In this document: positions 1 through 64,000 of the stretch, piece by piece
Layout: every line of letters starts with the position of its first letter
Position numbering within the stretch: position 1 is the first letter of the stretch
From: Patescibacteria group bacterium
Lineage (GTDB): Bacteria; Patescibacteriota; Patescibacteriia; Patescibacteriales; UBA12465
Direction: 5' to 3'
DNA: 64,000 bases
NCBI GenBank assembly: GCA_041650715.1
Contig: JBAZKQ010000002.1
Location: 9,568 to 73,567 of the forward strand
Notes under the pieces: generated by a model
Seen by the model: the letters and a program-made list of their open reading frames with translations, nothing else
Databases searched by the model: none
Told to the model about the DNA's origin: nothing
Made by a program: the position numbers and the translations under genes

Positions 1-482
1 GGCTCGCCTTAGACTATCTCCTGGGCGATGTTAAGTGGCAGGATAGCAAAAAGTTTAACGCGCTAATTCATGAAGACGGGGCTAATATATATGTAAAGCC
101 GCAAACCTACATGAATAATTCCGGAAGCGCTGTCCAAAAAATCCTTAATTACTATAAGCTCCTGCCGAAAAACTTTGGCCTAATAAGCAAAAAAGATGCC
201 GACCTTGGTGCTGATTTATTCGTTATCCAAGACGATCTTGATCTTGATTTCGGTCAACTAAAAATCGCTACTGATTCCACGAGCGCGGGCCATCGCGGTA
301 TCCAATCAATTATAGATCATCTGAAAACTAAAAAATTTACCCGCCTTAGACTGGGCATTAAAAATGAATTACTGCGTACCCATATTCCACCGGATAAATT
401 TGTTGTTTCTCCCTTCGGGCATGACGAGCGTGGCCGCCTGCCGGAAATATTTGCCCAAATAAATATAGACAATATAAAATAA
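1..482 (+). CDS. pth: Peptidyl-tRNA hydrolase, 5' end cut by the window edge
   Basis: The frame is open from nt 3 and reads LALDYLLGDVKWQDSKKFNALIHEDGANIYVKPQTYMNNSGSAV. The Pth KPxTYMNxSG core therefore lies upstream of the listed Met at 111. LDFGQLKI and GHRGIQSI motifs follow. A hairpin plus T-run follows the stop. Confidence 0.85.
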   Translation, partial: LALDYLLGDVKWQDSKKFNALIHEDGANIYVKPQTYMNNSGSAVQKILNYYKLLPKNFGLISKKDADLGADLFVIQDDLDLDFGQLKIATDSTSAGHRGIQSIIDHLKTKKFTRLRLGIKNELLRTHIPPDKFVVSPFGHDERGRLPEIFAQINIDNIK

Positions 483-487
483 ACTTA

Positions 488-520
488 AAAACTTCCTAAA
501 AAATTAGGAAGTTTTTTATT
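488..520 (+). terminator. Intrinsic terminator after pth
   Basis: acttcctaa (491-499) pairs with ttaggaagt (504-512) and is followed by a T-run. Confidence 0.7.
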
Positions 521-527
521 TTTCTTT

Positions 528-1655
528 ATGCTAAATTTAACTAAGCGCCAAGCGCTATTGGCTTTCAATTATTTTACAAAAATTGGGCCCAAGACAATGC
601 AAAAACTTTTAAAAACTTTTCCCGAGGCGCGCACAGCTTTTAGCGCTCCGGCCGCCCGCTTGGAAAAATCCGGTCTCAGCGCAAACATAGTGACGGATTT
701 TTGTGCTTGGCGCGAAAAAATCGATTTTAGCAAACTCGAAGACGAATTAGCTCGCGAGAAAATTAGCTTTATCACTTGGGATGAGCCAGAATATCCCGCC
801 TTATTAAAAGAAATTGCGACTCCGCCCTATGTCTTGTATTACCGGGGGTCCTTAGAATCAATCGGCGGACTCGATAAAAATCGCCTCTCTGTCGTCGGCG
901 CGCGTGACCACAGCGCTTATGCCCCTAAAGTTATTGCCGAATTCTTGCCTCCGCTTATCAAAGAAAAAATACAAATCATTAGCGGCCTGGCCCTCGGTAT
1001 TGATGCCTTAGCCCATAGCTGCTGCCTATTAAATAGAGGAATAACTATAGCGGTTTTAGGAACCGGCCTCGACGATAAGAGTATTTATCCCGGAGTCAAT
1101 AAAAATCTCGCGCACGAAATAATAAACTCGGGGGGCGCACTTATTTCCGAGTTTCCGCCGGGAACCGCTCCGCTTCGCCAAAACTTCCCCCAACGTAATC
1201 GGATTATATCCGGACTATCCCAAGCGACCTTAATTATAGAAGCAAAGCTTAAGTCTGGAGCTTTAATCACGGCCGACTATGCTCTTGATCAAAATCGAGA
1301 AGTTATGGCCGTCCCGGGGAATATTTATTCTGCACTTTCGCAAGGCACTAATAAATTAATTCAAGCTGGGGCCAAATGTATTAATTGCCCTCAAGATATT
1401 TTAGAAATTTTTCGAATAGATCACGCGAGCCAGTTCAAAATTAAAAAAAAGCCCGCCCCCGTCTATTTTCAAAATAAAACTGAAGAATTAATTTATCGAC
1501 TTATTAGGGAAGCGCATGAGCGCTGTGAACTAATTACCGGTGATGAAATCGCTCAAATTACTAAACTTGACACCTCGGTCATAAATAGTACACTGAGTAT
1601 GTTAGAATTGCGCGGGTTTGCTAAAAATGACGGAATCGGCTATGATATAAATTAA
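528..1655 (+). CDS. dprA: DNA processing protein DprA
   Basis: DprA Rossmann-like core motifs are present (SGLALGIDALAH, GTGLD..YP, NRIISGLS..IIEA). A C-terminal winged-helix-like tail follows. Confidence 0.85.
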   Translation: MLNLTKRQALLAFNYFTKIGPKTMQKLLKTFPEARTAFSAPAARLEKSGLSANIVTDFCAWREKIDFSKLEDELAREKISFITWDEPEYPALLKEIATPPYVLYYRGSLESIGGLDKNRLSVVGARDHSAYAPKVIAEFLPPLIKEKIQIISGLALGIDALAHSCCLLNRGITIAVLGTGLDDKSIYPGVNKNLAHEIINSGGALISEFPPGTAPLRQNFPQRNRIISGLSQATLIIEAKLKSGALITADYALDQNREVMAVPGNIYSALSQGTNKLIQAGAKCINCPQDILEIFRIDHASQFKIKKKPAPVYFQNKTEELIYRLIREAHERCELITGDEIAQITKLDTSVINSTLSMLELRGFAKNDGIGYDIN

Positions 1656-1667
1656 ATTATTCACCAT

Positions 1668-3938
1668 ATGAATTTAATAATCGTCGAATCGCCAACCAAA
1701 GCTAAAACTATTGCCAAGTTTTTAGATAAAAATTACCAGGTCGAATCTTCATTCGGCCATATTCGCGATCTGCCGGTAAGCAAAATGGGGATTGATTTGA
1801 AAAATAATTTTACGCCTGACTACGTAATCCCTGCGAAAGCTAAAAAAACTGTATCCACTTTAAAATCGGCCGCTAAAAAATCAACCGAAGTTATTCTGGC
1901 GTCTGATGAAGACCGCGAAGGAGAAGCTATTGCCTGGCATTTAGTGGAAGCCTTGGGCCTGAATATTAAAAATACCAAACGCATTGTTTTTCATGAAATT
2001 ACTAAAACAGCAATTTTAGAAGCCCTGGAACACCCCCGCCAAATTGATCAAAATATGGTTGACGCGCAACAAGCGCGCCGTATATTGGATCGTTTAGTCG
2101 GCTATGAATTATCTCCTTTTCTCTGGAAAAAGGTAGCCAAGGGCCTTTCCGCCGGCCGTGTTCAAAGCGTAGCTACTCGCTTAATAGTGGAAAGAGAACG
2201 AGAGATTCTTGATTTTAAAACCGAGGATTATTGGACCCTGTCTGCCGATTTAAGCAAAGACGGCAAAACGCAGCCCTTCACCGCCGACTTATATAAAATC
2301 AACAATAAAACCTTTAATAAACTATCTCTTAAAAAAGATAAAGCCGAGGAACTGAAAGCCAGTCTGCGAAGCTCCGACTACCAGGTAGTTAAAATTGAGA
2401 AGAAAGAAATTAATAAGAATCCGGCGGCTCCTTTCACCACTTCAACCCTACAGCAGGCGGCCAATCGTCATCTTGGCTTTAGTGCTAAGCAAACAATGAC
2501 CATTGCGCAAAAATTATACGAACAGGGTTATATTACCTACATGCGTACGGATTCCTTAAATCTTTCTCCGAAATTTATTACGGATGCTTATGATTGGTTA
2601 TTAAAAACACAGGGCGCACAGTACGCTATCAGCGGCGGACGGGCCTATAAAGGGAAAAGCAAGAACGCACAAGAAGCTCATGAAGCCGTTCGTCCGACCG
2701 AAGCGTCACTAACCCCGGAAATTCTCGCTCCGAAACTTGATAAGAACCAAGAAAGACTCTATCGTCTTATTTGGCAACGGGCCGTTTCCAGCCAAATGAC
2801 TCCGGCCCGACTGGCCGCAACCACCATCGATACCGAAACAAGTTCTGCGCAAGAAAATTATATATTTCGCGCTACCGGACAGATGTTAATCTTCCCCGGC
2901 TACCTTAAAATTTGGCCGGAAAAAACTAAAGAGCAGGAACTGCCGCCACTTCAGGAGAAAGATGATTTGGAACTTCTTGATTTGCGGGCCGACGGCCATA
3001 CCACTAATCCGCCCGCTCGCTATTCCGACGCCGGTCTGGTTAAAGAACTGGAGAAATATGACATCGGACGGCCTTCAACTTACGCGCCGACAATCAACAC
3101 TATTATTACTCGCAATTATGTCGAGCGCGATGACAATAAAAAATTGAAACCAACCGGCATCGCCTTTGTTGTTACCGATCTACTAATTAAACACTTCCCC
3201 AAGATAGTTGATTATGCTTTTACCGCTAAAATGGAAGACGATCTTGATGCCATCGCCGAAGGTGAAAAAAAATGGCAGCCGGTTATCGGTAATTTCTATG
3301 AAGACTTTCACGCTAATTTAAAAATAAAGGAAGAGGAAATTAAAAAAAGTGATATTATGCCTGAAGAAAAATCAACTGAGATTTGTGATAAATGCGGCGC
3401 CCCGATGATTATTAAAATCGGACGCTTCGGTAAATTCTTGGCTTGCAGCGGTTATCCGGATTGCAAGAATATTAAAAAATTTACCGGCGAGGGCGGAAGC
3501 TACGAAAAAAAAGAAGTAGATCCAAAAGTTCTGGAACTGCAAAAGAAGTATGACGGCGAAGTCTGCGAAAAATGCGGCTCCGCGATGAAGGTTCGAGTCG
3601 GAAAATACGGTCCTTTCTTAGCCTGCTCCGGCTACCCAAAATGTAAAAATATTAAAAACATCGCCGAGGCAAACGCGGGCGGCGTTGAAGTCCCTTGCCC
3701 GGTTTGCGGAGAAGGAAAGATTGTTAAAAAATTTAGTAAGCGAGGAGCGTTTTGGGCCTGTAATAATTACCCAAAATGTAAAAATGCGTATTGGGGAGAG
3801 CCGACCGGAAAAGATTGTCCCGATTGTAGTGCCTTGCTCGTTCATGACACCAAATCAGGAAAAATAAAATGCAGTAATAAAGAATGCGGTTATATAGAAA
3901 AAGAGAAAAAAGCGAAAGCTAAAGAAGAATCGGTTTAA
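1668..3938 (+). CDS. topA: DNA topoisomerase I
   Basis: TOPRIM N-terminus (IVESPTKAKTI, SDEDREGE) and catalytic Tyr region (GYITYMRTDS). Several C-terminal CxxC...CxxC zinc ribbons. Confidence 0.95.
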   Translation: MNLIIVESPTKAKTIAKFLDKNYQVESSFGHIRDLPVSKMGIDLKNNFTPDYVIPAKAKKTVSTLKSAAKKSTEVILASDEDREGEAIAWHLVEALGLNIKNTKRIVFHEITKTAILEALEHPRQIDQNMVDAQQARRILDRLVGYELSPFLWKKVAKGLSAGRVQSVATRLIVEREREILDFKTEDYWTLSADLSKDGKTQPFTADLYKINNKTFNKLSLKKDKAEELKASLRSSDYQVVKIEKKEINKNPAAPFTTSTLQQAANRHLGFSAKQTMTIAQKLYEQGYITYMRTDSLNLSPKFITDAYDWLLKTQGAQYAISGGRAYKGKSKNAQEAHEAVRPTEASLTPEILAPKLDKNQERLYRLIWQRAVSSQMTPARLAATTIDTETSSAQENYIFRATGQMLIFPGYLKIWPEKTKEQELPPLQEKDDLELLDLRADGHTTNPPARYSDAGLVKELEKYDIGRPSTYAPTINTIITRNYVERDDNKKLKPTGIAFVVTDLLIKHFPKIVDYAFTAKMEDDLDAIAEGEKKWQPVIGNFYEDFHANLKIKEEEIKKSDIMPEEKSTEICDKCGAPMIIKIGRFGKFLACSGYPDCKNIKKFTGEGGSYEKKEVDPKVLELQKKYDGEVCEKCGSAMKVRVGKYGPFLACSGYPKCKNIKNIAEANAGGVEVPCPVCGEGKIVKKFSKRGAFWACNNYPKCKNAYWGEPTGKDCPDCSALLVHDTKSGKIKCSNKECGYIEKEKKAKAKEESV

Positions 3939-3961
3939 AATAGCTTAAACGTTAATCATAC

Positions 3962-3992
3962 AAAAAAAGACCGGGAGTACCGGTCTTTTTTT
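3962..3992. terminator. Bidirectional intrinsic terminator (topA / 4012-4335)
   Basis: agaccgg (3968-3974) pairs with ccggtct (3980-3986). An A-run lies upstream and a T-run downstream. Confidence 0.7.
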
Positions 3993-4011
3993 ATCTTCTT
4001 CGATATGTAAT

Positions 4012-4335
4012 TTATTTCTTTTTTGACTTCGTCTTCGCTTTGCTTTTAGCTTCCTGCGTTTGGCTCGCCGCTCTTTTTTCCTGGACAAACTCCAAGCCCT
4101 TTTTAGCGAGTTGGCTCAGTACCATAAAATAAGCGGAGCTGTGCTTTAATTTATCTTTGGCCATGTTTATAAATTCTTCCGCTTTGGTGACACTGCTCTC
4201 AATTTTTTTACTGATGCGGTTTATGCGCTGGATACTGACGATAAAGTAATAAATTGCCCAGCAGAGAAAAAAAGTGAGGACCGCGATGCTAATCGCCAAT
4301 ATTAAATTTAAAATGTCAGTCGAGCTTGTAAACAT
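4012..4335 (-). CDS. Hypothetical small membrane protein with Lys-rich C-terminus
   Basis: One N-terminal hydrophobic helix. Sits between a terminator and pheT. No recognisable family. Confidence 0.4.
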   Translation of the reverse strand: MFTSSTDILNLILAISIAVLTFFLCWAIYYFIVSIQRINRISKKIESSVTKAEEFINMAKDKLKHSSAYFMVLSQLAKKGLEFVQEKRAASQTQEAKSKAKTKSKKK

Positions 4336-4355
4336 ATTTTTATTTTTAGTTTTTC

Positions 4356-6785
4356 TTAGTCTCTAAGGCGAGCCGCAAACTTTTCACCCAAATGCTTTAC
4401 GAGATTAACGACAATATTTTCCACTTCTTCGGCCAAGAGGGTTCTCTCCGGCGATTGGAATCTTAAGTGATAGGCCAAACTTTTTTCCTCGGCCGCTAAC
4501 TTATTCCCGACATAAACATCAAACAACTCGACTTCTCTGATTAGAGGATTGAATTTTTTTATTTCCTTGGTAAATTCATTATACAATATTTTTTCATTTA
4601 TGACAAAGGCTAAATCCCGAGTTGTCTCCGGATATTTGGCCAGTTCTTTAAAGTGAAGCGCCGATAAGCTGAGCACCATGTCGGCCAGGAGAGAAAAATT
4701 TAATTCAGCGACGGCACTTTGCTTTTTCAGATTGATATTAGCGCCTACCTCTTTACTTATTAAAGACACAATTCCGATTTCTTTCCCGAATACTCTAATT
4801 TTAGCCGTTACCTTTTTATCCGCCCAACCCGGTTTTTCTTCAATCGGTAAAAATTCGCTTACCCCCTCATCATTAAATAAATTATCCAATAAACCACCAA
4901 CGACTCCCTTTAAGCGCTTGAATAAATCTTCTTTATCATCGGCGATAATGATTCCTAATCTTTTTTCTTGATAGGGGAGGGTGCTGTCTCCCGAGGCTTC
5001 TTTTTTAATGCGTCCAGGAGCATCAAAAAATACGCTGCCGAACTCAAAGAACCCCAAAGATTCTGCTTTTGATTGATTAGCTTTGATATTACCGATTAAG
5101 CCGGGGACAAGCGACTGGCGCAACATCGTCTGAATATCGGACAGCGGGTTAGCTAATTTAAGATGCTTAAAGAAATCAATATTTAATTTTTTCAGTTGAT
5201 CGTCGCCGACAAAAGAATAATTATAAACCTCACTTAGAGCGAATTTTAGAACTAAAAAGTCCTTTATACTTCTTTCCAAAAGTCTTTCCCGGTTAATTTC
5301 CGGCAAGCGCAAGGTTTCCAGCGGTAATTGGGACTTAATTTTATCATAACCGTAAATACGCAGCACTTCCTCGGCTAAATCTTCTTTGGCCGCGACATCT
5401 TTTGTGGCGCGCCAAGAGGGAACAGTAACTTTGAGCACCGGCTCTTTAGGATCAGCCACGATGAAACCAAGATTTTCCAAAGTTTTAACTGTAGTCTCGA
5501 CCGGAATTTCCTCGCCAATCTTTTTAGTCAGCCAAGCTAAATCAAGGTCAATCAGCATCGGTTGGTTTTTAGCGTGCTGGATATCAATAAGGGCACTCTC
5601 AATTTTTAATTTAGGGAATAATTCGTGCAAGAGGCTCAGAAATTTAGTTAAGGCTTCCGCGCAGAGATTAGGATCTAAGGCTTTTTCAAAACGCGTTGAG
5701 GCTTCAGTGCGCAGGCCCAAGCGCTGCGAGGTTTTCCTAATCATAACCGCGTTAAAATTGGCCGCTTCCAAAATAATACTTTTTGTACTTGCGCTAATTC
5801 CGCTCGCTTTACCGCCCATTACACCGGCGAGAGCGATCGTTTCTTTCCCGTCGCTAATTACCAAGTCATCTTCATGTAAATTTCTTTCTTTTTCATCAAG
5901 CGTTTCCAGAAATTCGTCTCGGTGCGCCTTGCGCACGACAATTTTTTCAATTTTATCCGCGTCAAAAGCATGTAGGGGCTGGCCGCAATCAAGCATAATA
6001 TAATTAGTCAAATCGACAATATTATTAATCGGTTTTTGATTAACGGCAATTAATCTTTCTTTCAGCCAGGCCGGCGACTCTTTAATCTCCACGCCGCTTA
6101 CCTTAACCGCCATATAGCGCGGGCAGGCGTCCTTATCTTCTACTTTAACTTCTAACTTATTTTCTTTAGCGCTTAAAAATTTTATTTTTTTGTCTAACGG
6201 CTTGCCGTAGGGTTTAAGCATGGTCTGAAAAATAACGCTCATTTCTCGAGCGATGCCATAATGACTAAGCAAATCGGGACGATTAGACATTGATTTATTA
6301 TCTATCTCCAAAACGATATCGTCCGCCTTTAAATATTTAGATAGTGGTTCGCCAATTTTAGCCTTCTCGCTTAAAACCATAATGCCTTCATGATTTTTTC
6401 CGAGACCGAGCTCATCCTCGGCGCAAATCATGCCGCTTGATTTTTCTCCCCTGATTTCCGATTCTTTAATTTCTAAACCATTCGGTAAATTAGCACCGAC
6501 CAAGGCGACCGGGACAAGCTGTCCCACGGCTAAATTAGGCGCACCGCAAACTATGTTTAATTTTTTTGTTTTAATATCAACGACGGCCAGGCGCAAGCGG
6601 TCGGCATTAGGATGTTTTTCAACCGACAAAACGGAACCGACGACGACTTGTGAAAATTGTTGCGCTTGCCCGCTAAACCCCTCGACTTCTACCGTATGGT
6701 TAGTAAGTTCACGGGCAATATCGGCCGCTTTTATTTTCGCGGATAATTTAAGATAGTCGTTTAACCAATTAAGAGATATATACAT
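4356..6785 (-). CDS. pheT: Phenylalanine--tRNA ligase beta subunit
   Basis: 809 aa with an N-terminal OB tRNA-binding domain (VEKHPNADRLRL), B3/4 and B5 regions and a C-terminal FDX-ACB-like end. Lies immediately downstream of pheS. Confidence 0.9.
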   Translation of the reverse strand: MYISLNWLNDYLKLSAKIKAADIARELTNHTVEVEGFSGQAQQFSQVVVGSVLSVEKHPNADRLRLAVVDIKTKKLNIVCGAPNLAVGQLVPVALVGANLPNGLEIKESEIRGEKSSGMICAEDELGLGKNHEGIMVLSEKAKIGEPLSKYLKADDIVLEIDNKSMSNRPDLLSHYGIAREMSVIFQTMLKPYGKPLDKKIKFLSAKENKLEVKVEDKDACPRYMAVKVSGVEIKESPAWLKERLIAVNQKPINNIVDLTNYIMLDCGQPLHAFDADKIEKIVVRKAHRDEFLETLDEKERNLHEDDLVISDGKETIALAGVMGGKASGISASTKSIILEAANFNAVMIRKTSQRLGLRTEASTRFEKALDPNLCAEALTKFLSLLHELFPKLKIESALIDIQHAKNQPMLIDLDLAWLTKKIGEEIPVETTVKTLENLGFIVADPKEPVLKVTVPSWRATKDVAAKEDLAEEVLRIYGYDKIKSQLPLETLRLPEINRERLLERSIKDFLVLKFALSEVYNYSFVGDDQLKKLNIDFFKHLKLANPLSDIQTMLRQSLVPGLIGNIKANQSKAESLGFFEFGSVFFDAPGRIKKEASGDSTLPYQEKRLGIIIADDKEDLFKRLKGVVGGLLDNLFNDEGVSEFLPIEEKPGWADKKVTAKIRVFGKEIGIVSLISKEVGANINLKKQSAVAELNFSLLADMVLSLSALHFKELAKYPETTRDLAFVINEKILYNEFTKEIKKFNPLIREVELFDVYVGNKLAAEEKSLAYHLRFQSPERTLLAEEVENIVVNLVKHLGEKFAARLRD

Positions 6786-6789
6786 ATAT

Positions 6790-7845
6790 TTAAAACTGCT
6801 CTATAAATTTAAGGTCACCGCTATTAAATAAGCGCACGTCATTAATATTATATTTAAGCATCGCTAAGCGATTAAGTCCGAAGCCGAAAGCTAAACCGGA
6901 ATAGACTTCCGGGTCAATCCCGCCCGCTCGTAAAACATCGGGATGGATTAAGCCGGCGCCGACAATTTCGAGCCAGCCGGTATGCTTACAAACGCGGCAG
7001 CCTTTGCCCTCACAGAGGAAGCAGGTATACTCGCCGTTATTACCAGGCTCAACAAAAGGAAAAAATTTCGGCCGCATGCGCAGCTCGGTATTGGGACCAA
7101 ATAATTTTTTGCCGACTATTTCCAATAAGCTTTTTAAATTAGCAAAGTTTATATCCTTGCCGACCATAATACCCTCCACCTGATAAAATGTGTGTTCATG
7201 GCGCGCATCCGTCGCTTCATTACGAAAGCAGCGCCCCGGGATTATCGCCTTTAAGGGCGCGCCATATTTTTGCATTAATCTAATCTGTACGGGCGAGGTT
7301 TGGGTGCGCATTACTAAATCATATTGTCCCTCTTTATTTTTCGAATCAATATAAAAAGTGTCTTGCATGTCGCGGGCGGGATGAAAGGGGGAGACATTAA
7401 GGGCCGTAAAATTATAATAATCACTTTCCAGCTCAGGCCCGTCACCCACCATAAAACCGAGCGAAGTAAATAAATCTTCTAATTCGTTTTGGACAAGCGT
7501 AATCGGATTCAGGTGGCCAGTCGCAAATTTTTCTCCCGGGAGGGTAACATCCACAAAATCATTCTTCTTGCCATAGTTTTCAAGAGTCCGGCTCATTTCC
7601 TGAAATTTGCTTTGCATTTCGCCTTTAACCGTATTAGCCAGTTCGCCTAACTCTTTTTTCAGTTCTAAACTAAGATCCTTAAGACCGTGCATAATCTCGC
7701 TCATTTCTCCCTTACGCGAGAGATATTTTAATTCCAAATCGCGCAACTCGTCGCTATCTTTGGCTTTTTGCAGTTGCTCCAGAAACTCAGCTCGTATTTT
7801 TTCAATTTTGTTCTTCATATTATTAGTTCCGTTTTTCGGAAACAT
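6790..7845 (-). CDS. pheS: Phenylalanine--tRNA ligase alpha subunit
   Basis: Class II aaRS motifs (GRCFRNEATDARHEHTFYQVEG, GLAFGFGLNRL). The true start may be the Met 9 codons in. Confidence 0.9.
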   Translation of the reverse strand: MFPKNGTNNMKNKIEKIRAEFLEQLQKAKDSDELRDLELKYLSRKGEMSEIMHGLKDLSLELKKELGELANTVKGEMQSKFQEMSRTLENYGKKNDFVDVTLPGEKFATGHLNPITLVQNELEDLFTSLGFMVGDGPELESDYYNFTALNVSPFHPARDMQDTFYIDSKNKEGQYDLVMRTQTSPVQIRLMQKYGAPLKAIIPGRCFRNEATDARHEHTFYQVEGIMVGKDINFANLKSLLEIVGKKLFGPNTELRMRPKFFPFVEPGNNGEYTCFLCEGKGCRVCKHTGWLEIVGAGLIHPDVLRAGGIDPEVYSGLAFGFGLNRLAMLKYNINDVRLFNSGDLKFIEQF

Positions 7846-7856
7846 GATTTATATTT

Positions 7857-8237
7857 TTAGCGGCTCTTTTTAGAACTGATTAAAAATAATTCTAAGATTG
7901 CAAAAATAATAACCAGCAATAATAAATTAATCCAATTAAACAGGTGCTGTGATTTTAAAATAAGAGATAAAACAATAAAAAGGGAAAAAAGGAAAGATTG
8001 GCGGAAGGCGACCTTAACCGAATTAAAAGCCAGTTCTTTCTTGAGGGCGACAAAACGAATTATGAACCCGATTAAGGCGGCCAGACCGCTTAAGGATAAA
8101 AATAGCGCCAAATAAAAAAGGATGTAGCCCAGCCAATTAGTGGCTGTCGGGTCAATTAAGCTGGCGACAAAAATAAGAATACCCCAGCACACGGCCGTAA
8201 GAGTCGACATCACGAATAAATAATTTTTTAGGGTCAT
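7857..8237 (-). CDS. Hypothetical multi-pass membrane protein
   Basis: About four hydrophobic segments. Overlaps the valS stop by 4 nt, which suggests an operon. Confidence 0.4.
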   Translation of the reverse strand: MTLKNYLFVMSTLTAVCWGILIFVASLIDPTATNWLGYILFYLALFLSLSGLAALIGFIIRFVALKKELAFNSVKVAFRQSFLFSLFIVLSLILKSQHLFNWINLLLLVIIFAILELFLISSKKSR

Positions 8238-10855
8238 AAACTATTAATTATGTTTTCTATTTTAGCGGCCTCTTGCTTATAGTTTTCCAGCTTTTCTTTT
8301 TCGGCATTAACTATTTTCTCCGGCGCGCGGCTCACAAATTCAGAATTGCCAAGTTTTTGCTCTTGCGCGGCCACTAATCTTAATAGATTTTCTTTTTCTT
8401 TTATCAGGCGCTCTTTTTCTTTCACCGGGTCAATCGCACCGAGCAAATATATTTCAATATCGCCAAGCACAATCATAATCGCAGCCTCCACCTTCTCGCC
8501 GCCCGTTGCCACTTTTAATTCTTCTAAACCGGTCTTTAAATTTTTAATAATTTCTTTCTGGGTCTCAATTAAGGCGGCGTCTTGCGGCGCGTAAATAACC
8601 GCTTTGAGTTTTTTAGACGGTTCTATTTTATTAGCGCTGCGGGCGTTGCGGATAGCCGTGATAATATCGGAAATTAAAATCATCTTAGAATTAAGAATCG
8701 TTTTCTTTTGCGTTTTGGGCCAAGCGGCAACCATAAGAACATCTTCATTGAAACTGCCCCAGATGGTTTCGGTAACAAACGGGATAAACGGGTGCCAGAG
8801 AATCAAAATGTTTTTTAAGAGATATATTAAAATATCTTCTTTATCTTTTTCGACTTTAGCCATTTCTAAATACCAATCAGCCAATTTATTCCAAGTAAAC
8901 TCATTTAGGTCTTCGGCCGCCAAAGAAAATTCAAAATTTTCCAGTCTATCGGTGACACTCTTTATAAGCGTGTTCATTTCGTCCAGAATCCATTCGTCCG
9001 CCATTGTTTTCGCCGCGGGTATTTCGCGGGCGCTCGTCACATAGTGTTTTTCCTCAACCGCACTTAAAATAAAGCGCGAAATATTCCAAAGCTTATTAAC
9101 AAAGTTTCGCTTCGCTTCAATCTTCTCGGCGCTATAGCGAGTATCATTACCCGGCGTCGCCCCCATTAAAAGAGACAAGCGTAAAGCGTCGGCGCCATAC
9201 TCGGAAATCGCGTCCAAAGGATCGACGCCATTACCTTTGCTTTTACTCATTTTCTTTCCCTTAGCGTCTAAAATCGTGCCATGTAAATAAACTTTCTCGA
9301 ACGGAATTTCGCCGAGCGCGAAAAATGACATCATTACCATGCGGGAAACCCAGAGAGTTAAAATTTCATATCCGGTTTCAAGAATTTGCGTGGGATGAAA
9401 TTTAGCTAAATCGCCAGCTTTTATACCATTTTTATAGTTATCCGGCCATCCTAAAGTAGAGAATGTCCACATGCCCGATGAAAACCAAGTATCAAGGGTA
9501 TCCTCATCTTTTATCCAGCCTGATTCCTCGGGAGCTGTTTCTCCGCAATAGATTTCCTCACCGCGATACCAAACCGGGATGCCGTGGCCAAACCAAATTT
9601 GTCGAGATATACACCAATCATGTAAATTTTCCATCCAATCCTGATAACGTTTGTTGAAACGTTCCGGAATAAAAGTAATTTTTTTAGTTTTTTCCGCCTC
9701 CAGCGCTTTTTCTTTTAAAGATTTTCCGCCCAAGCGCTCTAATTTTTTATCAACGCTGATAAACCACTGCTTTGAGGGTAATGGTTCAATCGGAGTGTCG
9801 CAACGGTAGCAAACCGATAAGTTATTAGTAATATCTTCTTCTTTTTCCAATAAATTATTATTTTTCAATTCTTCAACGATCATTTTTCGCGCCGCCTCGG
9901 CCGCCAAACCGGAATATTTTCCAAAGCCATGATGAATTAAACCATCTTCATTAATAACTTTTATAATCGGAAGTTTATTAGCGGTTGCCATTTGCCAATC
10001 AACCATAGAATGCGCCGGCGTTACACCCAAGGCGCCCGTGCCAAAATCTGATTCAACGTTACGATCGGCAATAATTTTAATATTTAGAGCCTGACCGCAA
10101 AAATTGATTTTATATTCTTTACCAATAAATTTCTTATAGCGCTCATCTTTGGGATTAACCGCCAACGCCGTGTCTCCCAGTTTTGTTTCCGGACGAGTAG
10201 TAGAAATAGAAATCGGAAAATCGGCACTATATTTAAAAGTGTATAATTTGGCTTGCTGTTCTTTATATTCAACTTCATCGTCGGCTAATGTCGAGTGGCA
10301 ATGAGGGCACCAATTAACAATCCGCTCGCCCCGATAAATAACCCCCTCTTTATACATATCGACAAACATGCGATTAACCGCACTTTGTCTCACTTCATCA
10401 AAAGTAAAAGCTTCTCGTGACCAGTCCAAAGACGAGCCCATTTTTTTGGTTTGATGTAAAATTGCGGCCTGAGTGCTGCGTAAAAATTTCCAGATCTCCT
10501 CAAGCAGTTTTTCACGCCCTAAATCATGGCGAGTCTGCCCAGTCTCCGCAAAAATTTTTTTCTCGACTACCATTTGAGTGGCAATCGCGGCATGGTCAGT
10601 GCCGGGCAACCACAAAGCGCGATAGCCTGACATCCGGCGATAACGTATCAAAAGATCCTCAATTGCCAACATGCAGCTATGGCCGATATGTAGTTTTGCG
10701 GTAATATTCGGTGGCGGCAAGACAATTGTATAGCTCGCTGCGTCGGCGGGTAAATCTAAATTATCCGGATTAAAATACCCGGATTCTTCCCATTTTTTAT
10801 AAATTTTATCCTCATTTTCGCCCGGATTATAGGCTTTATCAAGTTCTCGTTTCAT
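8234..10855 (-). CDS. valS: Valine--tRNA ligase
   Basis: Class I HIGH (KLHIGH) and KMSKS (KKMSKSKGN) motifs. C-terminal coiled-coil arm. Confidence 0.95.
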   Translation of the reverse strand: MKRELDKAYNPGENEDKIYKKWEESGYFNPDNLDLPADAASYTIVLPPPNITAKLHIGHSCMLAIEDLLIRYRRMSGYRALWLPGTDHAAIATQMVVEKKIFAETGQTRHDLGREKLLEEIWKFLRSTQAAILHQTKKMGSSLDWSREAFTFDEVRQSAVNRMFVDMYKEGVIYRGERIVNWCPHCHSTLADDEVEYKEQQAKLYTFKYSADFPISISTTRPETKLGDTALAVNPKDERYKKFIGKEYKINFCGQALNIKIIADRNVESDFGTGALGVTPAHSMVDWQMATANKLPIIKVINEDGLIHHGFGKYSGLAAEAARKMIVEELKNNNLLEKEEDITNNLSVCYRCDTPIEPLPSKQWFISVDKKLERLGGKSLKEKALEAEKTKKITFIPERFNKRYQDWMENLHDWCISRQIWFGHGIPVWYRGEEIYCGETAPEESGWIKDEDTLDTWFSSGMWTFSTLGWPDNYKNGIKAGDLAKFHPTQILETGYEILTLWVSRMVMMSFFALGEIPFEKVYLHGTILDAKGKKMSKSKGNGVDPLDAISEYGADALRLSLLMGATPGNDTRYSAEKIEAKRNFVNKLWNISRFILSAVEEKHYVTSAREIPAAKTMADEWILDEMNTLIKSVTDRLENFEFSLAAEDLNEFTWNKLADWYLEMAKVEKDKEDILIYLLKNILILWHPFIPFVTETIWGSFNEDVLMVAAWPKTQKKTILNSKMILISDIITAIRNARSANKIEPSKKLKAVIYAPQDAALIETQKEIIKNLKTGLEELKVATGGEKVEAAIMIVLGDIEIYLLGAIDPVKEKERLIKEKENLLRLVAAQEQKLGNSEFVSRAPEKIVNAEKEKLENYKQEAAKIENIINSL

Positions 10856-10977
10856 AACTTAAAATTACCAAAAAAAGAGCCTTAAGTCAACTAAAATAAC
10901 CTTGACTTTGGCTCATATTAATTATATATTATAGAGTCTGCTTATATTAGGTAGGCACTGTTTTTAATTATAAAATC

Positions 10978-28415: not shown

Positions 28416-30050
28416 ATGATAATAAAAAAAGATTATTCTGTCGCTTATATTAGCATGGAAATTGCTCTCGAAAATAATATTAAAACCTATGCCGGCGGCT
28501 TGGGGGTTTTGGCCGGAGATTTATTAAAATCAGCCGCCAGCCAAAAATTTCCCGTAGTCGGCATCACTCTATTAAATAAAGAAGGTTATTTCAAGCAAAA
28601 AATAGATGCCCACGGAAATCAGACTGAAATGGCGGACACGGATTTTAATTTTAATTTACTAACAAAGCTCGACACAGTAATTAATTTAAATATCGGGTCC
28701 GAAGAACTTAAAGTTGGTGTTTGGGAATATTTAATTAGCGGCGAAGACGGGTATGTCGGTCCGGTTTATTTTTTAGACGCTGATTTACCGGAAAACAAGA
28801 CGGACTTTAGAAATTTAACAAGCCGGTTATATGGCGGCGATTTAGAAAATCGTTTGCGCCAAGAAATTATTCTCGGTCGCGGCGGAATAAAAATATTGCA
28901 CGCCCTGGGCTATGAAAATATCGAAAAATATCATATTAACGAAGGGCATGGCGCCTTGGCGACAGTAGAATTATTTTTGCAGAGATATGAAAAAACCGAG
29001 AAGGCAAAAATTGAGGCGGTAAAAAAGCTTTGTGTTTTTACAACGCATACGCCGCTTAAAACAGTTTATGATGATTTTCCCTTGGACCTAATTTTGCAAA
29101 ATCAAAAAGATTTCCCAGTAGGGCTTAAAGGATTAATTAAGAATAGGGAATTAAACACGCTTGATTTAGGAATGTATTTCAGTGGTTTTATTAATGGTGT
29201 TTCGAAGCGGCACCAGGAGTTGTTAAAAAATACTTTTCCTAACCAGAAAATTGAAGCCATAACCAACGGCGTAAATTCGGTTTTTTGGACTGGGCCGGAA
29301 TTTAGAAAATTATTTGATGATAATTTGTCCGGGTGGCGGGAAAACAATGGTTTACTTAAGCAAGCGGAGAAAATACCAGATGAAGAGATTTGGGCGGCTC
29401 ACCAAAAAGCGAAACAAAGATTATTGGATTATGTAAAAGAAAAAACACAAATCGAATGGGCGCCCGAAGTTTTTACCCTTGGCTATGCGCGCCGGTTTAC
29501 GAAATACAAACAACCCCTTTTATTATTTACAGACATAGAAAGGTTATTGGAGGTGCTTGAAAAAGGCAGGGAAATGCAAATTGTATTAGCCGGCAAGGCA
29601 CATCGCCGCGACACGAGCGGCCAAGAAGCGATTAAAAAAATTTTTGCACTCAAAGCTAAATATCCTCAACTAAATATTGTCTTTTTAGAGAATTACGATT
29701 TAAACCTGGCTAAATTGCTGGTGAGTGCGGTTGATTTGTGGCTTAATACGCCTGAACCGCCGCTTGAAGCTTGCGGAACAAGTGGCATGAAAGCATCTCA
29801 TAATGGAGTTCCTCAATTTAGTACACTCGACGGCTGGTGGCCGGAGGGATACGTAAAAAATAAGACCGGCTGGGCGATTAATGATTCAGATGATTTATAT
29901 GAAACCCTAAAGAAAGAAATTTTGCCTTTATATTATGAGGCCCCAGATAAATGGCAAGCATTAATGAAAAACGTTATTAGTATAAACGCTTCTTATTTTA
30001 ATTCCGACCGCGCTTGGGATGAATATGTGTCGCGGGCCTATAAGCAATAA
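28416..30050 (+). CDS. glgP: Alpha-glucan (glycogen/maltodextrin) phosphorylase, short GT35 form
   Basis: N-terminal YISMEIALE..GGLGVLAGD and PLP-lysine motif EACGTSGMKASHNG. Confidence 0.8.
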   Translation: MIIKKDYSVAYISMEIALENNIKTYAGGLGVLAGDLLKSAASQKFPVVGITLLNKEGYFKQKIDAHGNQTEMADTDFNFNLLTKLDTVINLNIGSEELKVGVWEYLISGEDGYVGPVYFLDADLPENKTDFRNLTSRLYGGDLENRLRQEIILGRGGIKILHALGYENIEKYHINEGHGALATVELFLQRYEKTEKAKIEAVKKLCVFTTHTPLKTVYDDFPLDLILQNQKDFPVGLKGLIKNRELNTLDLGMYFSGFINGVSKRHQELLKNTFPNQKIEAITNGVNSVFWTGPEFRKLFDDNLSGWRENNGLLKQAEKIPDEEIWAAHQKAKQRLLDYVKEKTQIEWAPEVFTLGYARRFTKYKQPLLLFTDIERLLEVLEKGREMQIVLAGKAHRRDTSGQEAIKKIFALKAKYPQLNIVFLENYDLNLAKLLVSAVDLWLNTPEPPLEACGTSGMKASHNGVPQFSTLDGWWPEGYVKNKTGWAINDSDDLYETLKKEILPLYYEAPDKWQALMKNVISINASYFNSDRAWDEYVSRAYKQ

Positions 30051-30110
30051 AAAACAAATAAGGTAAATAAAAAAAGTCATGTGTTGAGCATGACTTTGTG
30101 GTTTGCGTTA

Positions 30111-31181
30111 TTAGTCTTGGAGCGCTTGTGGTATTGTTACCACAAAAATTGTTTCACTGTTTCCTGATGAAAAAGAAATGTCTCCGCCATGAGCGTTCGC
30201 GATAAGCTTCGCACTGTATAGGCCCAGTCCGTTGCCTTTCGGTTTTCCGAAAGTAGCATACTTTTGGAAAAGTTTGGGTTGAACTTCGGAGGATATTTCG
30301 CCGAAATTGTGAACGCTGAACGAGATAATTTTATCATCGCAAGAAATTCGGAGAAGAACTTCTTTGCTACCTTCGGTTGATGCCTCAATAGCATTGGTAA
30401 TTAAATTAACTACTACAGACAAAAATAGCGACTCTTCAACGTTTATCTCAAGCGAATGATTATTAATAATCATTTTTTTGTGATCAAAAATAATTTTTAA
30501 TCTGATGCCAGCGGAACCGTTTAAATATGAAAACTGATTACGAATGCGTTCGGTTAAGTTTAAGACACTAACCGGAAGCTTTTCAAATTGGCGATCCCCG
30601 CGTTCAAGGCGCGCTAAGAGTAAAGTTGAATTAATCATGTTGACCATGTGACCCGCGTCTTCGTGGATGATTTCCATGAACTTTTTCAGGTCGGTTGGCG
30701 ACAAGTTTTCGAAATTTTCGGGATCGGAAAAACTGAAGATTGATGCCAGTGGAGAACGCAAATCGTGGAACATAATACTATTCACGTCTTTTAAAATTTT
30801 TTCCGTTTTTTTTCTCTCGGTGATGTCTCTTACGATGATACAGAAAAAGTTTTCTTGTTCATAAAATGAATAAAAACTATATTCGACATAGATCAGGGAG
30901 CCGTCGGTGCGCAAGAAGCTTGTTTCTGTCCAGGTGTTTGGTGTTCCATCATTTGAAAGCCCCCCTGCTTTGAATAGCCAGGAAGATACGGTGTCATTTT
31001 TAGGCTCTTTGTTAAGAGCTAATTGACGCTGCAGATTCCAGATTTTTTGAGATTTGGCTTCGTTTTCTTTAATTTGGCTCAGTCTCTCCAGGGCGGGATT
31101 CCAAAATAGGACTACTCCAGATTCATTAATTACCGCAACTCCGTCGATAGAATTGCGTAGGCAGGCAAAAAGGTGTTCCAT
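30111..31181 (-). CDS. Cytoplasmic PAS-domain sensor histidine kinase (orphan)
   Basis: PAS-like N-terminus, H-box FHDLRSPLASI, HATPase N and G boxes (LITNAIEAS, GNGLGLYSAK). No adjacent response regulator. Confidence 0.8.
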   Translation of the reverse strand: MEHLFACLRNSIDGVAVINESGVVLFWNPALERLSQIKENEAKSQKIWNLQRQLALNKEPKNDTVSSWLFKAGGLSNDGTPNTWTETSFLRTDGSLIYVEYSFYSFYEQENFFCIIVRDITERKKTEKILKDVNSIMFHDLRSPLASIFSFSDPENFENLSPTDLKKFMEIIHEDAGHMVNMINSTLLLARLERGDRQFEKLPVSVLNLTERIRNQFSYLNGSAGIRLKIIFDHKKMIINNHSLEINVEESLFLSVVVNLITNAIEASTEGSKEVLLRISCDDKIISFSVHNFGEISSEVQPKLFQKYATFGKPKGNGLGLYSAKLIANAHGGDISFSSGNSETIFVVTIPQALQD

Positions 31182-31345
31182 TGTTAGTGTTTTGAGTTAT
31201 GTTGTTAAGGAATTTAATAGCCTACTAAAGATAACATATTTAATAAACATTGTCAATACTTTGTTGATATAAGCCACATTTCGCTAATACTGGTAAATTT
31301 GCTATACTGAAAATGGGAAAATTAATTCAATAATAGCTAAACAAA

Positions 31346-31768
31346 GTGCTTAAATTTTTACATCACGATTTTATCAAGAATGAGTTCAATTTTTGGCGTT
31401 ATTTAATTAATTTTTGGTCGGTAGTTTTTTTTACTGTTATAATTTTAGACTTTTTTGCCAGTAATGCTTATGAGGATTTGCTGAATATTCTGACGGCCAT
31501 TTATATCAGTACTCTGGCGATTTATGTCAGTAATAAAGAGTTTGCGCGCTGGTATGACAAACATGAAAGCAAACATCCGGGAGAAATTTTCGTGGTTGTG
31601 TGGTCGGCCTTAGTTTTCTTTTTATTTTTTCTGGATTTTATTTATCAGGGCGCCTATCAAATGCCCAATTCAATTATTTCTTCCTACATCGCCGTTTTGA
31701 CTCTGCTTGCGGTAACGAGAAAATCGAAGCAGATGTATAAAGTAAAAAGAGCGCACAAAAAAAGATAG
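31346..31768 (+). CDS. Hypothetical 4-TM membrane protein
   Basis: Four hydrophobic segments and a basic C-terminus. GTG start in the track. Confidence 0.4.
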   Translation: MLKFLHHDFIKNEFNFWRYLINFWSVVFFTVIILDFFASNAYEDLLNILTAIYISTLAIYVSNKEFARWYDKHESKHPGEIFVVVWSALVFFLFFLDFIYQGAYQMPNSIISSYIAVLTLLAVTRKSKQMYKVKRAHKKR

Positions 31769-31826
31769 TTTTATTTACGGCCGAAACGTAGTATAATATT
31801 AAATACCAATAAATAAAAATAAATTT

Positions 31827-32090
31827 ATGCCAAAAAAACAAACAAAAAAAGAAGAGTCAACGAAAGAACAGTTTAAGGTTTATGGACATGAATTGGTTAA
31901 AAAAATAAAAGAACTGATAAAGGAAGGAAATATCCGCCGCATAATTATTAAGAATGAAAAAGGAAAAGCGATGATGGAAATCCCGGTAACTTTTGCAGTC
32001 GTTGGAGCTTTTTTCGCTCCAGTATTAGCGGCCGTCGGGGCGCTCGCCGCTCTAATGACAAAGTGCACGATTGAAGTAGAAAGAAAATAA
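31827..32090 (+). CDS. DUF4342-like small protein
   Basis: Pattern VYGHELVKKIKELIKEGNIRRIIIKNEKGKAMMEIPVT followed by an Ala/Gly-rich hydrophobic tail. Family recalled from memory, not searched. Confidence 0.4.
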   Translation: MPKKQTKKEESTKEQFKVYGHELVKKIKELIKEGNIRRIIIKNEKGKAMMEIPVTFAVVGAFFAPVLAAVGALAALMTKCTIEVERK

Positions 32091-32108
32091 AACTCAAATA
32101 TTTAAAAA

Positions 32109-32142
32109 CAAAAAAGACCCGGTAATTATCGGGTCTTTTTTA
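32109..32142. terminator. Bidirectional intrinsic terminator
   Basis: agacccg (32115-32121) pairs with cgggtct (32130-32136), flanked by an A-run and a T-run. Confidence 0.75.
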
Positions 32143-32158
32143 AAAAGATTATTAAAAC

Positions 32159-33529
32159 TTATTTTATGAGCTCAAGAATTTCGTCTCGCTTTTGGGCCAT
32201 TAATTCCGCGCTGGTCGCTTCAAGATTCAAGCGGATTTTTGCTTCGGTATTTGAACCGCGGACATTGAACCAAAAATCGGGATAAGTTATAGAAACGCCG
32301 TCGAGTTTTTCGATCTTAGCGTCGGCATATTTTTTCTCAATCGCGGCAAAGACAGCGTCTTTATTTTTAACGACGCGATTAATTTCGCCGGAAAGAAAAT
32401 ATTTATTGTAGGGCAGGAGCTGCTGGGAAATTGGTAAATCGCTTTGGGAAAAAAATGTTAATAATCGGAGAATCATCAGGCTCGGAAATTCGAAGCAACC
32501 GACAGGGCTGTTAAAATAAAAGTGGCCTGAAGACTCGCCGGCGAAATAAATATCTTCTTTAAGCATTTGCTCTTTAATTAAAGAATGCCCGACGCGAGTA
32601 ATAACCGGAATGCCACCAGCCGCGCTAATCATATCAGGCGTTATTTTTCCCGGACGAACATCGTAACCGATTTTTGCACCCGGCTTATCGGCTAAAAATG
32701 ATTGGGCTAAGAGTCCGCGAATCAGCGCCGGGCTAATCGTTTGCCCCTTTTCATCGATAAAGAATATGCGATCACCGTCGCCATCGGTAGAAATCCCTAA
32801 ATCAGCTTTCTGCGTAAACATTTCTTTTTTTAGCTCTTCCAGGTTTTCCTCTTTTAGGGGGTCTGCCTCGTGCGCCGGAAACGTGCCGTCGAGTTTAAAA
32901 TTTAGGGGAGTATTTGAACCGGGGAGAATACTTAAAATGCCAGTTAAATAGGTGGCCCCCATGCCGCTGGCGGCATCGGCGACTATTTTAAAGCTTTTTA
33001 TTTTTTTCAGATCAACCAGGCTCCAAGTATATTTAAGCTCATCTTCAAGTGCGGCGGGATTAGCTAAAACGGTCCCCGGCACGGCGGCCGGAATAAAATG
33101 GTTTAGAATTATCTGTTCGCGAATAAAATCTATGCCAGTATCACCGCTAATCGGGACTCCTCTGGCGCGGACCAATTTAAAACCGTTCCATTCTTTAGGG
33201 TTATGCGAAGCCGAAATCATAATGCCGCCGTCATAATTATATTTGGCAACCGCAAAATAAAAAGTTGGCGTCGAAACCAGGCCAAGATCGACTGCGTCGA
33301 CGCCGGCGAGAATCAAACCACGAATTAAATTGTCTTTTAGAGCCGGAGAGGAAATGCGCATGTCTGCGCCGACGGCTATTTGCATTTTTCGGTCGGAAAA
33401 GTCCGGATCTTTTTTACGCAGTTCAACAAAAGCTTGGCCTAATAAATAAGCGAGCTCATTGTCAAAGTCGGTGCCGTAAATTCCGCGGATGTCGTAAGCT
33501 TTAAAGATGTCTGAGTTGATGGGAAGCAT
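32159..33529 (-). CDS. Phosphomannomutase/phosphoglucomutase
   Basis: Phosphoserine loop ISASHNPKEWNGFK and metal loop STDGDGDRIFF. Confidence 0.85.
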   Translation of the reverse strand: MLPINSDIFKAYDIRGIYGTDFDNELAYLLGQAFVELRKKDPDFSDRKMQIAVGADMRISSPALKDNLIRGLILAGVDAVDLGLVSTPTFYFAVAKYNYDGGIMISASHNPKEWNGFKLVRARGVPISGDTGIDFIREQIILNHFIPAAVPGTVLANPAALEDELKYTWSLVDLKKIKSFKIVADAASGMGATYLTGILSILPGSNTPLNFKLDGTFPAHEADPLKEENLEELKKEMFTQKADLGISTDGDGDRIFFIDEKGQTISPALIRGLLAQSFLADKPGAKIGYDVRPGKITPDMISAAGGIPVITRVGHSLIKEQMLKEDIYFAGESSGHFYFNSPVGCFEFPSLMILRLLTFFSQSDLPISQQLLPYNKYFLSGEINRVVKNKDAVFAAIEKKYADAKIEKLDGVSITYPDFWFNVRGSNTEAKIRLNLEATSAELMAQKRDEILELIK

Positions 33530-34643
33530 ATAAATACAGGCCGCCTAAGCCAAGCCAGATCGCAATTAAACCGATGATCCAACCGACAAAGGGAATGGCA
33601 AATAATAACCAAGTAATAATAACGCCCAAGATTAAAGACCAAATTAATTTTGGATTATGATTTTTTGTGAGAGTTTGCAATATTGTTTGACCCACAAAAA
33701 TAGCGGTAAAAATTTTAGCGAGATAAATCGCAACTAACCATAAGGCCATTAAGATAAGGGCCAGAGGAATACCAATAAAAGTAAAAGCTAAGAAGAGGGC
33801 AATTGGCGGAACAATGAACATAATAATTAAGCCCGGTAAAAAAGTGCGCCAATGCTTTTCATCGATTTTGGCAATAATTTTTGGAGTAATTTTTTTGCCA
33901 AGAAAAATCAGAATCAAACCGACAGCCAGCGCGGCAAAGATAGTATAAAGTTTAACGCCCGCCCAAGCAGCCAACCAATTATGAGCTTTAGTTTCGGGAA
34001 CGGTTTGATGGATAACACCGCTTACACTCGCGCTTCCGGCGACTTGAGCCGGGTTTTTTGCCGTATAATTTACATTGCCATTAATAGTAGTATCGGGAGA
34101 AATGATTAAGCCTTCGCTTTTACTGTCTTCTGAAATTTTAATGTTAACATCTTTCCCGATTTTTCCGGCGATTAGAGCCCGGCCGGCATTACCCGATAAA
34201 GTGCCGGCGATATTGCCCCGGCTTTCTATGGTCGCTCCGGCCACATAAGCGTCCCAGCCGATGTCACTACTCGTGCCGAGTAAAATATTAGAACCAAAGG
34301 CGTTAACGTTGCGCGCCACGGAACCGTTTAAATCAATCGAAGAACCGGCGACGCGGATGTTCCCGCCCACCTCACCGTTAACATTAATTGTTTGAGCGGC
34401 GGCGATAATATCGCCTTCAACTCGTCCGTTTACGTTAATTGTTTCGGCCGCCGCGATTAAATCTCCGCTAATATTACCATCAATTGTGATGGTGTTGCCG
34501 GCGGCATAAAAATTGCCACTCACGATTTGATCCTTGGCAATATAGATTGAATTGCCGGTTTTAGTATCAAAGGCATGAGCCGCTCCCAAAGGAAGGAGGA
34601 TTAAGGCTAAAAATAAAAGAATTTTAGTAATTTTGCCCTTCAT
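33501..34643 (-). CDS. Membrane protein with N-terminal bactofilin-like beta-helix repeats
   Basis: Signal or TM N-terminus. Repeats of G-[ND]-[IV]-x-G-D-[IL]-x-A-A. The C-terminal half is multi-TM. Confidence 0.5.
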   Translation of the reverse strand: MKGKITKILLFLALILLPLGAAHAFDTKTGNSIYIAKDQIVSGNFYAAGNTITIDGNISGDLIAAAETINVNGRVEGDIIAAAQTINVNGEVGGNIRVAGSSIDLNGSVARNVNAFGSNILLGTSSDIGWDAYVAGATIESRGNIAGTLSGNAGRALIAGKIGKDVNIKISEDSKSEGLIISPDTTINGNVNYTAKNPAQVAGSASVSGVIHQTVPETKAHNWLAAWAGVKLYTIFAALAVGLILIFLGKKITPKIIAKIDEKHWRTFLPGLIIMFIVPPIALFLAFTFIGIPLALILMALWLVAIYLAKIFTAIFVGQTILQTLTKNHNPKLIWSLILGVIITWLLFAIPFVGWIIGLIAIWLGLGGLYLYASHQLRHL

Positions 34644-34713
34644 AGAAATATTGTTAAATTATAAAAAATGGTATATTGTTATATGCATCTAATCTAAGTA
34701 TAACAGGAAAGAT

Positions 34714-36306
34714 ATGACGGAAGCAATAAAAGACTTATTACATAATTACGCTAAACAAATTAAAAATCGTGAAGATTTGGAGGGGGTTAAGCGCATGATT
34801 TGTAAAAAATATACAATCGCCTCAATTTTAAATTCAGATATTTTGAAAGAATATCGCCTTTTACTCAAGGCCGGAAAAATTAAAACGATAGAATCATTAG
34901 AAAAAACCTTACGCAAGCGCTCGGTGCGGACGATGTCGGGAATTGCGCCGGTGGCGGTTTTAACGAAATCTTATCCGTGCCCGGGGAACTGCGCCTATTG
35001 TCCGCATGAAACCGATGTCCCGGCGAGCTACTTATCTAATGAACCGGCGGTGATGCGCGCAATTCGCTGCGGCTATGATCCTTATGTTCAAGTTATTAGC
35101 CGTCTCAAAGCTTTGGTCAATAACGGACACCAACCGACCAAGATCGAATTAATTGTTATTGGCGGGACTTGGAGCTATCTGCCCACTAAATATAAGTATT
35201 GGTATATTTTAAATTGTTTCAAAGCGGCTAATGATTTTCAGAAAAAAACGATTAATCTCAAGGCAGGCTATAAAAAGAATCTTAGTTTGGCGGAAACAAA
35301 AAAACTATTGAAATTAGAACAGACAAAAAACGAAAAAGCAAAATATAATTTAATTGGCGTGACTCTGGAAACGCGACCGGACTATATTAATATTAAAGAG
35401 TTAGAAGAGATGCGTGATTTAGGTTGTACGCGCGTTGAAATTGGCGTCCAAGTAATTGACGATAAAATACTGGCGCTTAATAAGAGGGGCCATGGCGTAA
35501 AGGAAATCGCCGAGGCAACAAAAATTTTAAAACAATATGGTTTTAAAGTAACCTATCATTTAATGCCGGCTCTTCCCGGAGCCACACCAAAAAAAGACTT
35601 AGAATTATTTAAGCAATTATTTAGCGACGAGAGGTTCCAGCCCGATCAGATTAAATTCTATCCGACCGTCGTTACTAAAGGCAGCTTATTATATAAATGG
35701 TATTTGGCGGGAAAATATAAACCATATAGTGATAAAGTTTTACAGGAATTAATCGTTGAATGCAAAGAGGCGGTTCCGACTTATGTCAGAATTATTCGCC
35801 TGATTCGCGATATCCCGGGAGAGTCGATTGTCGCCGGTAATAAAATTACTAATTTGCGCCAGGTTATGAAAGATCGGGGCGTGAAATGTAATTGTATTCG
35901 CTGTCGCGAAGCCAAAGATCAACCGGTAAAGAATTTTGACTTAAATATTTTAGAATATCCGTCTTCAGGCGGCACAGAATACTTTATTAGTGCCGATAGC
36001 AAAGACGGAAAAACTTTATTTGGTTTTTGTCGTTTAAGAATTGATAAAAATAGTCCGGTGGCGCCAGCGATAATTCGTGAACTTCATGTTTACGGCGAAC
36101 TCGTGATGATGGGTGAAAAGAAAATGGTTCAACATAGCGGTCTGGGCACAAAACTTTTGCAGTCAGCCGAAAGATTGGTCGCAGCTGCGGAAATAAATAA
36201 ACTAGCGATTATTTCCGGCGTTGGCGTTAGAGGTTATTATAAGAAGTTCGGCTATAAACTGCAGGGAACGTATATGGTTAAGAGAATTCAAGGACCCCTA
36301 AAATAG
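34714..36306 (+). CDS. Elp3-like radical-SAM/GNAT tRNA U34 modification enzyme
   Basis: Cys cluster YPCPGNCAYCP, TIM-barrel radical-SAM core (RVEIGVQ) and C-terminal GNAT (QHSGLGTKLL). 530 aa, as in the Elp3 family. Confidence 0.75.
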   Translation: MTEAIKDLLHNYAKQIKNREDLEGVKRMICKKYTIASILNSDILKEYRLLLKAGKIKTIESLEKTLRKRSVRTMSGIAPVAVLTKSYPCPGNCAYCPHETDVPASYLSNEPAVMRAIRCGYDPYVQVISRLKALVNNGHQPTKIELIVIGGTWSYLPTKYKYWYILNCFKAANDFQKKTINLKAGYKKNLSLAETKKLLKLEQTKNEKAKYNLIGVTLETRPDYINIKELEEMRDLGCTRVEIGVQVIDDKILALNKRGHGVKEIAEATKILKQYGFKVTYHLMPALPGATPKKDLELFKQLFSDERFQPDQIKFYPTVVTKGSLLYKWYLAGKYKPYSDKVLQELIVECKEAVPTYVRIIRLIRDIPGESIVAGNKITNLRQVMKDRGVKCNCIRCREAKDQPVKNFDLNILEYPSSGGTEYFISADSKDGKTLFGFCRLRIDKNSPVAPAIIRELHVYGELVMMGEKKMVQHSGLGTKLLQSAERLVAAAEINKLAIISGVGVRGYYKKFGYKLQGTYMVKRIQGPLK

Positions 36307-36360
36307 GCTCATTAATTTAGTGGGCTGTGGATATTTTATTTGTTTTTTTTAAATAAATAT

Positions 36361-36492
36361 GCTACCTTGTCATTATGCTTATGACCAAAAATATTACAAC
36401 CTGGTCTGGATTCGCCTCCGTTAAATCCTGTATTTAACCGGGAAGGCTTTTTATTTTATATTTAAGACGCCCTTCCGGGGTGTTTTTTTTAT
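36361..36492 (+). promoter_or_regulatory. Attenuator-like leader upstream of the queuosine-precursor transporter (possible riboswitch)
   Basis: Terminator hairpin cgccc-ttcc-ggggtg plus T8 at 36468-36490, immediately upstream of the ATG at 36509. The upstream ccgggaagg (36439-36447) can pair instead with ccttccgg (36470-36477). A small hairpin gtcat..atgac with an A-rich tail sits at 36369-36397. Confidence 0.35.
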
Positions 36493-36508
36493 TTAATAAT
36501 CTAAGACT

Positions 36509-37150
36509 ATGGTTAATGAAAAAATTAATTTAAAAATAATAATCGCGCTCGTTCTTTACCTTATTTCGTTACTCGCTGCCAATACCCTCGGGCTCAAAAT
36601 AATGCCATTTATTTTTGGGACGCATTTATCGGTGGCCGTCTTCTTTTTCCCTTTTGTCTTTTTAACAACTGATGTTATTGGTCAAGTATATGGCAAGCAA
36701 ATGGCGCGAAGCTTTGTTTTAGCGGGATTCATTAGTATTTGTTTATTCATGATTTATTCACTCCTGTCCCTCGCTTTGCCCTGGGCAGAGAGCGGTTTAA
36801 AATTCAAAGATAGTTTTAATACGATCTTTGGTATTTCGCTGCGCATGTCGCTCGCCTCACTCATGGCTTATATAATTGCGGAGTATCAGGACGTCGCCGC
36901 CTTCTTCTTTTTCAAAAAGAAATTAAAAGATAAGGCCTTTTGGCTCCAATCAAATCTATCCAACCTCTGGTCGCAGCTACTCGACACGACGGTATTTATG
37001 ATAATTGCTTTTGCCGGAGTCTATTCGCTAAGAACGATGCTACTTATTGGTGCTCCTTGGTTTGTCTATAAAGTTATTATGGGATTTTTATATACCCCTT
37101 TATCTTATTTAGGTATTTATCTTTTAAAATATGAAAATAAAAGCAATTAA
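36509..37150 (+). CDS. Queuosine precursor transporter (YhhQ/DUF165 family)
   Basis: Multi-TM protein with the YhhQ-like N-terminal pattern (FFFPFVFLTTDVIGQVYGKQ). Confidence 0.6.
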   Translation: MVNEKINLKIIIALVLYLISLLAANTLGLKIMPFIFGTHLSVAVFFFPFVFLTTDVIGQVYGKQMARSFVLAGFISICLFMIYSLLSLALPWAESGLKFKDSFNTIFGISLRMSLASLMAYIIAEYQDVAAFFFFKKKLKDKAFWLQSNLSNLWSQLLDTTVFMIIAFAGVYSLRTMLLIGAPWFVYKVIMGFLYTPLSYLGIYLLKYENKSN

Positions 37151-37829
37151 AACAAGAATATTTAAACCAAGAGAAAATCTCTTAATATTTATTGAAAAAT
37201 ATCTGCATAGTATTTCGGAAAGAAGTGTTTTGGTCGTGACATCTAAAATTGTCGCTCTGGCCGAAGGAAGGTTAGTTAAATATATTGACGAGAAAAGCAA
37301 AGAAAAAATAATTAAGGATGAATGTGAATTTTCTCTGAACACAAAATATGTTTTATTAACTATTAAAGATGGTGTTGTGATGGCTAACGCCGGAGTCGAC
37401 GAAAGTAATGCTGACGGTAATATCATTCTTTTGCCGGCAGATAGTTTTAAAGCCGCTGAGAAAATAAGAAAATATTTTTGTAGTAAATATAAACTAAAAG
37501 AATTGGGCGTAATAATAACCGATAGCCGCTGCCTGCCACTGCGGGCCGGAATAACTGGAGTCGCTTTGGGTTATGCCGGTTTCGAGGGGCTTAAAAGCTA
37601 TAAGAAAACTTTGGATATATTTGGCCGCCCTTTTAAGTATTCTCGGGTTGATGTCGCCGATAGTTTAGCGACAGCCGCGGTTCTCTGTATGGGGGAGGGC
37701 GACGAAAGAATGCCCCTCGCCTTAATTAAAGAGGCGCCAATAAAATTTTGTGAAAAAATTGATAAAAAAGAGTTAAAAATAGACATCAAAGAAGATATGT
37801 ATGGGCCTTTATTTAGGCGGATAAAATAA
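37131..37829 (+). CDS. F420-0:gamma-glutamyl ligase (CofE)-family-like protein
   Basis: Pattern VVTSKIVALAEGR...ANAGVDESN...GVIITDS. Overlaps the upstream gene by 20 nt. Function in this lineage is uncertain. Confidence 0.45.
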   Translation: MKIKAIKTRIFKPRENLLIFIEKYLHSISERSVLVVTSKIVALAEGRLVKYIDEKSKEKIIKDECEFSLNTKYVLLTIKDGVVMANAGVDESNADGNIILLPADSFKAAEKIRKYFCSKYKLKELGVIITDSRCLPLRAGITGVALGYAGFEGLKSYKKTLDIFGRPFKYSRVDVADSLATAAVLCMGEGDERMPLALIKEAPIKFCEKIDKKELKIDIKEDMYGPLFRRIK

Positions 37830-37875
37830 AAAAAGCCTTTTGACAAAGAGGCTCCTTTAAATTAAGATTAATAAT

Positions 37876-39120
37876 ATGAAATACGACCACTTAAAACAAC
37901 AAGACCCTGCCGTTTGGGAGATAATTGAGAAGGAAGAAAAGCGGCAAAATGAAGAAATCGAGCTAATTGCCTCGGAAAATTATGTTAGTCCGGCAGTTCT
38001 CGAAGCCATGGCCACGGTTTTAACCAATAAATATAGTGAAGGCTATAGTGGCAAGCGCTATTATGGTGGTAATTATAATATTGATGCCATTGAAACCTTG
38101 GCGATTGATCGGGTTAAGCAATTATTTGACGCGGAGCATGTTAATGTTCAGCCCTTATCCGGCTCACCAGCTAACGCCGCGGTCTATATGGCCTTCTTGA
38201 ATCCGGGCGATAAGGTCCTGGGTCTAAAACTCGACCACGGCGGTCATTTATCACATGGGCACAGTGTTAATTTTTCCGGACGTTTATATAATTTTGTCCA
38301 ATACGGCGTTGACGCACAAACAGGAATAATTAATATGGATGAAGTTCGAGAAATTGCCTTACGGGAAAAACCAAAAATGATTGTGGCAGGTTTCTCCGCC
38401 TATTCTCGAGAAATTGATTGGCAGAAATTTAAAGATATTGCTGATGAAATCGGAGCCTATACTTTCGCTGATATTGCTCATATCGCCGGCTTAATCGCGG
38501 GCAAGCAATTAAAGAACCCAGTTCCGATATTTGATGTTGTTTCAACAACGACTCATAAGACTCTCCGTGGTCCTCGTGGTGCGATTATTATGTGTAAGGA
38601 ACAATTTGCCAAGCAAGTTAATAGCGCCGTGTTCCCAGGGATGCAGGGCGGCCCGCATGATCATATCACGGCTGCGAAAGCAATTGCCTTTGGCGAAGCC
38701 TTAAAGCCAGAGTTTATTGAATACTCAAAACAGATAATAGTAAACGCGCAAGCTATGGCCGCGGAATTTATGGCTCTCGGCTATCGTATTATTTCCGGAG
38801 GGACGGACAACCATTTAATGGTAATTGATTTAAATAGTAAAGGCCTGGTCGGCAAAGAGGCCGAGAAGGTCTTAGAAAAAATTGGCGTTTCGGTTTCCCG
38901 TTCGACTATCCCCAACGACCCTAATCCGCCGATGAATCCGTCGGGAATTAGAATCGGCACACCGGCGATTACGACGCGCGGCATGAAAGAGCCGGAAATG
39001 AAATTAATTGTCGGATATATTAATGAAGCGATGATAAATAAAGATAATGAGGAGAAACTTTTAGAATTAAAGCATAAGGTTGAAGAGCTGTGTGCGAAGT
39101 TTCCTGTCCCCACAAAATAA
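37876..39120 (+). CDS. glyA: Serine hydroxymethyltransferase
   Basis: LIASENY and PLP-lysine motif TTTHKTLRGPRG. Confidence 0.95.
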   Translation: MKYDHLKQQDPAVWEIIEKEEKRQNEEIELIASENYVSPAVLEAMATVLTNKYSEGYSGKRYYGGNYNIDAIETLAIDRVKQLFDAEHVNVQPLSGSPANAAVYMAFLNPGDKVLGLKLDHGGHLSHGHSVNFSGRLYNFVQYGVDAQTGIINMDEVREIALREKPKMIVAGFSAYSREIDWQKFKDIADEIGAYTFADIAHIAGLIAGKQLKNPVPIFDVVSTTTHKTLRGPRGAIIMCKEQFAKQVNSAVFPGMQGGPHDHITAAKAIAFGEALKPEFIEYSKQIIVNAQAMAAEFMALGYRIISGGTDNHLMVIDLNSKGLVGKEAEKVLEKIGVSVSRSTIPNDPNPPMNPSGIRIGTPAITTRGMKEPEMKLIVGYINEAMINKDNEEKLLELKHKVEELCAKFPVPTK

Positions 39121-39121
39121 T

Positions 39122-39931
39122 ATGGTAAAAAAAATAGACGGTCACGCAATTGCCGAAAAATTTAAGGATCAAATTGCAGAACAAATATTTAAGCTTAGTG
39201 GACCAAGACCAAACTTGGCCATTATTTTAGTGGGCGAAAGGGAGGTCTCTAAACTCTATGTTTCTTTAAAACAAAAAGAGGGAGTTAAAGTTGGCGTTGA
39301 TACTCATTTATATGAACTCGCTGAAAATGCGACCGAAGAAGAATTATTAAAAGTGATTGCTTTCTTAAATGTTGATGATTTGATTGACGGGATTTTGATT
39401 CAGCTTCCTTTGCCGCCGCAATTCGATACCGATAAAATTATTGCCGCCATTGATCCCTTAAAAGACGCCGATGGTTTTCATGATAGTCACCCCGCTTATG
39501 TAATGTCACCCGTCTTGGCTTCAATTCTGGCTTGTCTTGAAGAAATTAAATTCGATTTCGAAGATAAAACGGCTTGCGTCTTACATAACTCTGATATTTT
39601 TGGTCTAAGTGTAAAAAAACTTTTAGAAGATAAGGGAATGAAAGTTTCCTTAAAAAACAATCCAGAGGACGCTGATCTGATTGTAAGTGCTTTAGGCAAG
39701 CCGCATTTTATTAAGAAAGAAATGATTAAAGATAAGGCCGTAATAATTGATATTGGAATCACTAAGGTCGAGGATAAAGTATTGGGCGACGCCGATTTTG
39801 ATGATTTAAAAAATAAAGCTTCTTATATTACGCCGGTCCCCGGCGGCATTGGCCCCATGACAATTGCGTTCCTCTTCAAAAACGTATTAGAGATATATAA
39901 GGCCAAACAAAAAAAGACCGGCCCTAGATAA
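39122..39931 (+). CDS. folD: Bifunctional methylenetetrahydrofolate dehydrogenase/cyclohydrolase
   Basis: Starts MVKKIDGHAIAEKF at the ATG at 39122. The track Met at 39080 lies inside glyA. Motifs ILVGE...SKLYV, LIQLPLP and PVPGGIGPMT. Confidence 0.9.
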   Translation: MVKKIDGHAIAEKFKDQIAEQIFKLSGPRPNLAIILVGEREVSKLYVSLKQKEGVKVGVDTHLYELAENATEEELLKVIAFLNVDDLIDGILIQLPLPPQFDTDKIIAAIDPLKDADGFHDSHPAYVMSPVLASILACLEEIKFDFEDKTACVLHNSDIFGLSVKKLLEDKGMKVSLKNNPEDADLIVSALGKPHFIKKEMIKDKAVIIDIGITKVEDKVLGDADFDDLKNKASYITPVPGGIGPMTIAFLFKNVLEIYKAKQKKTGPR

Positions 39932-39962
39932 AGGTGCCGGTGAGAATTTTTTGTTCAGAGTT

Positions 39963-40187
39963 TTATGCTTTGTGTCTGTAAACCCATGAGGCTGCCCAGC
40001 CGATAGCGAGGAAGCCCAAGCCCATGAATATGTGGATTATGGGGCTTATATGGTCATATTGCAGACTAATTGCGTGATCTGCTTGAAGATTATAAATCTC
40101 TTCATAAATTCCAGCTCCGAAGGCAACTAAACCTCCGATAAGACATATAAATGCAAGTAATTTCATTTTAATTTTCATAAAGAACAA
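39963..40187 (-). CDS. Hypothetical small 2-TM membrane protein
   Basis: Two hydrophobic helices. No family recognised. Confidence 0.35.
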   Translation of the reverse strand: MFFMKIKMKLLAFICLIGGLVAFGAGIYEEIYNLQADHAISLQYDHISPIIHIFMGLGFLAIGWAASWVYRHKA

Positions 40188-40233
40188 GTTTTAGGGGTTC
40201 AAACTAATATACCACATTATTTAAAATAAGTCA

Positions 40234-42018
40234 ATGATAGAAAAACAGAAGCAACAATTAAAGGAATTACTTAAGATCCATTTTGGCTATGAGTCTTTTC
40301 GTCCTGGTCAAGAAAGAGCCATTGATAATATTTTACATAAGAAAAATACAGTGGTAGTACTTCCGACCGGTGGCGGAAAATCCTTAATCTATCAACTCCC
40401 CGCCTTAATATTAGAGGGAATTACAATTGTAGTTTCGCCCCTTATTGCTTTAATGAAGGATCAGGTTGATTCCTTGGATAAAGTCGGTATTCCGGCAACC
40501 TTTATCAACTCCTCAATCTCTCCGGACGAAACGGAAAAACGTATCGCGCGGATTCGCAGCGGCTATTATAAAATTATTTATATTGCGCCCGAACGTTTTT
40601 ATAATCAAGTTTTTATTTCCGAACTCAAAACCATAAAAGTTTCTCTGTTCGCGATTGACGAAGCGCACTGCATCAGCCAATGGGGTCATGATTTTCGGCC
40701 GAGCTATATGCGCCTTAAAGATGCGATTAAATTTGTCGGCTCGCCGGTCGTTGTCGCTTTAACGGCCACGGCCACGCCGGAAGTCCGTGATGATATTGTG
40801 GCGCAGCTGGCGCTGAAAGATTCTGATTTAGTAATTACCGGTTTTGCGCGGCCGAATTTACAGTTTGCGGTCATGCCGGCGACGAACGGTCAAAAAATAG
40901 AAAGCATCGTTAATCTTTTAACGACCAATTCGGAACTGGGCTCCGGAATTATTTATGTTGGGACGCGCAATAAGGCGGATGAAATAGTTGAAGTTTTAAT
41001 GGATCATGATATTAAGGCCGTGGTTTATCACGCCGGTATGGATTCGGAGAGCCGCGATTGGGTGCAAAATAAATTTATGAGCGGGGAAGCGCAGGTCGTC
41101 GTCGCGACGAATGCTTTTGGTCTCGGCATAAATAAAAAAGATATTCGTTTTGTTATTCATCATGATTTACCGGGAACGATTGAAGCTTATTATCAAGAAG
41201 CGGGACGCGCGGGACGCGACGGCCAGCCGAGTTTTTGTTTACTTTTTTATCATCAACAAGATAGATATCTCCGCGAATTCTTTATTAAGGGCGACAATCC
41301 GGACCCAAATATTATTATTGAGATTTATGAGTTTTTGCTGCGTCGTGCCGGCCTCGAGGTCGACGCCAATGATTCGATTTTAATTACTTATGCGGAAATT
41401 TCGCAGAATGTTTCGGATTCAGTTCCGGAAATGGCGATTGGCACCGCTTTGAAAATTTTAGAGAAAGAAGGCTATATTTCCCGGCCGAACGAAAAAAATT
41501 CCAATTCTTTTTTGCAGACAAAAAAAGCGTGGAGTGAAATAGAGGCCTCAATCGGCAAGCGCGCCAAGAGCCAAATAGAAGTCGTCGCCAACTTAGGGTT
41601 GAAATATGCGCAGGAATTAATTAAGGGCTGGGACTTTAATCCGGAAGAAGTGGCGGCAGTTTTAAAAGTAAAAAAAGATTCACTTTTAAGGACAATTAAA
41701 AAATTGGCGGAAAAGGATTTGGTTGAGTATCGCCCGCCTTTTCGGGGAACGGAAATTAAAATATTAAAAGTGGTCGAGCCGGAAGATTTGAATCTCGATT
41801 TTAAAGCCCTTAAAGCAAAAGCGAACCGGGCTTATGAAAAACTTAACGAGATGGAAAATTATGTTTATCATCTCGGTTGTCGGCAGAGCTATATTCTGAA
41901 CTATTTTGGCGACTCAAAAGCTAAGCCTTGCGGCCAGTGCGATGGCTGCTTAAAAGTTAATAAGGTAAAAGCGCGCGGCGGCGAGGACTATACGAAAAAG
42001 GAATACTTAAATTATTAG
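40234..42018 (+). CDS. recQ: ATP-dependent DNA helicase RecQ
   Basis: Walker A (PTGGGKS), DEAH box with RecQ signature (DEAHCISQWGHDFRPSY), and C-terminal Zn-binding Cys cluster (CRQ...CGQCDGC). Confidence 0.9.
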   Translation: MIEKQKQQLKELLKIHFGYESFRPGQERAIDNILHKKNTVVVLPTGGGKSLIYQLPALILEGITIVVSPLIALMKDQVDSLDKVGIPATFINSSISPDETEKRIARIRSGYYKIIYIAPERFYNQVFISELKTIKVSLFAIDEAHCISQWGHDFRPSYMRLKDAIKFVGSPVVVALTATATPEVRDDIVAQLALKDSDLVITGFARPNLQFAVMPATNGQKIESIVNLLTTNSELGSGIIYVGTRNKADEIVEVLMDHDIKAVVYHAGMDSESRDWVQNKFMSGEAQVVVATNAFGLGINKKDIRFVIHHDLPGTIEAYYQEAGRAGRDGQPSFCLLFYHQQDRYLREFFIKGDNPDPNIIIEIYEFLLRRAGLEVDANDSILITYAEISQNVSDSVPEMAIGTALKILEKEGYISRPNEKNSNSFLQTKKAWSEIEASIGKRAKSQIEVVANLGLKYAQELIKGWDFNPEEVAAVLKVKKDSLLRTIKKLAEKDLVEYRPPFRGTEIKILKVVEPEDLNLDFKALKAKANRAYEKLNEMENYVYHLGCRQSYILNYFGDSKAKPCGQCDGCLKVNKVKARGGEDYTKKEYLNY

Positions 42019-42020
42019 GT

Positions 42021-42719
42021 ATGGAAGAAAAAAAGGCTCAGGAATTACTGGCTTTGGTAAAGCGCAATTATGCGGAAATTGCGGCGAGTTTTGATGCAAC
42101 CAGAAAAAAAGAAATTTGGCCGGAAATAAGAACTATCGCCGCGGACGTCCCTAATGGCGCGCGGGTTTTAGATTTAGGGTGCGGTAACGGACGGCTGCTT
42201 GAGGTGTTTAAAAATAAAAACGTTAAATATTTGGGAATCGATAATAGTGAGGCGCTCATAAAACACGCGCAAACTAATTATCCCGAAAATAAATTTATTG
42301 TCGCTGACTTATTATCGCTTGACCGCGCGACCCCGGAAAAATTTAATTACATATTCTGCTTGGCCGTTTTGCAGCATATTCCGAGTCCCGAACTCCGTCT
42401 GGCGGCTCTCAAGCAGATGAAACAAAAACTTGAAGCCGGCGGAAGAATAATAATTAGTGTCTGGAATCTCTGGCAAAGCCCAAAACACCGCCACTTGCTT
42501 TTAAGAAACTATTGGCTTAAAATTTTTAAGAGAAACGATTTGGGTTGGAATGACTTGCTTTTCCCCTGGAAAAACTCTCGGGGCGAGGAAGTGAGCGAAA
42601 GATATTATCACGCCTTTACCAAGAAAGAACTGAAAAAATTGGCGCGTTTAGCCGGTTTACGCAGTTTACGCCTTAATCGTGATAAGCATAACTTTTGGGT
42701 AATTTTGGAAAATAAATAA
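42021..42719 (+). CDS. Class I SAM-dependent methyltransferase
   Basis: Motif I VLDLGCGNGR and post-I LGIDNS. Confidence 0.7.
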   Translation: MEEKKAQELLALVKRNYAEIAASFDATRKKEIWPEIRTIAADVPNGARVLDLGCGNGRLLEVFKNKNVKYLGIDNSEALIKHAQTNYPENKFIVADLLSLDRATPEKFNYIFCLAVLQHIPSPELRLAALKQMKQKLEAGGRIIISVWNLWQSPKHRHLLLRNYWLKIFKRNDLGWNDLLFPWKNSRGEEVSERYYHAFTKKELKKLARLAGLRSLRLNRDKHNFWVILENK

Positions 42720-42743
42720 AATAAATTAATAGTTTTTTAAAAA

Positions 42744-43502
42744 TTGAAAGTCATGAATGACACGGAAACTTCAGAAATCACTGAAAAGCCTTGCTTGGAC
42801 CCAGCGCTATTAGTGCGCCTTAATGAAATGATCGAGAATCGGATTATAAACAACGAGAGATTGTTGGCACTCCTAAATTCTCTGGAAAAAGGCGGCAAAA
42901 GACGCCTAAAAAAAGAATTGAAAAAAAACATCACAGTCAGCGAAAATGCACGCGGGTATCTTGTGGAAAGCGTTAGCGCAATTACTTATGACGAAAGCGG
43001 AAAAGTTTGGGGGACTTGGCCGGAAAAAGAAAAAAATCTGCCTCGTTGTACGGATCTGCCAGCCAATTCTATTTTAGCTAGCGCTAAGTATAACTTCCGT
43101 CAAGTTTGTTTACGCGGACTTTCTGTAGCTGCTATGGCCGAAAAATTTCCAAACCATAAGTGGGAAAACCACGTAAAAGACAAACTACCTAATCAGGCTG
43201 GATTTTATCTGATTAGTTTAGAAAACCCTCTCAAAAACCTTAATCCGGCAGCTGAGAATGAAAGTTTTCCTGCGGATTGCTATCGGCTTGACTTCAACCT
43301 AACAATAGAATTGCTCTTAACCCTACAGAAGTTGAATCAGCCGGTACCGAGTTTATTTTTTCGGACAACGCATATTAACGGTCATAGCGACGAAGTTTGT
43401 GTCGGTCTCGTTGACGGGAAAATAAGTTTCTTATCCGAAGATAAAGTACGGGCGGAAAAGAAAATGGGAATCTGTCTTGTTAAATCTGAGAAGTGGATGT
43501 AG
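42744..43502 (+). CDS. Hypothetical protein
   Basis: 252 aa with no recognisable motif. The ATG at 42753 is a more likely start than the track's TTG. Confidence 0.45.
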   Translation: MKVMNDTETSEITEKPCLDPALLVRLNEMIENRIINNERLLALLNSLEKGGKRRLKKELKKNITVSENARGYLVESVSAITYDESGKVWGTWPEKEKNLPRCTDLPANSILASAKYNFRQVCLRGLSVAAMAEKFPNHKWENHVKDKLPNQAGFYLISLENPLKNLNPAAENESFPADCYRLDFNLTIELLLTLQKLNQPVPSLFFRTTHINGHSDEVCVGLVDGKISFLSEDKVRAEKKMGICLVKSEKWM

Positions 43503-43595
43503 CCCAATATTAATCGAATCGAAACAAAGAATAATTAGACTGGTTTTAAAAAAAACCAGTTTTTTTTGCGAAAATAAGCATAATTTGTCTTAATA

Positions 43596-43625
43596 TTGAC
43601 ACCCCCAGGGGGTGTATGTTAAAAT
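43596..43625 (+). promoter_or_regulatory. Promoter with embedded CsoR-type operator palindrome
   Basis: TTGACA (43596-43601), an 18-nt spacer, then extended -10 TGtTAAAAT. The perfect palindrome ACACCCCC-A-GGGGGTGT (43599-43615) fills the spacer. Confidence 0.6.
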
Positions 43626-43631
43626 TAAATT

Positions 43632-43874
43632 ATGAAAACAAACGAACAAAGAATTAATAATATTGTCGGTCAATTAGAGGGCGCCAAAAAAATGCTTAAA
43701 GATAAAGAGCGTGATTGCTTTGCCCTGCTCGTGCAGTTAAAAGCGATTAAGTCTGCGACTTCGTCTTTAATGAGTGCCGTCATCACCGAAGAGCTCGACT
43801 ATTGTCTCTTGGGTGGGAAATTAGAAGATAAGGAAAAAATAACAAAATTCTTTGACGAAGTAATTAAAAAATAA
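43632..43874 (+). CDS. CsoR/RcnR/FrmR-family metal-sensing repressor
   Basis: 80 aa with the DUF156 pattern (RINNIVGQLEGAKKML...C...LVQLKAIKSA). Confidence 0.75.
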   Translation: MKTNEQRINNIVGQLEGAKKMLKDKERDCFALLVQLKAIKSATSSLMSAVITEELDYCLLGGKLEDKEKITKFFDEVIKK

Positions 43875-43925
43875 AACGTATTTAAATTAATAAATAATTT
43901 ATAATCATTTAATAAAAATAAATTT

Positions 43926-44258
43926 ATGTCAAAAGCATTAGAAGTAAACAAGAGCAATTTCGCGACGGAAGTCTTAGGAAGTGCCGAGCCGGTGTTAGTC
44001 GATTTTTGGGCAACCTGGTGCGTGCCTTGCCAAATGATGGCTCCAATTTTGGACGATCTCTCTGGAGAAATGGCCGGCAAAGTTAAAATCGCCAAGCTCA
44101 ATACCGAGGATGGCGAGAATCAGGACTTAGCGATGGAATATCGCATCCAAAGCATCCCGAATATGAAATTATTTAAAGACGGTAAAATCATCGGCGAATT
44201 TATCGGCTTAAGAAATAAAGAAACTCTGAAAGGAGAAATTGAAGCTTTAATAAAATAA
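43926..44258 (+). CDS. trxA: Thioredoxin
   Basis: VDFWATWCVPCQ active site (CVPC variant of CGPC) and the thioredoxin fold pattern. Confidence 0.85.
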   Translation: MSKALEVNKSNFATEVLGSAEPVLVDFWATWCVPCQMMAPILDDLSGEMAGKVKIAKLNTEDGENQDLAMEYRIQSIPNMKLFKDGKIIGEFIGLRNKETLKGEIEALIK

Positions 44259-44271
44259 GACAATTAAAACT

Positions 44272-45495
44272 ATGAGTATTTTTGCTGATAATCTTAACCG
44301 GTTACAGGAAATTAGAGAAATTGAAGGTATCAGCGAGGCGGAGATGTCCGCCTTGCTTGAGCCCACTCAGCTTAAATACACCGAACTTGATATTAAAGGA
44401 AAAAAATATCCAGCTTGGCGTATAATTTATAATCGCGATCTTGGCCCCGGAAAGGGCGGAATTCGTTTTCACCCGGATGTGAGTGAAGATGAAGTTAAAT
44501 CTTTAGCTTTTTGGATGACGCTCAAGAATTCTTTAGCCGACATTCCTTATGGCGGCGCTAAAGGCGGCGTAAAATTTGATCCGAAAGCGGCCGATAAGGC
44601 TGAGCTTGAGGAGGTCAGCCGTAAATATATCGACGCCTTTTATGAGTTTGTCGGTCAAGATAAGGATATCCCCGCGCCGGACGTTTATACTAATGGTCAA
44701 ATTATGTCCTGGATGCTCGATGAATTTGAAAAAAAGGTTGGGCATCATGAACCGGGAATGATTACCGGTAAGCCGATAGAACTCGGCGGAATTGCTTTGC
44801 GCGGCGACGCGACGGCTCAGGGCGGTTATATCGTTACCAAGGAGCTGGCCGCCAAACTTATTACTAAGACGGAAGTAAAAGTCATTGTGCAAGGTTTTGG
44901 TAACGCGGGCCTATTCATGGCGGAAAAATTATATAAAGACGGTTATAAAATTATTGCCGTTTCCGATAGTCGGGGCGGTATTTATGAAGAGGCCGGTTTA
45001 AATATTCCCGCACTCGCTCAATTTAAAAACCAAGGAAATAATGTTGGTGCTTGGACGGAGGGGAAGGCGATTACAAACGCGGAACTCTTGGAACTAAAAA
45101 CCGACATCTTAGTTTTGGCGGCTCTCGAAAACCAGATCACGGAAACGAACGCCAATAATATTAAAGCGGACTATATCATTGAACTTGCGAATGGTCCGAT
45201 TACCTATGCGGCCGATAAAATTTTAGCGGCGAATAAAAAAATAATTGTGCCCGATATTCTTGCCAATTCCGGCGGAGTGATTGTGAGTTATTTTGAGTGG
45301 GCACAAAACCGCACGGGTCAAATTTTAGATGAGGAATATCTGCGGAACCTGCTTGAGAAAAAAATGAGAGTAAATTATAAGCGTGTTTACGATAAGTATA
45401 ATGAACACCAAGGTAATATTACCTTGCGCCAAGCCGCCTATATAATTGCGGTTAGACGAATTCTAACGGCTGCTAATTATCGCGGCGGGAAGTAA
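44272..45495 (+). CDS. Glu/Leu/Phe/Val-family (glutamate) dehydrogenase
   Basis: Catalytic Lys loop IPYGGAKGGV and NAD(P) Rossmann motif VQGFGNAG. Confidence 0.85.
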   Translation: MSIFADNLNRLQEIREIEGISEAEMSALLEPTQLKYTELDIKGKKYPAWRIIYNRDLGPGKGGIRFHPDVSEDEVKSLAFWMTLKNSLADIPYGGAKGGVKFDPKAADKAELEEVSRKYIDAFYEFVGQDKDIPAPDVYTNGQIMSWMLDEFEKKVGHHEPGMITGKPIELGGIALRGDATAQGGYIVTKELAAKLITKTEVKVIVQGFGNAGLFMAEKLYKDGYKIIAVSDSRGGIYEEAGLNIPALAQFKNQGNNVGAWTEGKAITNAELLELKTDILVLAALENQITETNANNIKADYIIELANGPITYAADKILAANKKIIVPDILANSGGVIVSYFEWAQNRTGQILDEEYLRNLLEKKMRVNYKRVYDKYNEHQGNITLRQAAYIIAVRRILTAANYRGGK

Positions 45496-45533
45496 ACCCA
45501 ACGGTTAGCAAAAAATAAAACAGAAATATAAAT

Positions 45534-45566
45534 AAAAAACAGACCCGATACCCGGGTCTGTTTTTA
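45534..45566. terminator. Bidirectional intrinsic terminator
   Basis: cagacccg (45540-45547) pairs with cgggtctg (45553-45560), flanked by an A-run and a T-run. Confidence 0.75.
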
Positions 45567-45583
45567 GGTGGAGTAATAGTATT

Positions 45584-46621
45584 TTATTGGCAGGCGGCAG
45601 CTGACGCAGCCGAGTCTGTACCCGTGCCGAAACCGGCAGACGGGGAAGCGCTGGATAATTTAGCTGAACATTCAGCCGGCGGGTTATTGAAGGCGCTGCA
45701 GATAGTCGCCAGTAAGGAAGCGGAATCACGACCGCTTTGGATTTCTTCACCATTAATGATTAAGGTCGGAGAACCGGCTACGCCATATTTGGTGTTATCC
45801 GCTTTTTCGACATCAAATCCCGGGTAGCTTCCTTGGAAGCCGACATTGCTGGTAAAGTTGGCCATAACCTTAAATTCAGTATCAGTTTTTGTGACGCAGC
45901 TATTAAGGGTAGTTTTATTAACACCCGCCTTATCAAGGCAGCTGGCAGAATCACTCGCTTCCAAGAAGCAGCTTAAATAAGTATCAAATTTGGCAGTCTG
46001 TTCTTTTTGGATACAATACTGAGTTAAATTTTCCGCTAATTCTTTCTGGCCATGCATCGCGTAGCTACAGAATTTTAATTGGAAATCAATTTTATTGCCG
46101 AGAGTGCTCAATACCGGTAACATTCCTTTCTCAATTTGGGTACCGTAGGGGCAATAGCTCATGACGAATAACTCGACCACCGGCTTATCGCTCTTTTTAG
46201 TTACGGTCGCGGAGGGTTGAGCGGCCGTGTCTGCCGTTGTATCAGTTCCAGCTTTGGCGGCGCTCACTTCGTCGATGTTAAGTGCCTGCGGGAAGAAAAG
46301 TTTACCATCTTTAGTCATATATGACTCAACAACGGAACTGGTAATATCAACGCTTAATTTATATAAGCCATATTCAGTCGTAATGTCTTTAATGGTCGCT
46401 TTACTGCCGCCAGACATTAAGAATTTATTGACGAAGTCTTCGGCTTTAGTTTTAGCCTCATCCGTACTTATCGTTTTGCCCGGCTTTGCGGCCGAAGCTG
46501 TCTTATCACCCTTATGCAAAGAGGATGAAGTAATCAGTCCCAAAACAATCAAGACGGCCACGATAACCAAGAGAGTGGTCCAGGTCTTTTTTTGTTTTAA
46601 AATAGAAGTCATTTTCTTCAT
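45584..46621 (-). CDS. Membrane-anchored thioredoxin-fold (DsbA-like) protein with CPYG in place of CxxC
   Basis: I used the start MKKMTSILKQKK at 46621; the track start at 46714 lies upstream of the TM anchor. The thioredoxin-like FVMSYCPYGTQ has the second Cys replaced by Gly. Confidence 0.45.
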   Translation of the reverse strand: MKKMTSILKQKKTWTTLLVIVAVLIVLGLITSSSLHKGDKTASAAKPGKTISTDEAKTKAEDFVNKFLMSGGSKATIKDITTEYGLYKLSVDITSSVVESYMTKDGKLFFPQALNIDEVSAAKAGTDTTADTAAQPSATVTKKSDKPVVELFVMSYCPYGTQIEKGMLPVLSTLGNKIDFQLKFCSYAMHGQKELAENLTQYCIQKEQTAKFDTYLSCFLEASDSASCLDKAGVNKTTLNSCVTKTDTEFKVMANFTSNVGFQGSYPGFDVEKADNTKYGVAGSPTLIINGEEIQSGRDSASLLATICSAFNNPPAECSAKLSSASPSAGFGTGTDSAASAAACQ

Positions 46622-46715
46622 ATTTTTTTGTTTACTCCGCCTTGGGCGGATGTATTTTGTTATTACTTTATTTATTAACTTTATAATTATATTAGAAATT
46701 GGGGCTAACGTCAAT

Positions 46716-47486
46716 TTATTTAAGGGTGAGTAGAAAGTCGTTTAGTTTGGCTGGTAGGTCGAGCGAAAAGCTTTGTATTTTTCCCTCATTATCCTTAAAA
46801 CTTAATTTATTGGCGGCCAGAAATATTCGACCGAAATCAAGTTTTTTATTCTGAGCCTTCGATTTTTTATTGAAATATAGATTGTCGCCGACCAGCGGAT
46901 AGCCGAGAGCAAAAAAATGAACGCGGATTTGATGGGTGCGGCCCGTCTTAATTTTTACTTGGACTAAAGTATAGTTGGTAAAACGTTTTAAAACGGTATA
47001 CTCAGTTATCGCTTCGCGTGATTTGAAAAGGCCATCTAAATTTCCTTGATCGCGATTGCTGGGCTGAGGCCGGCTTAAAAGCTCGACGGTATTGTTCGGC
47101 ATCGCCGCCATCTTGTAGCCCTCGCTCGATCGTTTAATCGGAAAATTAATCGTGCCGTAATCGCTGGCTAATTTTCCGTGTACCAAAGCCACATATTCTT
47201 TATTAACATCACGGTCTTTGAATTGCGCTTTTATAGTCGCGAAAGTTTTTGCGTTTTTGGCGACTACCATTAAGCCGCTGACTTCTTTATCAAGCCGGTG
47301 AACTAAACCGGGGCGAATTGGATCATCGCCGACGTCCGCAATCTCCGGATAGCTCGCAATTAACCAATCGGCCAAGGTCGGGTCTTTGATGTTGCCGCCG
47401 CCATGCACGGCCAGGCCGGACGGTTTATTAATTACCAGATAATCATCGTTTTCAAAAATAATCTCAGGTATGATAGTAAATGTCAT
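46716..47486 (-). CDS. RluA-family pseudouridine synthase
   Basis: Catalytic Asp motif HRLDKEVSGLMV and GRTHQIRVH. Confidence 0.85.
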   Translation of the reverse strand: MTFTIIPEIIFENDDYLVINKPSGLAVHGGGNIKDPTLADWLIASYPEIADVGDDPIRPGLVHRLDKEVSGLMVVAKNAKTFATIKAQFKDRDVNKEYVALVHGKLASDYGTINFPIKRSSEGYKMAAMPNNTVELLSRPQPSNRDQGNLDGLFKSREAITEYTVLKRFTNYTLVQVKIKTGRTHQIRVHFFALGYPLVGDNLYFNKKSKAQNKKLDFGRIFLAANKLSFKDNEGKIQSFSLDLPAKLNDFLLTLK

Positions 47487-47499
47487 AGATTGTTAATTA

Positions 47500-48978
47500 T
47501 TAAAAAGGCGTTTCTAAATCGTAACTTTGGCCCTCGCCTTTTACGTTTTTCTTAAATATGGCCGCGAAATCCGCCTTGCTCACACCGCCGATAAAATAAA
47601 GGATTAGGAAATAAATAATAATAGCTAAAAGAAGAGTTAAGCAAAGACCGCCCAGCGTTTGTTGAAAAGTATAAGGAAAAACATAAATAAAAGCACCCAT
47701 TATGCCTCCCGCCAATAAAGATTTAAAGACGCGTTTCAGCGAGGGAAGGAAGTGTGTGTATTTATAAATGCAGTAAGCCGAGAAAATTGCGATCATGACT
47801 TCACTGTAAATTGTAACCGCGGCCGCCCCGACATAGGAAAAGCGGGGGATAAGAAATAAGTAGGCGGTTAAAGCGGTGATACTGGTAAATACGTAGAAGC
47901 CAATCATTTTCTTTTGTTTGTCGATAGCGATTACCGCATGAGAAAAAATTGTTCCGAGAAAAATCGCGGCAATCGCAAAAATCAAGATTCTTAAAATATC
48001 GCCGGAGAGAGCAAAATCCGGACCGGCGACAAAGGTCATAATCGGTTTGCCTAAAAACTGGGCGCCGATAACCAAGGGAATAGCAATAATAGCCAGAACG
48101 TCAAAAGAGTTCTGCAAAATCTTTTTGAAGTAGGGGTAATTATTTTCCGCCCAGGCAGCCGTTAAAATCGGAAGAATAAGGCCCGCGAACATAAAGGGCA
48201 GAGTGGTTAAGACGTCGAGTATTTTATAAGCCGCGCCATAAAGACCGACAATGTCGGGCCCTCGGAATAAAGAAAGAATTAAAGTATCGGCCCGCAGATA
48301 GATTAAATTTAAAACAATGGTTATGGCGAGCGGCCAAGAGCGGCTAATAATTTTTTTCCATAAGCTAAGATCAAACTCAAATCTAAGAACACTGAATTTG
48401 CAGGCAAAAATATAATGGAGAATAGCGCTCGACGCACCGGAAGCAATCGTAGCTATTAAAATGCCGATTAAGCCCGCGTCCATACTCACGGAAATAATAA
48501 TACCGATGATAAGCACGACGCGGCTGATTACTTCGGCGATGGCGGCCCGGTCCATGTATAATTTTTTTTGAAAGAGTCCGACTAATATCTGGTTAAGGGC
48601 GGGGAAGACAAAAGAAACGGCCGCAATTAAGACACCAAGTTTAACGGTCGCGCTATAAGGAAAGAACATCACCGTCAAAGGGGCTAAGCCGATAAAAAAA
48701 ATGGCGGAAACAAGGCGGAGACTAAAAAGATTATTTAAAATTTTATTTTCGTCGCTGCGCTCGCCGCTAATCATCTGCACGGTGACGAGGGTCAGGCCTA
48801 AATCAGCAATTACCGCGAAGAAGGTTAAAAATGTCATGACAGTCGTATATTCGCCGAAGCCGGATTGGCCCAGATAGCGGGTGATTAGGGCAAGCGAAAA
48901 AAGGCCCAGGATAGTGGACACGATTTTACCAATAACTTGGACCAAGGTATTGTGGGCGATTTTTTTTGCCAGACTCAT
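47500..48978 (-). CDS. MOP-superfamily flippase (Wzx/MurJ-like)
   Basis: 492 aa with about 12-14 TM helices. N-terminus is typical of polysaccharide biosynthesis flippases. Confidence 0.6.
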   Translation of the reverse strand: MSLAKKIAHNTLVQVIGKIVSTILGLFSLALITRYLGQSGFGEYTTVMTFLTFFAVIADLGLTLVTVQMISGERSDENKILNNLFSLRLVSAIFFIGLAPLTVMFFPYSATVKLGVLIAAVSFVFPALNQILVGLFQKKLYMDRAAIAEVISRVVLIIGIIISVSMDAGLIGILIATIASGASSAILHYIFACKFSVLRFEFDLSLWKKIISRSWPLAITIVLNLIYLRADTLILSLFRGPDIVGLYGAAYKILDVLTTLPFMFAGLILPILTAAWAENNYPYFKKILQNSFDVLAIIAIPLVIGAQFLGKPIMTFVAGPDFALSGDILRILIFAIAAIFLGTIFSHAVIAIDKQKKMIGFYVFTSITALTAYLFLIPRFSYVGAAAVTIYSEVMIAIFSAYCIYKYTHFLPSLKRVFKSLLAGGIMGAFIYVFPYTFQQTLGGLCLTLLLAIIIYFLILYFIGGVSKADFAAIFKKNVKGEGQSYDLETPF

Positions 48979-49080
48979 TTCTTGTATTTTTAGTACTATT
49001 TTTATATAATAAAGATAGAGCTTTGCGCTGATAAAGACAAGGCTTGCGCTTAATTCTCCTTATCTAATTATATCATACTT

Positions 49081-49518
49081 ATGGCAATCACTAAAAAACA
49101 CGTCTTGTCTTTTGTTTTTTTAGCTATTTTTAGTGTAATTCAATTAGTAATGTTTTCTCTGCCCGCTCGCCAGGTCTTAGCTGACGAAGGCTTGTTCAAT
49201 AGTCAGTCGGGCATGACGGAAATCGGCGCAGTCTTTGGAAGCAGCGCAACCGAACAAACTGATTTAAGAACGATTATTGGCCGCTTGATTAATGTTGTGC
49301 TCGGTCTTCTTGGTTCAATCTTTGTTATTCTCGTTATTTATGCCGGTTTTCGTTATATGACCGCGGCCGGAAATCAAGACCAGACGAAAAAAGCCGTGGC
49401 GCAAATCCGTGACGCCGTTATCGGTCTTATTATTGTATTAGCGGCGTGGGCGATTACGACCTTTATTTTTCGGGCCCTTTATTGGTCATCTGGCGCGACC
49501 TCGAATGTTACTTATTAA
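49081..49518 (+). CDS. Small membrane protein, TrbC/VirB2-pilin-like
   Basis: Signal-like N-terminus plus two C-terminal hydrophobic helices (YMTAAGNQDQTKKA...VIGLIIVLAAW). The assignment rests on resemblance only. Confidence 0.35.
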   Translation: MAITKKHVLSFVFLAIFSVIQLVMFSLPARQVLADEGLFNSQSGMTEIGAVFGSSATEQTDLRTIIGRLINVVLGLLGSIFVILVIYAGFRYMTAAGNQDQTKKAVAQIRDAVIGLIIVLAAWAITTFIFRALYWSSGATSNVTY

Positions 49519-49648
49519 ACTCCTCGGCAAGGCTTTCCGCTTTTGACAAAAATCTCAAATCTGCTATGATATTAAAAGAAAGCTAGTTGTTTAATGCAAT
49601 TAGCTTTTTCTCTTAATTAATTAATTCTCATCGCCCAGTGGCGAATTA

Positions 49649-51043
49649 ATGGGAGTTGAAAATATAAAATATATGTCTGAAATAAGCACAGCGATCAAGC
49701 AATTATGTGAAGAAAAAAATCTTGACTATGATTCCGTGATTGCCGCCATTGAACTGGCTCTCGCCGCCGCCTATCGTAAGGATTACGGTGAGCGCAATCA
49801 AAATATTCACGTTAAATTCGATCCCACTACCGGAACATCGCAAATTTTTGATATGAAAACGGTGGTTGAAAATTTGCCGGAGCAGGAAGAGGCGGAGATG
49901 CTTCAAAATTTATATAATCCTAACCCGACAGATCTAAAGAAAGAGGAGTCTCACATAGGCTATTATGTGGCTGAGACAGAAGAAACTGAAGAGGGTAAGA
50001 AAAAGTTTAATCCGAAAACCGATATTCAAATTAAAGAAGCGGCGATTTTAAAACATGACGCCAAAGTCGGCGAAGAAATTGTTACCGATTTACCGATTCC
50101 GGAAAGCTATGGCCGCATGGCCGCGCAAACCGCGAAGCAAGTAATTATCCAAAAATTACGGGAAATGGAAAGAGATATGATTTTTGGTGAATTTAAAGGT
50201 AAAGAAAGAGAAGTTGTTTCCGGAATTGTGCAGCGCCGGGAAGGCCGTTTCGTTTTTGTTGATTTAGGCAAAGCGATTGGCTTATTGCCCGCTGAAGAGC
50301 AGATTTTTAATGAACGCTATAATCCGAATGACCGCATTAAGGTTTATATTAAAGAAGTCCGTGAAGGCCATAAGGGCCCGGAAATAATTTTGTCCCGCCG
50401 CAGCGAGGAAATTCTAAAGAAAGTTTTCTATTTAGAAATTCCGGAAATTGCGAACGGTCTTGTCGAAATAAAAGAAGTGGCGCGCGAAGCGGGCTCACGC
50501 TCGAAGGTCGCGATTTGGACTGAAGCGGAAAACGTTGACCCGGTTGGTTCTTGCGTCGGTCAGCGCGGTAGCCGCATCCAGACAATTATCAGCGAACTCG
50601 GCGGTGAAAAAATTGATATTATTGAATATAGTGAAGATAGTGCGAAATTTATTGCGAACGCCCTGGCACCGGCTAAGGTTATTTCGATTGAACTGGATGA
50701 AGCCGATCATAAAGCGATTGTAAAAGTTGCGCCGGATAAATTATCCTTGGCGATTGGCAAGAATGGCCAGAACGTGCGTTTAGCCGCCCGCTTAAGCGGT
50801 TGGAAAATAGATATTATTGAGGCGTCCGAAGAAGGTGAGAAAAAAGTTTTGGAAAGCGATGGCGAGACTATGGAAATTTTGGAGGAAAATGAAGTTTTAG
50901 CGGAAGCGGTTGAGAGTGAAAAAGAAATTTCTGAGGAAGTAACTGAAGCGACCGAGGCGACTGAGGCCAAGCCGGAAAAGAAAGAGAAAAAAGAAAAAAA
51001 AGTTAAAGAAGATAAAAAAGCTAAAAAAACTAAAAAAGAATAA
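49649..51043 (+). CDS. nusA: Transcription termination/antitermination factor NusA with acidic/Lys-rich tail
   Basis: S1 domain and KH1/KH2 GxxG loops ([19 protein letters not shown]). The start may be the Met at 49673. Confidence 0.9.
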
Positions 51044-51054
51044 GTAAAAATTCT

Positions 51055-53064
51055 ATGATGACGACATTATTCATTCTCGGAAGCGCGCTTATCGCCATTA
51101 TCTATGGCGGTATCGTCATTGCTTCAATTTTGCGCATGCCTGAGGGTAATGACAAAATGAAAGAAATCGCCAGAGCAATTCAAGAAGGAGCCAAAGCTTT
51201 CTTGAATCGCCAATACAAAGCCGTGGCGATGGTAGCGGTAGTTGTATTTTTAATCATCGGTTTCATCCCTGAGTTGGGTTGGAAAACCGCTCTGGCTTTC
51301 ATTGTCGGGGCGCTTTTATCCGCTTTAACCGGTTATATCGGCATGTTTGTCAGCGTTCGCGCTAATGTCCGGACAACCGAAGCGGCACGTGGCGGTTTAG
51401 CTAAAGCCTTAAACGTCGCCGTTAAAGGGGGTAGTGTTACCGGGATGCTCGTTGTTGGCCTGGCCTTAATCGGTACCGCCGGTTTCTATTTTTTAACTCA
51501 TGATTTGCATGCATTAATCGGTTTTGCTTTTGGTGGCTCTTTAATTTCTATCTTTGCTCGTTTGGGCGGTGGTATTTATACTAAGGCAGCGGATGTCGGT
51601 GCTGATTTAGTCGGTAAGGTTGAAGCCAGTATTCCGGAAGACGATCCTCGCAACCCGGCTGTTATTGCTGACAATGTCGGCGATAATGTTGGTGATTGCG
51701 CCGGTATGGCAGCCGATTTATTTGAAACTTATGCCGTTACTTTAATTGCGGCCATGGTTTTAGGCTCTTTAACTTTTATTGATAATAAAAATATTATTTT
51801 ATTCCCGCTTGTTTTGGGAGCAGTTTCGATTATTGTTTCTATCATTGGTATTTTCTTTATCCGCTTAGGAAAAAAGCAAAATATCATGAGAGCGCTGTAT
51901 AAGGGTTTGATTGCCGCCGGTGTTTTAGCGGCCGCAGCTTTTTACCCGATCACTAAGTATATGATTGTTGGCGGTTTAAGCATGAAGATTTATTTCGCCG
52001 CTTTGATTGGTTTAGCGGTTACCGGCTTATTAGTAGTTATTACTGAGTATTATACTTCAACTGCCTTTAGCCCGGTTAAAGGAATTGCGGAAGCTTCAAA
52101 AACAGGTCACGGTACGAACGTAATTGCCGGTCTGGCCGTTTCTATGAAATCAACCGCCCTTCCGGTTCTCGTTATTTGTTTAGCTATTCTGGGTGCCTTT
52201 TCACTCGCCGGTTTATACGGCATCGCGATTGCGGCCATGGCCATGTTATCAATGGCCGGCATTATCGTGACGATTGATGCTTATGGACCAATCACTGACA
52301 ACGCCGGTGGTATCGCGGAGATGGCTGAGCTCGGCGACGACGTTCGTAATATTACTGACCCATTAGACGCGGTTGGTAATACTACTAAAGCGGTTACTAA
52401 AGGTTATGCCATTGGTTCAGCGGCTTTAGCAGCCCTCGTTTTGTTTGCTGATTTTACTTATAAGATAAAAGCATCCGGCGGCAGCGCTCAATTCTTAATT
52501 GATAATCCATACGTTTTAATCGGCTTATTTATCGGCGGCGCCCTGCCTTATATCTTCGGCGCTATGTCGATGAAAGCGGTGGGTCGGGCAGCGGGTGCAG
52601 TCGTTGAAGATGTGCGCGCGCAGTTCAGAGAAAAAACCGGAATTATGTCCGGCACCGAAAAACCGGATTATGGTCGTACCGTTGATATCGTTACTAAGGC
52701 CGCCATTAAAGAAATGATTATTCCGGCTTTGATCCCGGTTGTCGTGCCGATCATTGTTGGATTCGGTTTTAATTTCTTTTTTCCGGGCCGCGGCTTGGAA
52801 GTTCTCGGCGGTTTGCTTGTGGGATCAATTGTTACCGGTATCTTCGTCGCGGTATCAATGACTTCAGGCGGCGGTGCTTGGGACAATGCGAAGAAATATA
52901 TTGAAGCGGGTAATTTTGGCGGCAAAGGATCGGACGCGCATAAGGCCGCCGTTACTGGGGATACTGTCGGTGATCCTTATAAGGACACAGCAGGACCAGC
53001 CATTAACCCGATGATCAAAGTTTTGAACATCGTGGCTCTCCTGATCGTTGGATTACTACTCTAA
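51055..53064 (+). CDS. hppA: Membrane-integral ion-translocating pyrophosphatase
   Basis: About 16 TM helices and M-PPase signatures ([42 protein letters not shown]). Confidence 0.95.
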
Positions 53065-53084
53065 ATTAGAAAGAAGCAAAAATA

Positions 53085-53115
53085 AAAAACACCCTTTTAA
53101 TCGAGGGTGTTTTTG
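53085..53115 (+). terminator. Intrinsic terminator after hppA
   Basis: caccct (53090-53095) pairs with agggtg (53104-53109), followed by a T-run. A second hairpin (gacctg..caggtc) lies at about 53127-53150. Confidence 0.7.
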
Positions 53116-53170
53116 TAAATAAAAAAGACCTGGTTTATAAGCGCAGGTCTTTGAGTTGCTCGTTTGTTTT

Positions 53171-53503
53171 TTAAAGGTTAAGCCTCATTGCCAAACCATC
53201 AAGTTTTTGCCCATACTCTATGCAGTTGGGAACAAGTTCGGCCAGAAGTTTTAGATTGTCATCGCCCTTGTACATAATTTTGTTCTGCGAAGAAAGCTTA
53301 GGGTTAACAAGAGTTAAGAGCCCTTGGTCAGTCAATGTTTCGACATATTCAACCATTGATACCAAAAATACCAGACTCACGCCCGCGGAGATAAAGCGGC
53401 GTCTAATTTCTATGTTGACCTCTTCCATGGTAAATGGTTCCCCGGATAAGGCAAGTTGGTTGACTACGGAAATGGAAAGTTCAGTTTCGGTTAGTGTTTT
53501 CAT
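53171..53503 (-). CDS. Hypothetical protein (110 aa)
   Basis: Lies 5 nt downstream of the 53509-54126 gene, which suggests an operon. No family recognised. Confidence 0.4.
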   Translation of the reverse strand: MKTLTETELSISVVNQLALSGEPFTMEEVNIEIRRRFISAGVSLVFLVSMVEYVETLTDQGLLTLVNPKLSSQNKIMYKGDDNLKLLAELVPNCIEYGQKLDGLAMRLNL

Positions 53504-53508
53504 GAGAG

Positions 53509-54126
53509 TTATGGTTTATAAGTGATGCCGAGTTTGAGCAGAGCTTTCCCGTCACAGTACCAGCTATAGCCAGCACTGGCGAATATATTCCATTTTGGGG
53601 TGAGCGGTTGCTTGTATTTGAAATCAACCAGCGGTCCCCAGGAATCATAATAAAGTACAGCGCCAGTCGCCGTAAACCGCGAATAGCTAAAATCCAACGA
53701 CTGCCAGAAAAAACGAAATCCCCAGTTAAAGGGTTGGACTTTTTCTCCCGGTATGCCCGCTGAAACGCCAGACCAGGTCATAGCGGTTATGGAAAATTTT
53801 TCTCTTTGGATGGGGGCGACAAAACCCATAATTCCCATAACTGGTACGTTTAAGAAGTACTCGAAGGAGGGACCAACGCTGATGCGCTTACCTATCCCCT
53901 TAAGATAGACAATGTACATATCACTTGCGCTTATTGATATGTTGATGACGTCATTTCCCCTGGCGAAATTCGCTTCAGCGAATACGCCATTAGATAATGG
54001 CCCTTCACCACTGGAAAGGGAAATGGAGGATAGTTTAATTTCTTTTTTTGCTTCTGTTTGAGAAAAAGCGGACAATGTCTGTAAAAGGAGGATGGCTGAC
54101 GCCAAAAGCAGGTTGATTCTTTTCAT
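53509..54126 (-). CDS. Secreted protein with beta-barrel-like alternating pattern
   Basis: Signal peptide MKRINLLLASAILLLQTLSAFS. Aromatic- and Gly-rich alternating strands through to the C-terminal LKLGITYKP. Confidence 0.4.
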   Translation of the reverse strand: MKRINLLLASAILLLQTLSAFSQTEAKKEIKLSSISLSSGEGPLSNGVFAEANFARGNDVINISISASDMYIVYLKGIGKRISVGPSFEYFLNVPVMGIMGFVAPIQREKFSITAMTWSGVSAGIPGEKVQPFNWGFRFFWQSLDFSYSRFTATGAVLYYDSWGPLVDFKYKQPLTPKWNIFASAGYSWYCDGKALLKLGITYKP

Positions 54127-54339
54127 GGATTATTGTTTGTTTATTGGTTAATATTCAGTTTTCAAAGAATTAAAAAATATATCATTTCATTTAATTTTTG
54201 TCAAGAGTTAAGAAATAAAATCCTATTAAATTGGCTAATAAAGCTCACCTTGATTTTTTCCCTAAAAATGTTAATATAAAGTCAATTAAAGAAATATTAA
54301 AAGGCGAGCCAAAAGCTCGCTTCTAATTGCTAAAAGACT

Positions 54340-55650
54340 ATGCAAATCACCAAAAAAGATTTAGAAAAATCACAAATTGAATTAACCGTGGAATTAAGCA
54401 CGGAAGAGTTTGCGCCTTATATTGAAAAAGGTGCGCTTAAGGTTGCCGAAGAAGTAAAAATCGAGGGTTTCCGTAAAGGTAAAGTTCCTCTGGAGATTTT
54501 AAAGCAAAAAATTGGCGAAATGACGATTTTGGAGGAAGCCGCTAATATTGCAATCCGAAAAACAATCGACGAAGCGGTCGAAAAAAATACGATGGAGCGC
54601 CAGGCAATCGGCCAACCCCAAGTTAATATTACTAAGTTGGCGCCGAATAATCCTTTAGAATATAAAGTTATTGTTTCACTTTTACCGACGATAGCTTTAG
54701 GAAAATATAAGGGCTTAAACTTAAAAGCGGAAGAAGCAAAAATTGATGATAAGGAATTAGAAAAAGCGTTAAATGATTTACGCGAAATGCGCGCTCAGGA
54801 AGTTCTGGTTGAACGCGGTGCCGGGGCGGGAGATAAAATAACGATTGACGTCAGAATGTCTTTGGACAAAGTTCCGCTTGAAGATGGCGATCATAAAGAA
54901 TTGGCGATAATTTTGGGTAAGGATTATTTTGTGCCCGGCTTTGATGATAAAATGATGGGTATAAAACAGGACGAAGAGAGAAATTTTGAATTGCTTTATC
55001 CGGAAGATCATCATCAAAAAAATATTGCCGGCAAGATGGTTGAATTTAATGTTAAAGTCAAAGGTGTCTACGAAAGAAAGCTCTCGGAATTTAATGATGA
55101 GTTTGCCGGTTTCTTCCGTTTGAAAAATATGGAAGAACTAAAAACTAATTTAAAGGAAAGTTTACTCCAGGAGAAAAAACACAATGTCGACATGCGCAAT
55201 GAGTCCGAGTTGATCGGTAAAATTGTGGATGACACTAAATTCGGCGATTTACCGGACACGATTATTGAAAGCGAAAGCCGCAACATGATGATGGAGCTCG
55301 AACAGAGCGTTGTGCGCCAAGGCGGAAAATTTGAAGATTATTTGGGCCACCTTAAAAAAACTAAGGAGCAATTAATCTTGGAAATGATGCCGAACGCCGT
55401 GAAGCGCGTCAAGTCGGCGCTTGTCATTCGTGAGCTCGCGATAGTTGAAAAAATTGCCCCGGCCCATGAAGATATCCATAAAAAAATTGATGAGCTTGAA
55501 GCCCAGTATAAAGATAACGCGGATATCATCAAAATGATTCACGAACCTGATTATCATAATTCTTTAAATAACATTTTAACTAACGAGAAAGTAATCGCGA
55601 AATTAAAGGAATGGAATTATGCCCCAACTGGCGATAAACAAAAAAGCTAA
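54340..55650 (+). CDS. tig: Trigger factor
   Basis: N-terminal ribosome-binding motif (GFRKGKVP), a central FKBP-like region and a C-terminal arm domain. Confidence 0.9.
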   Translation: MQITKKDLEKSQIELTVELSTEEFAPYIEKGALKVAEEVKIEGFRKGKVPLEILKQKIGEMTILEEAANIAIRKTIDEAVEKNTMERQAIGQPQVNITKLAPNNPLEYKVIVSLLPTIALGKYKGLNLKAEEAKIDDKELEKALNDLREMRAQEVLVERGAGAGDKITIDVRMSLDKVPLEDGDHKELAIILGKDYFVPGFDDKMMGIKQDEERNFELLYPEDHHQKNIAGKMVEFNVKVKGVYERKLSEFNDEFAGFFRLKNMEELKTNLKESLLQEKKHNVDMRNESELIGKIVDDTKFGDLPDTIIESESRNMMMELEQSVVRQGGKFEDYLGHLKKTKEQLILEMMPNAVKRVKSALVIRELAIVEKIAPAHEDIHKKIDELEAQYKDNADIIKMIHEPDYHNSLNNILTNEKVIAKLKEWNYAPTGDKQKS

Positions 55651-56077
55651 CTTTGACTACCAGATTCAAGATAAATATGAAGCGGGCTTGGTTTTATTTG
55701 GCCATGAAGTTAAGGCGGTACGCGCCGGGCAGGTAAGTCTTAAAGGAAGTTTCATTAGTATTCGTACGAAAAACGGCCATACGGAATTATACTTAGTTAA
55801 TTGTCAGATATCTCCCTATAAAAGCGCCGGTCCGATGCCCGACTATAATCAAATGCGGGAGCGTAAATTGCTTTTAAAGCGTCAGGAAATTGACCATTTA
55901 TTAGGCAAGAAACAGACCGAGGGCTTGACACTAATCCCCCTAAAAATATATACTAATCATAGTTTTTTGAAGTTGGAATTTGCTATCGCGAAAGGTAAGA
56001 AAAAGTATGACAAACGAGAAACTATCAAAAAAAGAGATATCGACCGCCGCTTAAGATCGTTAACAAAGAGAAGTTAA
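55619..56077 (+). CDS. smpB: SsrA-binding protein SmpB
   Basis: Conserved N-terminus (NKKANFDYQIQDKYEAGLVLFGHEVKAVR) and a basic C-terminal tail. tmRNA follows 20 nt downstream. Confidence 0.9.
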   Translation: MPQLAINKKANFDYQIQDKYEAGLVLFGHEVKAVRAGQVSLKGSFISIRTKNGHTELYLVNCQISPYKSAGPMPDYNQMRERKLLLKRQEIDHLLGKKQTEGLTLIPLKIYTNHSFLKLEFAIAKGKKKYDKRETIKKRDIDRRLRSLTKRS

Positions 56078-56097
56078 GCAAAGAAAAAGGCTGATTA

Positions 56098-56483
56098 GGG
56101 GATGCCAGGCATCGACAGTCGGAGCTTTTTCTAAATATTCAAAACGCGCCTAGCTAATCGCGTTAAACTGGCTAAAAAAATACAAATGCCAAAACGGCAA
56201 GAGCATTCACTTGGTTAACTCCGAGCTATGCTCCAGTTATGGCCTAATTAATAAGGCTATAACCATCGGCGGATCGTGAGTCTTCATAACGGTCAACCGG
56301 TGTCATTCAATTGAAGATAGATATTATTTGCGCCTGACGAGTAATATCGAATCAAAATCGGGATCGCTTCAATCGCTTTTGTGTGGTTTTTGATGATTGA
56401 AGTTAAAAAAACGAAATCACTCTATTTTTGTAAATGTATTTAGGAAAACCGATTGGACATGGGTTCAAATCCCATCATCTCCA
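56098..56483 (+). ncRNA. ssrA: tmRNA (SsrA)
   Basis: - The 5' ggggatg pairs with the 3' catctcc, including the G3-U wobble (Ala identity).
- T-arm atggg-ttcaaat-cccat.
- Candidate tag reading frame GCC at 56188 to TAA at 56245-56247, encoding AKTARAFTWLTPSYAPVMA.
- Lies directly after smpB. Confidence 0.85.
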
Positions 56484-56487
56484 CATT

Positions 56488-56571
56488 GCCGCGGTGGCGG
56501 AACTGGTAGACGCGCTGGACTTAAAATCCAGTTGTAGCGATACAGTGCGGGTTCGATTCCCGCCCGCGGCA
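56488..56571 (+). tRNA. tRNA-Leu with anticodon UAA (class II, long variable arm)
   Basis: Acceptor gccgcgg/ccgcggc, anticodon stem ctgga/tccag, loop cttaaaa, variable arm tgta-gcga-taca, T-arm gcggg-ttcgatt-cccgc. Begins 4 nt after the tmRNA. Confidence 0.9.
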
Positions 56572-56594
56572 CTAGTAAGCAAGTTAAACGATAC

Positions 56595-56666
56595 GCGGGT
56601 ATCGTATAGTGGTTATTATGCGACCTTGCCAAGGTCGAGAGACGGGTTCGATTCCCGTTACCCGCT
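56595..56666 (+). tRNA. tRNA-Gly with anticodon GCC
   Basis: Acceptor gcgggta/tacccgc, anticodon stem cgacc/ggtcg, loop ttgccaa, T-arm acggg-ttcgatt-cccgt. Confidence 0.85.
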
Positions 56667-56673
56667 CAATAAC

Positions 56674-56702
56674 AAAAAAGACTCCTCTTGGAGTCTTTTT
56701 TG
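56674..56702 (+). terminator. Intrinsic terminator after the tmRNA/tRNA-Leu/tRNA-Gly cluster
   Basis: agactcc (56679-56685) pairs with ggagtct (56690-56696), followed by a T-run. Confidence 0.8.
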
Positions 56703-56711
56703 TTATTGATA

Positions 56712-56888
56712 GGAAGAAGAACGGGAATCGAACAGGTTGGAAGCGAGATATGAGCCGAGACGGAAGGCGAGGCGAGTAATCGAGCGTCGGACGAATATCT
56801 GGGGGATATTCGGATGCCAACCCTGGACAAGTGAGCGAGGCGCAATTCTGGCGCCGAGTGAGCGCGAGGATGGGGATTAGTAAGCCAG
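56712..56888. other. G+C-rich structured non-coding element B, tRNA-adjacent
   Basis: Visibly G+C-rich in an A+T-rich context.
- 56720-56733 (aacgggaatcgaac) is the exact reverse complement of the tRNA-Gly T-arm at 56646-56659.
- Hairpins: cgaatatc-tgggg-gatattcg (about 56801-56821), ggcgc-aattctg-gcgcc (about 56839-56855), and caggttgg..ccaaccctg.
- Shares AGTGAGCGC and AGCGAGG with element A. Confidence 0.5.
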
Positions 56889-57097
56889 ATAAATAGAGCT
56901 TGAAAGTACTTTTTATTATTTAAAGCGTGAATTACAGTAGCAAAGCCGGCTTGATTCATACGTTTTATATTTACCTAAATTTGTATAATTACGTTTCATA
57001 AATCATGCTTGGCATTGCATTAAGATTGAATTTAATTTTGTAAAATATTATATAGTTATTGTCAAGATTTATTTAAAGGAAGCTCTGGTGTAAACTT

Positions 57098-57712
57098 ATG
57101 ATAATAATTAAAATACTAAATATGCCGCCCGAAAATTTCTGTAATTTTTTAAATATTCCTTTTTATTTGAAATATGAATTTTGGTTGACCATCGCTAGTA
57201 TTGCATTTGCTGGATTTGCGTTATTCGAAACAATGAAATTAAGAAAGGAATCGCAAAGGCAAAATATACTCGCCAAACAGCCATATCTATCCCTTAAACT
57301 AAAAAAAGATGAAGAAAATAAAAGCTCTAAGCAGATACTTGTAAATAATTCTCTGAACCCTGCCTTTAATATATTTGTTCTTTTTGGAAGTGCTGATAAA
57401 TATTTAATCACAAAAGAAGGTGGCGTTATTAGCTCGCTGGGCCCAAACGAAAGAAGGCAGATTAATGATGATGAGTTAACCACGATAAATAGATCTGCTA
57501 TTTTGGAAAGAATTAAATTTTTGAATAAACTTATAAATAAGTTTGAAACTAAAAGCACAAGTTTTCACGCTATTTTCTATGAAGATATATTCGGAAATAA
57601 AATGTATTCAGTTGGCTTGCCTTCATTGATCATGGAAAATGGGTATAATGGTTTTTTTAATGTAGGGTATGTTGAGGGTGCGAGGACAAAAAATAGAACT
57701 GTTATCATATAA
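57098..57712 (+). CDS. Hypothetical membrane-anchored protein
   Basis: One TM helix (WLTIASIAFAGFALF) followed by a roughly 150-aa soluble domain of unknown family. Very A+T-rich. The start is uncertain; the Met at 57122 is possible. Confidence 0.4.
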   Translation: MIIIKILNMPPENFCNFLNIPFYLKYEFWLTIASIAFAGFALFETMKLRKESQRQNILAKQPYLSLKLKKDEENKSSKQILVNNSLNPAFNIFVLFGSADKYLITKEGGVISSLGPNERRQINDDELTTINRSAILERIKFLNKLINKFETKSTSFHAIFYEDIFGNKMYSVGLPSLIMENGYNGFFNVGYVEGARTKNRTVII

Positions 57713-57725
57713 GTATGCTAAATAA

Positions 57726-58403
57726 ATGAGTGTTGCACTAAAGTTTAAAGAATTTCAAAAAGAATCAAAAAGGGCCCAATATGGGATAGGCCATGAGTTT
57801 GGTCTGATTTTATCATTAATTGATTTTGGGAATGTTGATTATTGGTATGAATTTGATAATTTTAATCGAGATGGAAAAGCCTTAAAGGATAACGAAAAGT
57901 TAAATGTTGACCTAGAATATTTAAAACAATTCTGTGATTTATTTTCTTATAATTCAAAATTTTATTTTGGTTTGGATTCTAAGAAAAAAGAATCAATACA
58001 TTTAATAGCTTCAGCTAGAAATTTTTTTGGTAAAACGAATGTTGTAACAAAAGAAATACAATATATACAACATTATTTAAATGATTTAGAAAAAAAGGAG
58101 AATACTCGCTCGGTAACTTACGATATTCATGGACAATATATAAAAATACCAAAGTGCAATTTTGATGTAGAAATCTGCATTGATGCCATTAGATTGGCTG
58201 ATAAATATGACACCCTATGTTTATTTTCCGGAGACGCTGACTTTACGGCGTTGTTAAGATTTTTAAAATATCAAAAGAAGAAAATAATTTTGATTAAAGG
58301 CGGGCGCGTGCTTCATAGTTTAGTAAAAGCCTCCGATTTAGTCATTAATGCTCAGGAAATAAAAAATGAATTAGTCTTTATAAAGCAAAAATCCCGCCGA
58401 TAG
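57726..58403 (+). CDS. NYN/LabA-like (PIN-related) ribonuclease-domain protein
   Basis: NYN motif order: LIDFGNVDYW, then KCNFDVEICIDAIRLA, then LFSGDADFTALLRFLKYQKKKIILI. Confidence 0.6.
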   Translation: MSVALKFKEFQKESKRAQYGIGHEFGLILSLIDFGNVDYWYEFDNFNRDGKALKDNEKLNVDLEYLKQFCDLFSYNSKFYFGLDSKKKESIHLIASARNFFGKTNVVTKEIQYIQHYLNDLEKKENTRSVTYDIHGQYIKIPKCNFDVEICIDAIRLADKYDTLCLFSGDADFTALLRFLKYQKKKIILIKGGRVLHSLVKASDLVINAQEIKNELVFIKQKSRR

Positions 58404-58568
58404 GCGAGATTTGCGGATCTCGGACCCGAATCCACGGGCAGGGCAATAAAAATTTATTGCAATTAAAATATACAATAATAAATTTGTATTGTCAAGGAAA
58501 TCATAATTTTTTTATCCGCTCAAGATATTGCCGCTTTTAGAATAACAGTCCAAAATTCTATCGGGTAA

Positions 58569-59573
58569 CTACTTATTAGTTTTAATTAACCTTTCAGTAT
58601 TTAGTTTTTTTATATAGGCATCATAGCGTCTGTATGATTTTTCTTTTGCAATTAGGCTCCTTTTTTCTTTTACATTTGTATTACTATCTTTTAATTTTTC
58701 TTTTACAAAACTTCTTTTTCTAAGCGTATTTGCGCCAGCAATGACTTTATTCCTACAAAGCTTTAGGCCTAAATGTTCTACATTTCCTGTCGTATATGAT
58801 GAAATATTTTTTTTGTCGTTTAATAAAAGCGAATGGTTTGTGTCGTAGTTTTTTAAAATACTCTCAATTTTATCATAAACCTCATTCATTAAATCCTCAC
58901 TAACGTTATATGCGCTAATTCCGATGTCATCAACATATATGGTTAATCTTGGGTTATGGCCCTTAAGCATTTTTTTAACAGCCCAGCTAACTCTTAAAAA
59001 TAAATCTAAATTACACAATGTTGCAAGCCTGGTTGATGTGGCAAACCCCCGAGCAATGGTTTTTCTTTTTGAATTACTATTTTTTTGTCCGACTGACACG
59101 CAACACAAATTAGCTATTAATTTAGAAGCTTTTTTGCTACACCCACATTTATTATTTAGAAGGATTTCAATACGTTTGCTGTCATTTTGTTCAAAAAAAC
59201 GTCTAATGTCTGCCCCAAGCTTAATTCTTTTTCGATGGCCACCAAGCAAACTAAGACTTGCCTGTATGTGATTTTTTTTCGAGACTCCGCCAAAAATAAA
59301 ATCGGGTAATATTTTATCAGTGGGGGCTAAAACTTTTTTATTAATTAAATTTAATAATTTACCGAGAGGGTTGCCATATGAGGTTCTAACGTATTTTTCA
59401 TTTTTAAAATCAGATGCTTTTATGTTGTCTCTCCAATATTTGTCATAATTAGCCAAAACGTCATTAATTAAAATTAGCGCCTCACCATGGGTAAAATTAC
59501 TTCCTGATATTCTTTTTGCTAATTCATTCTTGCTTCTGATATTTATATTGGGATAACGATTATTTTCTGGCAT
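58569..59573 (-). CDS. Stand-alone reverse transcriptase (compact, unclassified)
   Basis: - RT motif 1: LGKLLNLINKKVLAP.
- Motif 2: FGGVSKKNHIQAS...LGADIRRFFEQN.
- Motifs 3/4: ARGFATSTRLATLCNLDL.
- Motif 5: YVDD, encoded at 58926-58937 (checked by hand).
- Motifs 6/7: LLLNDKKN...VEHLGLKL.
- Lys-rich helical tail. No fused effector, maturase or endonuclease domain. Confidence 0.8.
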   Translation of the reverse strand: MPENNRYPNINIRSKNELAKRISGSNFTHGEALILINDVLANYDKYWRDNIKASDFKNEKYVRTSYGNPLGKLLNLINKKVLAPTDKILPDFIFGGVSKKNHIQASLSLLGGHRKRIKLGADIRRFFEQNDSKRIEILLNNKCGCSKKASKLIANLCCVSVGQKNSNSKRKTIARGFATSTRLATLCNLDLFLRVSWAVKKMLKGHNPRLTIYVDDIGISAYNVSEDLMNEVYDKIESILKNYDTNHSLLLNDKKNISSYTTGNVEHLGLKLCRNKVIAGANTLRKRSFVKEKLKDSNTNVKEKRSLIAKEKSYRRYDAYIKKLNTERLIKTNK

Positions 59574-59889
59574 ATTTTTTTAAATTTTTCGCTTTTTTGC
59601 TTATTAGTGATATTTGCAATTTTTCACCTAATTTTATCATTTCTTCTTCTATTTTAGTTAAGCTGATTTTACTAATATCAATATTTCCATATAAAAAAGG
59701 GGTGATCGAATTAGGATGCACCTCAAGTTTGTCAGCTAAATTCAATATAAATTTTTTAGATATTTCTTTTTGTCCAGATTCTATCATCGAAACCAATACC
59801 GTAGAAACAGAAAGAGCGTTCGCAAGCTCCTCTTGAGTCAATCCACTATTTTTTCTAATTTCTTTTAATAATTCAGGGAATGATACCAT
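59560..59889 (-). CDS. XRE-family helix-turn-helix protein
   Basis: HTH_3 pattern LKEIRKNSGLTQEELANALSVSTVLVSMIESGQKEIS. Its 3' end overlaps the RT start codon by 14 nt. Confidence 0.8.
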   Translation of the reverse strand: MVSFPELLKEIRKNSGLTQEELANALSVSTVLVSMIESGQKEISKKFILNLADKLEVHPNSITPFLYGNIDISKISLTKIEEEMIKLGEKLQISLISKKAKNLKKYARK

Positions 59890-59896
59890 AAAGAGA

Positions 59897-60052
59897 TTAC
59901 AGGGCGACTATTTTATGAGGTCTACGATGATATGGGCAATCTGCAAAAGTATTTGCATTATTACACATAATCTTCGCGTGTTTTTCATAAATAGCCGCCC
60001 CTAAAATTGAAGGGCACAAATTAAAACTTTTAACTTTGGCTTTCATAATCAT
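59897..60052 (-). CDS. Possible 51-aa Cys/His-containing small ORF, first gene of the RT operon (not in the ORF track)
   Basis: Hand translation gives MIMKAKVKSFNLCPSILGAAIYEKHAKIMCNNANTFADCPYHRRPHKIVAL. The stop lies 7 nt upstream of the HTH ATG. No convincing Shine-Dalgarno sequence. Confidence 0.3.
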   Translation of the reverse strand: MIMKAKVKSFNLCPSILGAAIYEKHAKIMCNNANTFADCPYHRRPHKIVAL

Positions 60053-60454
60053 ATGGGTTTAGTTATTATTTGAATAATAAGGGACCTTTATAAAAATGAT
60101 TACCTAATTTTCTTGTGACCATCATCACCGTGGTACCCTCCAACAATAAACTTTGATGATCAAAAGATTATCAAGCAATCACTGTCAGAACATGAATGTT
60201 AGCTGTATATTATTTATAAATAATTAATATATGCGCTAAAAGTTCTGCGCTAGAGCAAATGTAGCATTAGTCTTATTAGCGCAAAGCATTGAGCATGGCG
60301 TTATAATAAGATGACACATTAATTTACTCTCCCGGAAAAAATCTTTCCTTTTAAGATAGCAAAGAGAAAGAGACAGATATCAAGATGGATATCTAAAATA
60401 ACGGTTAAGCGTAGTCACAAAATTTTAATTTGTTAATATACTATCCTAGTTAAT

Positions 60455-60483
60455 ATATTATACTTTTTGTATAAGTATGTCAA
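60455..60483 (-). promoter_or_regulatory. Near-consensus promoter reading toward the RT operon
   Basis: On the minus strand, TTGACA (60483-60478) is followed either by a 17-nt spacer and TAATAT (60460-60455), or by a 15-nt spacer and TATAAT (60462-60457). Confidence 0.5.
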
Positions 60484-60637
60484 GGGTGTCCATGGGGTGT
60501 GCTCCTGGCAAGCACACCAAACTCCCCAATATTAAAGATTGAGTTAAATTACCCCCTTCCTATATTGCCTCCCCACAAAAAATTGCGCCGCCATTGTGAT
60601 CGAAAAGTGATAAATTTCTTTTTTTGTGATAATAGTC

Positions 60638-60667
60638 AAAAACTACCCTAACCATAAGGTAGTTTTT
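60638..60667. terminator. Symmetric hairpin with flanking A-run and T-run (bidirectional terminator-like)
   Basis: aaaaactacc (60638-60647) pairs with ggtagttttt (60658-60667). The loop is ctaaccataa. Confidence 0.55.
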
Positions 60668-60780
60668 TGTACCCCCAAAACCCTATTTCCTTGAATCTTA
60701 TTAATAGTTGACTAAAATAGAGCTATTATGATATATTTTTTTGTCATACAAATAATGTCGAACCTTTAAAATTTATAGCC

Positions 60781-61194
60781 ATGAAAAGCAAAACTGTATT
60801 ACTAATTGAACCCAATCGGAGTATTCGGGAAAACCTGAAAAACTCCTTGGAGGCCATCGGCGATAAAGTGTTTATTGCCAAGGACGAAGATGAAGCATTG
60901 GGTGTTTTAAAAGGGAATGAAATAGATGTAATTATAATTGAGCCTCTTTTAAATACTGATTTTTTGAGTAATAAAAAAGAGTTCATAAGAAATGTTTTGT
61001 CTGGTGGCACTGGTGCCGTATTAATAAGCAACATCAGGACAGCTTATAGGAAAAAGTTTGATACAATATTCTACACGGTAGTTTCCGCAAGCAAACTTTT
61101 CGCTATTAGCCCCGAATTAGAAGATGTTATTTACATTCGCAAGCCGCAGTCCACTGAATTCATAATTCTGGTAGTCCATAGTGAGGGAGGGTAG
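60781..61194 (+). CDS. Stand-alone receiver-like (pseudo-REC) domain protein
   Basis: CheY-like layout: VLLIEPN replaces the acidic DD pocket. DVIIIEPLL puts Glu where the phospho-acceptor Asp normally sits. The conserved Lys-Pro is present (IRKP). Upstream promoter TTGACT-N18-TATATT with an extended TG. Confidence 0.5.
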   Translation: MKSKTVLLIEPNRSIRENLKNSLEAIGDKVFIAKDEDEALGVLKGNEIDVIIIEPLLNTDFLSNKKEFIRNVLSGGTGAVLISNIRTAYRKKFDTIFYTVVSASKLFAISPELEDVIYIRKPQSTEFIILVVHSEGG

Positions 61195-61266
61195 TCAATC
61201 GAATCAAAGAAACAAATAGGAAACCAAAATGACAGGATTCGTTCAAACAACCATAAAAACTTAACC

Positions 61267-61776
61267 ATGAAAGAGCCAGTTAATTCACCAAAACATTTCC
61301 ACGAATCAATTGTGGGCGTAATCGAAAAATGCAAGGACACGGACGCGCCATTATTGATCGACCTGATTACCGGTACAAAAATTGTAAATAATTACGATGC
61401 CATCGTTTGGGCCTTGTCAAAAAAGGCTGCGGTATTTGGAAAAGCTTACATAGACCTGGTTAATAGTGTCATTCTGCAAAAAACAAATGATTATCATCTA
61501 TTTATGAATGACGCCGATAACCTCGAACAAGCATTAGAATTTGGCTTTGAATTTCTCCCCCTTGGATCGGAATATTTAGGACCAAGAAGGAAAATCCGAT
61601 TAATGCGAAATTGTCTGGTTACGGGTTCTCCAATGGTGGCTGAAATTGCAGTAATTGATGCTGAAGCGAATGATCGGCGTATAGTGCTTACTGCCGCCTG
61701 GGGAAAAGATGATAAAATTTATCGCTTCCAAAAAAATTGGCCGGGCGATATCAAAGACTGGTCTGATAAGTGGTAG
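61267..61776 (+). CDS. Hypothetical protein (169 aa), co-oriented with the REC-like gene
   Basis: No recognisable family. Followed by terminator ggggaac..gttcctc plus T-run at about 61812-61840. Confidence 0.45.
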   Translation: MKEPVNSPKHFHESIVGVIEKCKDTDAPLLIDLITGTKIVNNYDAIVWALSKKAAVFGKAYIDLVNSVILQKTNDYHLFMNDADNLEQALEFGFEFLPLGSEYLGPRRKIRLMRNCLVTGSPMVAEIAVIDAEANDRRIVLTAAWGKDDKIYRFQKNWPGDIKDWSDKW

Positions 61777-61850
61777 CAATTTGCACCAACAATAAAAAAG
61801 ATTATAAATCGAAGGGGAACTAATAAAGTTCCTCTTTTTTAATAGCTTAT

Positions 61851-61877
61851 AAAAAACGCCATTTTTGGTGGCGTTTG
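61851..61877 (-). terminator. Intrinsic terminator, copy 1 of an identical 27-nt repeat
   Basis: aaaaaacgccatttttggtggcgtttg. On the minus strand the stem is aaacgcca/tggcgttt followed by a T-run. An identical copy lies at 62296-62322. Confidence 0.8.
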
Positions 61878-61903
61878 TTGTGTGTCTAAGGAGACGACTG
61901 TTT

Positions 61904-62191
61904 TTAGGTTTCTAAATAATCAGCCAGAGCGTCTTTTGAGATTTTGCTTAAGCAAAGTCCAACTGTCTGGCCCTTGGTGGCGGAGTTGACCTCATCATGA
62001 AAGAACTCAATTCTTTTAATGTGTTCTTTGATTGGTGTTTTATAACCGTTTTCGATTTTGACGTCATCTCCTTTAGAGATGGTGCCATTAGTGACTTCAC
62101 CTACGGCCATAAGTCCGCAGGTCTCTTGCTGTACTTGGTACACGGTAACCAGAGAGCCGTCTGTAGTGACCATAATAAATTTGAGATTCAT
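61904..62191 (-). CDS. Stand-alone EF-Tu domain-II-like beta-barrel protein, paralog 1
   Basis: 95 aa. CGLMAVGEVTNGTISKGDDVKI...IKRIEFFHDEVNSATKGQTVGLCL follows the EF-Tu/IF2/SelB domain II pattern (G.v..G.v..G.i..Gd.v.i ... i.sie.....v..A..G..vgl.l). Confidence 0.55.
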   Translation of the reverse strand: MNLKFIMVTTDGSLVTVYQVQQETCGLMAVGEVTNGTISKGDDVKIENGYKTPIKEHIKRIEFFHDEVNSATKGQTVGLCLSKISKDALADYLET

Positions 62192-62232
62192 GGGACTTTC
62201 TTTTTTTTAAATATTTATAAAGTTCTAACTAC

Positions 62233-62261
62233 AAATTAACAAAAATGGTGGTACCTGGCAA
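62233..62261 (-). promoter_or_regulatory. Promoter of paralog 1
   Basis: On the minus strand, TTGCCA (62261-62256), a 17-nt spacer, then TAATTT (62238-62233). Confidence 0.5.
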
Positions 62262-62295
62262 GCGACCCGACTATTATTTTTAGAAAAGTATAAAT

Positions 62296-62322
62296 AAAAA
62301 ACGCCATTTTTGGTGGCGTTTG
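62296..62322 (-). terminator. Intrinsic terminator, copy 2 of the identical 27-nt repeat
   Basis: The same 27-mer as at 61851-61877. Confidence 0.8.
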
Positions 62323-62343
62323 CTTTCTGCACTCGCGATGAGC

Positions 62344-62640
62344 CTACTGACTTTTATTAATTAAATAATCAATCAGAGCACTTTTAGAAGTTTGGCCTAA
62401 ACAGACTCCGACAAGTTCTCCTTGGATAGCGCCTCGGACTTCCTCGTGGTTTTTTTCAATTCTTTTTAGCCCATCGTAGATTGGCATCTTGTCGGCATTC
62501 TGGATACTGATCATTTCTCCCTTACTGAGACCTCCGCTTGTGATTTTGCCCACAGCTACAAGACCGCATGGTTTTTGCATTATTTGGTCAACATCCATGA
62601 CTCCTCCGCTTCCGGAAATTAGCTTAAATTTTAGCTTCAT
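62344..62640 (-). CDS. Stand-alone EF-Tu domain-II-like beta-barrel protein, paralog 2
   Basis: 98 aa and alignable end to end with 61904-62191. Compare MKLKF/MNLKF, CGLVAVGKITSGGLSKGEMISI, RIEKNHEEVRGAIQGELVGVCL and ALIDYL/ALADYL. Confidence 0.55.
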   Translation of the reverse strand: MKLKFKLISGSGGVMDVDQIMQKPCGLVAVGKITSGGLSKGEMISIQNADKMPIYDGLKRIEKNHEEVRGAIQGELVGVCLGQTSKSALIDYLINKSQ

Positions 62641-62683
62641 CGCTCAATGTATTTTTGGTTAATATTAGGAATGAACTAAATGT

Positions 62684-62712
62684 AAATTAACAAAAAAGAT
62701 GAAATATTGCAA
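62684..62712 (-). promoter_or_regulatory. Promoter of paralog 2
   Basis: On the minus strand, TTGCAA (62712-62707), a 17-nt spacer, then TAATTT (62689-62684). The geometry and the TTTTTGTTAATTT core match the paralog 1 promoter. Confidence 0.5.
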
Positions 62713-62752
62713 GAACCAAACTTCCCCTTTTAAATTATGATATAATTAATCT

Positions 62753-63136
62753 ATGAATATCCAATTACAAAATCTCGTAAAAGAATTATTAAGCCTCCAT
62801 AAACTATTGCTTGACGGGCAGCGGGCGGAATATGAATTAAAAAATGGAGTAGTCTTAAATAATAATGATTATTTTAATTTGGTCGTTAACCATTCCGACT
62901 TTAAGTGGTTGCGCGCGCTTTCGGAAGTGATTGCTATAATTGATGAGGAATCGGAACAAGGCGAAGATAATAAAGATAAAGTCAGCGCGCTCTTAATGAA
63001 TTTAGAAAAAATGCTAAGGGCCGAAGGGTCTGAAGATGAGTTTTCCCTTAAGTTTCGCTCGGCTTTGGCCGGCAGTGATATTTTAGCAGACCGGAAAGAA
63101 TTGGTACTGACAAAAATTAAAGAATTGCTTCGTTAA
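62753..63136 (+). CDS. Hypothetical acidic helical protein (127 aa)
   Basis: No recognisable family. A terminator-like caggctcccacctg plus T-run follows. Confidence 0.4.
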   Translation: MNIQLQNLVKELLSLHKLLLDGQRAEYELKNGVVLNNNDYFNLVVNHSDFKWLRALSEVIAIIDEESEQGEDNKDKVSALLMNLEKMLRAEGSEDEFSLKFRSALAGSDILADRKELVLTKIKELLR

Positions 63137-63218
63137 TTTCAAAATAAGCAAAACAAAAAGCAGGCTCCCACCTGTTTTTTTGTATTGAAAAGCTTTTGGG
63201 ATATTACTCTGAAAAAGT

Positions 63219-63659
63219 TTAACGCCGGACGAAGATTGTTTCACCATTGTCGGTGAGCGGAGCGGAAACGGTTACTTGTCCGGAGTCATCCTTAGAAATC
63301 ATATAAGTAATCCCGTTCGTCGAACCGCCGGCCGGATCTATCGGCAGGACGCTTAAATATTTTTCGTTAGCGGTTAAAACGGAGAGATTAATTAGTCCGG
63401 CGCAGTTGCCTCCCGTTTTGCAGATTTCAGTCGAGGTGGCGGTAATAGTTCGGGGAAGCGTACCGTGATTATCAGCTGCATATTGTGAAACCGCGTCAAG
63501 AATTCGGCTGACATCGACGCGCCTTTGCATATTGTTTTTGTCGCCCAGCTTGTCGCCGGGGTTAAAAGCAAAAACCGCCACGCCCGTTAAAATAAAAAGG
63601 GCAGTTATAACCAGTAGGACCTCCAAAAGGGCAAAGCCCCGATAATTAGAATTTTTCAT
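63219..63659 (-). CDS. Type IV pilin-like protein (prepilin N-terminal methylation motif)
   Basis: Start trimmed to MKNSNYRGFALLEVLLVITALFIL at 63659. This gives the class III signal G|FxLxE followed by a hydrophobic helix. Confidence 0.75.
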   Translation of the reverse strand: MKNSNYRGFALLEVLLVITALFILTGVAVFAFNPGDKLGDKNNMQRRVDVSRILDAVSQYAADNHGTLPRTITATSTEICKTGGNCAGLINLSVLTANEKYLSVLPIDPAGGSTNGITYMISKDDSGQVTVSAPLTDNGETIFVRR

Positions 63660-63818
63660 AGGATTAAGATTAAAGTATGGGGATTGAACCCACTTAATAT
63701 TATAACACACCATATTACCTACTTATTGACTAAATTACTAAAATATGTTATATTTAAGTTAGACATTGCGTCATATATTGATTAAAATAGAGGAGACACA
63801 TATTAATCATTTGAGCCC

Positions 63819-64000
63819 ATGACTAAGGATAAGAAACACAATCAAAAATCGCTTGAACCGGAGTGGCAGGATCGGCTTTTATTAGAAAGTCTGGTCGCCC
63901 AGATTTTACCCGAGCTTATTACTTCCGAACCGGCCAAGGCCGATCAAGTTATTGCCGCCCTGAAAAATGATAAATTAAGTTTAGCTGATTTTTTAATTAC
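63819..64000 (+). CDS. 5' fragment of an ORF running off the window, possibly a PilB/GspE-type secretion ATPase N-terminus
   Basis: The ATG at 63819 is open to the window end: MTKDKKHNQKSLEPEWQDRLLLESLVAQILPELITSEPAKADQVIAALKNDKLSLADFLI. The function guess rests on pilin adjacency and an N-terminal-domain-like pattern only. Confidence 0.35.
   Translation, partial: MTKDKKHNQKSLEPEWQDRLLLESLVAQILPELITSEPAKADQVIAALKNDKLSLADFLI

Follow-up and report, generated by a model that had tools for sequence, protein, structure and literature searches.

What is the G+C-rich stretch that follows the tRNA-Gly gene at this locus, and why does it begin with an inverted copy of part of that gene? The window (the whole stretch of DNA that was analysed, 64,000 nucleotides from a Patescibacteria group bacterium) carries a cluster of tmRNA and tRNA genes, then a palindromic terminator, then the stretch in question, here termed element B. 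Going by the relatives of its SmpB, the metagenome contig is Falkowbacteria-like. A sequence-only reading had described the same anti-T-arm design for B and for element A, which lies elsewhere in the window.

An inverted T-arm copy downstream of tRNA-Gly

The features at the left end of element B are as follows:

56098-56667: tmRNA, tRNA-Leu(UAA) and tRNA-Gly(GCC), the cluster directly to the left of element B.
56595-56667, + strand: tRNA-Gly(GCC), called by ARAGORN and the Rfam tRNA model; the module discussed below is lodged in its 3′ part.
56646-56659, + strand: T-loop and 3′ T-stem of tRNA-Gly, GTTCGATTCCCGTT, a sequence repeated in inverted form in element B.
56666-56709, no strand assigned: palindromic hairpin (X), a perfect 20-bp stem with a 4-nt loop and A/T runs on both sides; a bidirectional intrinsic terminator.
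56720-56733, + strand: the inverted copy (IR, or anti-T-arm), AACGGGAATCGAAC, the reverse complement of 56646-56659.

The match between 56720-56733 and the T-arm of tRNA-Gly, claimed to be an exact reverse complement, held at 14 of 14 positions. The IR starts 10 nt after the terminator and 60 nt downstream of the T-arm that it matches. It is unique in the 64 kb even when two mismatches are allowed, the T-arm of tRNA-Leu being the sole exception. The match had been called specific for tRNA-Gly and not tRNA-Leu, which stands in part: 12 of the 14 nucleotides also fit the tRNA-Leu T-arm, but the last two bases and the position favour tRNA-Gly. The stretch is G+C-rich as described (58% over 56720-56880, against 40% for the window), and the word AGTGAGCG, reported to be shared with element A, occurs twice in B and once in A.

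A match of this kind could stem from a decayed convergent tRNA, that is, a pseudo-tRNA on the minus strand, or from chance, given that the T-loop GTTCGAWTCC is common to many tRNAs and that 12/14 nt fit tRNA-Leu. However, by simple arithmetic an exact inverted 13-14-mer within 200 nt is expected only about once per 10^5-10^6 trials, and there are two such exact copies, of 13 nt in A and 14 nt in B, each to its own tRNA; a chance match is therefore rejected, and the earlier estimate that two such matches are very unlikely by chance is sound. A pseudo-tRNA fares no better. Neither ARAGORN nor the Rfam tRNA model calls a tRNA on the minus strand, the 5′ half of the T-stem is missing, which leaves the T-arm incomplete, the conserved fold of element B is not that of a tRNA and lies on the other strand, and real convergent tRNAs make up only 2 of the 122 matches listed in a pattern scan (see below). 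We give almost no credence to either origin. A minus-strand tRNA-like RNA with an acceptor stem was also considered and rejected; it fitted one gut family loosely and did not fit B.

Further copies of element B were looked for, and five were found beyond the window, with the fold conserved, at the tmRNA-tRNA-Leu-tRNA-Gly locus of Patescibacteria relatives (L143, L084, L164, L168 and L177). Together with the window copy they make up the six B-type copies that were compared. The loci of relatives were fetched via neighbouring SmpB genes, and further copies came from a metagenome pattern scan. T-arm and inverted segment correspond as follows in the six copies:

Window, L143, L084 and L177: tRNA-Gly T-arm GTTCGATTCCCGTT; the reverse complement of the inverted segment is identical to it.
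L164: tRNA-Gly T-arm GTTCAATTCCCCTT; reverse complement of the inverted segment, GTTCAATTCCCTT.
L168: tRNA-Gly T-arm GTTCAATTCCCCTT; reverse complement of the inverted segment, GTTCGATTCCCC.

The IR thus covaries with the neighbouring tRNA-Gly T-arm in L164 and L168. That the anti-T-arm follows its neighbouring tRNA is borne out by these two loci, where the T-arm reads GTTCAATTCCCCTT and the IR has changed.

The fold of element B is conserved on the tRNA-sense strand

The consensus of the six copies, obtained from RNAalifold and pair counts, has four helices, P1-P4, with 32 pairs (six helix segments when counted). Its parts in the window are:

56734-56740 with 56817-56824, + strand: helix P1, which encloses P2 and P3 (56734-56824); 4/6 pairs compensatory.
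56743-56786, + strand: domain P2, with a C-GGAA-G tetraloop at 56761-56766; 3/7 pairs compensatory.
56792-56812, + strand: hairpin P3, with the loop TGGGG; 4/6 pairs compensatory.
56825-56836, + strand: unpaired purine-rich linker GGACAAGTGAGC, nearly invariant, with one R position varying (n = 6).
56837-56858, + strand: hairpin P4, with a GGCGC/GCGCC core, at most 9 bp in relatives; 4/8 pairs compensatory.
56859-56878, + strand: 3′ tail of the module, ending in GATT, as placed by the alignment; covariance model R1 matches 56719-56876.

Across the six-copy alignment 94% of the cells at paired positions are paired, and compensatory changes occur at 15 of the 32 pairs. None of 500 shuffles matched the observed pairing values, and control structures in which the partners were slid by 1-3 columns were 31-40% paired. 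The three hairpins that had been read from the single sequence (the 8-bp hairpin, GGCGC/GCGCC and the closing helix) are all present, and compensatory changes keep all three in the five relatives. The folding energy of the single sequence is unremarkable (z = -1.1 on the + strand and 0.1 on the - strand), so the support for the structure comes from the comparison with relatives. On this comparison, the G+C-rich domain of B is evidently under purifying selection. A search of Rfam 15 with elements A and B, at the gathering threshold and at E <= 10, returned no family and only spurious microRNA-like hairpin matches.

The fold of element B reads on the tRNA-sense strand. The consensus energy of the family is -37 kcal/mol on the sense strand and -30 on the antisense strand, and a sense-strand reading gives 10 G-U cells against 2 A-C cells. 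A C-GGRA-G tetraloop is present in 6/6 copies, and the linker GGACRAGTGA is almost invariant while unpaired. A strand call made from the C-RGK-G hairpin alone had pointed to the minus strand, but it was based on terminal, possibly unpaired positions; for B it was overturned by the full-structure counts and the GNRA loops. Across the family, invariant purine-rich linkers are conserved in sequence although unpaired, alongside the strand bias and the covariation. Conserved GNRA tetraloops together with invariant unpaired linkers suggest a functional RNA with a job of its own, and not a mere recombination site.

The module is inserted in the T-loop of tRNA-Gly

Where the module sits can be seen by comparing a filled locus, L177, with an empty one, L179. 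The two are alignable up to the tRNA, after which L177 has 197 extra nt, in which a second tRNA 3′ end is followed by a terminator, the IR and the fold. There follows in L177 the direct repeat ATTCCCGTTACCCGCTCAC and then the terminator that in L179 and L008 directly follows tRNA-Gly; the repeat and this terminator together have 96% aligned identity to the sequence directly after tRNA-Gly in L179. The alignment therefore places the module in the T-loop region, where it supplied a new 3′ end together with a terminator of its own, the old 3′ end staying on beyond it. That the left junction of the inserted module lies in the tRNA T-loop we regard as established by the sequence comparison, the product having the structure of a site-specific insertion. 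Going by the same pair of loci, tRNA-Gly from the T-loop onward is a module-borne copy. By analogy with L177, the terminator at 56666-56709 is probably part of the inserted module and not of the original locus; the hairpin described earlier as the tRNA-Gly terminator is present, but its attribution to the locus would have to be given up.

The tRNA 3′ end displaced by the module survives as a direct repeat, ATTCCCGTTACCCGCTC, which begins after the 3′ tail in L084, L164 and L177 (for example ATTCCCGTTACCCGCTCCA). It is gone in the window, L143 and L168, where unrelated DNA starts within a few bases of the expected repeat start. In the window copy, only GATT at 56875-56878 is left of this distal repeat, followed by unrelated A+T-rich island DNA, and a direct repeat sought at the far end of island B and of island A gave chance-level matches only. 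The family shows what is expected of tRNA-targeting integrative elements, in that the tRNA 3′ end is repeated directly and the copy on the element restores the tRNA. This key context was absent from the sequence-only reading: judged from the aligned loci, the element is an insertion into a tRNA T-loop, and intact copies are flanked by a direct repeat. Because the IR matches T-loop bases that lie beyond the direct repeat, it is matched to the tRNA gene and not solely to the repeat; and because it is intact where the repeat has been lost (window, L143, L168), its partner may be the tRNA itself.

A block of tRNA-Gly 3′ end and terminator cagtccgaaagggctg is 96% identical between L177 (3251-3305) and L179 (3021-3074), the flanks being 75% identical, and it may itself have been delivered by the integrase element of L008 and possibly of L179. 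In L008 a tyrosine integrase gene (4114-5289) converges on tRNA-Gly, and an insert of about 90 nt with two GCGAGG-TAAA-CCTCGC hairpins lies between tRNA-Leu and tRNA-Gly (3945-4040).

The age of element B can be gauged from its divergence. Fold identity and the identity of smpB plus tmRNA are 80% versus 81% for L143 and 68% versus 71% for L084. The terminators of the B copies are unrelated in sequence, although the fold is conserved. The fold is absent from the closer relatives L002, L005 and L008, and L162 retains an IR remnant only. Divergence like that of smpB and tmRNA, combined with absence from closer relatives, indicates that B is old in the clade, has been lost repeatedly and is not island-borne. 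Old vertical inheritance with losses accounts for the pattern of the family no less well than mobility does.

These observations bear on whether B is an inert scar, that is, the arm of an attachment site left when a larger integrative element or prophage underwent an internal deletion, its IR having arisen by template switching at the terminator hairpin (palindrome extension). Such an origin would suit a tRNA 3′ end, a classic integration site, and L008 has its tyrosine integrase right after the same tRNA-Gly. Some families present the tRNA 3′ end, the terminator and the IR as one continuous near-perfect palindrome, and the window copy lacks its direct repeat and adjoins a defence island. The fold, however, shows strong compensatory covariation and is conserved like housekeeping genes while the adjoining terminators diverge completely; the IR follows T-arm changes, the GNRA loops are strand-specific, and unit size and layout recur in many phyla beside ordinary housekeeping genes. 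We consider a scar quite improbable.

Element A follows tRNA-Val with the same design

A second example of the design lies in the same window:

12403-12561, + strand: element A, after tRNA-Val(GAC) and its terminator, with the same architecture as B.

Its positions 12404-12416, just past the palindromic terminator, are the exact reverse complement of the tRNA-Val T-arm at 12327-12339, so the common design attributed to A and B, with an exact anti-T-arm past the terminator of each element's own tRNA, is real. The body of A consists of multiple G+C-rich hairpins, including one with a TAGTG loop at 12462-12476, and at 12552-12560 the 3′ T-stem of tRNA-Val recurs in direct orientation, as AGTCCTGTC, and closes a 10-bp stem with the IR of A. 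What failed was the idea that A and B can be aligned as one family: in a MAFFT alignment they have only a GCGC-YKAGTGA-GCGC hairpin in common, and with the covariance model built for B, A reaches 4 bits (E = 7). From these alignments A and B appear as two members of a design class and not as copies of one element.

Element A and a 136-aa ORF are missing from 18 related loci, where hsp20 is found directly after tRNA-Val, right behind its terminator. The ORF (12771-13181) encodes a predicted membrane protein without a Pfam match and is strain-specific cargo directly after element A. A third tRNA cluster in the window (24258-24500, tRNA-Arg and tRNA-His) has a terminator, and neither an inverted T-arm copy nor a G+C-rich element.

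Element B is very unlikely to be the RNA of the neighbouring retron

To the right of element B lies an island with a reverse transcriptase (RT):

57726-58403, + strand: NYN-domain nuclease gene.
58569-59573, - strand: retron type VI RT (PADLOC RT_VI, E = 6.5e-19).
59560-59889, - strand: Cro/C1 HTH protein (HTH_VI), paired with the RT.
59890-60740: non-coding stretch of 850 nt without long ORFs, upstream of the HTH-RT pair, with hairpins, for example at 60235-60294 and 60638-60667.

The island (57726-59889) has about 30% G+C and is absent from the relative L002. A G+C-richer patch is found near 60480-60520, inside the non-coding stretch. Just after the NYN gene, at 58400-58445, there is a small G+C-rich patch with CCCGAATCCACGGG, a T-arm-like palindrome.

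Retron RNAs have a structure that inverted repeats close, as B does, and a retron type VI RT with a Cro/C1 HTH protein is adjacent, which raises the possibility that B is the non-coding RNA (msr/msd) of this retron. Such an RNA is expected directly upstream of its RT, co-oriented and co-inherited with it, and B differs in all three. It lies 1.7 kb past the RT gene, on the 3′ side of that gene, it folds on the strand opposite to the RT, and its homologues in the five relatives have no RT in the fetched DNA, so that an association with the RT was rejected. Element A is likewise without an RT. The expected place, upstream of the HTH-RT pair, is occupied by the 850-nt non-coding region at 59890-60740, which from its position is likely the site of the retron's own non-coding RNA. 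That B is the retron RNA is hardly credible.

The description of B as the left edge of the RT island holds for its position, and islands do build up at a vestigial tRNA repeat; B is, however, no component of the island, as relatives carry it without RT or NYN. By these comparisons B is older than the neighbouring island and independent of it.

The design is found at many tRNA genes

A scan for the pattern TTCGAWTCCCGT-N45-75-ACGGGAWTCGAA matched 3 viral and at least 119 metagenome loci. Among the 122 matches listed, 97 show the order tRNA, terminator, inverted fragment and two are convergent tRNA pairs, the rest being mostly cut by contig ends. The tRNAs that carry the design among these listed matches are of the Glu, Pro, Gly, His, Thr, Asp and Arg types, at loci of 28-63% G+C. 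On the 3′ side of the IR there are 50-190 nt of hairpins, with a G+C content usually above that of the locus. In 28 of 94 loci, from many lineages, the tRNA 3′ end, from a point inside the T-loop onward, is repeated directly 40-190 nt past the IR. Homologous folds occur at different tRNAs, with the acceptor part of the repeat matching each (tRNA-Glu in L054 and tRNA-Thr in L055). Whole units form tandem arrays in L040, L071, L108 and L122, every unit having its own terminator hairpin; at these loci (for instance L040, 430-1060), two or three complete units, each consisting of a tRNA 3′ end copy, terminator, IR and fold, follow one tRNA gene.

The units contain no coding genes, and their neighbours are ordinary housekeeping genes. 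An integrase-like ORF lies near the units at only 2 of 97 loci (fetched flanks) and none is present in the 64-kb window, the unit itself being too small for a protein; an association with an integrase was rejected on these counts. Homologues of the RT or the NYN protein are absent from every fetched locus. In 23 other loci Rfam gave no match to the elements, only tRNA/tmRNA and spurious microRNA-like hairpins. Compared with phage genomes by BLAST, A and B had no meaningful match, and scans of viral contigs found no A-type palindromes and, for the B-type sequence, ordinary tRNA genes only. Of the roughly 145 tRNAs in the fetched DNA that had not been selected for the design, only the tRNA-Val of the window has an inverted copy. 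The design is widespread, yet not common per tRNA.

The strand preference seen in B recurs in this wider set. Over 35 sequence clusters, GNRA-tetraloop hairpins amount to 6.6 sense versus 0 antisense (cluster-weighted), with 8 clusters favouring sense and 0 antisense; the B family gives a clear signal, the large gut tRNA-Glu family an ambiguous one. Several other families are picked up weakly by the B model, in the right place and on the right strand, with 26-27 bits, part of which comes from the shared IR. A long P3-type hairpin with a C-RGK-G loop (CAGTG, CGGTG or CGGGG) is shared by the G+C-rich part of many loci (for example L053, L054, L066 and L109), and similar hairpins with variant loops are present in B (TGGGG, 56792-56812) and in A (TAGTG, 12462-12476).

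A possible small RNA acting on the tRNA

The sense-strand fold could mean that the module carries the gene of a small RNA whose cellular role is directed at the tRNA. The product would be a sense-strand RNA from the anti-T-arm to the tRNA-3′-end copy and terminator. Acting in trans, or in cis within transcripts that read through, it would pair with the T-arm or with the 3′ half of tRNA-Gly, its precursor or its fragments, and would influence how the tRNA folds, is processed, is kept stable or is repaired. Read-through transcripts may pair with the T-arm, an idea already raised from the window sequence. The sense-strand bias, the GNRA tetraloops and the invariant unpaired linkers agree with such a gene. 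So do an IR that is conserved despite loss of the direct repeat and fits T-loop bases outside it, complementarity that in some families spans the acceptor 3′ strand as well (21 nt in total), the terminator that follows the unit in intact copies, and conservation similar to that of tmRNA and smpB.

Several observations fit this picture less well. No convincing promoter was found, only a weak match on the antisense strand; a strong terminator stands between the tRNA and the element; and pairing with a folded, modified T-arm would require the tRNA to unfold. The direct repeats, the tandem arrays and the wide, patchy distribution are left unexplained by an RNA function alone. Use of the tRNA as a primer was rejected as well, since the complementarity ends short of the tRNA 3′-terminal bases, never reaching these or the CCA, and there is thus no primer-binding site. 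A regulatory RNA gene seems to us somewhat unlikely.

Comparison with known tRNA-targeting and structured elements

Tyrosine-integrase islands, prophages, ICE/IME and CIME-type derivatives target the 3′ ends of tRNA genes, with the crossover in the T-loop. Williams, in 2002, reportedly described where within tRNA genes integrases insert. The modules resemble such elements in that they insert in a tRNA gene and rebuild the tRNA from an element-borne 3′ end, in that the displaced 3′ end forms a direct repeat starting in the T-loop, and in their tandem accretion at the same tRNA. Unlike them, the modules are only about 150-300 nt long, have no integrase or any other gene and mostly lie beside housekeeping genes. 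Described att sites are not known to have an inverted target copy or a conserved single-strand fold, whereas the modules have both.

Integron attC sites have an inverted-core / structured-centre / core layout. Like attC sites and CALIN arrays, the modules form an imperfect palindrome of inverted and direct core around a variable structured centre and are followed by variable DNA from the core onward. They may also be alike in conserving structure over sequence and in strand bias; the B family shows strand bias and covariation, but its unpaired linkers are conserved in sequence, and the fold could be of DNA or of RNA. Arrays of either kind may lack a nearby integrase, and the core ends resemble ...AAC / GTT.... 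The core of the module is a tRNA T-loop and T-stem, and its boxes are at the inner, not the outer, end of the stem; compared with RYYYAAC ... GTTRRRY at the outer base of the attC stem, AATCGAAC / GTTCGATT share the AAC/GTT ends, fail at the fourth position and adjoin the central fold. The primary site is a tRNA gene and not attI, and most units consist of a tRNA 3′ end and terminator with no ORF. Neither IntI/attI nor ORF cassettes accompany the units, whose neighbours are housekeeping genes.

In the CTX phage, single-strand integration of a hairpin att site produces the order site, spacer, inverted site and rest of the element; in the modules the T-arm stands in the place of the site. For the attP of this phage and for Xer-dependent elements, the junction order of hybrid site, short spacer, complete inverted site and rest corresponds exactly to T-arm, terminator, IR and fold. 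The target, however, is a tRNA gene instead of dif, there is no phage genome, and the use of ssDNA is putative here.

The bridge RNA of IS110 and the omega RNA of IscB/TnpB likewise combine a structured non-coding scaffold at the edge of the element with a short target-complementary segment, and the target varies between elements of the same layout (Val versus Gly). The modules differ from them in having no recombinase or nuclease gene in cis, the flanking ORFs being unrelated; in a complementary segment that is an inverted copy about 60 nt from the target and not a flank; and in showing no similarity to them in sequence or in Rfam.

Searches of the full-text literature gave no description of this architecture. 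Small tRNA-gene insertions with an inverted copy of their own T-arm are thus apparently a class that has been undescribed so far. Their insertion logic is that of known tRNA-targeting integrative elements; they stand apart in their gene-less size, in an inverted target copy that changes with the tRNA and in a single-strand fold under selection.

A proposed role in tRNA-targeted recombination

We favour, tentatively and with a little less than even confidence, the reading that a small, non-autonomous integrative module is lodged in the 3′ end of tRNA-Gly and that element B is its non-coding body, with the IR, the fold and the repeat acting in cis as a recognition structure. A site-specific recombinase supplied in trans would insert the module into the T-loop. 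The module restores the tRNA with its replacement 3′ end and supplies its own terminator, after which come the IR (T-loop and 3′ T-stem) and the G+C-rich four-helix domain of about 145 nt. Together with the repeat, the IR and the fold would form a single-stranded structure, as RNA or ssDNA, whose base pairing presents or rebuilds the T-arm core, and this recognition structure would set which tRNA is used. If DNA, it would be comparable to integron attC and the CTX-phage attP hairpin; if transcribed, to guide or bridge RNAs.

A bolder extension, which we think unlikely, is that many lineages carry gene-less mobile modules whose tRNA T-arm target is written as a base-pairing segment on a conserved RNA or ssDNA scaffold, the pairing directing a trans-acting recombinase. 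Such modules would be a programmable, tRNA-targeted counterpart of attC sites and bridge RNAs.

Implications

tRNA genes are the main landing sites of genomic islands, and small non-coding DNA found there is usually dismissed as debris. Here, a unit of about 200 nt comes with strong evidence for a selected single-strand fold and for an inverted target copy that covaries with the tRNA, in a range that extends from low-G+C Patescibacteria contigs to human-gut metagenome contigs of 55-63% G+C. Whatever its role, annotation gains a signature: a tRNA, a palindromic terminator, an inverted T-arm, a G+C-rich fold and a tRNA 3′ repeat. Should the unit be an RNA with the tRNA as its target, tRNA-linked regulators of a new kind would come into view. 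If instead the fold directs recombination, the choice of tRNA target would be specified by nucleic acid, which could explain the build-up of islands such as the retron island at these sites.

Follow-up and report, generated by a model that had tools for sequence, protein, structure and literature searches.

A LabA-like NYN nuclease gene beside a Type VI retron and a candidate antisense RNA as its possible partner

Introduction

In the window considered here (the whole stretch of DNA that was analysed, 64 kb in length), a gene for a putative RNase of the NYN type follows closely on a gene for a probable membrane protein and points towards the end of a reverse transcriptase (RT) operon. The locus therefore raises the question of which of these neighbours, if any, the nuclease works with. 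In a sequence-only reading, the two genes had been taken either for the effector arm of the RT system or for an independent two-gene module. Our analysis favours a different partner. With a probability that we put at roughly 55%, the NYN RNase stands outside both the retron and the pairing with the 204-aa protein, and its true partner would be a convergent antisense RNA that controls it.

Results and Discussion

The two open reading frames and their surroundings

Both open reading frames (ORFs) were borne out on the forward strand, one of 204 aa at positions 57098-57712 and one of 225 aa at 57726..58403, with 13 nt between them; the latter ends in a TAG stop codon at 58401-58403. They are genes rather than chance ORFs because homologues were found for each: the NYN protein has 429 clusters of them and the 204-aa protein 16 remote ones. 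The distance of 165 nt from the NYN stop to that of the convergent RT gene was recomputed and agrees with the earlier value; however, it had gone unnoticed that a conserved RNA gene lies inside this gap. The A+T-rich island was also recovered, with a G+C content of 0.27-0.33 across 57000-61000 versus ~0.41 elsewhere, and a repeat search revealed no direct repeat flanking it.

The 225-aa ORF encodes a LabA-like NYN protein

The NYN assignment had been based on three motifs, LIDFGNVDYW, NFDVEICIDAIRLA and LFSGDADFTALL, whose first residues are 31, 145 and 166 of the 225-aa ORF, respectively. The assignment was upheld by a match of residues 109-206 to Pfam family PF01936 (E=8.9e-13; 49.4 bits, with the cut-off at 24.2). 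The acidic residues are intact, and the active-site pattern consisting of an N-terminal D..N, a central D and SxDxD is present. Across 27 homologues, D33, N36, D147, E149, D153, S168, D170 and D172 are invariant, and a profile built from these sequences matches 2QIP (E=7.8e-6). The AlphaFold2 model of the protein (pLDDT 93.3) adopts a PIN-like α/β fold, for which 2QIP was again the best Foldseek match (E=4.8e-8, TM-score of 0.71 on the target), followed by the NYN domain of MARF1 (E ~4e-6). The highest Kyte-Doolittle 19-residue mean in this protein is 0.92. Judged by sequence and predicted structure, the gene product is a LabA-like NYN (PIN-fold) protein and a putative metal-dependent RNase.

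The likeness to the LabA-like NYN group (PF01936, COG1432; 2QIP, VPA0982; MARF1) thus lies in the Pfam score, the acidic residues and the predicted fold. In contrast to the crystallised domains of 150-165 aa, the protein described here comprises ~225 aa with an N-terminal helix and β-hairpin insertions, and it carries a conserved basic tail, I-K-Q-K, unlike those domains. A further difference is the antisense RNA tied to the NYN gene here, which is unreported for LabA-like NYN proteins in the literature searched. The 2017 classification of PIN-like domains gives the function of the LabA-like NYN group as unknown and functional studies as lacking (PMC5499597).

The homologous clusters belong to Patescibacteria nearly throughout, and the family was detected in ~380 species-level genomes. 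Synteny around the NYN genes is not conserved across the loci compared: the adjoining genes elsewhere include those for FtsZ, SpoU, ribonucleotide reductase and ProRS/ClpB, while in the closest relative with context (71% identity) the NYN gene and its RNA adjoin an ABC-F ATPase gene. One copy is located in an IS-disrupted region with recombinase flanks, on a contig labelled Xanthobacteraceae. Furthermore, the NYN genes are A+T-richer than their own flanks in 72 out of 73 loci. The low G+C content, the absent synteny and the IS/recombinase setting suit a selfish or accessory NYN module. The neighbours are mostly housekeeping genes, and therefore a housekeeping role would fit too.

Neither neighbouring system accounts for the NYN gene

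The 204-aa protein had been described as having a single transmembrane helix. Its hydrophobic segment (residues 28-46) reaches a Kyte-Doolittle 19-residue mean of 1.57, a peak that is only borderline, but anchoring by one transmembrane helix is probable from sequence and model: a predicted helix, residues 22-59, encloses the segment, and all 16 distant relatives possess a hydrophobic segment at the matching place. Gene callers begin this protein at Met9, which shortens it to 196 aa. While an indexed search returned nothing beyond the query itself, an exhaustive HMMER search of 1.8 billion representatives retrieved the 16 remote relatives, giving 17 members in all, in which P62, N91, Y161 and D163 are invariant. 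No family was found for it in Pfam or PHROG. The predicted structure (pLDDT 84) contains a generic C-terminal β-sandwich domain, and a fold search against the PDB gave no match at E<0.01.

An independent toxin or defence module made up of this membrane protein and the NYN RNase would agree with the shared strand and the 13-nt gap, which suggest co-transcription in this genome. However, we regard such a module as very improbable in view of how rarely the two genes meet. The 204-aa family is confined to the 17 members mentioned above, its gene lies beside an NYN gene in this genome only, and no homologue occurs within 6 kb in any of 87 other NYN loci. The two nearest relatives of the 204-aa protein are followed by different genes, encoding a receiver-domain protein or an unrelated ORF, but never NYN, and four other NYN homologues examined have upstream intergenic regions of their own (108-267 nt). 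The proposed two-gene module hence lacks a conserved pairing. On this comparative evidence, the 204-aa protein is a lineage-specific neighbour of NYN without functional pairing, possibly co-transcribed with it.

The convergent operon at 58569-60483 on the minus strand was recognised by PADLOC and by conservation as a Type VI retron consisting of SP, HTH and RT genes and an upstream ncRNA. PADLOC matched RT_VI at 6.5e-19 and HTH_VI at 2.6e-12, the HTH and RT genes overlap by 14 nt, and the small ORF encodes 49 aa here and 49-51 aa among relatives, being 45-55% identical in four of them. The region upstream, promoter included, is conserved over ~400 nt and represents a putative ncRNA. SP-HTH-RT is the published architecture of Type VI (bioRxiv 10.1101/2025.10.22.683967, 10.64898/2026.04.27.721009). 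The operon shares RT_VI, HTH_VI, the small ORF and the upstream ncRNA with Type VI retrons (Retron-Vpa2, Retron-Sen3); neither the published architecture nor the closest relatives of the operon include NYN or the 204-aa protein. Its gene content indicates that it is a complete, self-contained Type VI retron.

Could the NYN gene and the membrane protein nonetheless serve as the effector arm of this RT system? Such a role was suggested by the 165-nt proximity, the convergent orientation and the low G+C content in common; NYN and PIN RNases do act as effectors in some defence systems, and weak PADLOC matches to NYN and HEC-09 models were obtained (E ~1e-4). Against this, the retron set is already full, a small-protein toxin included (bioRxiv 10.1101/2025.10.22.683967). 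Co-occurrence, the check put forward in the sequence-only reading and run here in both directions, also came out against linkage. The four nearest RT relatives (58-72% identity) keep SP-HTH-RT and the ncRNA, whereas this NYN gene and its RNA are missing beside them. Conversely, neither RT nor SP homologues lie within 6 kb in any of the 87 other NYN loci, where the sole HTH match is weak and >5 kb distant (L039), and RT, SP and 204-aa homologues are also absent from all 63 loci retrieved by the RNA pattern. The A+T-rich island is no tie either, low G+C being a trait of NYN genes everywhere. An effector arm is thus hardly credible, and the comparisons place the NYN gene outside the adjacent retron. 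For annotation, the lesson is that adjacency to a retron does not amount to retron membership.

A conserved, predicted small RNA opposite the 3′ end of the NYN gene

Within the gap and the end of the NYN gene, the covariance model and covariation predict a structured small RNA of ~79 nt on the minus strand (58382..58460), antisense to the NYN 3′ end, with ends inferred from the promoter and the U-tract; across the family, its length is ~65-85 nt. Covariance model R1 matches this locus with 86 bits (E=3e-19), the only strong match in the window, and places the RNA opposite NYN in 97 out of 100 sources and also in L159. From 5′ to 3′, the RNA consists of the P3 hairpin, CCUG, the P2 hairpin, a linker, the P1 terminator and a U-tract.

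The 5′ hairpin P3 (58443..58460, minus strand; GCAAUAAA-UU-UUUAUUGC) is the changeable part. Its helix 1 is 81% paired with both-side changes in 6/6 pairs, its sequence is variable, and some lineages lack it. Distances between the -10 box and CCUG form one cluster at 22 nt if P3 is present and another at 7-10 nt if it is absent. The near-invariant CCUG (58439-58442) directly precedes P2 (58425..58438, minus strand; CCCGN-GGAU-N′CGGG), which is 97% paired and shows both-side changes in 5/5 pairs. P1 (58385..58414, minus strand), a long hairpin that together with the U-tract is predicted as an intrinsic terminator by a terminator scan and covariation, comprises helices 5-7, which are 70-95% paired and include 9 pairs with both-side changes. 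The U-tract occupies 58380-58391 and reads UUUUUGCUUUAU on the RNA, and the scan reported a minus-strand site at 58412..58389 with 10 pairs, followed by TTGCTTTATA. The NYN stop codon is located in the P1 loop, while the complement of the U-tract forms the codons of the conserved C-terminal K-Q-K of NYN. Since the hairpin and U-tract straddle the NYN stop, the NYN and RNA genes share one terminator, which from its sequence probably works in both directions.

Overall, 89% of the cells in the alignment are paired compared with 31-46% in slid controls, and 432 cells are changed on both sides compared with 33-77; three helices covary strongly. These comparisons of sequences establish that the RNA element exists. 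Two further interactions are suggested with less certainty. A pseudoknot may form between the GGAU loop (58430-58433) and AUCC of the linker (58415-58418); the evidence is no more than suggestive, as these pairs are 87-95% pairable yet mostly invariant, showing 30 G.U and 1-2 compensatory changes. An alternative helix, GNGGAU:AUCCGC, belongs to the minimum-free-energy fold of the window RNA and possibly competes with P2, yet it finds no support at its one covarying position.

The RNA is strictly associated with NYN 3′ ends, a relationship established by sequence at ~150 loci in Patescibacteria and a few contigs labelled Proteobacteria. Every examined NYN locus with an intact 3′ end possesses the element, and nucleotides are conserved at and past the NYN stop despite proteins that are only 40-65% identical. 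Approximately 10 of the 63 RNA-pattern matches adjoin truncated NYN remnants or no NYN; apart from 2 loci without a recognised remnant, every RNA found adjoined an NYN 3′ end or remnant. The persistence of the RNA beside a lost NYN gene represents an antitoxin-like asymmetry.

The RNA was placed on the antisense strand because the promoter, the terminator and the asymmetry in G.U pairs agree: 222 such pairs are counted if the antisense strand is read versus 141 for the other strand. In 78 of 96 sequences, the antisense strand is also the one with the more stable fold (p=3e-11). The coding region continues into the element in ~18% of the NYN homologues and adds a C-terminal extension (GLADRNPESTGRT), and for this reason the element certainly belongs to the mRNA in these cases. 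Stop-codon readthrough or recoding was rejected as the origin of the conservation, because L004 shows a frame shift of 1 nt, the stop codon does not keep one position, and what is conserved are nucleotides and a structure that covaries.

Several other identities were considered for the element. A tRNA-like or integration-site remnant was rejected after comparison by eye, which revealed no likeness to the 3′ end of the adjacent tRNA-Gly, and a phage origin was rejected after the RNA core pattern gave 0 matches in IMG/VR. A search for complementarity between the unpaired RNA segments and other RNAs of the window, e.g. tmRNA, yielded only 7-8-mers at chance level. In Rfam 15, neither the window nor two divergent representatives scored at or above the gathering cut-off of any family, and only sub-threshold, terminator-driven matches were seen; these scans extended to E of 10 for the window element and of 1 for the two representatives, and used the gathering threshold for the whole window. 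No NYN-associated RNA is described in the literature searched in full text. Based on sequence comparison, the small RNA is a candidate new RNA family.

The predicted promoter of the small RNA and nearby DnaA boxes

A sigma-70-type promoter is predicted for the small RNA at 58467..58495 on the minus strand, with 11/12 consensus matches: a -35 box TTGACA (58495-58490), a 17-nt spacer and a -10 box TATATT (58472-58467). This is the top promoter-like site within 56600-60900. The promoter is conserved as well, since a match of at least 10/12 occurs, at a fixed distance to the RNA core, in 46 of 90 loci compared with 3-4 of 90 in controls; in alignment A3, the -10 box occupies columns 2-8.

A degenerate DnaA-box-like sequence, AGCGGATAA, is situated at 58512..58520 on the minus strand, 17 nt upstream of the -35 box, and agrees with TGTGGATAA in 7 of 9 positions. 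Exact boxes are common in the family: of 96 unique loci, 37 have TGTGGATAA or TTATCCACA in the 110 nt that precede the RNA core, compared with an expectation of ~0.008 per stretch searched, and TGTGGATAA lies on the RNA strand in 31 of these 37 loci. The position of the exact box varies, either inside the promoter spacer or abutting or upstream of the -35 box. In many lineages, RNA synthesis may be coupled to DnaA status through the DnaA boxes at the promoter; these boxes suggest that RNA turnover is connected with the state of replication.

Proposed mechanism and alternative explanations

In the mechanism that we propose, the small RNA would start at its own promoter (58495..58467), head toward the NYN gene and end at the hairpin and U-tract across the NYN stop, where the terminator, probably bidirectional, would be common to both genes. 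If expressed, as we infer, the RNA would regulate NYN negatively or serve as its antitoxin. One possible route is base-pairing with the 3′ end of the NYN mRNA, to which the RNA is fully complementary, after the model of par/fst-RNAII, txpA/RatA and bsrG/SR4. Another, in addition or as a substitute, is binding of the RNA to the NYN protein via its near-invariant unpaired segments CCUG, GGAU and ACGAUCC. In many lineages, DnaA at the RNA promoter may tie RNA synthesis to DnaA status. Base-pairing alone is probably not a sufficient explanation of the RNA sequence, because a pure antisense RNA would not need 30 near-invariant nucleotides phylum-wide. Targeting of the NYN 5′ UTR or start by the RNA was rejected: between the RNA and NYN 5′ regions, duplex energies were equal for matched and mismatched locus pairs (p=0.83). 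As a more specific and distinctly more tentative reading, the locus may be an unrecognised toxin-antitoxin or regulatory module, in which an enzyme-sized RNase would be restrained by a phylum-conserved antisense RNA, with a terminator in common and a promoter read by DnaA.

The same near-invariant unpaired segments, kept across lineages while the proteins are only 40-65% identical, suggest a sequence-specific partner, and the RNA might accordingly bind mainly the NYN protein, as a type III-like antitoxin, cofactor or substrate, the overlap being merely tight packing round the common terminator. The strict RNA-NYN association would agree with this. However, tandem repeats and the upstream same-strand arrangement typical of ToxIN-type systems are missing, and the orphan RNAs without NYN could equally mean an NYN-independent function; we consider it a minority possibility. 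It is rather unlikely, by comparison, that no separate RNA exists and that the element is a sense-strand structured 3′ UTR or terminator of the NYN mRNA, e.g. an autoregulatory binding or cleavage site of NYN. Most of the hairpins (P1-P3) could fold from the sense strand as well as from the antisense strand, P1 lies between an A-run and a T-run as in bidirectional terminators, and the translated extensions of some homologues point the same way. The strand comparisons of G.U pairs and folding favour antisense, though, and the long U-tract after P1 exists on the antisense strand only. Moreover, a conserved promoter with fixed spacing enters the element from the far side, the element keeps no constant frame with respect to NYN, as the shift in L004 illustrates, and elements stay intact where NYN is deleted. 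That last feature, along with the DnaA boxes at the promoter and the housekeeping gene neighbourhoods, would also suit a housekeeping, trans-acting Patescibacteria RNA under DnaA control, with NYN as its processing enzyme or a mere neighbour sharing its terminator. We judge this improbable, given that the RNA departs from NYN or a remnant in only 2 loci, that a family found in ~380 species-level genomes does not look universal, and that the G+C content of NYN is atypically low.

Comparison with known toxin-antitoxin systems

The par locus (fst/RNA II) of Enterococcus faecalis pAD1 is a convergent gene and small RNA with a bidirectional intrinsic terminator in common, and txpA/RatA and bsrG/SR4 of Bacillus subtilis are 3′-overlapping type I toxin-antitoxin loci. 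With these, the NYN locus shares a convergent coding gene and an RNA of ~65-80 nt whose 3′ ends overlap, and with par-type loci also the orphan RNA genes that outlive the protein gene. As far as sequence can tell, the par-like layout is present here: a cis-antisense RNA overlaps the NYN 3′ end, with a predicted promoter of its own and a common terminator. The differences are equally clear. Known type I toxins are, to our knowledge, small hydrophobic peptides and not 225-aa enzymes; the par-type toxin is a hydrophobic peptide of <60 aa, whereas NYN is a soluble enzyme of putative toxicity. Unlike the par-type RNAs, the RNA described here has a strongly conserved primary sequence and helices that covary phylum-wide, and the 5′ direct-repeat complementarity of par was not found between the RNA and the NYN 5′ regions.

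The antitoxins of ToxIN, CptIN and TenpIN are tandem repeats, encoded upstream on the same strand and processed by the toxin. These type III systems resemble the present locus in combining an endoribonuclease gene with a dedicated structured non-coding RNA as a possible inhibitor. In contrast to them, the RNA here consists of one unit and is encoded downstream of the nuclease gene on the other strand, convergent with it and overlapping it. Type III toxins also have a nuclease fold unrelated to the NYN fold.

Implications

Thousands of sequences belong to the LabA-like NYN proteins. A dedicated partner RNA that covaries and has its own promoter would make them a testable two-component system, in which one could ask if the NYN nuclease is controlled, inhibited or guided by the RNA. 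If the more tentative module reading given above is correct, it would offer the first functional handle on these proteins together with a new, widespread RNA family in Patescibacteria, adding a conserved small RNA to a phylum of tiny genomes. RNase activity would then be released or restrained by the status of the replication initiator via the RNA promoter read by DnaA. For annotation, the apparent spacer downstream of these NYN genes is not empty, and the C-terminal extensions in some NYN homologues represent the translated RNA gene.

The NYN protein and its family

The two plus-strand ORFs described in the sequence-only reading, encoding proteins of 204 aa (57098-57712) and 225 aa (57726-58403), are as described there. 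They are separated by 13 nt, and a further 165 nt lie between the end of the second ORF and the stop codon of the convergent minus-strand RT gene (58569-59573), within an A+T-rich island with a G+C content of 0.27-0.33 over 57000-61000 compared to about 0.41 elsewhere. The three motifs quoted for the 225-aa protein start at residues 31, 145 and 166, and its assignment as NYN holds, with a Pfam NYN score of 49.4 bits (cut-off 24.2). Alignment of 27 homologues revealed the invariant residues D33, N36, D147, E149, D153, S168, D170 and D172, and the best solved folds for an AlphaFold2 model (pLDDT 93) were LabA-like 2QIP and the MARF1 NYN nuclease.

The family comprises 429 clusters in a protein search, nearly all from Patescibacteria (40-71% identity). 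A scan of genomes confirmed that 380 of them, at species level, encode relatives. In 72 of 73 loci from among L003-L089, the NYN gene has a higher A+T content than its flanking DNA, with a mean difference of 7 percentage points, and no conserved synteny was observed. Neighbours at other NYN loci include FtsA/FtsZ, SpoU methylase, ribonucleotide reductase, ProRS/ClpB and an ABC-F ATPase. The A+T-richness and absent synteny would suit an accessory or selfish module.

A conserved structured RNA element antisense to the NYN 3' end

When the 3' ends of NYN genes were aligned, the nucleotides at and just past the stop codon proved to be conserved, though the proteins are only 40-65% identical. Of 89 sources searched by iterated nhmmer, 80 contain this element (81 of 90 with the window included), and a covariance model recovered it from 97 of 100, each time from the opposite strand to NYN; in the window the model gave a single strong hit (58378-58474, minus strand, 86 bits). 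An unbiased search of metagenome contigs with a pattern of the RNA core yielded 63 loci, of which 50 have a NYN 3' end within 80 nt and three lie at contig ends, while about ten adjoin truncated NYN remnants or no NYN. The same core pattern had no matches in viral contigs, Rfam 15 contained no matching family for the window element or two divergent representatives, and a literature search found no description of it. The real feature of the locus is therefore a NYN gene paired with a predicted antisense RNA, and this RNA is a candidate for a new family.

On the minus strand, the element consists of an optional 5' hairpin P3, CCUG, a 5-bp hairpin P2 with a GGAU loop, the linker UnnACGAUCC, a stem P1 of 12-14 bp and then UUUUUGCUUU. 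In an alignment of the element (A3), 89% of cells are paired compared to 31-46% with the partners slid, and both-side changes occur in 432 cells (33-77 in slid controls) and at 22 of the 27 pairs. A GGAU:AUCC pseudoknot would fit the data, but its pairs are mostly invariant.

Several observations place the RNA on the antisense strand. This strand has more G.U pairs (222 vs. 141), its fold is the more stable one in 78 of 96 sequences (p=3e-11), and it alone carries a long U-tract after P1. A sigma-70-type promoter is directed into the element at a fixed distance, with at least 10 of 12 matches in 46 of 90 loci compared to 3-4 of 90 in controls; where P3 is present, 22 nt separate the end of the -10 box from CCUG, and in its absence the distance is 7-10 nt. 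In the window, the best promoter-like site of the region (58495..58467, minus strand, 11/12 matches) is this predicted promoter, and a terminator scan calls P1 on the minus strand.

Of 96 unique loci, 37 carry an exact TGTGGATAA or TTATCCACA DnaA box in the 110 nt preceding the RNA core, where about 0.008 would be expected per such upstream interval. In 31 of these 37 the TGTGGATAA orientation is on the RNA strand, and the box sits either in the promoter spacer or adjacent to the -35 box. The locus studied here has only a 7/9 DnaA-box-like version (58512-58520).

One copy of the element is found per locus, with L039 as the sole exception. On this high-G+C contig labelled Xanthobacteraceae (2500-9500), a DDE transposase (6623-7777) splits the NYN gene, two element copies (3655-3753 and 8104-8202) lie inside 300-nt direct repeats, and serine recombinase and ThiF/DUF6791/DUF6527 genes are close by, an arrangement suggestive of a mobile element or defence island outside Patescibacteria. 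Intact orphan small-RNA genes were seen at L090, L099, L102, L122 (identical sequence), L107, L110, L092 and L108; at orphan loci the NYN remnant is the final 20-60 codons, or no NYN is recognisable.

Proposed role of the NYN-RNA pair

Combined, these comparisons show a conserved structured element with a predicted antisense-strand promoter and terminator, strictly tied to NYN 3' ends. The proposed mechanism is cis-antisense control resembling type I toxin-antitoxin loci, in which the element would be expressed as a small RNA (about 80 nt) and act as a negative regulator of NYN. In par/fst-RNAII and in Bacillus txpA/RatA and bsrG/SR4, transcription is convergent, and the partners overlap at their 3' ends and share a terminator. 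The NYN and RNA genes are likewise predicted, from sequence, to be convergent, overlapping at their 3' ends and served by one terminator; however, NYN is not a small hydrophobic peptide, and therefore the pair is not a member of that family.

The overlap reaches into the coding sequence: the P1 loop contains the NYN stop codon, the U-tract complement supplies the codons of the conserved C-terminal K-Q-K, and in about 18% of NYN homologues a C-terminal extension (GLADRNPESTGRT) is the translated complement of the RNA gene. Action of the element on the sense strand, as a 3'-UTR of the NYN mRNA, is a possible reading, but a less well supported one, as the fold, U-tract and promoter point to the antisense strand. 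A housekeeping trans-acting RNA is likewise possible and less well supported. Every intact NYN has its RNA, while some RNAs outlast NYN loss, and this asymmetry fits an antitoxin-like role of the RNA. No pairing was detected between the RNA and NYN 5' regions, and about 30 near-invariant unpaired nucleotides argue for an additional sequence-specific partner, for which the NYN protein is the most likely candidate.

The RT operon and the 204-aa protein

The RT operon (58569-60483, minus strand) makes up a full Type VI retron and is matched by the PADLOC models RT_VI (6.5e-19) and HTH_VI (2.6e-12). A promoter (TTGACA-17-TATAAT, 60483..60455) lies ahead of a conserved, non-coding ncRNA region of about 400 nt (~60060-60450), followed by a small ORF (SP) of 49-51 aa (59897-60046/60052), the HTH gene (59560-59889) and, with a 14-nt overlap, RT. 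The same architecture of structured RNA, small-protein toxin, HTH antitoxin and RT has been described in two preprints (10.1101/2025.10.22.683967; 10.64898/2026.04.27.721009).

Both functional links proposed earlier for the NYN gene, as effector arm of the RT system or as half of a two-gene module, are wrong, while the underlying observation and the NYN call are correct. All of the four nearest RT relatives (58-72% identity) have the SP-HTH-RT set, with the small ORF kept at 45-55% identity and the upstream RNA region also conserved; their neighbours downstream of RT are all different, and none is this NYN family or its RNA. Conversely, tblastn within up to 6 kb on each side of 87 other NYN loci found no RT, SP or 204-aa homologue, the only HTH match being weak (33% identity, L039, more than 5 kb from NYN). 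The low G+C is no tie to the retron island either, given the A+T bias of NYN genes elsewhere. Since no terminator-like site separates the RT stop from P1, transcription of the retron may continue through the small-RNA gene.

The 204-aa protein is a real gene but merely a local neighbour of NYN. An indexed search returned no match beyond itself, and HMMER run exhaustively against 1.8 billion representatives uncovered 16 remote relatives, sharing an N-terminal hydrophobic helix and invariant P62, N91, Y161 and D163; no Pfam or PHROG family matched. Its model (pLDDT 84) shows a long helix and then a beta-sandwich, with no significant PDB match. In its two nearest relatives, a receiver-domain protein or an unrelated ORF follows instead of NYN.

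Surroundings of the A+T-rich island

Directly upstream of the island lie smpB, tmRNA, tRNA-Leu(UAA) and tRNA-Gly(GCC) (55619-56667), a region type that is a classic integration hotspot; neither an integrase nor a flanking direct repeat of a tRNA 3' end was found. Between the tRNA-Gly terminator and the island is a purine- and G+C-rich (~0.46-0.5) non-coding stretch of about 200 nt (56700-56900, plus strand). It contains no ORF that has homologues, and its Rfam matches at E<=1 are limited to spurious microRNA hits over the terminator.

Two small paralogous minus-strand ORFs of 95 and 98 aa are located at 61904-62191 and 62344-62640, the former matching the EF-Tu domain 2 model (PF03144) in this contig's precomputed annotation. 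It is unusual for EF-Tu-D2-like proteins to stand alone. Beyond the retron, 60781-61194 (plus strand) encodes a truncated receiver-domain-like protein of 137 aa (Response_reg E=1.7e-5, below cut-off). Another receiver-domain protein (L158, 858-1229) is encoded after one of the two closest relatives of the 204-aa protein, which may be a coincidence.

Follow-up and report, generated by a model that had tools for sequence, protein, structure and literature searches.

What kind of system is formed by a compact reverse transcriptase (RT), a helix-turn-helix (HTH) gene and a small open reading frame (ORF) packed together in the genome of a Patescibacterium? The question is raised by one locus of the window, by which we mean the whole 64,000-nucleotide stretch of DNA that was analysed. 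As judged by homology, the system is probably a distant relative of the anti-phage retrons of Type VI, spread across Patescibacteria, and would represent a new branch of a known class.

Gene layout and genomic context

The unit is composed of three genes followed by a hairpin that is likely the end of the operon:

59897..60052, minus strand: small protein (SP) ORF, 51 codons
59560..59889, minus strand: XRE/Cro-type HTH gene, 109 aa
58569..59573, minus strand: RT gene, 334 aa, with YVDD encoded at 58926-58937
58389..58412, minus strand: intrinsic-terminator-like hairpin with a T run, 10 pairs of which 5 are G-C (terminator scan; fold of the RT-NYN intergenic region)

According to the ORF coordinates, the HTH and RT genes share 14 nt at the RT start, and 7 nt separate the end of the SP ORF from the HTH ATG. 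The three-cistron layout described in an earlier note on this DNA, with its coordinates, its overlap, its gap and the position of YVDD, was reproduced exactly, and its picture of a small, stand-alone RT of defence type, encoded in a closely packed unit of three cistrons, holds. Under one promoter, the order of the unit is a structured leader of about 390 nt, SP, HTH and RT.

About 50 of 55 related loci preserve the order SP-HTH-RT together with its spacing, and the genes that flank the module vary from locus to locus. The unit lies in an A+T-rich island (56900-60780) whose G+C content is 0.306 versus 0.407 upstream, in agreement with the A+T-rich island of a CPR/Patescibacteria genome that had been noticed previously. 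Four other open reading frames were considered as parts of the system and rejected, being without homologues at the other loci: the NYN nuclease, a 204-aa ORF, a response-regulator-like ORF and a 169-aa ORF.

Classification of the reverse transcriptase

The best PADLOC models are RT_VI for the RT (E = 6.5e-19, 66 bits) and HTH_VI for the HTH protein, and the seven top models on the window RT are all retron types. RT_VI matches all of the 31 family members tested and gives the best E-value among all models (1.2e-30). An assignment to the DRT/UG or Abi RTs was rejected: fewer members are hit by the UG17, UG26 and Drt3a models, whose best values, between 1e-10 and 1e-12, are far weaker than the 1e-30 of RT_VI, and the DRT2, DRT9 and Abi-P2 RTs rank low by fold. 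The models of CRISPR-associated RTs are also weaker, and match fewer members, than the retron models. RVT_1 is the sole Pfam match in the RT (23 bits, under the gathering score), which bears out the earlier observation that it has no maturase X or endonuclease domain. No NCBIfam model matches the RT or SP, and the RTs of the family, 280 homologues with E <= 1e-5, are mostly deposited as hypothetical proteins with no NCBIfam name.

When 1.84 billion representative proteins were searched, full-length family members scored at least 145 bits and the next proteins at most 78 bits. The ten nearest proteins outside the family that were tested are all canonical RT_VI members (189-299 bits), and hhalign relates the window RT to two canonical Type VI RTs with a probability of 98%. 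The profile-HMM classification that the earlier note had put forward as a check returns the Type VI retron as the best class, at only 66 bits for RT_VI, versus 189-310 bits in the canonical Type VI RTs scored (Sen3 not among them). The note had stated that the RT system fits no familiar class; this headline is wrong, since RT_VI and HTH_VI are the best models, Type VI RTs are the nearest proteins outside the family and the genes stand in the canonical SP-HTH-RT order, so that the system fits an HTH-associated retron type, the very class that the note wanted excluded first.

The fold points to retron RTs as well. The AlphaFold2 model of the RT (pLDDT 93.5) has retron RTs as its 15 best Foldseek matches in the PDB (Ec86, Eco2, Eco8, Eco7, Ec83 and Ec78), below which come the G2L4, DGR, group II intron, DRT2, DRT9 and Abi-P2 RTs. 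The Ec86 RT is also the best sequence match among solved structures, besides one weaker match to a group II intron maturase. The window RT carries N- and C-terminal extensions; Lys and Arg make up 35% of its last 49 residues, for which the model shows one long helix, as expected from the Lys-rich helical tail described previously. A CC motif precedes its motif 4, as is presumably the case in the Ec86 RT.

Two motifs, NAXXH and VTG, are the signature of retron RTs; the corresponding regions X and Y are tied to initiation and msr recognition, and G is the most conserved residue of VTG (Mestre et al. 2020, PMC7736814). Neither motif is present in the clade of the window RT. Region X reads NHIQAAxxLLG in the window and NH(I/V)QAAxxLLG clade-wide, the position of the NAXXH His being occupied by an invariant Leu (L109). 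Region Y reads E-H-L-G, with H267 and L268 in at least 90% of the members and an invariant G269, so that G alone is retained from VTG. The earlier note had seen HLG (aa 267-269) at the VTG position, and hhalign sets EHLG against the RTTG of the canonical Levybacteria RT. Two canonical Type VI reference RTs keep the motifs, as NAKKH/VTG and NAKNH/TTG. The other motifs read by the note, YVDD (aa 213-216) and GFATST (aa 176-181), are located in the RT. Throughout the family the catalytic YVDD and every core residue of the invariant set are retained, which argues for a working polymerase. By the score gap and the absence of NAXXH and VTG, the lineage is discrete and divergent, and it may stand either within or beside the Type VI lineage of retron clade 3.

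The HTH and small proteins

The HTH domain belongs to HTH_3 (Pfam, 46 bits, 5.7e-12). HTH_VI is its best PADLOC match (2.6e-12), over model positions 4-63 of 92, i.e. the N-terminal 60 residues only, and the protein is 31% identical to a canonical Type VI HTH over the HTH region. With its 109 residues and its gene overlapping that of the RT, it corresponds to the Cro/C1-type protein of 91-110 aa encoded upstream of, or overlapping, the RT in Type VI systems. The HTH query found a tblastn match in 67 of the fetched loci. By analogy with characterised systems, the protein is presumed to be antitoxin, repressor and RT partner.

A small accessory protein encoded directly upstream of the HTH gene, as in Type VI, is a constant of the family: at the SP position each of the 55 related loci has an open frame of 47-61 codons, and the other two frames contain on average 3.1 and 5.8 stops and are never open. 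Several Saccharibacteria loci have a Shine-Dalgarno sequence (AAGGAG) upstream of SP, and in the loci inspected the alignment gaps within the ORF are multiples of three. Comparison with two canonical SPs detected no similarity in sequence, and SP fell into none of the named SP clusters covered; SP is more polar than canonical SPs, and its AlphaFold2 model from the single sequence is unusable (pLDDT 48.7). SP is presumed to be the toxic effector, its toxicity being deduced from Retron-Vpa2 and Retron-Sen3.

A structured hybrid RNA

A structured ncRNA, overlooked in the earlier note, lies upstream of SP and runs into its ORF. The single promoter suggests that leader and SP form one transcript, in which the SP coding sequence stands alongside the ncRNA as in Type VI systems. 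The minimum-free-energy fold reaches -155 kcal/mol (z = -6.5). The elements of this hybrid RNA are:

60053..60447, minus strand: non-coding part of the hybrid RNA, an msr-msd-like leader (fold and covariation)
60419..60433, minus strand: 5' arm of helix LR, conserved core 60432-60425, whose partner is SP codons 10-12
60024-60017, minus strand: 3' arm of helix LR, inside the SP ORF
60412..60420, minus strand: DR1, an a1-like segment, direct repeat of b1 and complementary to b2
60401..60405, minus strand: 5' arm of helix Px (ACCGU), partner 60131-60127, extending DR1:b2 past an internal loop
60374..60395, minus strand: hairpin H1 (UAGAUAUC...GAUAUCUG), a conserved msr-like stem-loop
60342..60371, minus strand: hairpin H2 (constrained fold of the window; a stem is visible at the equal place in other loci)
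60186..60334, minus strand: variable region containing the long hairpins 60334-60248 and 60247-60186 (constrained fold)
60095..60183, minus strand: 3' domain, in which P3 (60181-60174/60104-60097) encloses b1:b2 (60164-60155/60123-60114)
59951-59937 and 60002-59994/59908-59900, minus strand: SP-internal hairpin and stem (covariation count)

The helices are supported by an alignment of 41 loci, in which 86.6% of cells are paired versus 29-45% when the partners are slid; compensatory changes occur in 42 of the 46 helix pairs, and the observed values were reached by none of 500 shuffles. In helix LR, which joins the beginning of the leader to the SP ORF, all eight pairs have changed on both sides, 87.5% of cells are paired and the median percentile in the cis-versus-trans duplex test is 0.97. 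In the 3' domain, the changes are compensatory in eight of the eight pairs of P3 (median percentile 0.95) and in ten of the ten pairs of b1:b2 (90.4% of cells paired, median percentile 1.00). The base of the H1 stem is 90.9% paired and its upper stem covaries between loci. Within SP, the stem extends to 1 nt before the stop codon.

DR1 and b1 are covarying 7-nt direct repeats, both complementary to the segment b2. In the alternative helix DR1:b2, pairing holds in 68.7% of cells versus 22-45% with slid partners; 66 cells are compensatory, and the median cis-versus-trans percentile is 0.95. Its extension Px was scored by the cis-versus-trans duplex test, the MAFFT register shifting by 2 columns between subgroups; the median percentile of 0.82 gives moderate support, and covarying types of the helix (TCGA/TCGA, CCGU/ACGG, UUUGA/UCAAA) are seen in the alignment. 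The b1:b2 hairpin is better supported than the competing closure DR1:b2 plus Px. The fold energies of conformers A and B differ by about 13 kcal/mol, an approximate value. The thermodynamic prediction gave no clear sign that the ribosome-binding site and AUG of SP are less accessible.

The closure DR1:b2 plus Px, the hairpins H1 and H2 and the variable hairpin region recall the terminal inverted repeats (a1/a2), msr hairpins and variable msd hairpin of retron ncRNAs. No branching G or template boundary was recognised in the leader. The region 60186..60334 is the most variable part of the leader in length and sequence among relatives, and analogy with retron msd and Retron-Vpa2 makes it a candidate msd, i.e. 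the template of reverse transcription. Permissive Rfam scanning of 56000-62000 and a focused scan gave no match to a retron msr, the only hits being the tmRNA and two tRNAs, and no similarity to the ncRNA predicted by Khan et al. for Mestre-729 was found among all the fetched loci. An HTH-associated retron type with a matching ncRNA, which the earlier note had set against its own view, is recovered only in part, as probable class and structured ncRNA, the RT itself apparently standing apart from the canonical clade.

Promoter and candidate operator

Two elements precede the leader, and transcription would start near 60447:

60455..60483, minus strand: sigma-70-like promoter TTGACA-17-TAATAT, 10 of 12 consensus matches
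60459..60473, no strand assigned: palindrome TATAC-N5-GTATA, covering promoter spacer and -10 box

The strict promoter pattern recurs at about half of the 55 loci related to the window, and a -35 box beside the palindrome is visible in most others. The palindrome occupies the equal promoter position in 44 of the 55 loci; in the 64-kb window it is the sole match, with 0.05 expected by chance. The promoter of the canonical Type VI retron of Levybacteria also has a palindrome in its spacer. TATAC-N5-GTATA is a candidate operator, to which the HTH protein would bind.

Proposed model and alternative readings

Upon the gene layout, the homology, the RNA helices and the palindrome described above, the model we propose places cDNA synthesis, SP toxicity, the roles of the HTH protein, the trigger and the RNA switch, which we infer. 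By analogy with Retron-Vpa2 and Retron-Sen3, the RT and the HTH protein would bind the hybrid RNA, and the RT would reverse-transcribe a portion of the variable hairpins of the leader to give single-stranded DNA. Phage infection would alter the amount or the fate of this DNA, or of the HTH protein; the SP toxin would then be made or released, and the growth of the infected cell would be arrested (abortive infection). The HTH protein would probably also repress its own promoter via the palindrome TATAC-N5-GTATA. In the RNA, DR1 and b1 would compete for b2: in one state of the gate b1:b2 would hide b2, and in the other DR1:b2 and Px would close the leader like the a1/a2 stem of retrons. We give about two chances in three to the reading in which the system belongs with the Type VI retrons, as a divergent lineage found mainly in Patescibacteria, and works, by analogy, as Retron-Vpa2 and Retron-Sen3 do.

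A bolder reading would make of it a distinct Patescibacteria retron type, in which a three-element RNA device, formed by DR1, b1 and their shared partner b2 beside the helix that would clamp the toxin codons, gates the priming helix and so controls both reverse transcription and toxin translation. The replacement of NAXXH and VTG implies that the RT may recognise or prime its template differently, perhaps unlike all characterised retrons; we hold this reading to be tentative and rather unlikely as a whole.

Somewhat less likely again, the RT would be a retron-related defence enzyme no longer acting as a retron: it may form no 2'-5' branched msDNA, be primed in another way (from a 3'-OH or a protein, or de novo) or be for the most part a scaffold that binds RNA for an SP/HTH toxin-antitoxin pair. 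The clade-wide alteration of regions X and Y and the discrete score gap to canonical Type VI speak for it, as does the report that in E. coli no DNA could be detected from six Type VI retrons (bioRxiv 10.64898/2026.04.27.721009); the HTH-SP module of Sen3, moreover, operates without need of RT and ncRNA. Against such a loss of function, the family conserves YVDD and the invariant core residues and retains the Gly of VTG, and its leader keeps both an a1/a2-like long-range closure with compensatory changes and the variable hairpin region typical of msd.

Might the unit serve above all for addiction or stabilisation, as a type II-like SP/HTH toxin-antitoxin pair with an associated RT, and maintain the island rather than defend against phages? 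The low-G+C island begins about 230 nt downstream of smpB-tmRNA-tRNA-Leu-tRNA-Gly, the HTH protein has weak matches to the antitoxin families HipB, HigA and MqsA, and a palindrome in the promoter is what autoregulated toxin-antitoxin operons typically show. But neither the ORF list nor Pfam revealed an integrase or mobility gene within the island, and the module occurs in many unrelated contexts, its neighbours in three close relatives being restriction-modification and PIN genes. A toxin-antitoxin role would also leave the conserved active-type RT and the template-like RNA unexplained, and the characterised relatives are phage-defence systems; we consider this reading improbable.

That the RT is a remnant or variant of another retroelement, either a diversity-generating retroelement (DGR) or a decayed group II intron, is suggested by generic RT similarity only (the RTs of these two classes appear from about rank 21 by fold) and is practically negligible, since retron RTs come ahead of both by fold and HMM, the accessory genes are conserved with intact ORFs in about 50 loci, no Rfam intron match or maturase/endonuclease domain was found, and 54000-64000 contains no TR/VR-type repeat and no direct repeat longer than 44 nt. 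On the template/variable repeat pair and on group II intron RNA features, both reported as absent by the earlier note, our searches concur.

If the Type VI reading is right, the design in which the toxin gene lies inside the RT's own template RNA would extend to the ultra-small episymbiotic Patescibacteria; our literature search found nothing linking retrons with this group. The principle is not new, the class and its logic having already been published. A lineage deprived of both retron-RT recognition motifs can, on the other hand, reveal which RT features are truly needed, and more than 40 diverged loci provide a covariation-supported RNA map with a long-range clamp, competing helices and a promoter palindrome. 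With this map, the proposed msDNA-dependent translational switch becomes a set of specific, testable mutations. The compact RT (334 aa) may also interest tool developers.

Comparison with known systems

Among Type VI retrons, Retron-Vpa2 from Vibrio parahaemolyticus shares with the window the order structured ncRNA, SP, HTH, RT (Zhang et al., bioRxiv 10.1101/2025.10.22.683967). In both, a single structured hybrid RNA with long-range inverted repeats takes in the SP coding sequence (55 aa in Retron-Vpa2, 51 aa in the window), and both have 7-nt direct repeats, conserved 7-nt repeats having been reported for Type VI hyRNAs. The repeats of Retron-Vpa2 are conserved in sequence, whereas those of the window covary and are both complementary to a third segment; the long-range partner lies after the ORF in Retron-Vpa2 and inside SP codons 10-12 in the window. 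Unlike that of Retron-Vpa2, the window RT is without NAXXH and VTG and has N- and C-terminal extensions. The hosts differ as well, a Vibrio against a Patescibacterium.

Retron-Sen3 and the cl2075 lineage show the SP-HTH-RT layout, the canonical Type VI order, with the HTH gene upstream of or overlapping the RT gene (Garcia-Rodriguez et al., bioRxiv 10.64898/2026.04.27.721009). As in the window, a conserved ncRNA lies within some 300-400 nt of the SP start and contains a variable internal stem-loop, and a long-range pairing (IR1-IR2 in Sen3) joins the ncRNA and the SP region. The SPs of Sen3 are helical proteins of 75-79 aa forming a defined cluster, whereas the window SP has 51 residues and is polar and unrelated in sequence. 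Sen3/cl2075 lineages have Beta- and Gammaproteobacterial hosts, in contrast to Patescibacteria. SP toxicity, its neutralisation by the HTH protein and RT-dependent phage defence are known for Vpa2 and Sen3 only, and the triggers of these two retrons act via lambda Red and RecBCD.

The Type VI retron of Candidatus Levybacteria (Mestre-729, L073) has, like the window, a CPR host and a small ORF, an HTH gene and an RT gene on one strand, with a highly structured leader plus SP (z = -7.3). It is nevertheless canonical, with 255 bits for RT_VI, 85 bits for HTH_VI and the motifs NAKNH and TTG, and falls outside the window clade, the two RTs being 26% identical (hhalign).

The RT of retron Ec86 (Eco1; PDB 7v9x/7v9u) is the best structural match to the window RT (E = 5e-12, TM about 0.63-0.67) at about 18% sequence identity. 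Unlike the window system, Ec86 possesses NAXXH and VTG and a nucleoside deoxyribosyltransferase-like effector, and its msr-msd is of the classic form without an embedded ORF, whereas the RNA of the window includes the ORF of SP.

Identity of the reverse transcriptase

The unit under study lies on the minus strand, and the three ORFs reported in the earlier note are all present as described:

58569..59573, minus strand: reverse transcriptase (RT), 334 aa
59560..59889, minus strand: XRE/Cro-type HTH protein, 109 aa, overlapping the RT start by 14 nt
59897..60052, minus strand: small ORF of 51 codons (small protein, SP), ending 7 nt before the HTH ATG

The positions read by eye also stand: 58926-58937 encodes the YVDD of the RT, HLG occupies aa 267-269 and GFATST aa 176-181, and the Lys-rich tail (35% Lys/Arg over the last 49 residues) forms one long helix in the AlphaFold2 model. 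The G+C content around the unit is 0.306 versus 0.407 upstream, the low-G+C stretch starting about 230 nt downstream of smpB, tmRNA, tRNA-Leu and tRNA-Gly.

The RT signal is above chance. Pfam RVT_1 gives 23 bits, under its gathering score, NCBIfam has no model matching this RT, and the database entry of an identical protein, from a Patescibacteria MAG, reads "hypothetical protein"; 280 homologues are found at E <= 1e-5 and the mean pLDDT of the AlphaFold2 model is 93.5. The claim that the RT fits no familiar class has to be abandoned, as RT_VI is its top PADLOC model (E = 6.5e-19, 66 bits, followed by RT_IV at 36 bits), HTH_VI is the top model for the HTH protein (2.6e-12), and canonical Type VI RTs are the nearest outgroup. 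RT_VI is matched by 31/31 aligned family members, with the lowest E-value among all models (1.2e-30). Among solved structures, the best sequence match is the Ec86 RT, followed by one weaker hit to a group II intron maturase, and a Foldseek search of the PDB with the RT model places retron RTs (Ec86, Eco2, Eco8, Eco7, Ec83, Ec78; TM 0.6-0.67) in all of the top 15 positions, with G2L4, DGR, group II intron, DRT2, DRT9 and Abi-P2 RTs below them.

An exhaustive profile search with the RT family against 1.84 billion representative proteins returned 71 representatives at E <= 1e-30, the full-length members scoring 145-523 bits. Below them lies a score gap, the next proteins reaching at most 78 bits, and the family is thus discrete. 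The ten proteins scanned beyond the gap are all canonical RT_VI (189-299 bits), so that the canonical Type VI retron RT is the nearest outgroup among everything sequenced.

A conserved three-gene module

Sixty-seven related loci were collected from species-representative genomes, nearly all of Patescibacteria (Saccharibacteria, Paceibacterota, Magasanik-, Collier-, Harrison-, Wolfe-, Gottesman-, Doudna- and Moraniibacteria); a small number of these contigs have probably been mis-binned. Of the loci, 55 have sufficient upstream DNA, and about 50 of those 55 keep the order small ORF - HTH - RT, which is the canonical Type VI order (Garcia-Rodriguez et al., bioRxiv 10.64898/2026.04.27.721009; Mestre et al. 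2020, PMC7736814). The small ORF ends 2-19 nt before the HTH gene (35 nt in one locus), and the HTH gene encodes about 107 aa and in most cases overlaps the start of the RT. If an internal ATG is taken as the start, all 55 loci have an open SP frame of 47-61 codons, whereas the two other frames are open in none and average 3.1 and 5.8 stops; in the loci inspected, the alignment gaps inside this ORF are multiples of three. The open frame and the gap lengths together mean that the small ORF is translated. A Shine-Dalgarno-like AAGGAG precedes it in several Saccharibacteria loci.

None of the other loci has a homologue of the NYN nuclease (57726-58403), of the 204-aa ORF or of the ORFs beyond 60781; these were therefore ruled out as parts of the system and are regarded as island cargo. 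The NYN-domain (PIN-like) gene, on the plus strand, is convergent with the RT, as is a PIN_12/PIN_8 gene in the closest relative, L068 (2122-3132, minus strand). No homology is detectable between the two genes, and neither type is conserved across loci, so that this placement is probably coincidental defence-island cargo. Three close relatives adjoin restriction-modification and PIN genes.

A hybrid RNA spanning the leader and the SP coding sequence

The three-gene picture of the earlier note was correct for the genes and had left unseen a structured leader RNA upstream of them. Folding of the 566-nt segment that extends from promoter to HTH start gives z = -6.5, and across five close loci the leader is conserved, with a variable centre. 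RNAalifold applied to a 41-locus alignment gave eight helices. The main helices, together with the segments of an alternative pairing, are as follows (minus strand):

60432-60425 with 60024-60017: long-range helix LR, second arm in SP codons 10-12
60420-60412: DR1, near the 5' end, covarying direct repeat of b1 and alternative partner for b2
60405-60401 with 60131-60127: short helix Px (TCGA/TCGA type), extending DR1:b2
60395-60374: hairpin H1
60181-60174 with 60104-60097: helix P3
60164-60155 with 60123-60114: helix b1:b2
60002-59994 with 59908-59900: SP stem, ending 1 nt before the stop codon
59951-59937: hairpin within SP

Over the 41 loci, 86.6% of the cells of the eight helices are paired versus 29-45% with partners slid, and compensatory changes occur in 42/46 pairs (336 compensatory cells versus 48-91 when slid); 0/500 shuffles reach the observed values. 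Since an LR arm, the SP stem and the internal hairpin lie inside SP, the folded RNA incorporates the SP coding sequence. In this the RNA resembles the "hybrid RNA" of Retron-Vpa2, which includes the SP coding sequence (Zhang et al., bioRxiv 10.1101/2025.10.22.683967), and the extended transcript with IR1-IR2 of Retron-Sen3 (Garcia-Rodriguez et al., bioRxiv 10.64898/2026.04.27.721009). The predicted accessibility of the SP Shine-Dalgarno site and AUG is not clearly reduced.

The alternative pairing DR1:b2 has 66 compensatory cells and 68.7% of its cells paired, versus 22-45% with partners slid; covariation of Px was judged by eye. An alignment-independent test, in which each locus's own helix partner was compared with partners from other loci, supported LR, DR1:b2, b1:b2, P3 and the SP stem (median percentiles 0.95-1.0) and, moderately, Px (0.82), the three negative controls lying at 0.42-0.54. 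By analogy with the retron a1/a2 stem, DR1:b2 with Px would close the leader around H1, a second hairpin (H2) and two long variable hairpins (60334-60186), the latter being the candidate msd. The predicted ground state is the b1:b2 conformer, at approximately -152 versus -139 kcal/mol.

Type VI hybrid RNAs have conserved 7-nt direct repeats, and the cDNA of one repeat has been proposed to pair with the other, thereby freeing the SP start (Zhang et al., bioRxiv 10.1101/2025.10.22.683967). The triad DR1, b1 and b2 is related to these repeats, its arrangement not being identical. That it constitutes an RNA switch gating both priming and toxin translation, with the RT recognising its template differently, is an idea we hold to be rather unlikely.

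Promoter, putative operator and possible 3' end

The promoter, TTGACA-17-TAATAT (60483-60455), is overlapped in its spacer and -10 box by the palindrome TATAC-N5-GTATA (60473-60459), which has a single match in the window versus 0.05 expected. This palindrome occupies the equivalent position in 44/55 loci, and we infer that it is the candidate operator of the HTH protein. The promoter spacer of a canonical Type VI retron of Candidatus Levybacteria (L073, 6810-6838, minus strand) also holds a perfect palindrome, TAAAATATTTTA, and HTH autoregulation may hence be a general trait of Type VI retrons; neither of the two preprints cited here on this type mentions an operator.

Between the RT and NYN genes (58389-58495) lie a strong minus-strand promoter-like site (TTGACA-17-TATATT, 11/12), three hairpins and a terminator (86-nt fold z = -3.1). 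L068 has only about 68 nt between the RT stop and the next gene and cannot contain this element, which may simply be the operon 3' end and a shared terminator.

Other observations in the window

Between the tRNA-Gly terminator and the A+T-rich island, about 180 nt (56710-56890) of G+C-rich appearance carry on the minus strand an inverted 14-nt copy of the tRNA-Gly T-arm, GTTCGATTCCCGTT, and a minus-strand promoter-like site (57066-57041) is directed into them. The stretch has no Rfam match and no ARAGORN call, its fold z-score of -4.0 is largely due to the terminator, and it could be a decayed tRNA, an att remnant or an unknown RNA. The tmRNA (56098-56484) encodes an unusual tag peptide, AKTARAFTWLTPSYAPVMA, whose end differs from the common ALAA, and is directly followed by tRNA-Leu(taa) and tRNA-Gly(gcc). 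Two paralogous genes encoding 95 and 98 aa lie in tandem (61904-62191 and 62344-62640, minus strand), a 36-nt terminator-like repeat following each of them (61849-61884 and 62294-62329; 92% identity). A 164-aa ORF (63219-63713, minus strand) carries an N-terminal hydrophobic segment of prepilin type by eye, GFALLEVLLVITALFILTG.

Proposed mechanism

The layout, homology, intact catalytic motif, RNA helices and palindrome are directly established; the steps of the model are drawn from Retron-Vpa2 and Retron-Sen3. The hybrid RNA would be bound by the RT and the HTH protein, and part of the variable hairpins would be copied by the RT into single-stranded DNA. SP would be a toxin restrained via the RNA structure, the HTH protein or both. 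Infection would raise or stabilise the cDNA, or disable the HTH protein, and SP would then become active and provoke growth arrest. Control is translational and msDNA-dependent in Retron-Vpa2 (Zhang et al., bioRxiv 10.1101/2025.10.22.683967), and post-translational with constitutive msDNA in Retron-Sen3 (Garcia-Rodriguez et al., bioRxiv 10.64898/2026.04.27.721009).

Comparison with canonical Type VI retrons

Two canonical references were compared: L072, on a Citrobacter freundii plasmid (RT_VI 310 bits, HTH_VI 118 bits, an unannotated 52-aa ORF before the HTH gene), and L073, catalogued as Mestre-729 (RT_VI 255 bits, HTH_VI 85 bits, a helical small ORF of 65 aa) and obtained via the ncRNA sequence given in the supplement of Khan et al. 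Mestre-729, the sole catalogued CPR Type VI retron, is canonical and lies outside the window's clade. By hhalign, the RT family matches both reference RTs with about 98% probability and 26-28% identity. The hydrophobic 52-aa ORF of L072 (NZ_CP137189.1, 1749-1907, plus strand) is absent from the PLSDB gene table, which is known to be incomplete, and MazEF and ParDE toxin-antitoxin pairs surround that locus.

The defining motifs of retron RTs are NAXXH (region X) and VTG (region Y) (Mestre et al. 2020, PMC7736814), and both references retain them. In the window's clade, in contrast, region X reads NH(I/V)QAAxxLLG, with an invariant Leu at the His position, and region Y reads EHLG, the HLG seen earlier being a true divergence in which Gly alone of VTG is kept. 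Further RT features of the clade are a conserved N-terminal extension (RYPxIxIRSKNELAKRIS), a 10-residue insertion ahead of motif 4 and the Lys-rich C-terminal helix; HTH_VI matches the HTH protein over its N-terminal 60 residues only, and the SPs, short and rather polar (mean GRAVY -0.35), show no sequence relation to the two canonical SPs. Among the papers searched, none links retrons with Patescibacteria.

In conclusion, the system, a Type VI-like retron with a hybrid RNA, is of a known kind. It represents a discrete and divergent lineage, found mainly in Patescibacteria, which carries neither classical retron RT motif and appears to be previously undescribed.

What the first reader, a model, noticed from the sequence alone, without database searches (positions are those of the whole stretch)
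60053..60483. About 400-nt structured leader between a near-consensus promoter and the RT operon: candidate template or guide ncRNA
A minus-strand TTGACA/TAATAT promoter at 60483-60455 lies about 400 nt upstream of the first operon ORF. No ORF of 60 aa or more lies in between. Read on the minus strand, the interval contains:
- A hairpin agatatc-N6-gatatct (60373-60392).
- A weak hairpin plus T6.
- Three copies of a GCGCTA(A)/TAGCGC module at about 60233-60283. They can pair in mutually exclusive ways: gcgctaa with ttagcgc, or gcgcta with tagcgc.
- A 13-bp DNA palindrome TTTGAT-G-ATCAAA at 60152-60164, a plausible operator for the XRE-HTH.
- The only strong Shine-Dalgarno sequence in the region (GGAGGG, 60141-60136), 7 nt upstream of a 20-codon mini-ORF (60128-60066).

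Retron and DRT-type RTs need a cis-encoded structured RNA, usually just upstream and co-oriented. This leader is in that position.
Basis: partly seen in the sequence, partly recalled or inferred. Interest (0 to 1): 0.65.

Follow-up and report, generated by a model that had tools for sequence, protein, structure and literature searches.

The report
Type VI retron hybrid-RNA leader
The 400-base "leader" is the conserved, highly folded non-coding part of the RNA that a bacterial anti-virus reverse transcriptase system (a Type VI retron) works on; the system is of a recently described kind, here in a little-studied bacterial group and with some unreported design details.

Summary
Its main reading, a cis-encoded structured RNA for the RT, holds; several details do not.

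**What it is.** The operon is a distant Type VI retron (small ORF, HTH, RT) in a Patescibacteria genome. More than 50 homologous loci keep the same promoter and the same RNA architecture.

**Structure.** On 19 aligned loci, 52 base pairs in six helices are 92% paired, and 44 of them show compensatory changes. They include:
- an a1/a2-type closing helix (60433-60419 with 60030-60016)
- a pseudoknot

A seventh, alternative helix also covaries.

- The "operator" palindrome is one strand of RNA helix P4.
- The "GGAGGG Shine-Dalgarno" is one strand of the pseudoknot, and this genome hardly uses SD sequences.
- The mini-ORF and the GCGCTA modules are not conserved.

A better operator candidate is a conserved dyad, TATAC-N5-GTATA, inside the promoter.

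**Boundary and coding.** The RNA element runs past 60053 into the annotated 51-aa ORF. The peptide under selection there is a nested 26-aa Arg/Ile-rich ORF (59988-59908), bracketed by a covarying helix.

**By analogy only** (Retron-Vpa2 and Retron-Sen3): RT and HTH bind this RNA, part of it is reverse-transcribed, and toxin translation is gated.

The parts
60455..60483 (-). Sigma-70-type promoter: -35 TTGACA 60483-60478, 17-nt spacer, -10 TAATAT 60460-60455. The predicted transcript start is near 60448.
   Evidence: The same TTGAC...TATAAG/T arrangement is conserved 510-620 nt upstream of the HTH start in homologous loci.
60457..60475 (.). Dyad CTTATAC-AAAAA-GTATAAT inside the promoter, overlapping the -10 element. 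It is a candidate operator for the retron HTH; this role is inferred.
   Evidence: The core TATAC-N5-GTATA is present in 38 non-redundant homologous loci. Arms are 5-9 bp and their outer positions change symmetrically. No binding data exist.
60419..60433 (-). a1, the 5' strand of closing helix P1. It pairs with a2 at 60030-60016.
   Evidence: Inverted repeat of 15 nt with 14 of 15 complementary, 388 nt apart. On the alignment, 11 of 11 pairs carry compensatory changes and 91% of cells are paired.
60410..60418 (-). DR1 (GTGACTACG): a co-varying direct repeat of the P4 5' strand. It can pair with the P4 3' strand as an alternative helix.
   Evidence: Direct-repeat scan. The alternative helix is 84.5% paired, with 8 of 9 pairs compensatory.
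60374..60395 (-). It is msr-like.
   Evidence: 97% of cells are paired and 4 of 6 pairs have compensatory changes in 19 loci. The same holds in 24 loci aligned by the covariance model.
60342..60371 (-). Its loop is GCTATC.
   Evidence: A hairpin is present at this place in all 24 loci with different stem sequences; median z is -3.07 and z is below -1.5 in 21 of 24. A column-wise test was not possible because of the alignment register.
60186..60334 (-). Variable region: two long hairpins, V1 60334-60248 and V2 60247-60186. It contains the three GCGCTA modules. By analogy with Vpa2 and Sen3 it is the candidate reverse-transcription template (msd).
   Evidence: In homologues the region is 74-184 nt, with no sequence conservation, and folds into 1-2 long hairpins (z of about -3 to -4.8 in most). 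The template role is inference only.
60095..60183 (-). Composite hairpin P3/P4. P3 pairs 60180-60173 with 60105-60098.
   Evidence: P3: 6 of 8 pairs compensatory. P4: 7 of 9 pairs compensatory and 91% paired.
60133..60144 (-). P7 5' strand, GTTGGAGGGTAC, in the apical loop of P4. It pairs with 60017-60006 to form a pseudoknot with P1.
   Evidence: The duplex is 10-13 bp, with z below -2 in 18 of 19 loci. On the alignment it is 87.5% paired with 8 of 9 pairs compensatory. By my reading of the listing, the same helix is the best duplex, at a constant distance, in about 42 of 50 loci.
60056..60086 (-). P6: an AT-rich hairpin just upstream of the ORF A start codon.
   Evidence: It appears in the window's minimum-free-energy fold. 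Hairpins of differing sequence are seen by eye at the same place in the alignment; this was not tested column-wise.
60016..60030 (-). a2, the 3' strand of P1. It lies inside ORF A (codons 8-13).
60006..60017 (-). P7 3' strand, GTGCCCTTCAAT, immediately 3' of a2.
59897..60052 (-). ORF A (51 aa), the frame that gene callers annotate in the related loci. It runs through a2, P7, P5 and ORF B, and stops 7 nt before the HTH ATG.
   Evidence: ATG(A) is invariant in the 19 aligned loci. The frame is open in 51 of 52 loci, although in the overlap its third codon position is the most conserved. P(open | ORF B peptide with random synonymous codons) is 0.25 per locus.
59908..59988 (-). ORF B (26 aa, MKNTRRLCVIMQILLQIAHIIVDLIK), nested in the +1 frame. 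It is the probable small toxic protein (SP analogue).
   Evidence: An ATG-started ORF of 20-48 aa is present in 51 of 52 loci, with consensus LRILRIILQIVRILKD. Entropy by codon position is 1.29, 0.70 and 1.66, a coding signature. Toxicity is inferred.
59985..60002 (-). P5 5' strand: AGGGGCGGC at 60002-59994, with an extension that pairs the ORF B start codon.
   Evidence: P5 is 97% paired with 8 of 9 pairs compensatory. Median dG is -19.6 kcal/mol and z is below -2 in 41 of 50 loci. ATG(B) is paired in 33 of 50 loci.
59900..59918 (-). P5 3' strand: GTCGCCCTG at 59908-59900, with its extension. It starts at the last base of the ORF B stop codon (TAG, 59910-59908) and ends 1 nt before the ORF A stop (59899-59897).
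59560..59889 (-). Cro/CI-type HTH protein (109 aa).
   Evidence: Pfam HTH_3, E = 5.7e-12. PADLOC HTH_VI, E = 2.6e-12.
58569..59573 (-). Reverse transcriptase (334 aa, catalytic YVDD). It overlaps the HTH gene by 14 nt.
   Evidence: PADLOC RT_VI, E = 6.5e-19, profile positions 2-266 of 279. D215 and D216 are invariant in 45 homologues.

Best explanation
The interval is the non-coding 5' part of the 'hybrid RNA' (hyRNA) of a distant Type VI retron: an msr-msd-like ncRNA fused to a small toxin ORF, followed by HTH and RT.

**Shown here**
- A conserved promoter at 60483-60455 is the only conserved promoter-like element upstream of the operon, so it most likely drives an RNA that starts near 60448. 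The transcript itself was not observed.
- That RNA has a conserved, covarying architecture:
  - closing helix P1 (a1/a2)
  - two msr-like hairpins (SL1, SL2)
  - one or two long hairpins of variable sequence (V1, V2)
  - a composite hairpin P3/P4, whose apical loop forms pseudoknot P7 with the 11-12 nt next to a2
  - helix P5, which brackets a nested 26-codon ORF (ORF B) and pairs its start codon
- The 3' strand of P4 covaries with two alternative 5' partners, DR1 and DR2. This suggests two conformations.

**Inferred by analogy with Retron-Vpa2 and Retron-Sen3**
- RT and HTH bind this RNA.
- RT copies part of it into single-stranded msDNA. V1/V2 is the most likely template.
- Phage-induced changes in msDNA level, or in HTH activity, remodel the 3' riboregulator (P7, P5).
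- The hydrophobic ORF B peptide is then made and arrests the infected cell.

**Inferred from sequence alone**
- The HTH also represses its own promoter through the TATAC-N5-GTATA dyad.
- ORF A is translated mainly to carry ribosomes through the structure to the HTH start, which has no SD.
For: **Family assignment**
- RT best matches PADLOC RT_VI (6.5e-19; next is RT_IV at 8.8e-10). HTH best matches HTH_VI (2.6e-12).
- The order small ORF, HTH, RT, with an HTH/RT overlap, is kept in all fetched relatives.
- Neighbouring genes in the relatives are restriction-modification, PIN and MutH/Vsr genes, i.e. defence islands.

**Structure**
- The unconstrained fold of the window sequence reproduces every consensus helix except the pseudoknot P7, which a nested fold cannot show. 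For the leader alone z = -6.56.
- RNAalifold on 19 loci predicts 43 pairs, 36 of them with compensatory changes.
- With P7 added there are 52 pairs: 91.9% of cells paired against 33-45% when partners are slid, 44 pairs compensatory, and 0 of 500 shuffles as good.
- P5 holds in 41 of 50 loci and P7 in about 42 of 50.
- A covariance model of the 5' domain hits once per locus, at the expected place, in 24 loci, and once in the 64-kb window at 60432-60333.

**Promoter**
- The promoter and its dyad are conserved.

**Published parallels**
- Vpa2 has a hyRNA of about 470 nt holding msr-msd plus the SP coding sequence, a sequestered SP start, a1/a2-like repeats and conserved 7-nt direct repeats.
- Sen3 has an ncRNA closed by terminal inverted repeats, a variable internal stem-loop as template candidate, and a second inverted repeat flanking the SP.

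**ORF B**
- It has a coding signature and an Arg/Ile-rich amphipathic character.
- It resembles the hydrophobic C-terminal helix of published SPs and of a canonical Yersinia-phage Type VI SP.
Against: - There are no transcript, cDNA or phenotype data, so template use is purely by analogy.
- The RT is a distant member: 66 bits to RT_VI, against 346 bits for a canonical Type VI RT.
- No Rfam family matches. This includes the retron msr family, assuming (from my own knowledge; the library contents were not checked) that Rfam holds one.
- No conserved branching G could be pinned down, and several candidate G residues exist.
- P1 encloses about 400 nt, far more than canonical retron ncRNAs, so the true priming duplex could be P1, DR1 with the P4 3' strand, or P7.
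- Published Type VI retrons differ from one another in mechanism: msDNA-gated translation in Vpa2, post-translational control in Sen3. The gating step here is therefore open.
Confidence: 0.85

Rival explanations
1. The interval is an ordinary long 5' UTR or riboregulator. It only controls translation of the small ORFs and of HTH-RT, like a type I toxin mRNA, and is never used as an RT template.
For: - P5 and P7 clearly sequester translation start regions.
- Six Type VI retrons, including a CPR one, gave no detectable ssDNA in E. coli.
Against: - SL1, SL2, the a1/a2 closure and a variable long-hairpin region are the standard anatomy of retron ncRNAs. They are conserved next to an RT with an intact YVDD in every locus.
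- In Vpa2 and Sen3 the equivalent RNA is reverse-transcribed.
Confidence: 0.08
2. ORF B together with HTH is a self-standing toxin-antitoxin pair. The RT and leader are a separate, co-located element with an unrelated role.
For: HTH resembles TA antitoxins and controller proteins. Sen3 HTH neutralises SP directly.
Against: - The leader, ORF A/B, HTH and RT are co-inherited as one unit, with overlapping genes, in more than 50 loci.
- RNA helices physically link the leader to the ORF B region (P1, P7).
Confidence: 0.04
3. The RT belongs to another RT class, and the leader is that element's RNA. The candidates are a diversity-generating retroelement (the dominant RT type in CPR bacteria), a group II intron, or a DRT/UG system.
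For: DGRs make up about 80% of CPR RTs. Pfam sees only a weak RVT_1 match.
Against: - No template/variable repeat pair exists: within 20 kb there is no direct or inverted repeat of 40 nt or more, apart from one 41-nt AT-rich pair at 73% identity.
- No group II intron or other Rfam family matches.
- All eight PADLOC matches at E <= 0.1 are retron-type RT models, and none is a DRT or Abi model.
Confidence: 0.01
4. One reading: the HTH binds the 60152-60164 palindrome, and the GGAGGG motif drives translation of a 20-codon leader peptide.
For: Both motifs exist at the stated coordinates.
Against: - The palindrome is helix P4's 5' strand. It covaries with an RNA partner and loses its dyad symmetry in relatives.
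- GGAGGG is pseudoknot strand P7.
- The mini-ORF is absent or in another frame in relatives.
- The genome shows almost no SD motifs upstream of 43 long ORFs.
Confidence: 0.02

Closest known systems
Retron-Vpa2 hybrid RNA (hyRNA), Type VI retron of Vibrio parahaemolyticus (Zhang et al., bioRxiv 10.1101/2025.10.22.683967)
   Same: - One long structured transcript carries both the msr-msd-like part and the small toxin ORF.
- It is followed by HTH and RT.
- The toxin start is sequestered in RNA structure.
- Long-range a1/a2-like inverted repeats are present.
- Short direct repeats co-vary.
   Different: - In Vpa2 the outer inverted repeat closes after the SP coding sequence. Here a2 lies upstream of the toxin ORF, and a separate helix (P5) brackets that ORF.
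- Here the toxin ORF is only 20-26 codons in most loci and is nested in a longer ORF in another frame.
- A pseudoknot (P7) is supported here.
- The host makes almost no use of SD sequences.
- The RT is only distantly related.
- msDNA and defence have not been tested.
Retron-Sen3 / cl2075 ncRNA of Salmonella (Garcia-Rodriguez et al., bioRxiv 10.64898/2026.04.27.721009)
   Same: - The ncRNA is closed by terminal inverted repeats upstream of the SP.
- A long internal stem-loop with a non-conserved centre is the template candidate.
- A second conserved inverted repeat flanks the SP gene.
- The SP region is itself under RNA-structure selection.
   Different: - There is no conserved stem-loop upstream of a1 here; only about 15 nt separate the predicted start from a1.
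- The Sen3 SP is 79 aa with its own RBS, and the HTH has an RBS.
- No overlapping ORF or promoter dyad is described there: searches of the text for 'palindrom', 'autoregul', 'operator' and 'reading frame' gave nothing relevant.
Canonical Type VI retron in Yersinia phage vB_YenM_56.17 (OM046627.1, locus L075)
   Same: The order is SP (54 aa), HTH (105 aa), RT (310 aa), with about 350 nt of upstream non-coding DNA. The SP has a basic N-terminus and a hydrophobic C-terminal helix, like ORF B.
   Different: - Its RT scores 346 bits to RT_VI and its HTH 120 bits to HTH_VI, against 66 and 45 bits for the window proteins.
- No long second ORF overlaps its SP.
Classical retron msr-msd RNAs (e.g. Ec86); features taken from established knowledge of retrons
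   Same: The RNA lies upstream of and co-oriented with the RT. It has a1/a2 terminal pairing, conserved msr hairpins and a variable msd hairpin.
   Different: - The enclosed domain is about 400 nt, against roughly 150-250 nt.
- There is no Rfam match.
- The branching G is not identifiable.
- The effector is encoded in the same RNA.
hok/mok/sok type I toxin-antitoxin mRNA of plasmid R1 (my own knowledge; an analogy of mechanism only)
   Same: A small hydrophobic toxin ORF overlaps a second ORF in another frame, whose translation is needed to open the toxin start. Long-range 5'-3' pairing keeps the mRNA locked.
   Different: There is no sequence relationship. The release signal there is 3' processing and decay of an antisense RNA, not a reverse transcriptase. 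The role of ORF A here is untested.

Membership tests
Type VI retron (Mestre 2020 classification; PADLOC RT_VI/HTH_VI) | The RT falls in the Type VI RT clade. | tested here: met
   RT_VI is the best PADLOC model: E = 6.5e-19, 66 bits, profile positions 2-266 of 279. The next model, RT_IV, scores 36 bits. The match is distant, since a canonical Type VI RT scores 346 bits. No phylogeny was built.
Type VI retron | A Cro/CI-type HTH gene lies immediately upstream of, or overlaps, the RT gene. | tested here: met
   HTH_3 at 5.7e-12 and HTH_VI at 2.6e-12. The HTH stop overlaps the RT start by 14 nt. The same arrangement is seen in relatives.
Type VI retron | A small accessory protein (SP) gene lies between the ncRNA and the HTH gene. 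| tested here: met
   Two overlapping small ORFs are present in 51 of 52 loci. ORF B carries the coding signature and a hydrophobic helix. There is no sequence match to any library.
Type VI retron hyRNA / retron ncRNA | A structured ncRNA lies upstream on the same strand, with terminal inverted repeats (a1/a2) and internal stem-loops, conserved across homologues. | tested here: met
   P1, SL1, P3, P4, P5 and P7 total 52 pairs, 91.9% paired, 44 of them compensatory. SL2 is supported and the variable hairpins.
Type VI retron hyRNA | The start region of the SP is sequestered in RNA structure. | tested here: met
   P5 brackets ORF B in 41 of 50 loci, and its start codon is paired in 33 of 50.
Type VI retron hyRNA | Conserved 7-nt direct repeats are present (Zhang et al.). 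| tested here: inconclusive
   A co-varying 7-9-nt direct repeat, DR1/DR2, exists. Both copies can pair with the P4 3' strand. Equivalence to the Vpa2 repeats could not be checked because that sequence is not held.
Retron (any type) | RT-dependent multicopy single-stranded DNA is templated by the ncRNA. | not testable with these tools
   This needs expression and cDNA detection. Type VI retrons often show none at baseline.
Retron (any type) | A conserved branching G next to a1 primes synthesis through a 2'-5' link. | tested here: inconclusive
   No invariant G lies directly after a1 in the 19-locus alignment. By eye in that alignment, conserved G residues sit at the start of DR1 and in an (A/U)CGG motif 3' of the P7 5' strand. 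The branch site cannot be assigned.
Retron msr RNA family in Rfam (assumed from my own knowledge to be in the library) | A match to the covariance model. | tested here: not met
   No hit at gathering thresholds in the window. No credible hit at E <= 10 in 59800-60750.
Diversity-generating retroelement | A template repeat and variable repeat pair lies near the RT. | tested here: not met
   No repeat of 40 nt or more exists within 44000-64000, apart from one AT-rich 41-nt pair at 73% identity.

The most novel reading that the evidence does not exclude
In this Patescibacteria clade the retron's toxin would not be the ORF that gene callers annotate in the related loci. It would be a peptide of about 21-26 aa, Arg/Ile-rich and amphipathic (ORF B), nested in the +1 frame of a longer ORF (ORF A).

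- ORF A's amino-acid sequence in the overlap is unconstrained, but its frame is kept open in 51 of 52 loci.
- ORF A starts inside the RNA domain closed by P1. It reads through a2, the pseudoknot strand P7 and helix P5, and stops 2-35 nt before an HTH start that has no SD.
- Ribosomes on ORF A would therefore act as the 'opener', in the manner of hok/mok. They would link the fold of the retron RNA, and so reverse transcription and RNase H removal of the P4/P7 partner strands, to translation of the toxin and of HTH-RT.
- The P1/P7 pseudoknot and the DR1/DR2 alternative helices would form the switch.
Probability: 0.35. Interest if true: 0.7.

Novelty: new member of a known kind. Interest (0 to 1): 0.5.

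Why it matters
- Type VI retrons were the one retron type with no recognised ncRNA until 2025. Only two have been dissected, both from Proteobacteria, and they work differently.
- This locus and its 50+ relatives show that the hybrid-RNA design reaches a distant RT branch in Patescibacteria. Those bacteria have tiny genomes, many live as episymbionts, and most of their RTs are DGRs.
- The divergence among these loci gives a covariation-backed secondary-structure model. It includes a pseudoknot and a pair of alternative helices, which I did not find described in the parts of the two preprints I read. The model can be tested directly by compensatory mutagenesis.
- The analysis suggests that the small-protein frame called by gene finders in the related loci (the 49-52-aa frame-A ORFs) is not the frame under amino-acid selection. 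It also points to a candidate HTH operator in the promoter.
- Practically, this is a compact 334-aa RT with a well-defined RNA partner. That is of interest for retron-based DNA production.

Tried and rejected
- **Rfam.** The gathering scan of the whole window found only tmRNA and tRNAs. The permissive scan of 59800-60750 gave only chance-level snoRNA/sRNA hits, the best at E = 0.49.
- **Alignment-free test of P1.** Running duplexfold of the a2 region against 300 nt upstream was uninformative (median z -0.25), because any 300-nt AT-rich target offers strong chance duplexes. P1 therefore rests on the 19-locus alignment.
- **Strict scan for column-consistent direct repeats** (at least 10 of at least 12 loci): nothing. 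A relaxed scan found DR1/DR2.
- **Three-strand switch idea** (the P7 3' strand re-pairing with the P5 5' strand, as the local hairpin 60016-59996 suggests). It works in the window. By eye it is not conserved in relatives such as L018 and L068. I dropped it; no formal test was run.
- **Protein database search with the ORF B alignment:** Exact look-up of ORF A, ORF B and eight relatives' ORF B peptides found none in the collection, which is uninformative.
- **Family libraries.** Pfam and PADLOC gave no family for ORF A. NCBIfam gave none for ORF A or ORF B.
- **Island ends.** No att-like direct repeat of the tRNA or tmRNA 3' ends flanks the locus.
- **SL2.** RNAalifold did not recover it on MAFFT or covariance-model alignments, so it was tested per sequence instead.
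the operator at 60152-60164, the GGAGGG/mini-ORF pair and the GCGCTA switch.
Full report
**1. Observation**

- Promoter: TTGACA 60483-60478, a 17-nt spacer, TAATAT 60460-60455 (10 of 12 matches).
- No ORF of 60 aa or more lies before 60052.
- The agatatc/gatatct hairpin is at 60394-60375, about 2 nt off the stated position.
- A second hairpin at 60371-60342 is followed by T6.
- The modules are GCGCTAA 60282-60276, TAGCGC 60252-60247 and TTAGCGC 60239-60233.
- The palindrome is at 60164-60152.
- GGAGGG is at 60141-60136, 7 nt before a GTG-started 20-codon ORF that ends at 60066.

A promoter-like match means little in this AT-rich DNA: 20 sites were found against 11.1 +/- 3.9 in shuffles. The interval, however, folds much better than shuffles (-111.9 kcal/mol, z = -6.56).

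**2. What the operon is**

The genes on the minus strand are:

| Gene | Coordinates | Length |
|---|---|---|
| small ORF | 60052-59897 | 51 aa |
| HTH | 59889-59560 | 109 aa |
| RT | 59573-58569 | 334 aa, YVDD |

- PADLOC gives RT_VI (6.5e-19) and HTH_VI (2.6e-12) as the best models. Pfam gives HTH_3 and a weak RVT_1 match.
- The identical RT protein is recorded from a Patescibacteria MAG.
- 67 related loci came from species-representative genomes, mostly Patescibacteria. Seven closer loci came from metagenomes. The small ORF-HTH-RT order is called in all the metagenomic relatives and recovered in most of the genome loci. The closer metagenomic loci often lie among restriction-modification, PIN and MutH/Vsr genes.
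- A canonical Type VI retron in a Yersinia phage scores far higher on the same models: 346 and 120 bits, against 66 and 45 bits here. The window clade is therefore a distant branch.
- DGRs dominate CPR RTs, but a DGR is excluded because there is no template/variable repeat pair within 20 kb. Rfam finds no group II intron or any other family here.

**3. Literature**

Two preprints define what the upstream RNA of Type VI retrons is.
- In Retron-Vpa2 a "hybrid RNA" of about 470 nt holds the msr-msd and the translationally repressed small toxin (SP). It binds RT and HTH, and msDNA accumulation de-represses SP translation.
- In Retron-Sen3 an ncRNA closed by terminal inverted repeats precedes the SP. 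A second inverted repeat flanks the SP, ssDNA is made constitutively, and HTH is the SP antitoxin.
- Neither text mentions Patescibacteria, an operator, or overlapping reading frames.

**4. Comparative anatomy**

I aligned 19 loci from the predicted transcript start to the HTH start (alignment A2).

*Promoter.*
- The promoter is conserved. It contains the dyad TATAC-N5-GTATA, with arms of 5-9 bp whose outer positions change symmetrically. The dyad overlaps the -10 element.
- 38 non-redundant loci have this core 400-700 nt upstream of the HTH start.
- The left arm has no promoter role, so this is the best operator candidate for the HTH. That is an inference.

*Helices predicted without guidance.* RNAalifold found five helices, with 36 of 43 pairs carrying compensatory changes.

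| Helix | Window coordinates |
|---|---|
| P1 (a1/a2) | 60433-60419 with 60030-60016 (also the longest inverted repeat) |
| SL1 | 60395-60374 |
| P3 | 60180-60173 with 60105-60098 |
| P4 | 60163-60155 with 60123-60115 |
| P5 | 60002-59994 with 59908-59900 |

*Counts and controls.* 92.8% of cells are paired, against 30-48% when partners are slid by 1-3 columns, and 0 of 500 shuffles reach the observed values.

*Other elements.*
- SL2 (60371-60342) forms in all 24 loci recovered by a covariance model of the 5' domain, with different stem sequences. That model hits once per locus, and once in the 64-kb window.
- Between SL2 and P3 lies a region of 74-184 nt with no sequence conservation. It folds into one or two long hairpins: V1 60334-60248 and V2 60247-60186 in the window. 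This is the usual look of an msd, and it matches the Sen3 "variable SL3".

**5. Two structural features found here**

*Pseudoknot P7.*
- The apical loop of P4 (60144-60133, GTTGGAGGGTAC) pairs with the 11-12 nt immediately 3' of a2 (60017-60006).
- The duplex is 10-13 bp in 18 of 19 loci, with very different sequences, for example GGAAGGT/ACCTTCC, GGAATGTCC/GGACATTCC, GGAACGC/GCGTTCC and ATAAAAGATT/AATCTTTTAT.
- On the alignment it is 87.5% paired with 8 of 9 pairs compensatory.
- By my reading of the listing, it is the best duplex, at a constant distance, in about 42 of 50 loci, Saccharibacteria included.
- With P1 it has H-type pseudoknot topology. a2 plus the P7 3' strand make one continuous paired strand of about 26 nt.

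*Alternative helices.*
- The segment just 3' of a1 (DR1, 60418-60410) is a co-varying direct repeat of the P4 5' strand (DR2).
- DR1 can pair with the P4 3' strand: 84.5% paired, 8 of 9 pairs compensatory.
- So two mutually exclusive helices are both under selection. This recalls the conserved 7-nt direct repeats of Vpa2.

**6.
- The palindrome is DR2, the P4 5' strand. It is an RNA helix strand, and its dyad symmetry is lost in relatives.
- GGAGGG is the P7 5' strand. Upstream of 43 long ORFs in the window there is almost no SD-like motif, with the caveat that starts were taken as the first ATG.
- The mini-ORF is absent or in another frame in relatives.
- The GCGCTA modules are stems within the non-conserved V1/V2 hairpins.

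**7. The small-ORF region**

51 of 52 non-redundant loci have two overlapping ORFs with a fixed +1 offset.

*ORF A.*
- It is 47-87 aa, and it is the frame that gene callers annotate in the related loci. ATG(A) is invariant in the 19 aligned loci.
- It ends 2-35 nt before the HTH ATG.

*ORF B.*
- It is ATG-started and 20-48 aa. In the window it is 59988-59908, MKNTRRLCVIMQILLQIAHIIVDLIK.
- Its core consensus is LRILRIILQIVRILKD.
- Entropy by its codon position is 1.29, 0.70 and 1.66, the normal coding pattern. Read in frame A, the same columns make the third position the most conserved.
- So ORF B is the peptide under selection. It resembles the hydrophobic C-terminal helix that is essential in published SPs.

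*Why ORF A is still kept open.*
- With random synonymous codons for ORF B, frame A stays open with probability 0.25 per locus.
- The third frame carries 0.15 stops per codon.
- Upstream of ORF B the other frames carry 0.08-0.10 stops per codon.

*Structure around ORF B.*
- P5 brackets ORF B from 6 nt before its start codon to its stop codon.
- P5 holds in 41 of 50 loci (median -19.6 kcal/mol) and pairs the start codon in 33 of 50.
- ORF A reads through a2, P7 and P5.
- My inference is that ORF A serves to carry ribosomes through the structure to the HTH start, which has no SD. It may also open ORF B, as mok does for hok (my own knowledge).
- The Yersinia Type VI SP has no such overlapping ORF.

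**8. Mechanism**

*Shown:*
- promoter conservation
- RNA architecture with covariation
- sequestration of the ORF B start
- the genetic linkage of all parts

*Inferred from Vpa2 and Sen3:*
- binding by RT and HTH
- reverse transcription of part of the RNA (V1/V2 most likely)
- trigger-dependent release of the toxin

*Unknown:*
- the priming duplex and the branching G
- whether gating is translational (like Vpa2) or post-translational (like Sen3)

**9. Verdict**

The finding is real and its headline interpretation is right. It is a new, divergent member of a kind described only in 2025-2026. It carries features that I did not find in the two preprints: the pseudoknot, the alternative helices, the promoter dyad and the nested toxin ORF.

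Noticed in passing
Related loci (e.g. L001, L009, L012, L019, L023, L035, L042, L062, L069, L073, L074), about 24-36 nt upstream of the promoter dyad. Not present in the window.: A DnaA-box-like 9-mer, TGTGGATAA with at most 1 mismatch, sits immediately upstream of the -35 element in 21 of 38 homologous retron promoters. The background rate is 0.015 per 55 nt. At that position the window instead has a G+C-rich hairpin, 60518-60496 (GGTGTGCT-N7-AGCACACC).
   Followed up: partly
window 56098-56667: A tmRNA gene (56098-56486) is directly followed by tRNA-Leu(taa) and tRNA-Gly(gcc), about 1.9 kb beyond the RT stop. This is a classic island-insertion site, but no att-like direct repeat was found. 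ARAGORN's tag peptide, AKTARAFTWLTPSYAPVMA, looks unusual.
   Followed up: partly
window 57098-58403 (+): Two genes are convergent with the RT: an unknown 204-aa protein and a 225-aa NYN-domain (predicted RNase) protein (Pfam NYN 8.9e-13; weak PADLOC NYN and HEC-09 hits). They may be further defence-island cargo.
   Followed up: no
window 58495-58467 (-): The best promoter-like match of the region, TTGACA-17-TATATT (11 of 12), lies just downstream of the RT stop and points antisense into the NYN gene. No ORF of 45 aa or more follows it. A similar 26-nt sequence recurs at 57041-57066.
   Followed up: no
window 60667-60638: A perfect-stem hairpin, AAAAACTACCCTA / TAAGGTAGTTTTT, is flanked by T/A runs on both strands. 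It looks like a bidirectional terminator insulating the retron promoter from upstream transcription.
   Followed up: no
whole window (43 ORFs of 150 aa or more): Almost no Shine-Dalgarno-like motif is seen upstream of long ORFs, and the upstream regions are A/T-rich. This genome appears to initiate translation largely without SD. Starts were taken as the first ATG, so the result is approximate.
   Followed up: partly
L075 (Yersinia phage vB_YenM_56.17, OM046627.1, 19407-20827) and L076 (Citrobacter plasmid NZ_CP137189.1): Canonical Type VI retrons occur on mobile elements. One is an SP-HTH-RT set between the tail-completion genes (GpR, GpS) and the baseplate gene GpV of a Peduoviridae phage. 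The other is an HTH-RT set (no SP gene annotated) on a mobilizable plasmid, between MazEF and ParDE toxin-antitoxin modules.
   Followed up: partly
L068-L074 and the unfetched P0008 contig: The closest relatives of this retron lie next to N4/N6 methyltransferases, an Eco57I-type enzyme, ResIII/restriction endonuclease, PIN_12, and MutH/Vsr genes. A serine recombinase and replication-initiator genes are also nearby. This indicates mobile defence islands in Patescibacteria.
   Followed up: no

Follow-up and report, generated by a model that had tools for sequence, protein, structure and literature searches.

Two short genes and their cassettes

Two short genes, W1 and W2, lie on the minus strand of the 64-kb window (the whole stretch of DNA analyzed, 64,000 nucleotides), each with a promoter-like site and an intrinsic terminator of its own, between two plus-strand genes referred to here as p169 and p127. 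The features, in window coordinates, are as follows.

61267..61776, plus strand: p169, a 169-aa gene convergent to the mini-genes, with its own terminator hairpin at 61816-61832
61849..61878, minus strand: W1 intrinsic terminator, hairpin at 61854-61876 followed by a U-tract
61904..62191, minus strand: W1 gene, predicted 95-aa stand-alone EF-Tu domain-II-like protein
62233..62262, minus strand: W1 promoter-like site, -35 TTGCCA at 62261-62256, 17-nt spacer, -10 TAATTT at 62238-62233
62294..62323, minus strand: W2 intrinsic terminator, the second copy of a 30-nt repeat
62344..62640, minus strand: W2 gene, predicted 98-aa stand-alone EF-Tu domain-II-like protein
62684..62713, minus strand: W2 promoter-like site, -35 TTGCAA at 62712-62707, 17-nt spacer, -10 TAATTT at 62689-62684
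62753..63136, plus strand: p127, a 127-aa gene divergent to the mini-genes, with an all-helical product

The original prediction, made from the letters of the window, was that the two open reading frames align over their whole length, and this proved correct: BLASTP aligned 93 residues without gaps, 44 of which are identical (47%, E=4e-32). W1 is annotated by NCBI as an 89-aa version named "EF-Tu/IF-2/RF-3 family GTPase"; the upstream ATG at 62191 is favored as its start by the family alignment described below. In that alignment, W1 carries the loop VQQET where the family has the signature IMQKP. The two products have pI values of 5.3 (W1, acidic) and 9.0 (W2, basic).

Each unit had been credited with an identical 27-nt terminator. 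The identity was found to be longer than claimed, covering 30 of 30 nt (61849-61878 and 62294-62323), and sequence identity is 92% over 36 nt. On the minus strand, the terminator forms a hairpin (stem of 8 bp, loop of 7 nt) ahead of UUUUUUAU. In the 64-kb window, its 23-nt core is confined to these two sites; shuffled sequences lead one to expect 0. In the closest relative of the window (locus L007), the single terminator differs by one loop base from both window copies. The hairpin was also considered as a conserved RNA motif or dispersed repeat and rejected as such, since it has only the two window sites and the terminator sequences of orthologues differ. Of known RNA families, searches in and around the cassettes detected only the upstream tmRNA and tRNAs, and the 5' leaders of the cassettes are unstructured.

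The promoters could likewise be confirmed to share one geometry (TTGCCA or TTGCAA, a 17-nt spacer, and TAATTT) and to form a unique pair in the window. The W1 site reads CTTGCCA-N10-TTTTTGTTAATTT (62262-62233) and the W2 site CTTGCAA-N10-TTTTTGTTAATTT (62713-62684); in both, TGT precedes TAATTT, giving an extended -10 element. The joint pattern CTTGC(C/A)A-N10-TTTTTGTTAATTT is matched just twice in the window (0.03 expected), and the exact 13-mer promoter core is found at the W1 and W2 sites and nowhere else in the window. Beyond the -35 elements, the two upstream regions can be aligned for ~30 nt further. The W2 promoter core is conserved in L007, and all orthologues examined come with a TTGACA-type promoter and with a terminator of their own that differs in sequence.

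Fold, family and history of the pair

Both proteins had been proposed to be domain II beta-barrels of translational GTPases lacking any GTPase domain, and Pfam, a family profile, AlphaFold2 and Foldseek all supported this assignment. The Pfam model PF03144 (GTP_EFTU_D2) matched W1 with 36.3 bits (E=7.6e-9), above its gathering score of 30.3, and W2 with 24.2 bits (E=4.6e-5), under that cut-off. The NCBIfam models of EF-Tu, EF-1alpha and SelB were matched in their domain II part only. A family profile of 17 sequences matched domain II of eEFSec, EF1A and EF-Tu among PDB chains (E=2e-7 to 1e-4), and the hhalign alignment to EF-Tu domain II had a probability of 94%. The AlphaFold2 model of W1 (pLDDT 92.9) shows a beta-barrel followed at the C-terminus by a short helix (residues 86-92). 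Foldseek, which had been suggested as a check of the fold, was run against the PDB, and the best 50 matches were all EF-Tu/EF1A domain II (probability 1.00, TMq 0.68-0.74), with superposition rmsd values of 1.5-3 Å, the lowest being 1.5 Å over 77 columns. Model and Foldseek matches thus agree with the six-stranded beta-barrel of the PF03144 fold. A P-loop GTPase (G) domain is absent, matches covering only positions ~215-300 of the EF-Tu models, and no GTPase-like sequence was found in the flanks of W1 and W2. Because W1 has no GTPase domain, the name given to it by NCBI is misleading and, in that respect, wrong. As judged from sequence and model, W1 and W2 are predicted to be free-standing EF-Tu/EF1A-type domain II barrels.

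An exhaustive HMMER search of 1.84 billion representative proteins returned 85 matches at E<=1e-3, of which 16 reached E<=1e-10. All but one of these 16 are short proteins matched end to end (13 of 94-99 aa, one of 106 aa, and one of 150 aa that has extensions), and the family signature is MKLxFxL...IMQKPxGLVxVG...ISKGD...KRIExxHxEV..A..GQxIGICL..TSKExLLxYL. The host organisms are named Patescibacteria by the sources and include one complete Candidatus Falkowbacteria chromosome; the family appears to be small and restricted to one Patescibacteria lineage. Family members span a pI range of 4.5-9.6, with a net charge that is near neutral or acidic, not basic. The weaker matches consist of other single-domain proteins and of GTPase-less proteins with two or three fused domain II units.

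Within the family, W2 is the orthologue of the single gene in related genomes, with 89% amino acid identity to the L007 protein and 54-58% to those of L004, L012 and L013. W1 lies at about equal distance from every family member, W2 included (30-47% identity), and a closer relative of W1 was found in neither of the protein databases searched. W1, with its altered loop, is a divergent orphan paralogue.

Terminator, coding sequence and promoter are repeated head to tail with a period of 445-449 nt. The noncoding parts of the two units are homologous, and L007 holds one unit, in agreement with the proposal that the whole expression cassette was duplicated. The tandem duplication therefore stands as a real cassette repeat, but it is not recent: identity at four-fold sites of W1 and W2 is down to 7 of 20, and dS is ~2.8 (saturated), with dN/dS at 0.17. 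For W2 and its L007 orthologue, dN/dS is 0.28 and dS is 0.18. Saturated synonymous sites between W1 and W2 together with low dN/dS indicate that the copies are old and that both are constrained. Given this saturation, we attribute the perfect match of the two terminators to gene conversion, to selection or to a boundary of recombination, and not to simple recent copying.

Comparison with L007 bears on how the pair arose. Exactly one unit is present there within the same flanks as the window pair, and the window sequence to the left of terminator 1 can be matched to L007, as can that to the right of terminator 2. Window and L007 differ by an indel of 445 nt, the W1 cassette, which is bounded by the 30-nt repeat. 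Two histories fit. In one, an old tandem duplication was followed by homogenization of the terminators by gene conversion, and L007 lost W1 by recombination between the repeats. In the other, a diverged copy was inserted later at the terminator. A neighbor-joining tree placed W1 as sister to W2/L007 in just 50 of 200 bootstraps and so favors neither history. The W2 cassette is 92.7% identical to that of L007 at the nucleotide level (dS 0.18), compared with 78-79% (dS 0.9-1.0) for the flanking genes; such an excess of similarity suggests recent recombination of the segment or unusual constraint. Exchange of a terminator-gene-promoter cassette between lineages as a unit would be an unusual possibility.

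Genomic neighborhood in the window and in relatives

Family members were found at 11 other loci. In the sequence available for each of them there is one copy of the mini-gene, which is monocistronic in all 11. In the neighborhood that recurs, the mini-gene is convergent to the cluster tig-smpB-ssrA-tRNA-Leu(taa)-tRNA-Gly(gcc), and it lies 0.1-7 kb from smpB-ssrA-tRNA-Leu-tRNA-Gly in the window and at L001/L002, L005, L012, L013 and L015. The cluster RNAs of the window and the positions of the mini-gene relative to the cluster elsewhere are as follows.

Window, 56098..56667, plus strand: tmRNA (56098-56484), tRNA-Leu(taa) and tRNA-Gly(gcc), 3' of tig and smpB
L015: mini-gene 103 nt from tRNA-Gly
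L012: a single intervening gene (NUDIX) between mini-gene and cluster
L013: a single intervening gene (bPH) between mini-gene and cluster
L005: mini-gene ~6 kb from the cluster
L001/L002: mini-gene beyond tig, on its opposite side
L011: a 138-aa protein, more distantly related, ~2.7 kb from tRNA-Gly
L003, L004, L014: mini-gene unlinked to the cluster on the sequence available, with NUDIX, S1, FtsH, MFS and riboflavin-kinase genes as neighbors

At L007, the mini-gene shows no linkage to the cluster on its contig, which ends inside REC. Other neighbors of the mini-gene belong to housekeeping functions (H+-PPase, NusA, ribosomal protein S1, FtsH, IF3/L35/L20, NUDIX and MFS).

In the window, tRNA-Gly is followed by a 204-aa gene, NYN, RT+HTH, REC, p169, W1, W2 and p127, with ~5 kb of variable genes separating the tmRNA/tRNA cluster from the mini-gene pair. 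NYN and RT+HTH thereby occupy the stretch between tRNA-Gly and the pair, which is a classical site of integration. REC, p169, p127 and a pilin gene are common to the window and L007; p169, which forms the left border of the mini-gene cassettes, is also found at L011. A third copy was looked for in the window at the H+-PPase/tig position, the site of the L001 gene, and none was found. The product of p127 was modeled as a six-helix bundle (pLDDT 90) with no significant match in the PDB. A homologue of p127 is adjacent and divergent to the mini-gene at L005 (45% identity), and others are near the mini-gene at L001, L007 and L011; none lies within 5 kb of it at L012-L015. Owing to this absence, and to the presence of p127 homologues at L008-L010 with no detectable mini-gene, p127 was rejected as an obligate partner of the mini-gene.

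The ancestral position of the mini-gene is, in our reading, convergent to tig-smpB-ssrA-tRNA-Leu-tRNA-Gly. The simplest reading of the variable genes is that they gather in a tRNA-adjacent spot, beyond which the mini-gene is a conserved chromosomal gene.

Proposed function and comparison with known systems

The explanation that we favor, with moderate confidence, is that W1 and W2 are old tandem paralogues and ordinary chromosomal genes, not island cargo, that encode a translation-related binding module. The mini-gene is an ordinary chromosomal gene, monocistronic, with a sigma-70-type promoter and an intrinsic terminator, and the retron/NYN island occupies the tRNA-adjacent variable spot between the cluster and the mini-genes without including them. 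The protein would most likely be a small module for binding in RNA metabolism related to translation. As in archaeal Pbp11, with which we draw the analogy, binding may occur through the surface that in EF-Tu holds the tRNA 3' (A76) end. Once duplicated, W2 would have kept the ancestral signature and W1 would have diverged in its loop and toward acidic charge. Because this divergence took place under continued purifying selection, W1 probably has a modified or partner role.

Residue-level comparison with EF-Tu points to the same surface. Glu259 of EF-Tu stacks on tRNA A76. When aligned to E. coli EF-Tu by hhalign, the near-invariant Glu62 of the family falls on Glu259, His65 on Arg262 and Gly26 on Gly224. 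The family-specific conserved residues Q22, K23, P24, K59 and R60 flank the mapped binding-surface positions in the alignment, the first three in the hairpin that corresponds to EF-Tu 219-224 and the last two beside Glu62; in EF-Tu, these segments make up the pocket for the 3' end and the loop that contacts the 30S subunit. Glu259 is a tRNA-end contact of EF-Tu that is conserved in Pbp11 (PMC9540759). Other residues of the aminoacyl pocket are unconserved: hhalign pairs Thr228 with Val/Ile and shows the Asn273 position to be variable, and Arg288 lies, upon manual extension of that alignment, within the region replaced by the C-terminal helix. No operon partner that would indicate a function was found. 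The best-supported mechanism would have W1 and W2, as small modules, bind the 3' end of an RNA or a component of translation through this surface.

Three more specific proposals were weighed against this explanation. A trans-translation accessory, in which the barrel, alongside SmpB, binds tmRNA (or tRNAs) at the alanylated acceptor end, would explain the persistent position of the mini-gene beside smpB-ssrA. In its favor, most loci show linkage of the mini-gene to smpB-ssrA-tRNA-Leu-tRNA-Gly, the family conserves the equivalent of Glu259, and EF-Tu reportedly binds the acceptor arm of Ala-tmRNA together with SmpB. However, the linked loci belong to related genomes with a general H+-PPase-tig-smpB synteny, so the linkage is perhaps inherited and not selected, and common descent by itself could account for the synteny with smpB-ssrA. 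The mini-gene is, moreover, convergent to smpB-ssrA and not cotranscribed with it, L003, L004 and L014 are without the linkage, and the protein is not basic. We regard such a role as unlikely. It is similarly doubtful that the family is an undescribed bacterial counterpart of Pbp11 that, in reduced-genome Patescibacteria, catches tmRNA or tRNAs by their aminoacylated CCA end, with W1 tuning or antagonizing this activity. Capture of the CCA end would explain why the mini-gene persists beside the smpB-ssrA-tRNA genes.

The third proposal is that acidic W1 and basic W2 form a heterodimer resembling fused two-barrel proteins, with a role apart from tRNA ends. GTPase-less two-barrel proteins do exist (P0020, 208 aa; P0022, 179 aa; P0026, 190 aa), the pI values of W1 and W2 are well apart, and both copies are under purifying selection. 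The other sampled genomes are single-copy at the locus, however, so a heterodimer cannot be the general mode of the family, and we give this arrangement a small chance of being correct for the pair in the window.

In the original prediction, it was offered as a speculation that the isolated domain II, lying in a defense-like island, could serve as a decoy, sensor or adaptor; in this reading it would do so for an EF-Tu-directed phage or defense activity, together with the RT/HTH, NYN and REC genes. Some defense systems target EF-Tu, e.g. Lit/Gol. The mini-gene pair is also near the NYN protein and ~2.3 kb from the RT+HTH pair, which matched the PADLOC type VI retron models RT_VI (6.5e-19) and HTH_VI (2.6e-12). 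Yet the co-occurrence survey that had been suggested found NYN, RT and HTH genes at none of the 11 other family loci (the L007 contig ending inside REC), and PADLOC gave no match for W1, W2, p127 or p169. Relatives of the family were absent from IMG/VR viral contigs, a result that also speaks against a phage origin of the mini-genes, and viral structure matches in BFVD were to full-length giant-virus GTPases only. W1 and W2 are separate transcription units, each with a promoter and a terminator, on the strand opposite to REC and p169, and the island fills the usual variable spot 3' of the tmRNA/tRNA genes, with the mini-gene on the far, conserved side. No convincing att-like direct repeats delimiting the island were seen. 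Membership in the island is thus unsupported, given the conserved tig-smpB-ssrA-tRNA position and the lack of PADLOC matches and phage relatives; the genes are lineage-wide and unlinked to the island, which is the very outcome that the original prediction had named as speaking against itself. Context largely refutes a defense role, which we consider very improbable, and the closeness of the mini-genes to the island is a positional coincidence.

That W1 and W2 are decaying, functionless fragments of a translational GTPase gene, as the NCBI name of W1 could hint by suggesting truncation, has next to no likelihood and is already refuted by the conservation pattern, with relatives of 94-99 aa conserved end to end in many genomes, dN/dS of 0.17-0.28, dedicated promoters and terminators, and flanks free of GTPase-like sequence.

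If the favored explanation, a translation-related binding module encoded by ordinary chromosomal genes, is true, Candidate Phyla Radiation bacteria have released a domain of a translation factor to work alone, in parallel to archaeal Pbp11, and the poorly known translation/quality-control machinery of these reduced organisms has one more small, probably well-expressed player. The locus also illustrates how conserved genes next to an integration hot spot at tRNA/tmRNA genes may wrongly be taken for defense-island cargo.

With domain II of EF-Tu, EF-1alpha and SelB, W1 and W2 share the same beta-barrel and significant profile similarity, and the structural glycines and the Glu259 equivalent of EF-Tu domain II are conserved in the family. 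They differ from EF-Tu in having neither the GTPase domain nor domain III, the whole protein being 95-98 aa, and in that most aminoacyl-pocket residues are unconserved. Relative to EF-Tu domain II, the last strand region of W1 is replaced by the C-terminal helix (86-92), and the family has motifs of its own, IMQKPxGLV and KRIExxH.

Pbp11 of Thermococcales (Q9UZY3/PF0907; PDB 7ANU and 1XE1; NCBIfam NF041207) is the only characterized stand-alone domain-II-like protein, and literature searches for further stand-alone domain II proteins returned Pbp11 only. As described (PMC9540759), Pbp11 is a monomeric protein of ~11 kDa that binds tRNA, in a manner dependent on a basic N-terminal tail, and that pulls down ribosomal and tRNA-processing proteins. 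This archaeal protein also binds PAN, a proteasome activator without counterpart in the bacteria carrying W1 and W2. Unlike Pbp11, W1 and W2 have no N-terminal tail, the family beginning at strand 1 (MKLxFxL), and with the Pbp11-type basic tail absent the binding mechanism is one that we infer. Scores against the NF041207 equivalog model were 18.2 (W1) and 14.9 bits (W2), below its 100-bit cut-off, which none of the tested weaker matches of the family search reached, and the family profile matches true elongation factors better than it does Pbp11.

The GTPase-less fused barrels (P0020, P0022, P0026, P0018 and P0032; two or three domain II units) contain the same domain as W1 and W2, with two GTP_EFTU_D2 stretches each in P0020, P0022 and P0026. 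Although only distantly similar to W1 and W2 (E 1e-9 to 1e-6), their side-by-side units recall the W1/W2 gene pair, but within one polypeptide.

Divergence, start codon and 5' leaders of the mini-genes

The W2 cassette, which comprises the 98-aa EF-Tu domain-II-like mini-gene with its own promoter and terminator, was compared with its counterpart in L007, the closest related locus (GCA_964627375.1). Window positions 62291–62713 align to L007 1748–2170 with 92.7% nucleotide identity and a dS of 0.18; dS is 0.9–1.0 for the flanking p169 (169-aa), p127 (127-aa) and pilin genes and 0.34 for REC, the gene beside p169. From these sequence comparisons, the mosaic divergence of cassette and flanks suggests recent recombination.

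For W1, the neighboring mini-gene, the NCBI annotation gives 89 aa, starting at internal Met7 (region concerned, 62174–62191). The family alignment, with its MKLxFxL N-terminus, supports the upstream ATG at 62191 as the start, which gives a protein of 95 aa.

Leaders were compared at window 62641–62670, in L001 and L004 (each ~7965–8000) and in L003 and L005 (each ~7940–8000), and no clear Shine–Dalgarno sequence was found in these mini-gene 5' leaders. Short motifs are common to several genomes: TTAACCAAAAA lies ~10–15 nt upstream of the ATG in the W2, L007, L001 and L004 leaders, and AAGGCYAGTTCTTAA directly follows the −10 element in those of L003 and L005. The L004 contig (CAZYNT010000015.1) is labelled "uncultured Gammaproteobacteria" and is probably mis-binned; its mini-gene is accompanied by genes for S1 and FtsH whose homologues lie on L007, a Patescibacteria contig.

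A helical neighbor protein

Two further genes were considered:

62753–63136, plus strand: p127, conserved 127-aa protein, all-helical in the predicted structure
63219–63713: type IV pilin-like gene

The p127 model contains six helices (pLDDT 90), and searches with p127 against Pfam, PADLOC and the PDB returned no match. In related genomes, p127 often adjoins the mini-gene and a type IV pilin-like gene.

Variable region and candidate retron

56098–61200: tmRNA, tRNA-Leu(taa) and tRNA-Gly(gcc), then variable genes
58569–59889, minus strand: 334-aa RT and 109-aa HTH genes, matching PADLOC RT_VI and HTH_VI
59890–60780: gene-free stretch of ~890 nt upstream of RT/HTH

The first of these is variable and lies at a tRNA/tmRNA site of the kind classically used for integration. 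After tRNA-Gly(gcc) come ~4.5 kb of genes not present in related loci, namely a 204-aa gene, NYN, RT and HTH; a search for att-like direct repeats gave no convincing ones. A further sign that the ssrA cluster is an insertion hot spot comes from L012, where a gene (1101–1821) encoding a 220-aa protein with a transposase-like HTH domain separates tRNA-Gly from tRNA-Leu in the cluster.

An Rfam search of the gene-free stretch gave no match; this non-coding sequence could hold the msr/msd RNA. The HTH gene lies upstream of the RT gene and overlaps it, and, judged by their profile matches (6.5e-19 for RT_VI, 2.6e-12 for HTH_VI), the pair is a candidate type VI retron.
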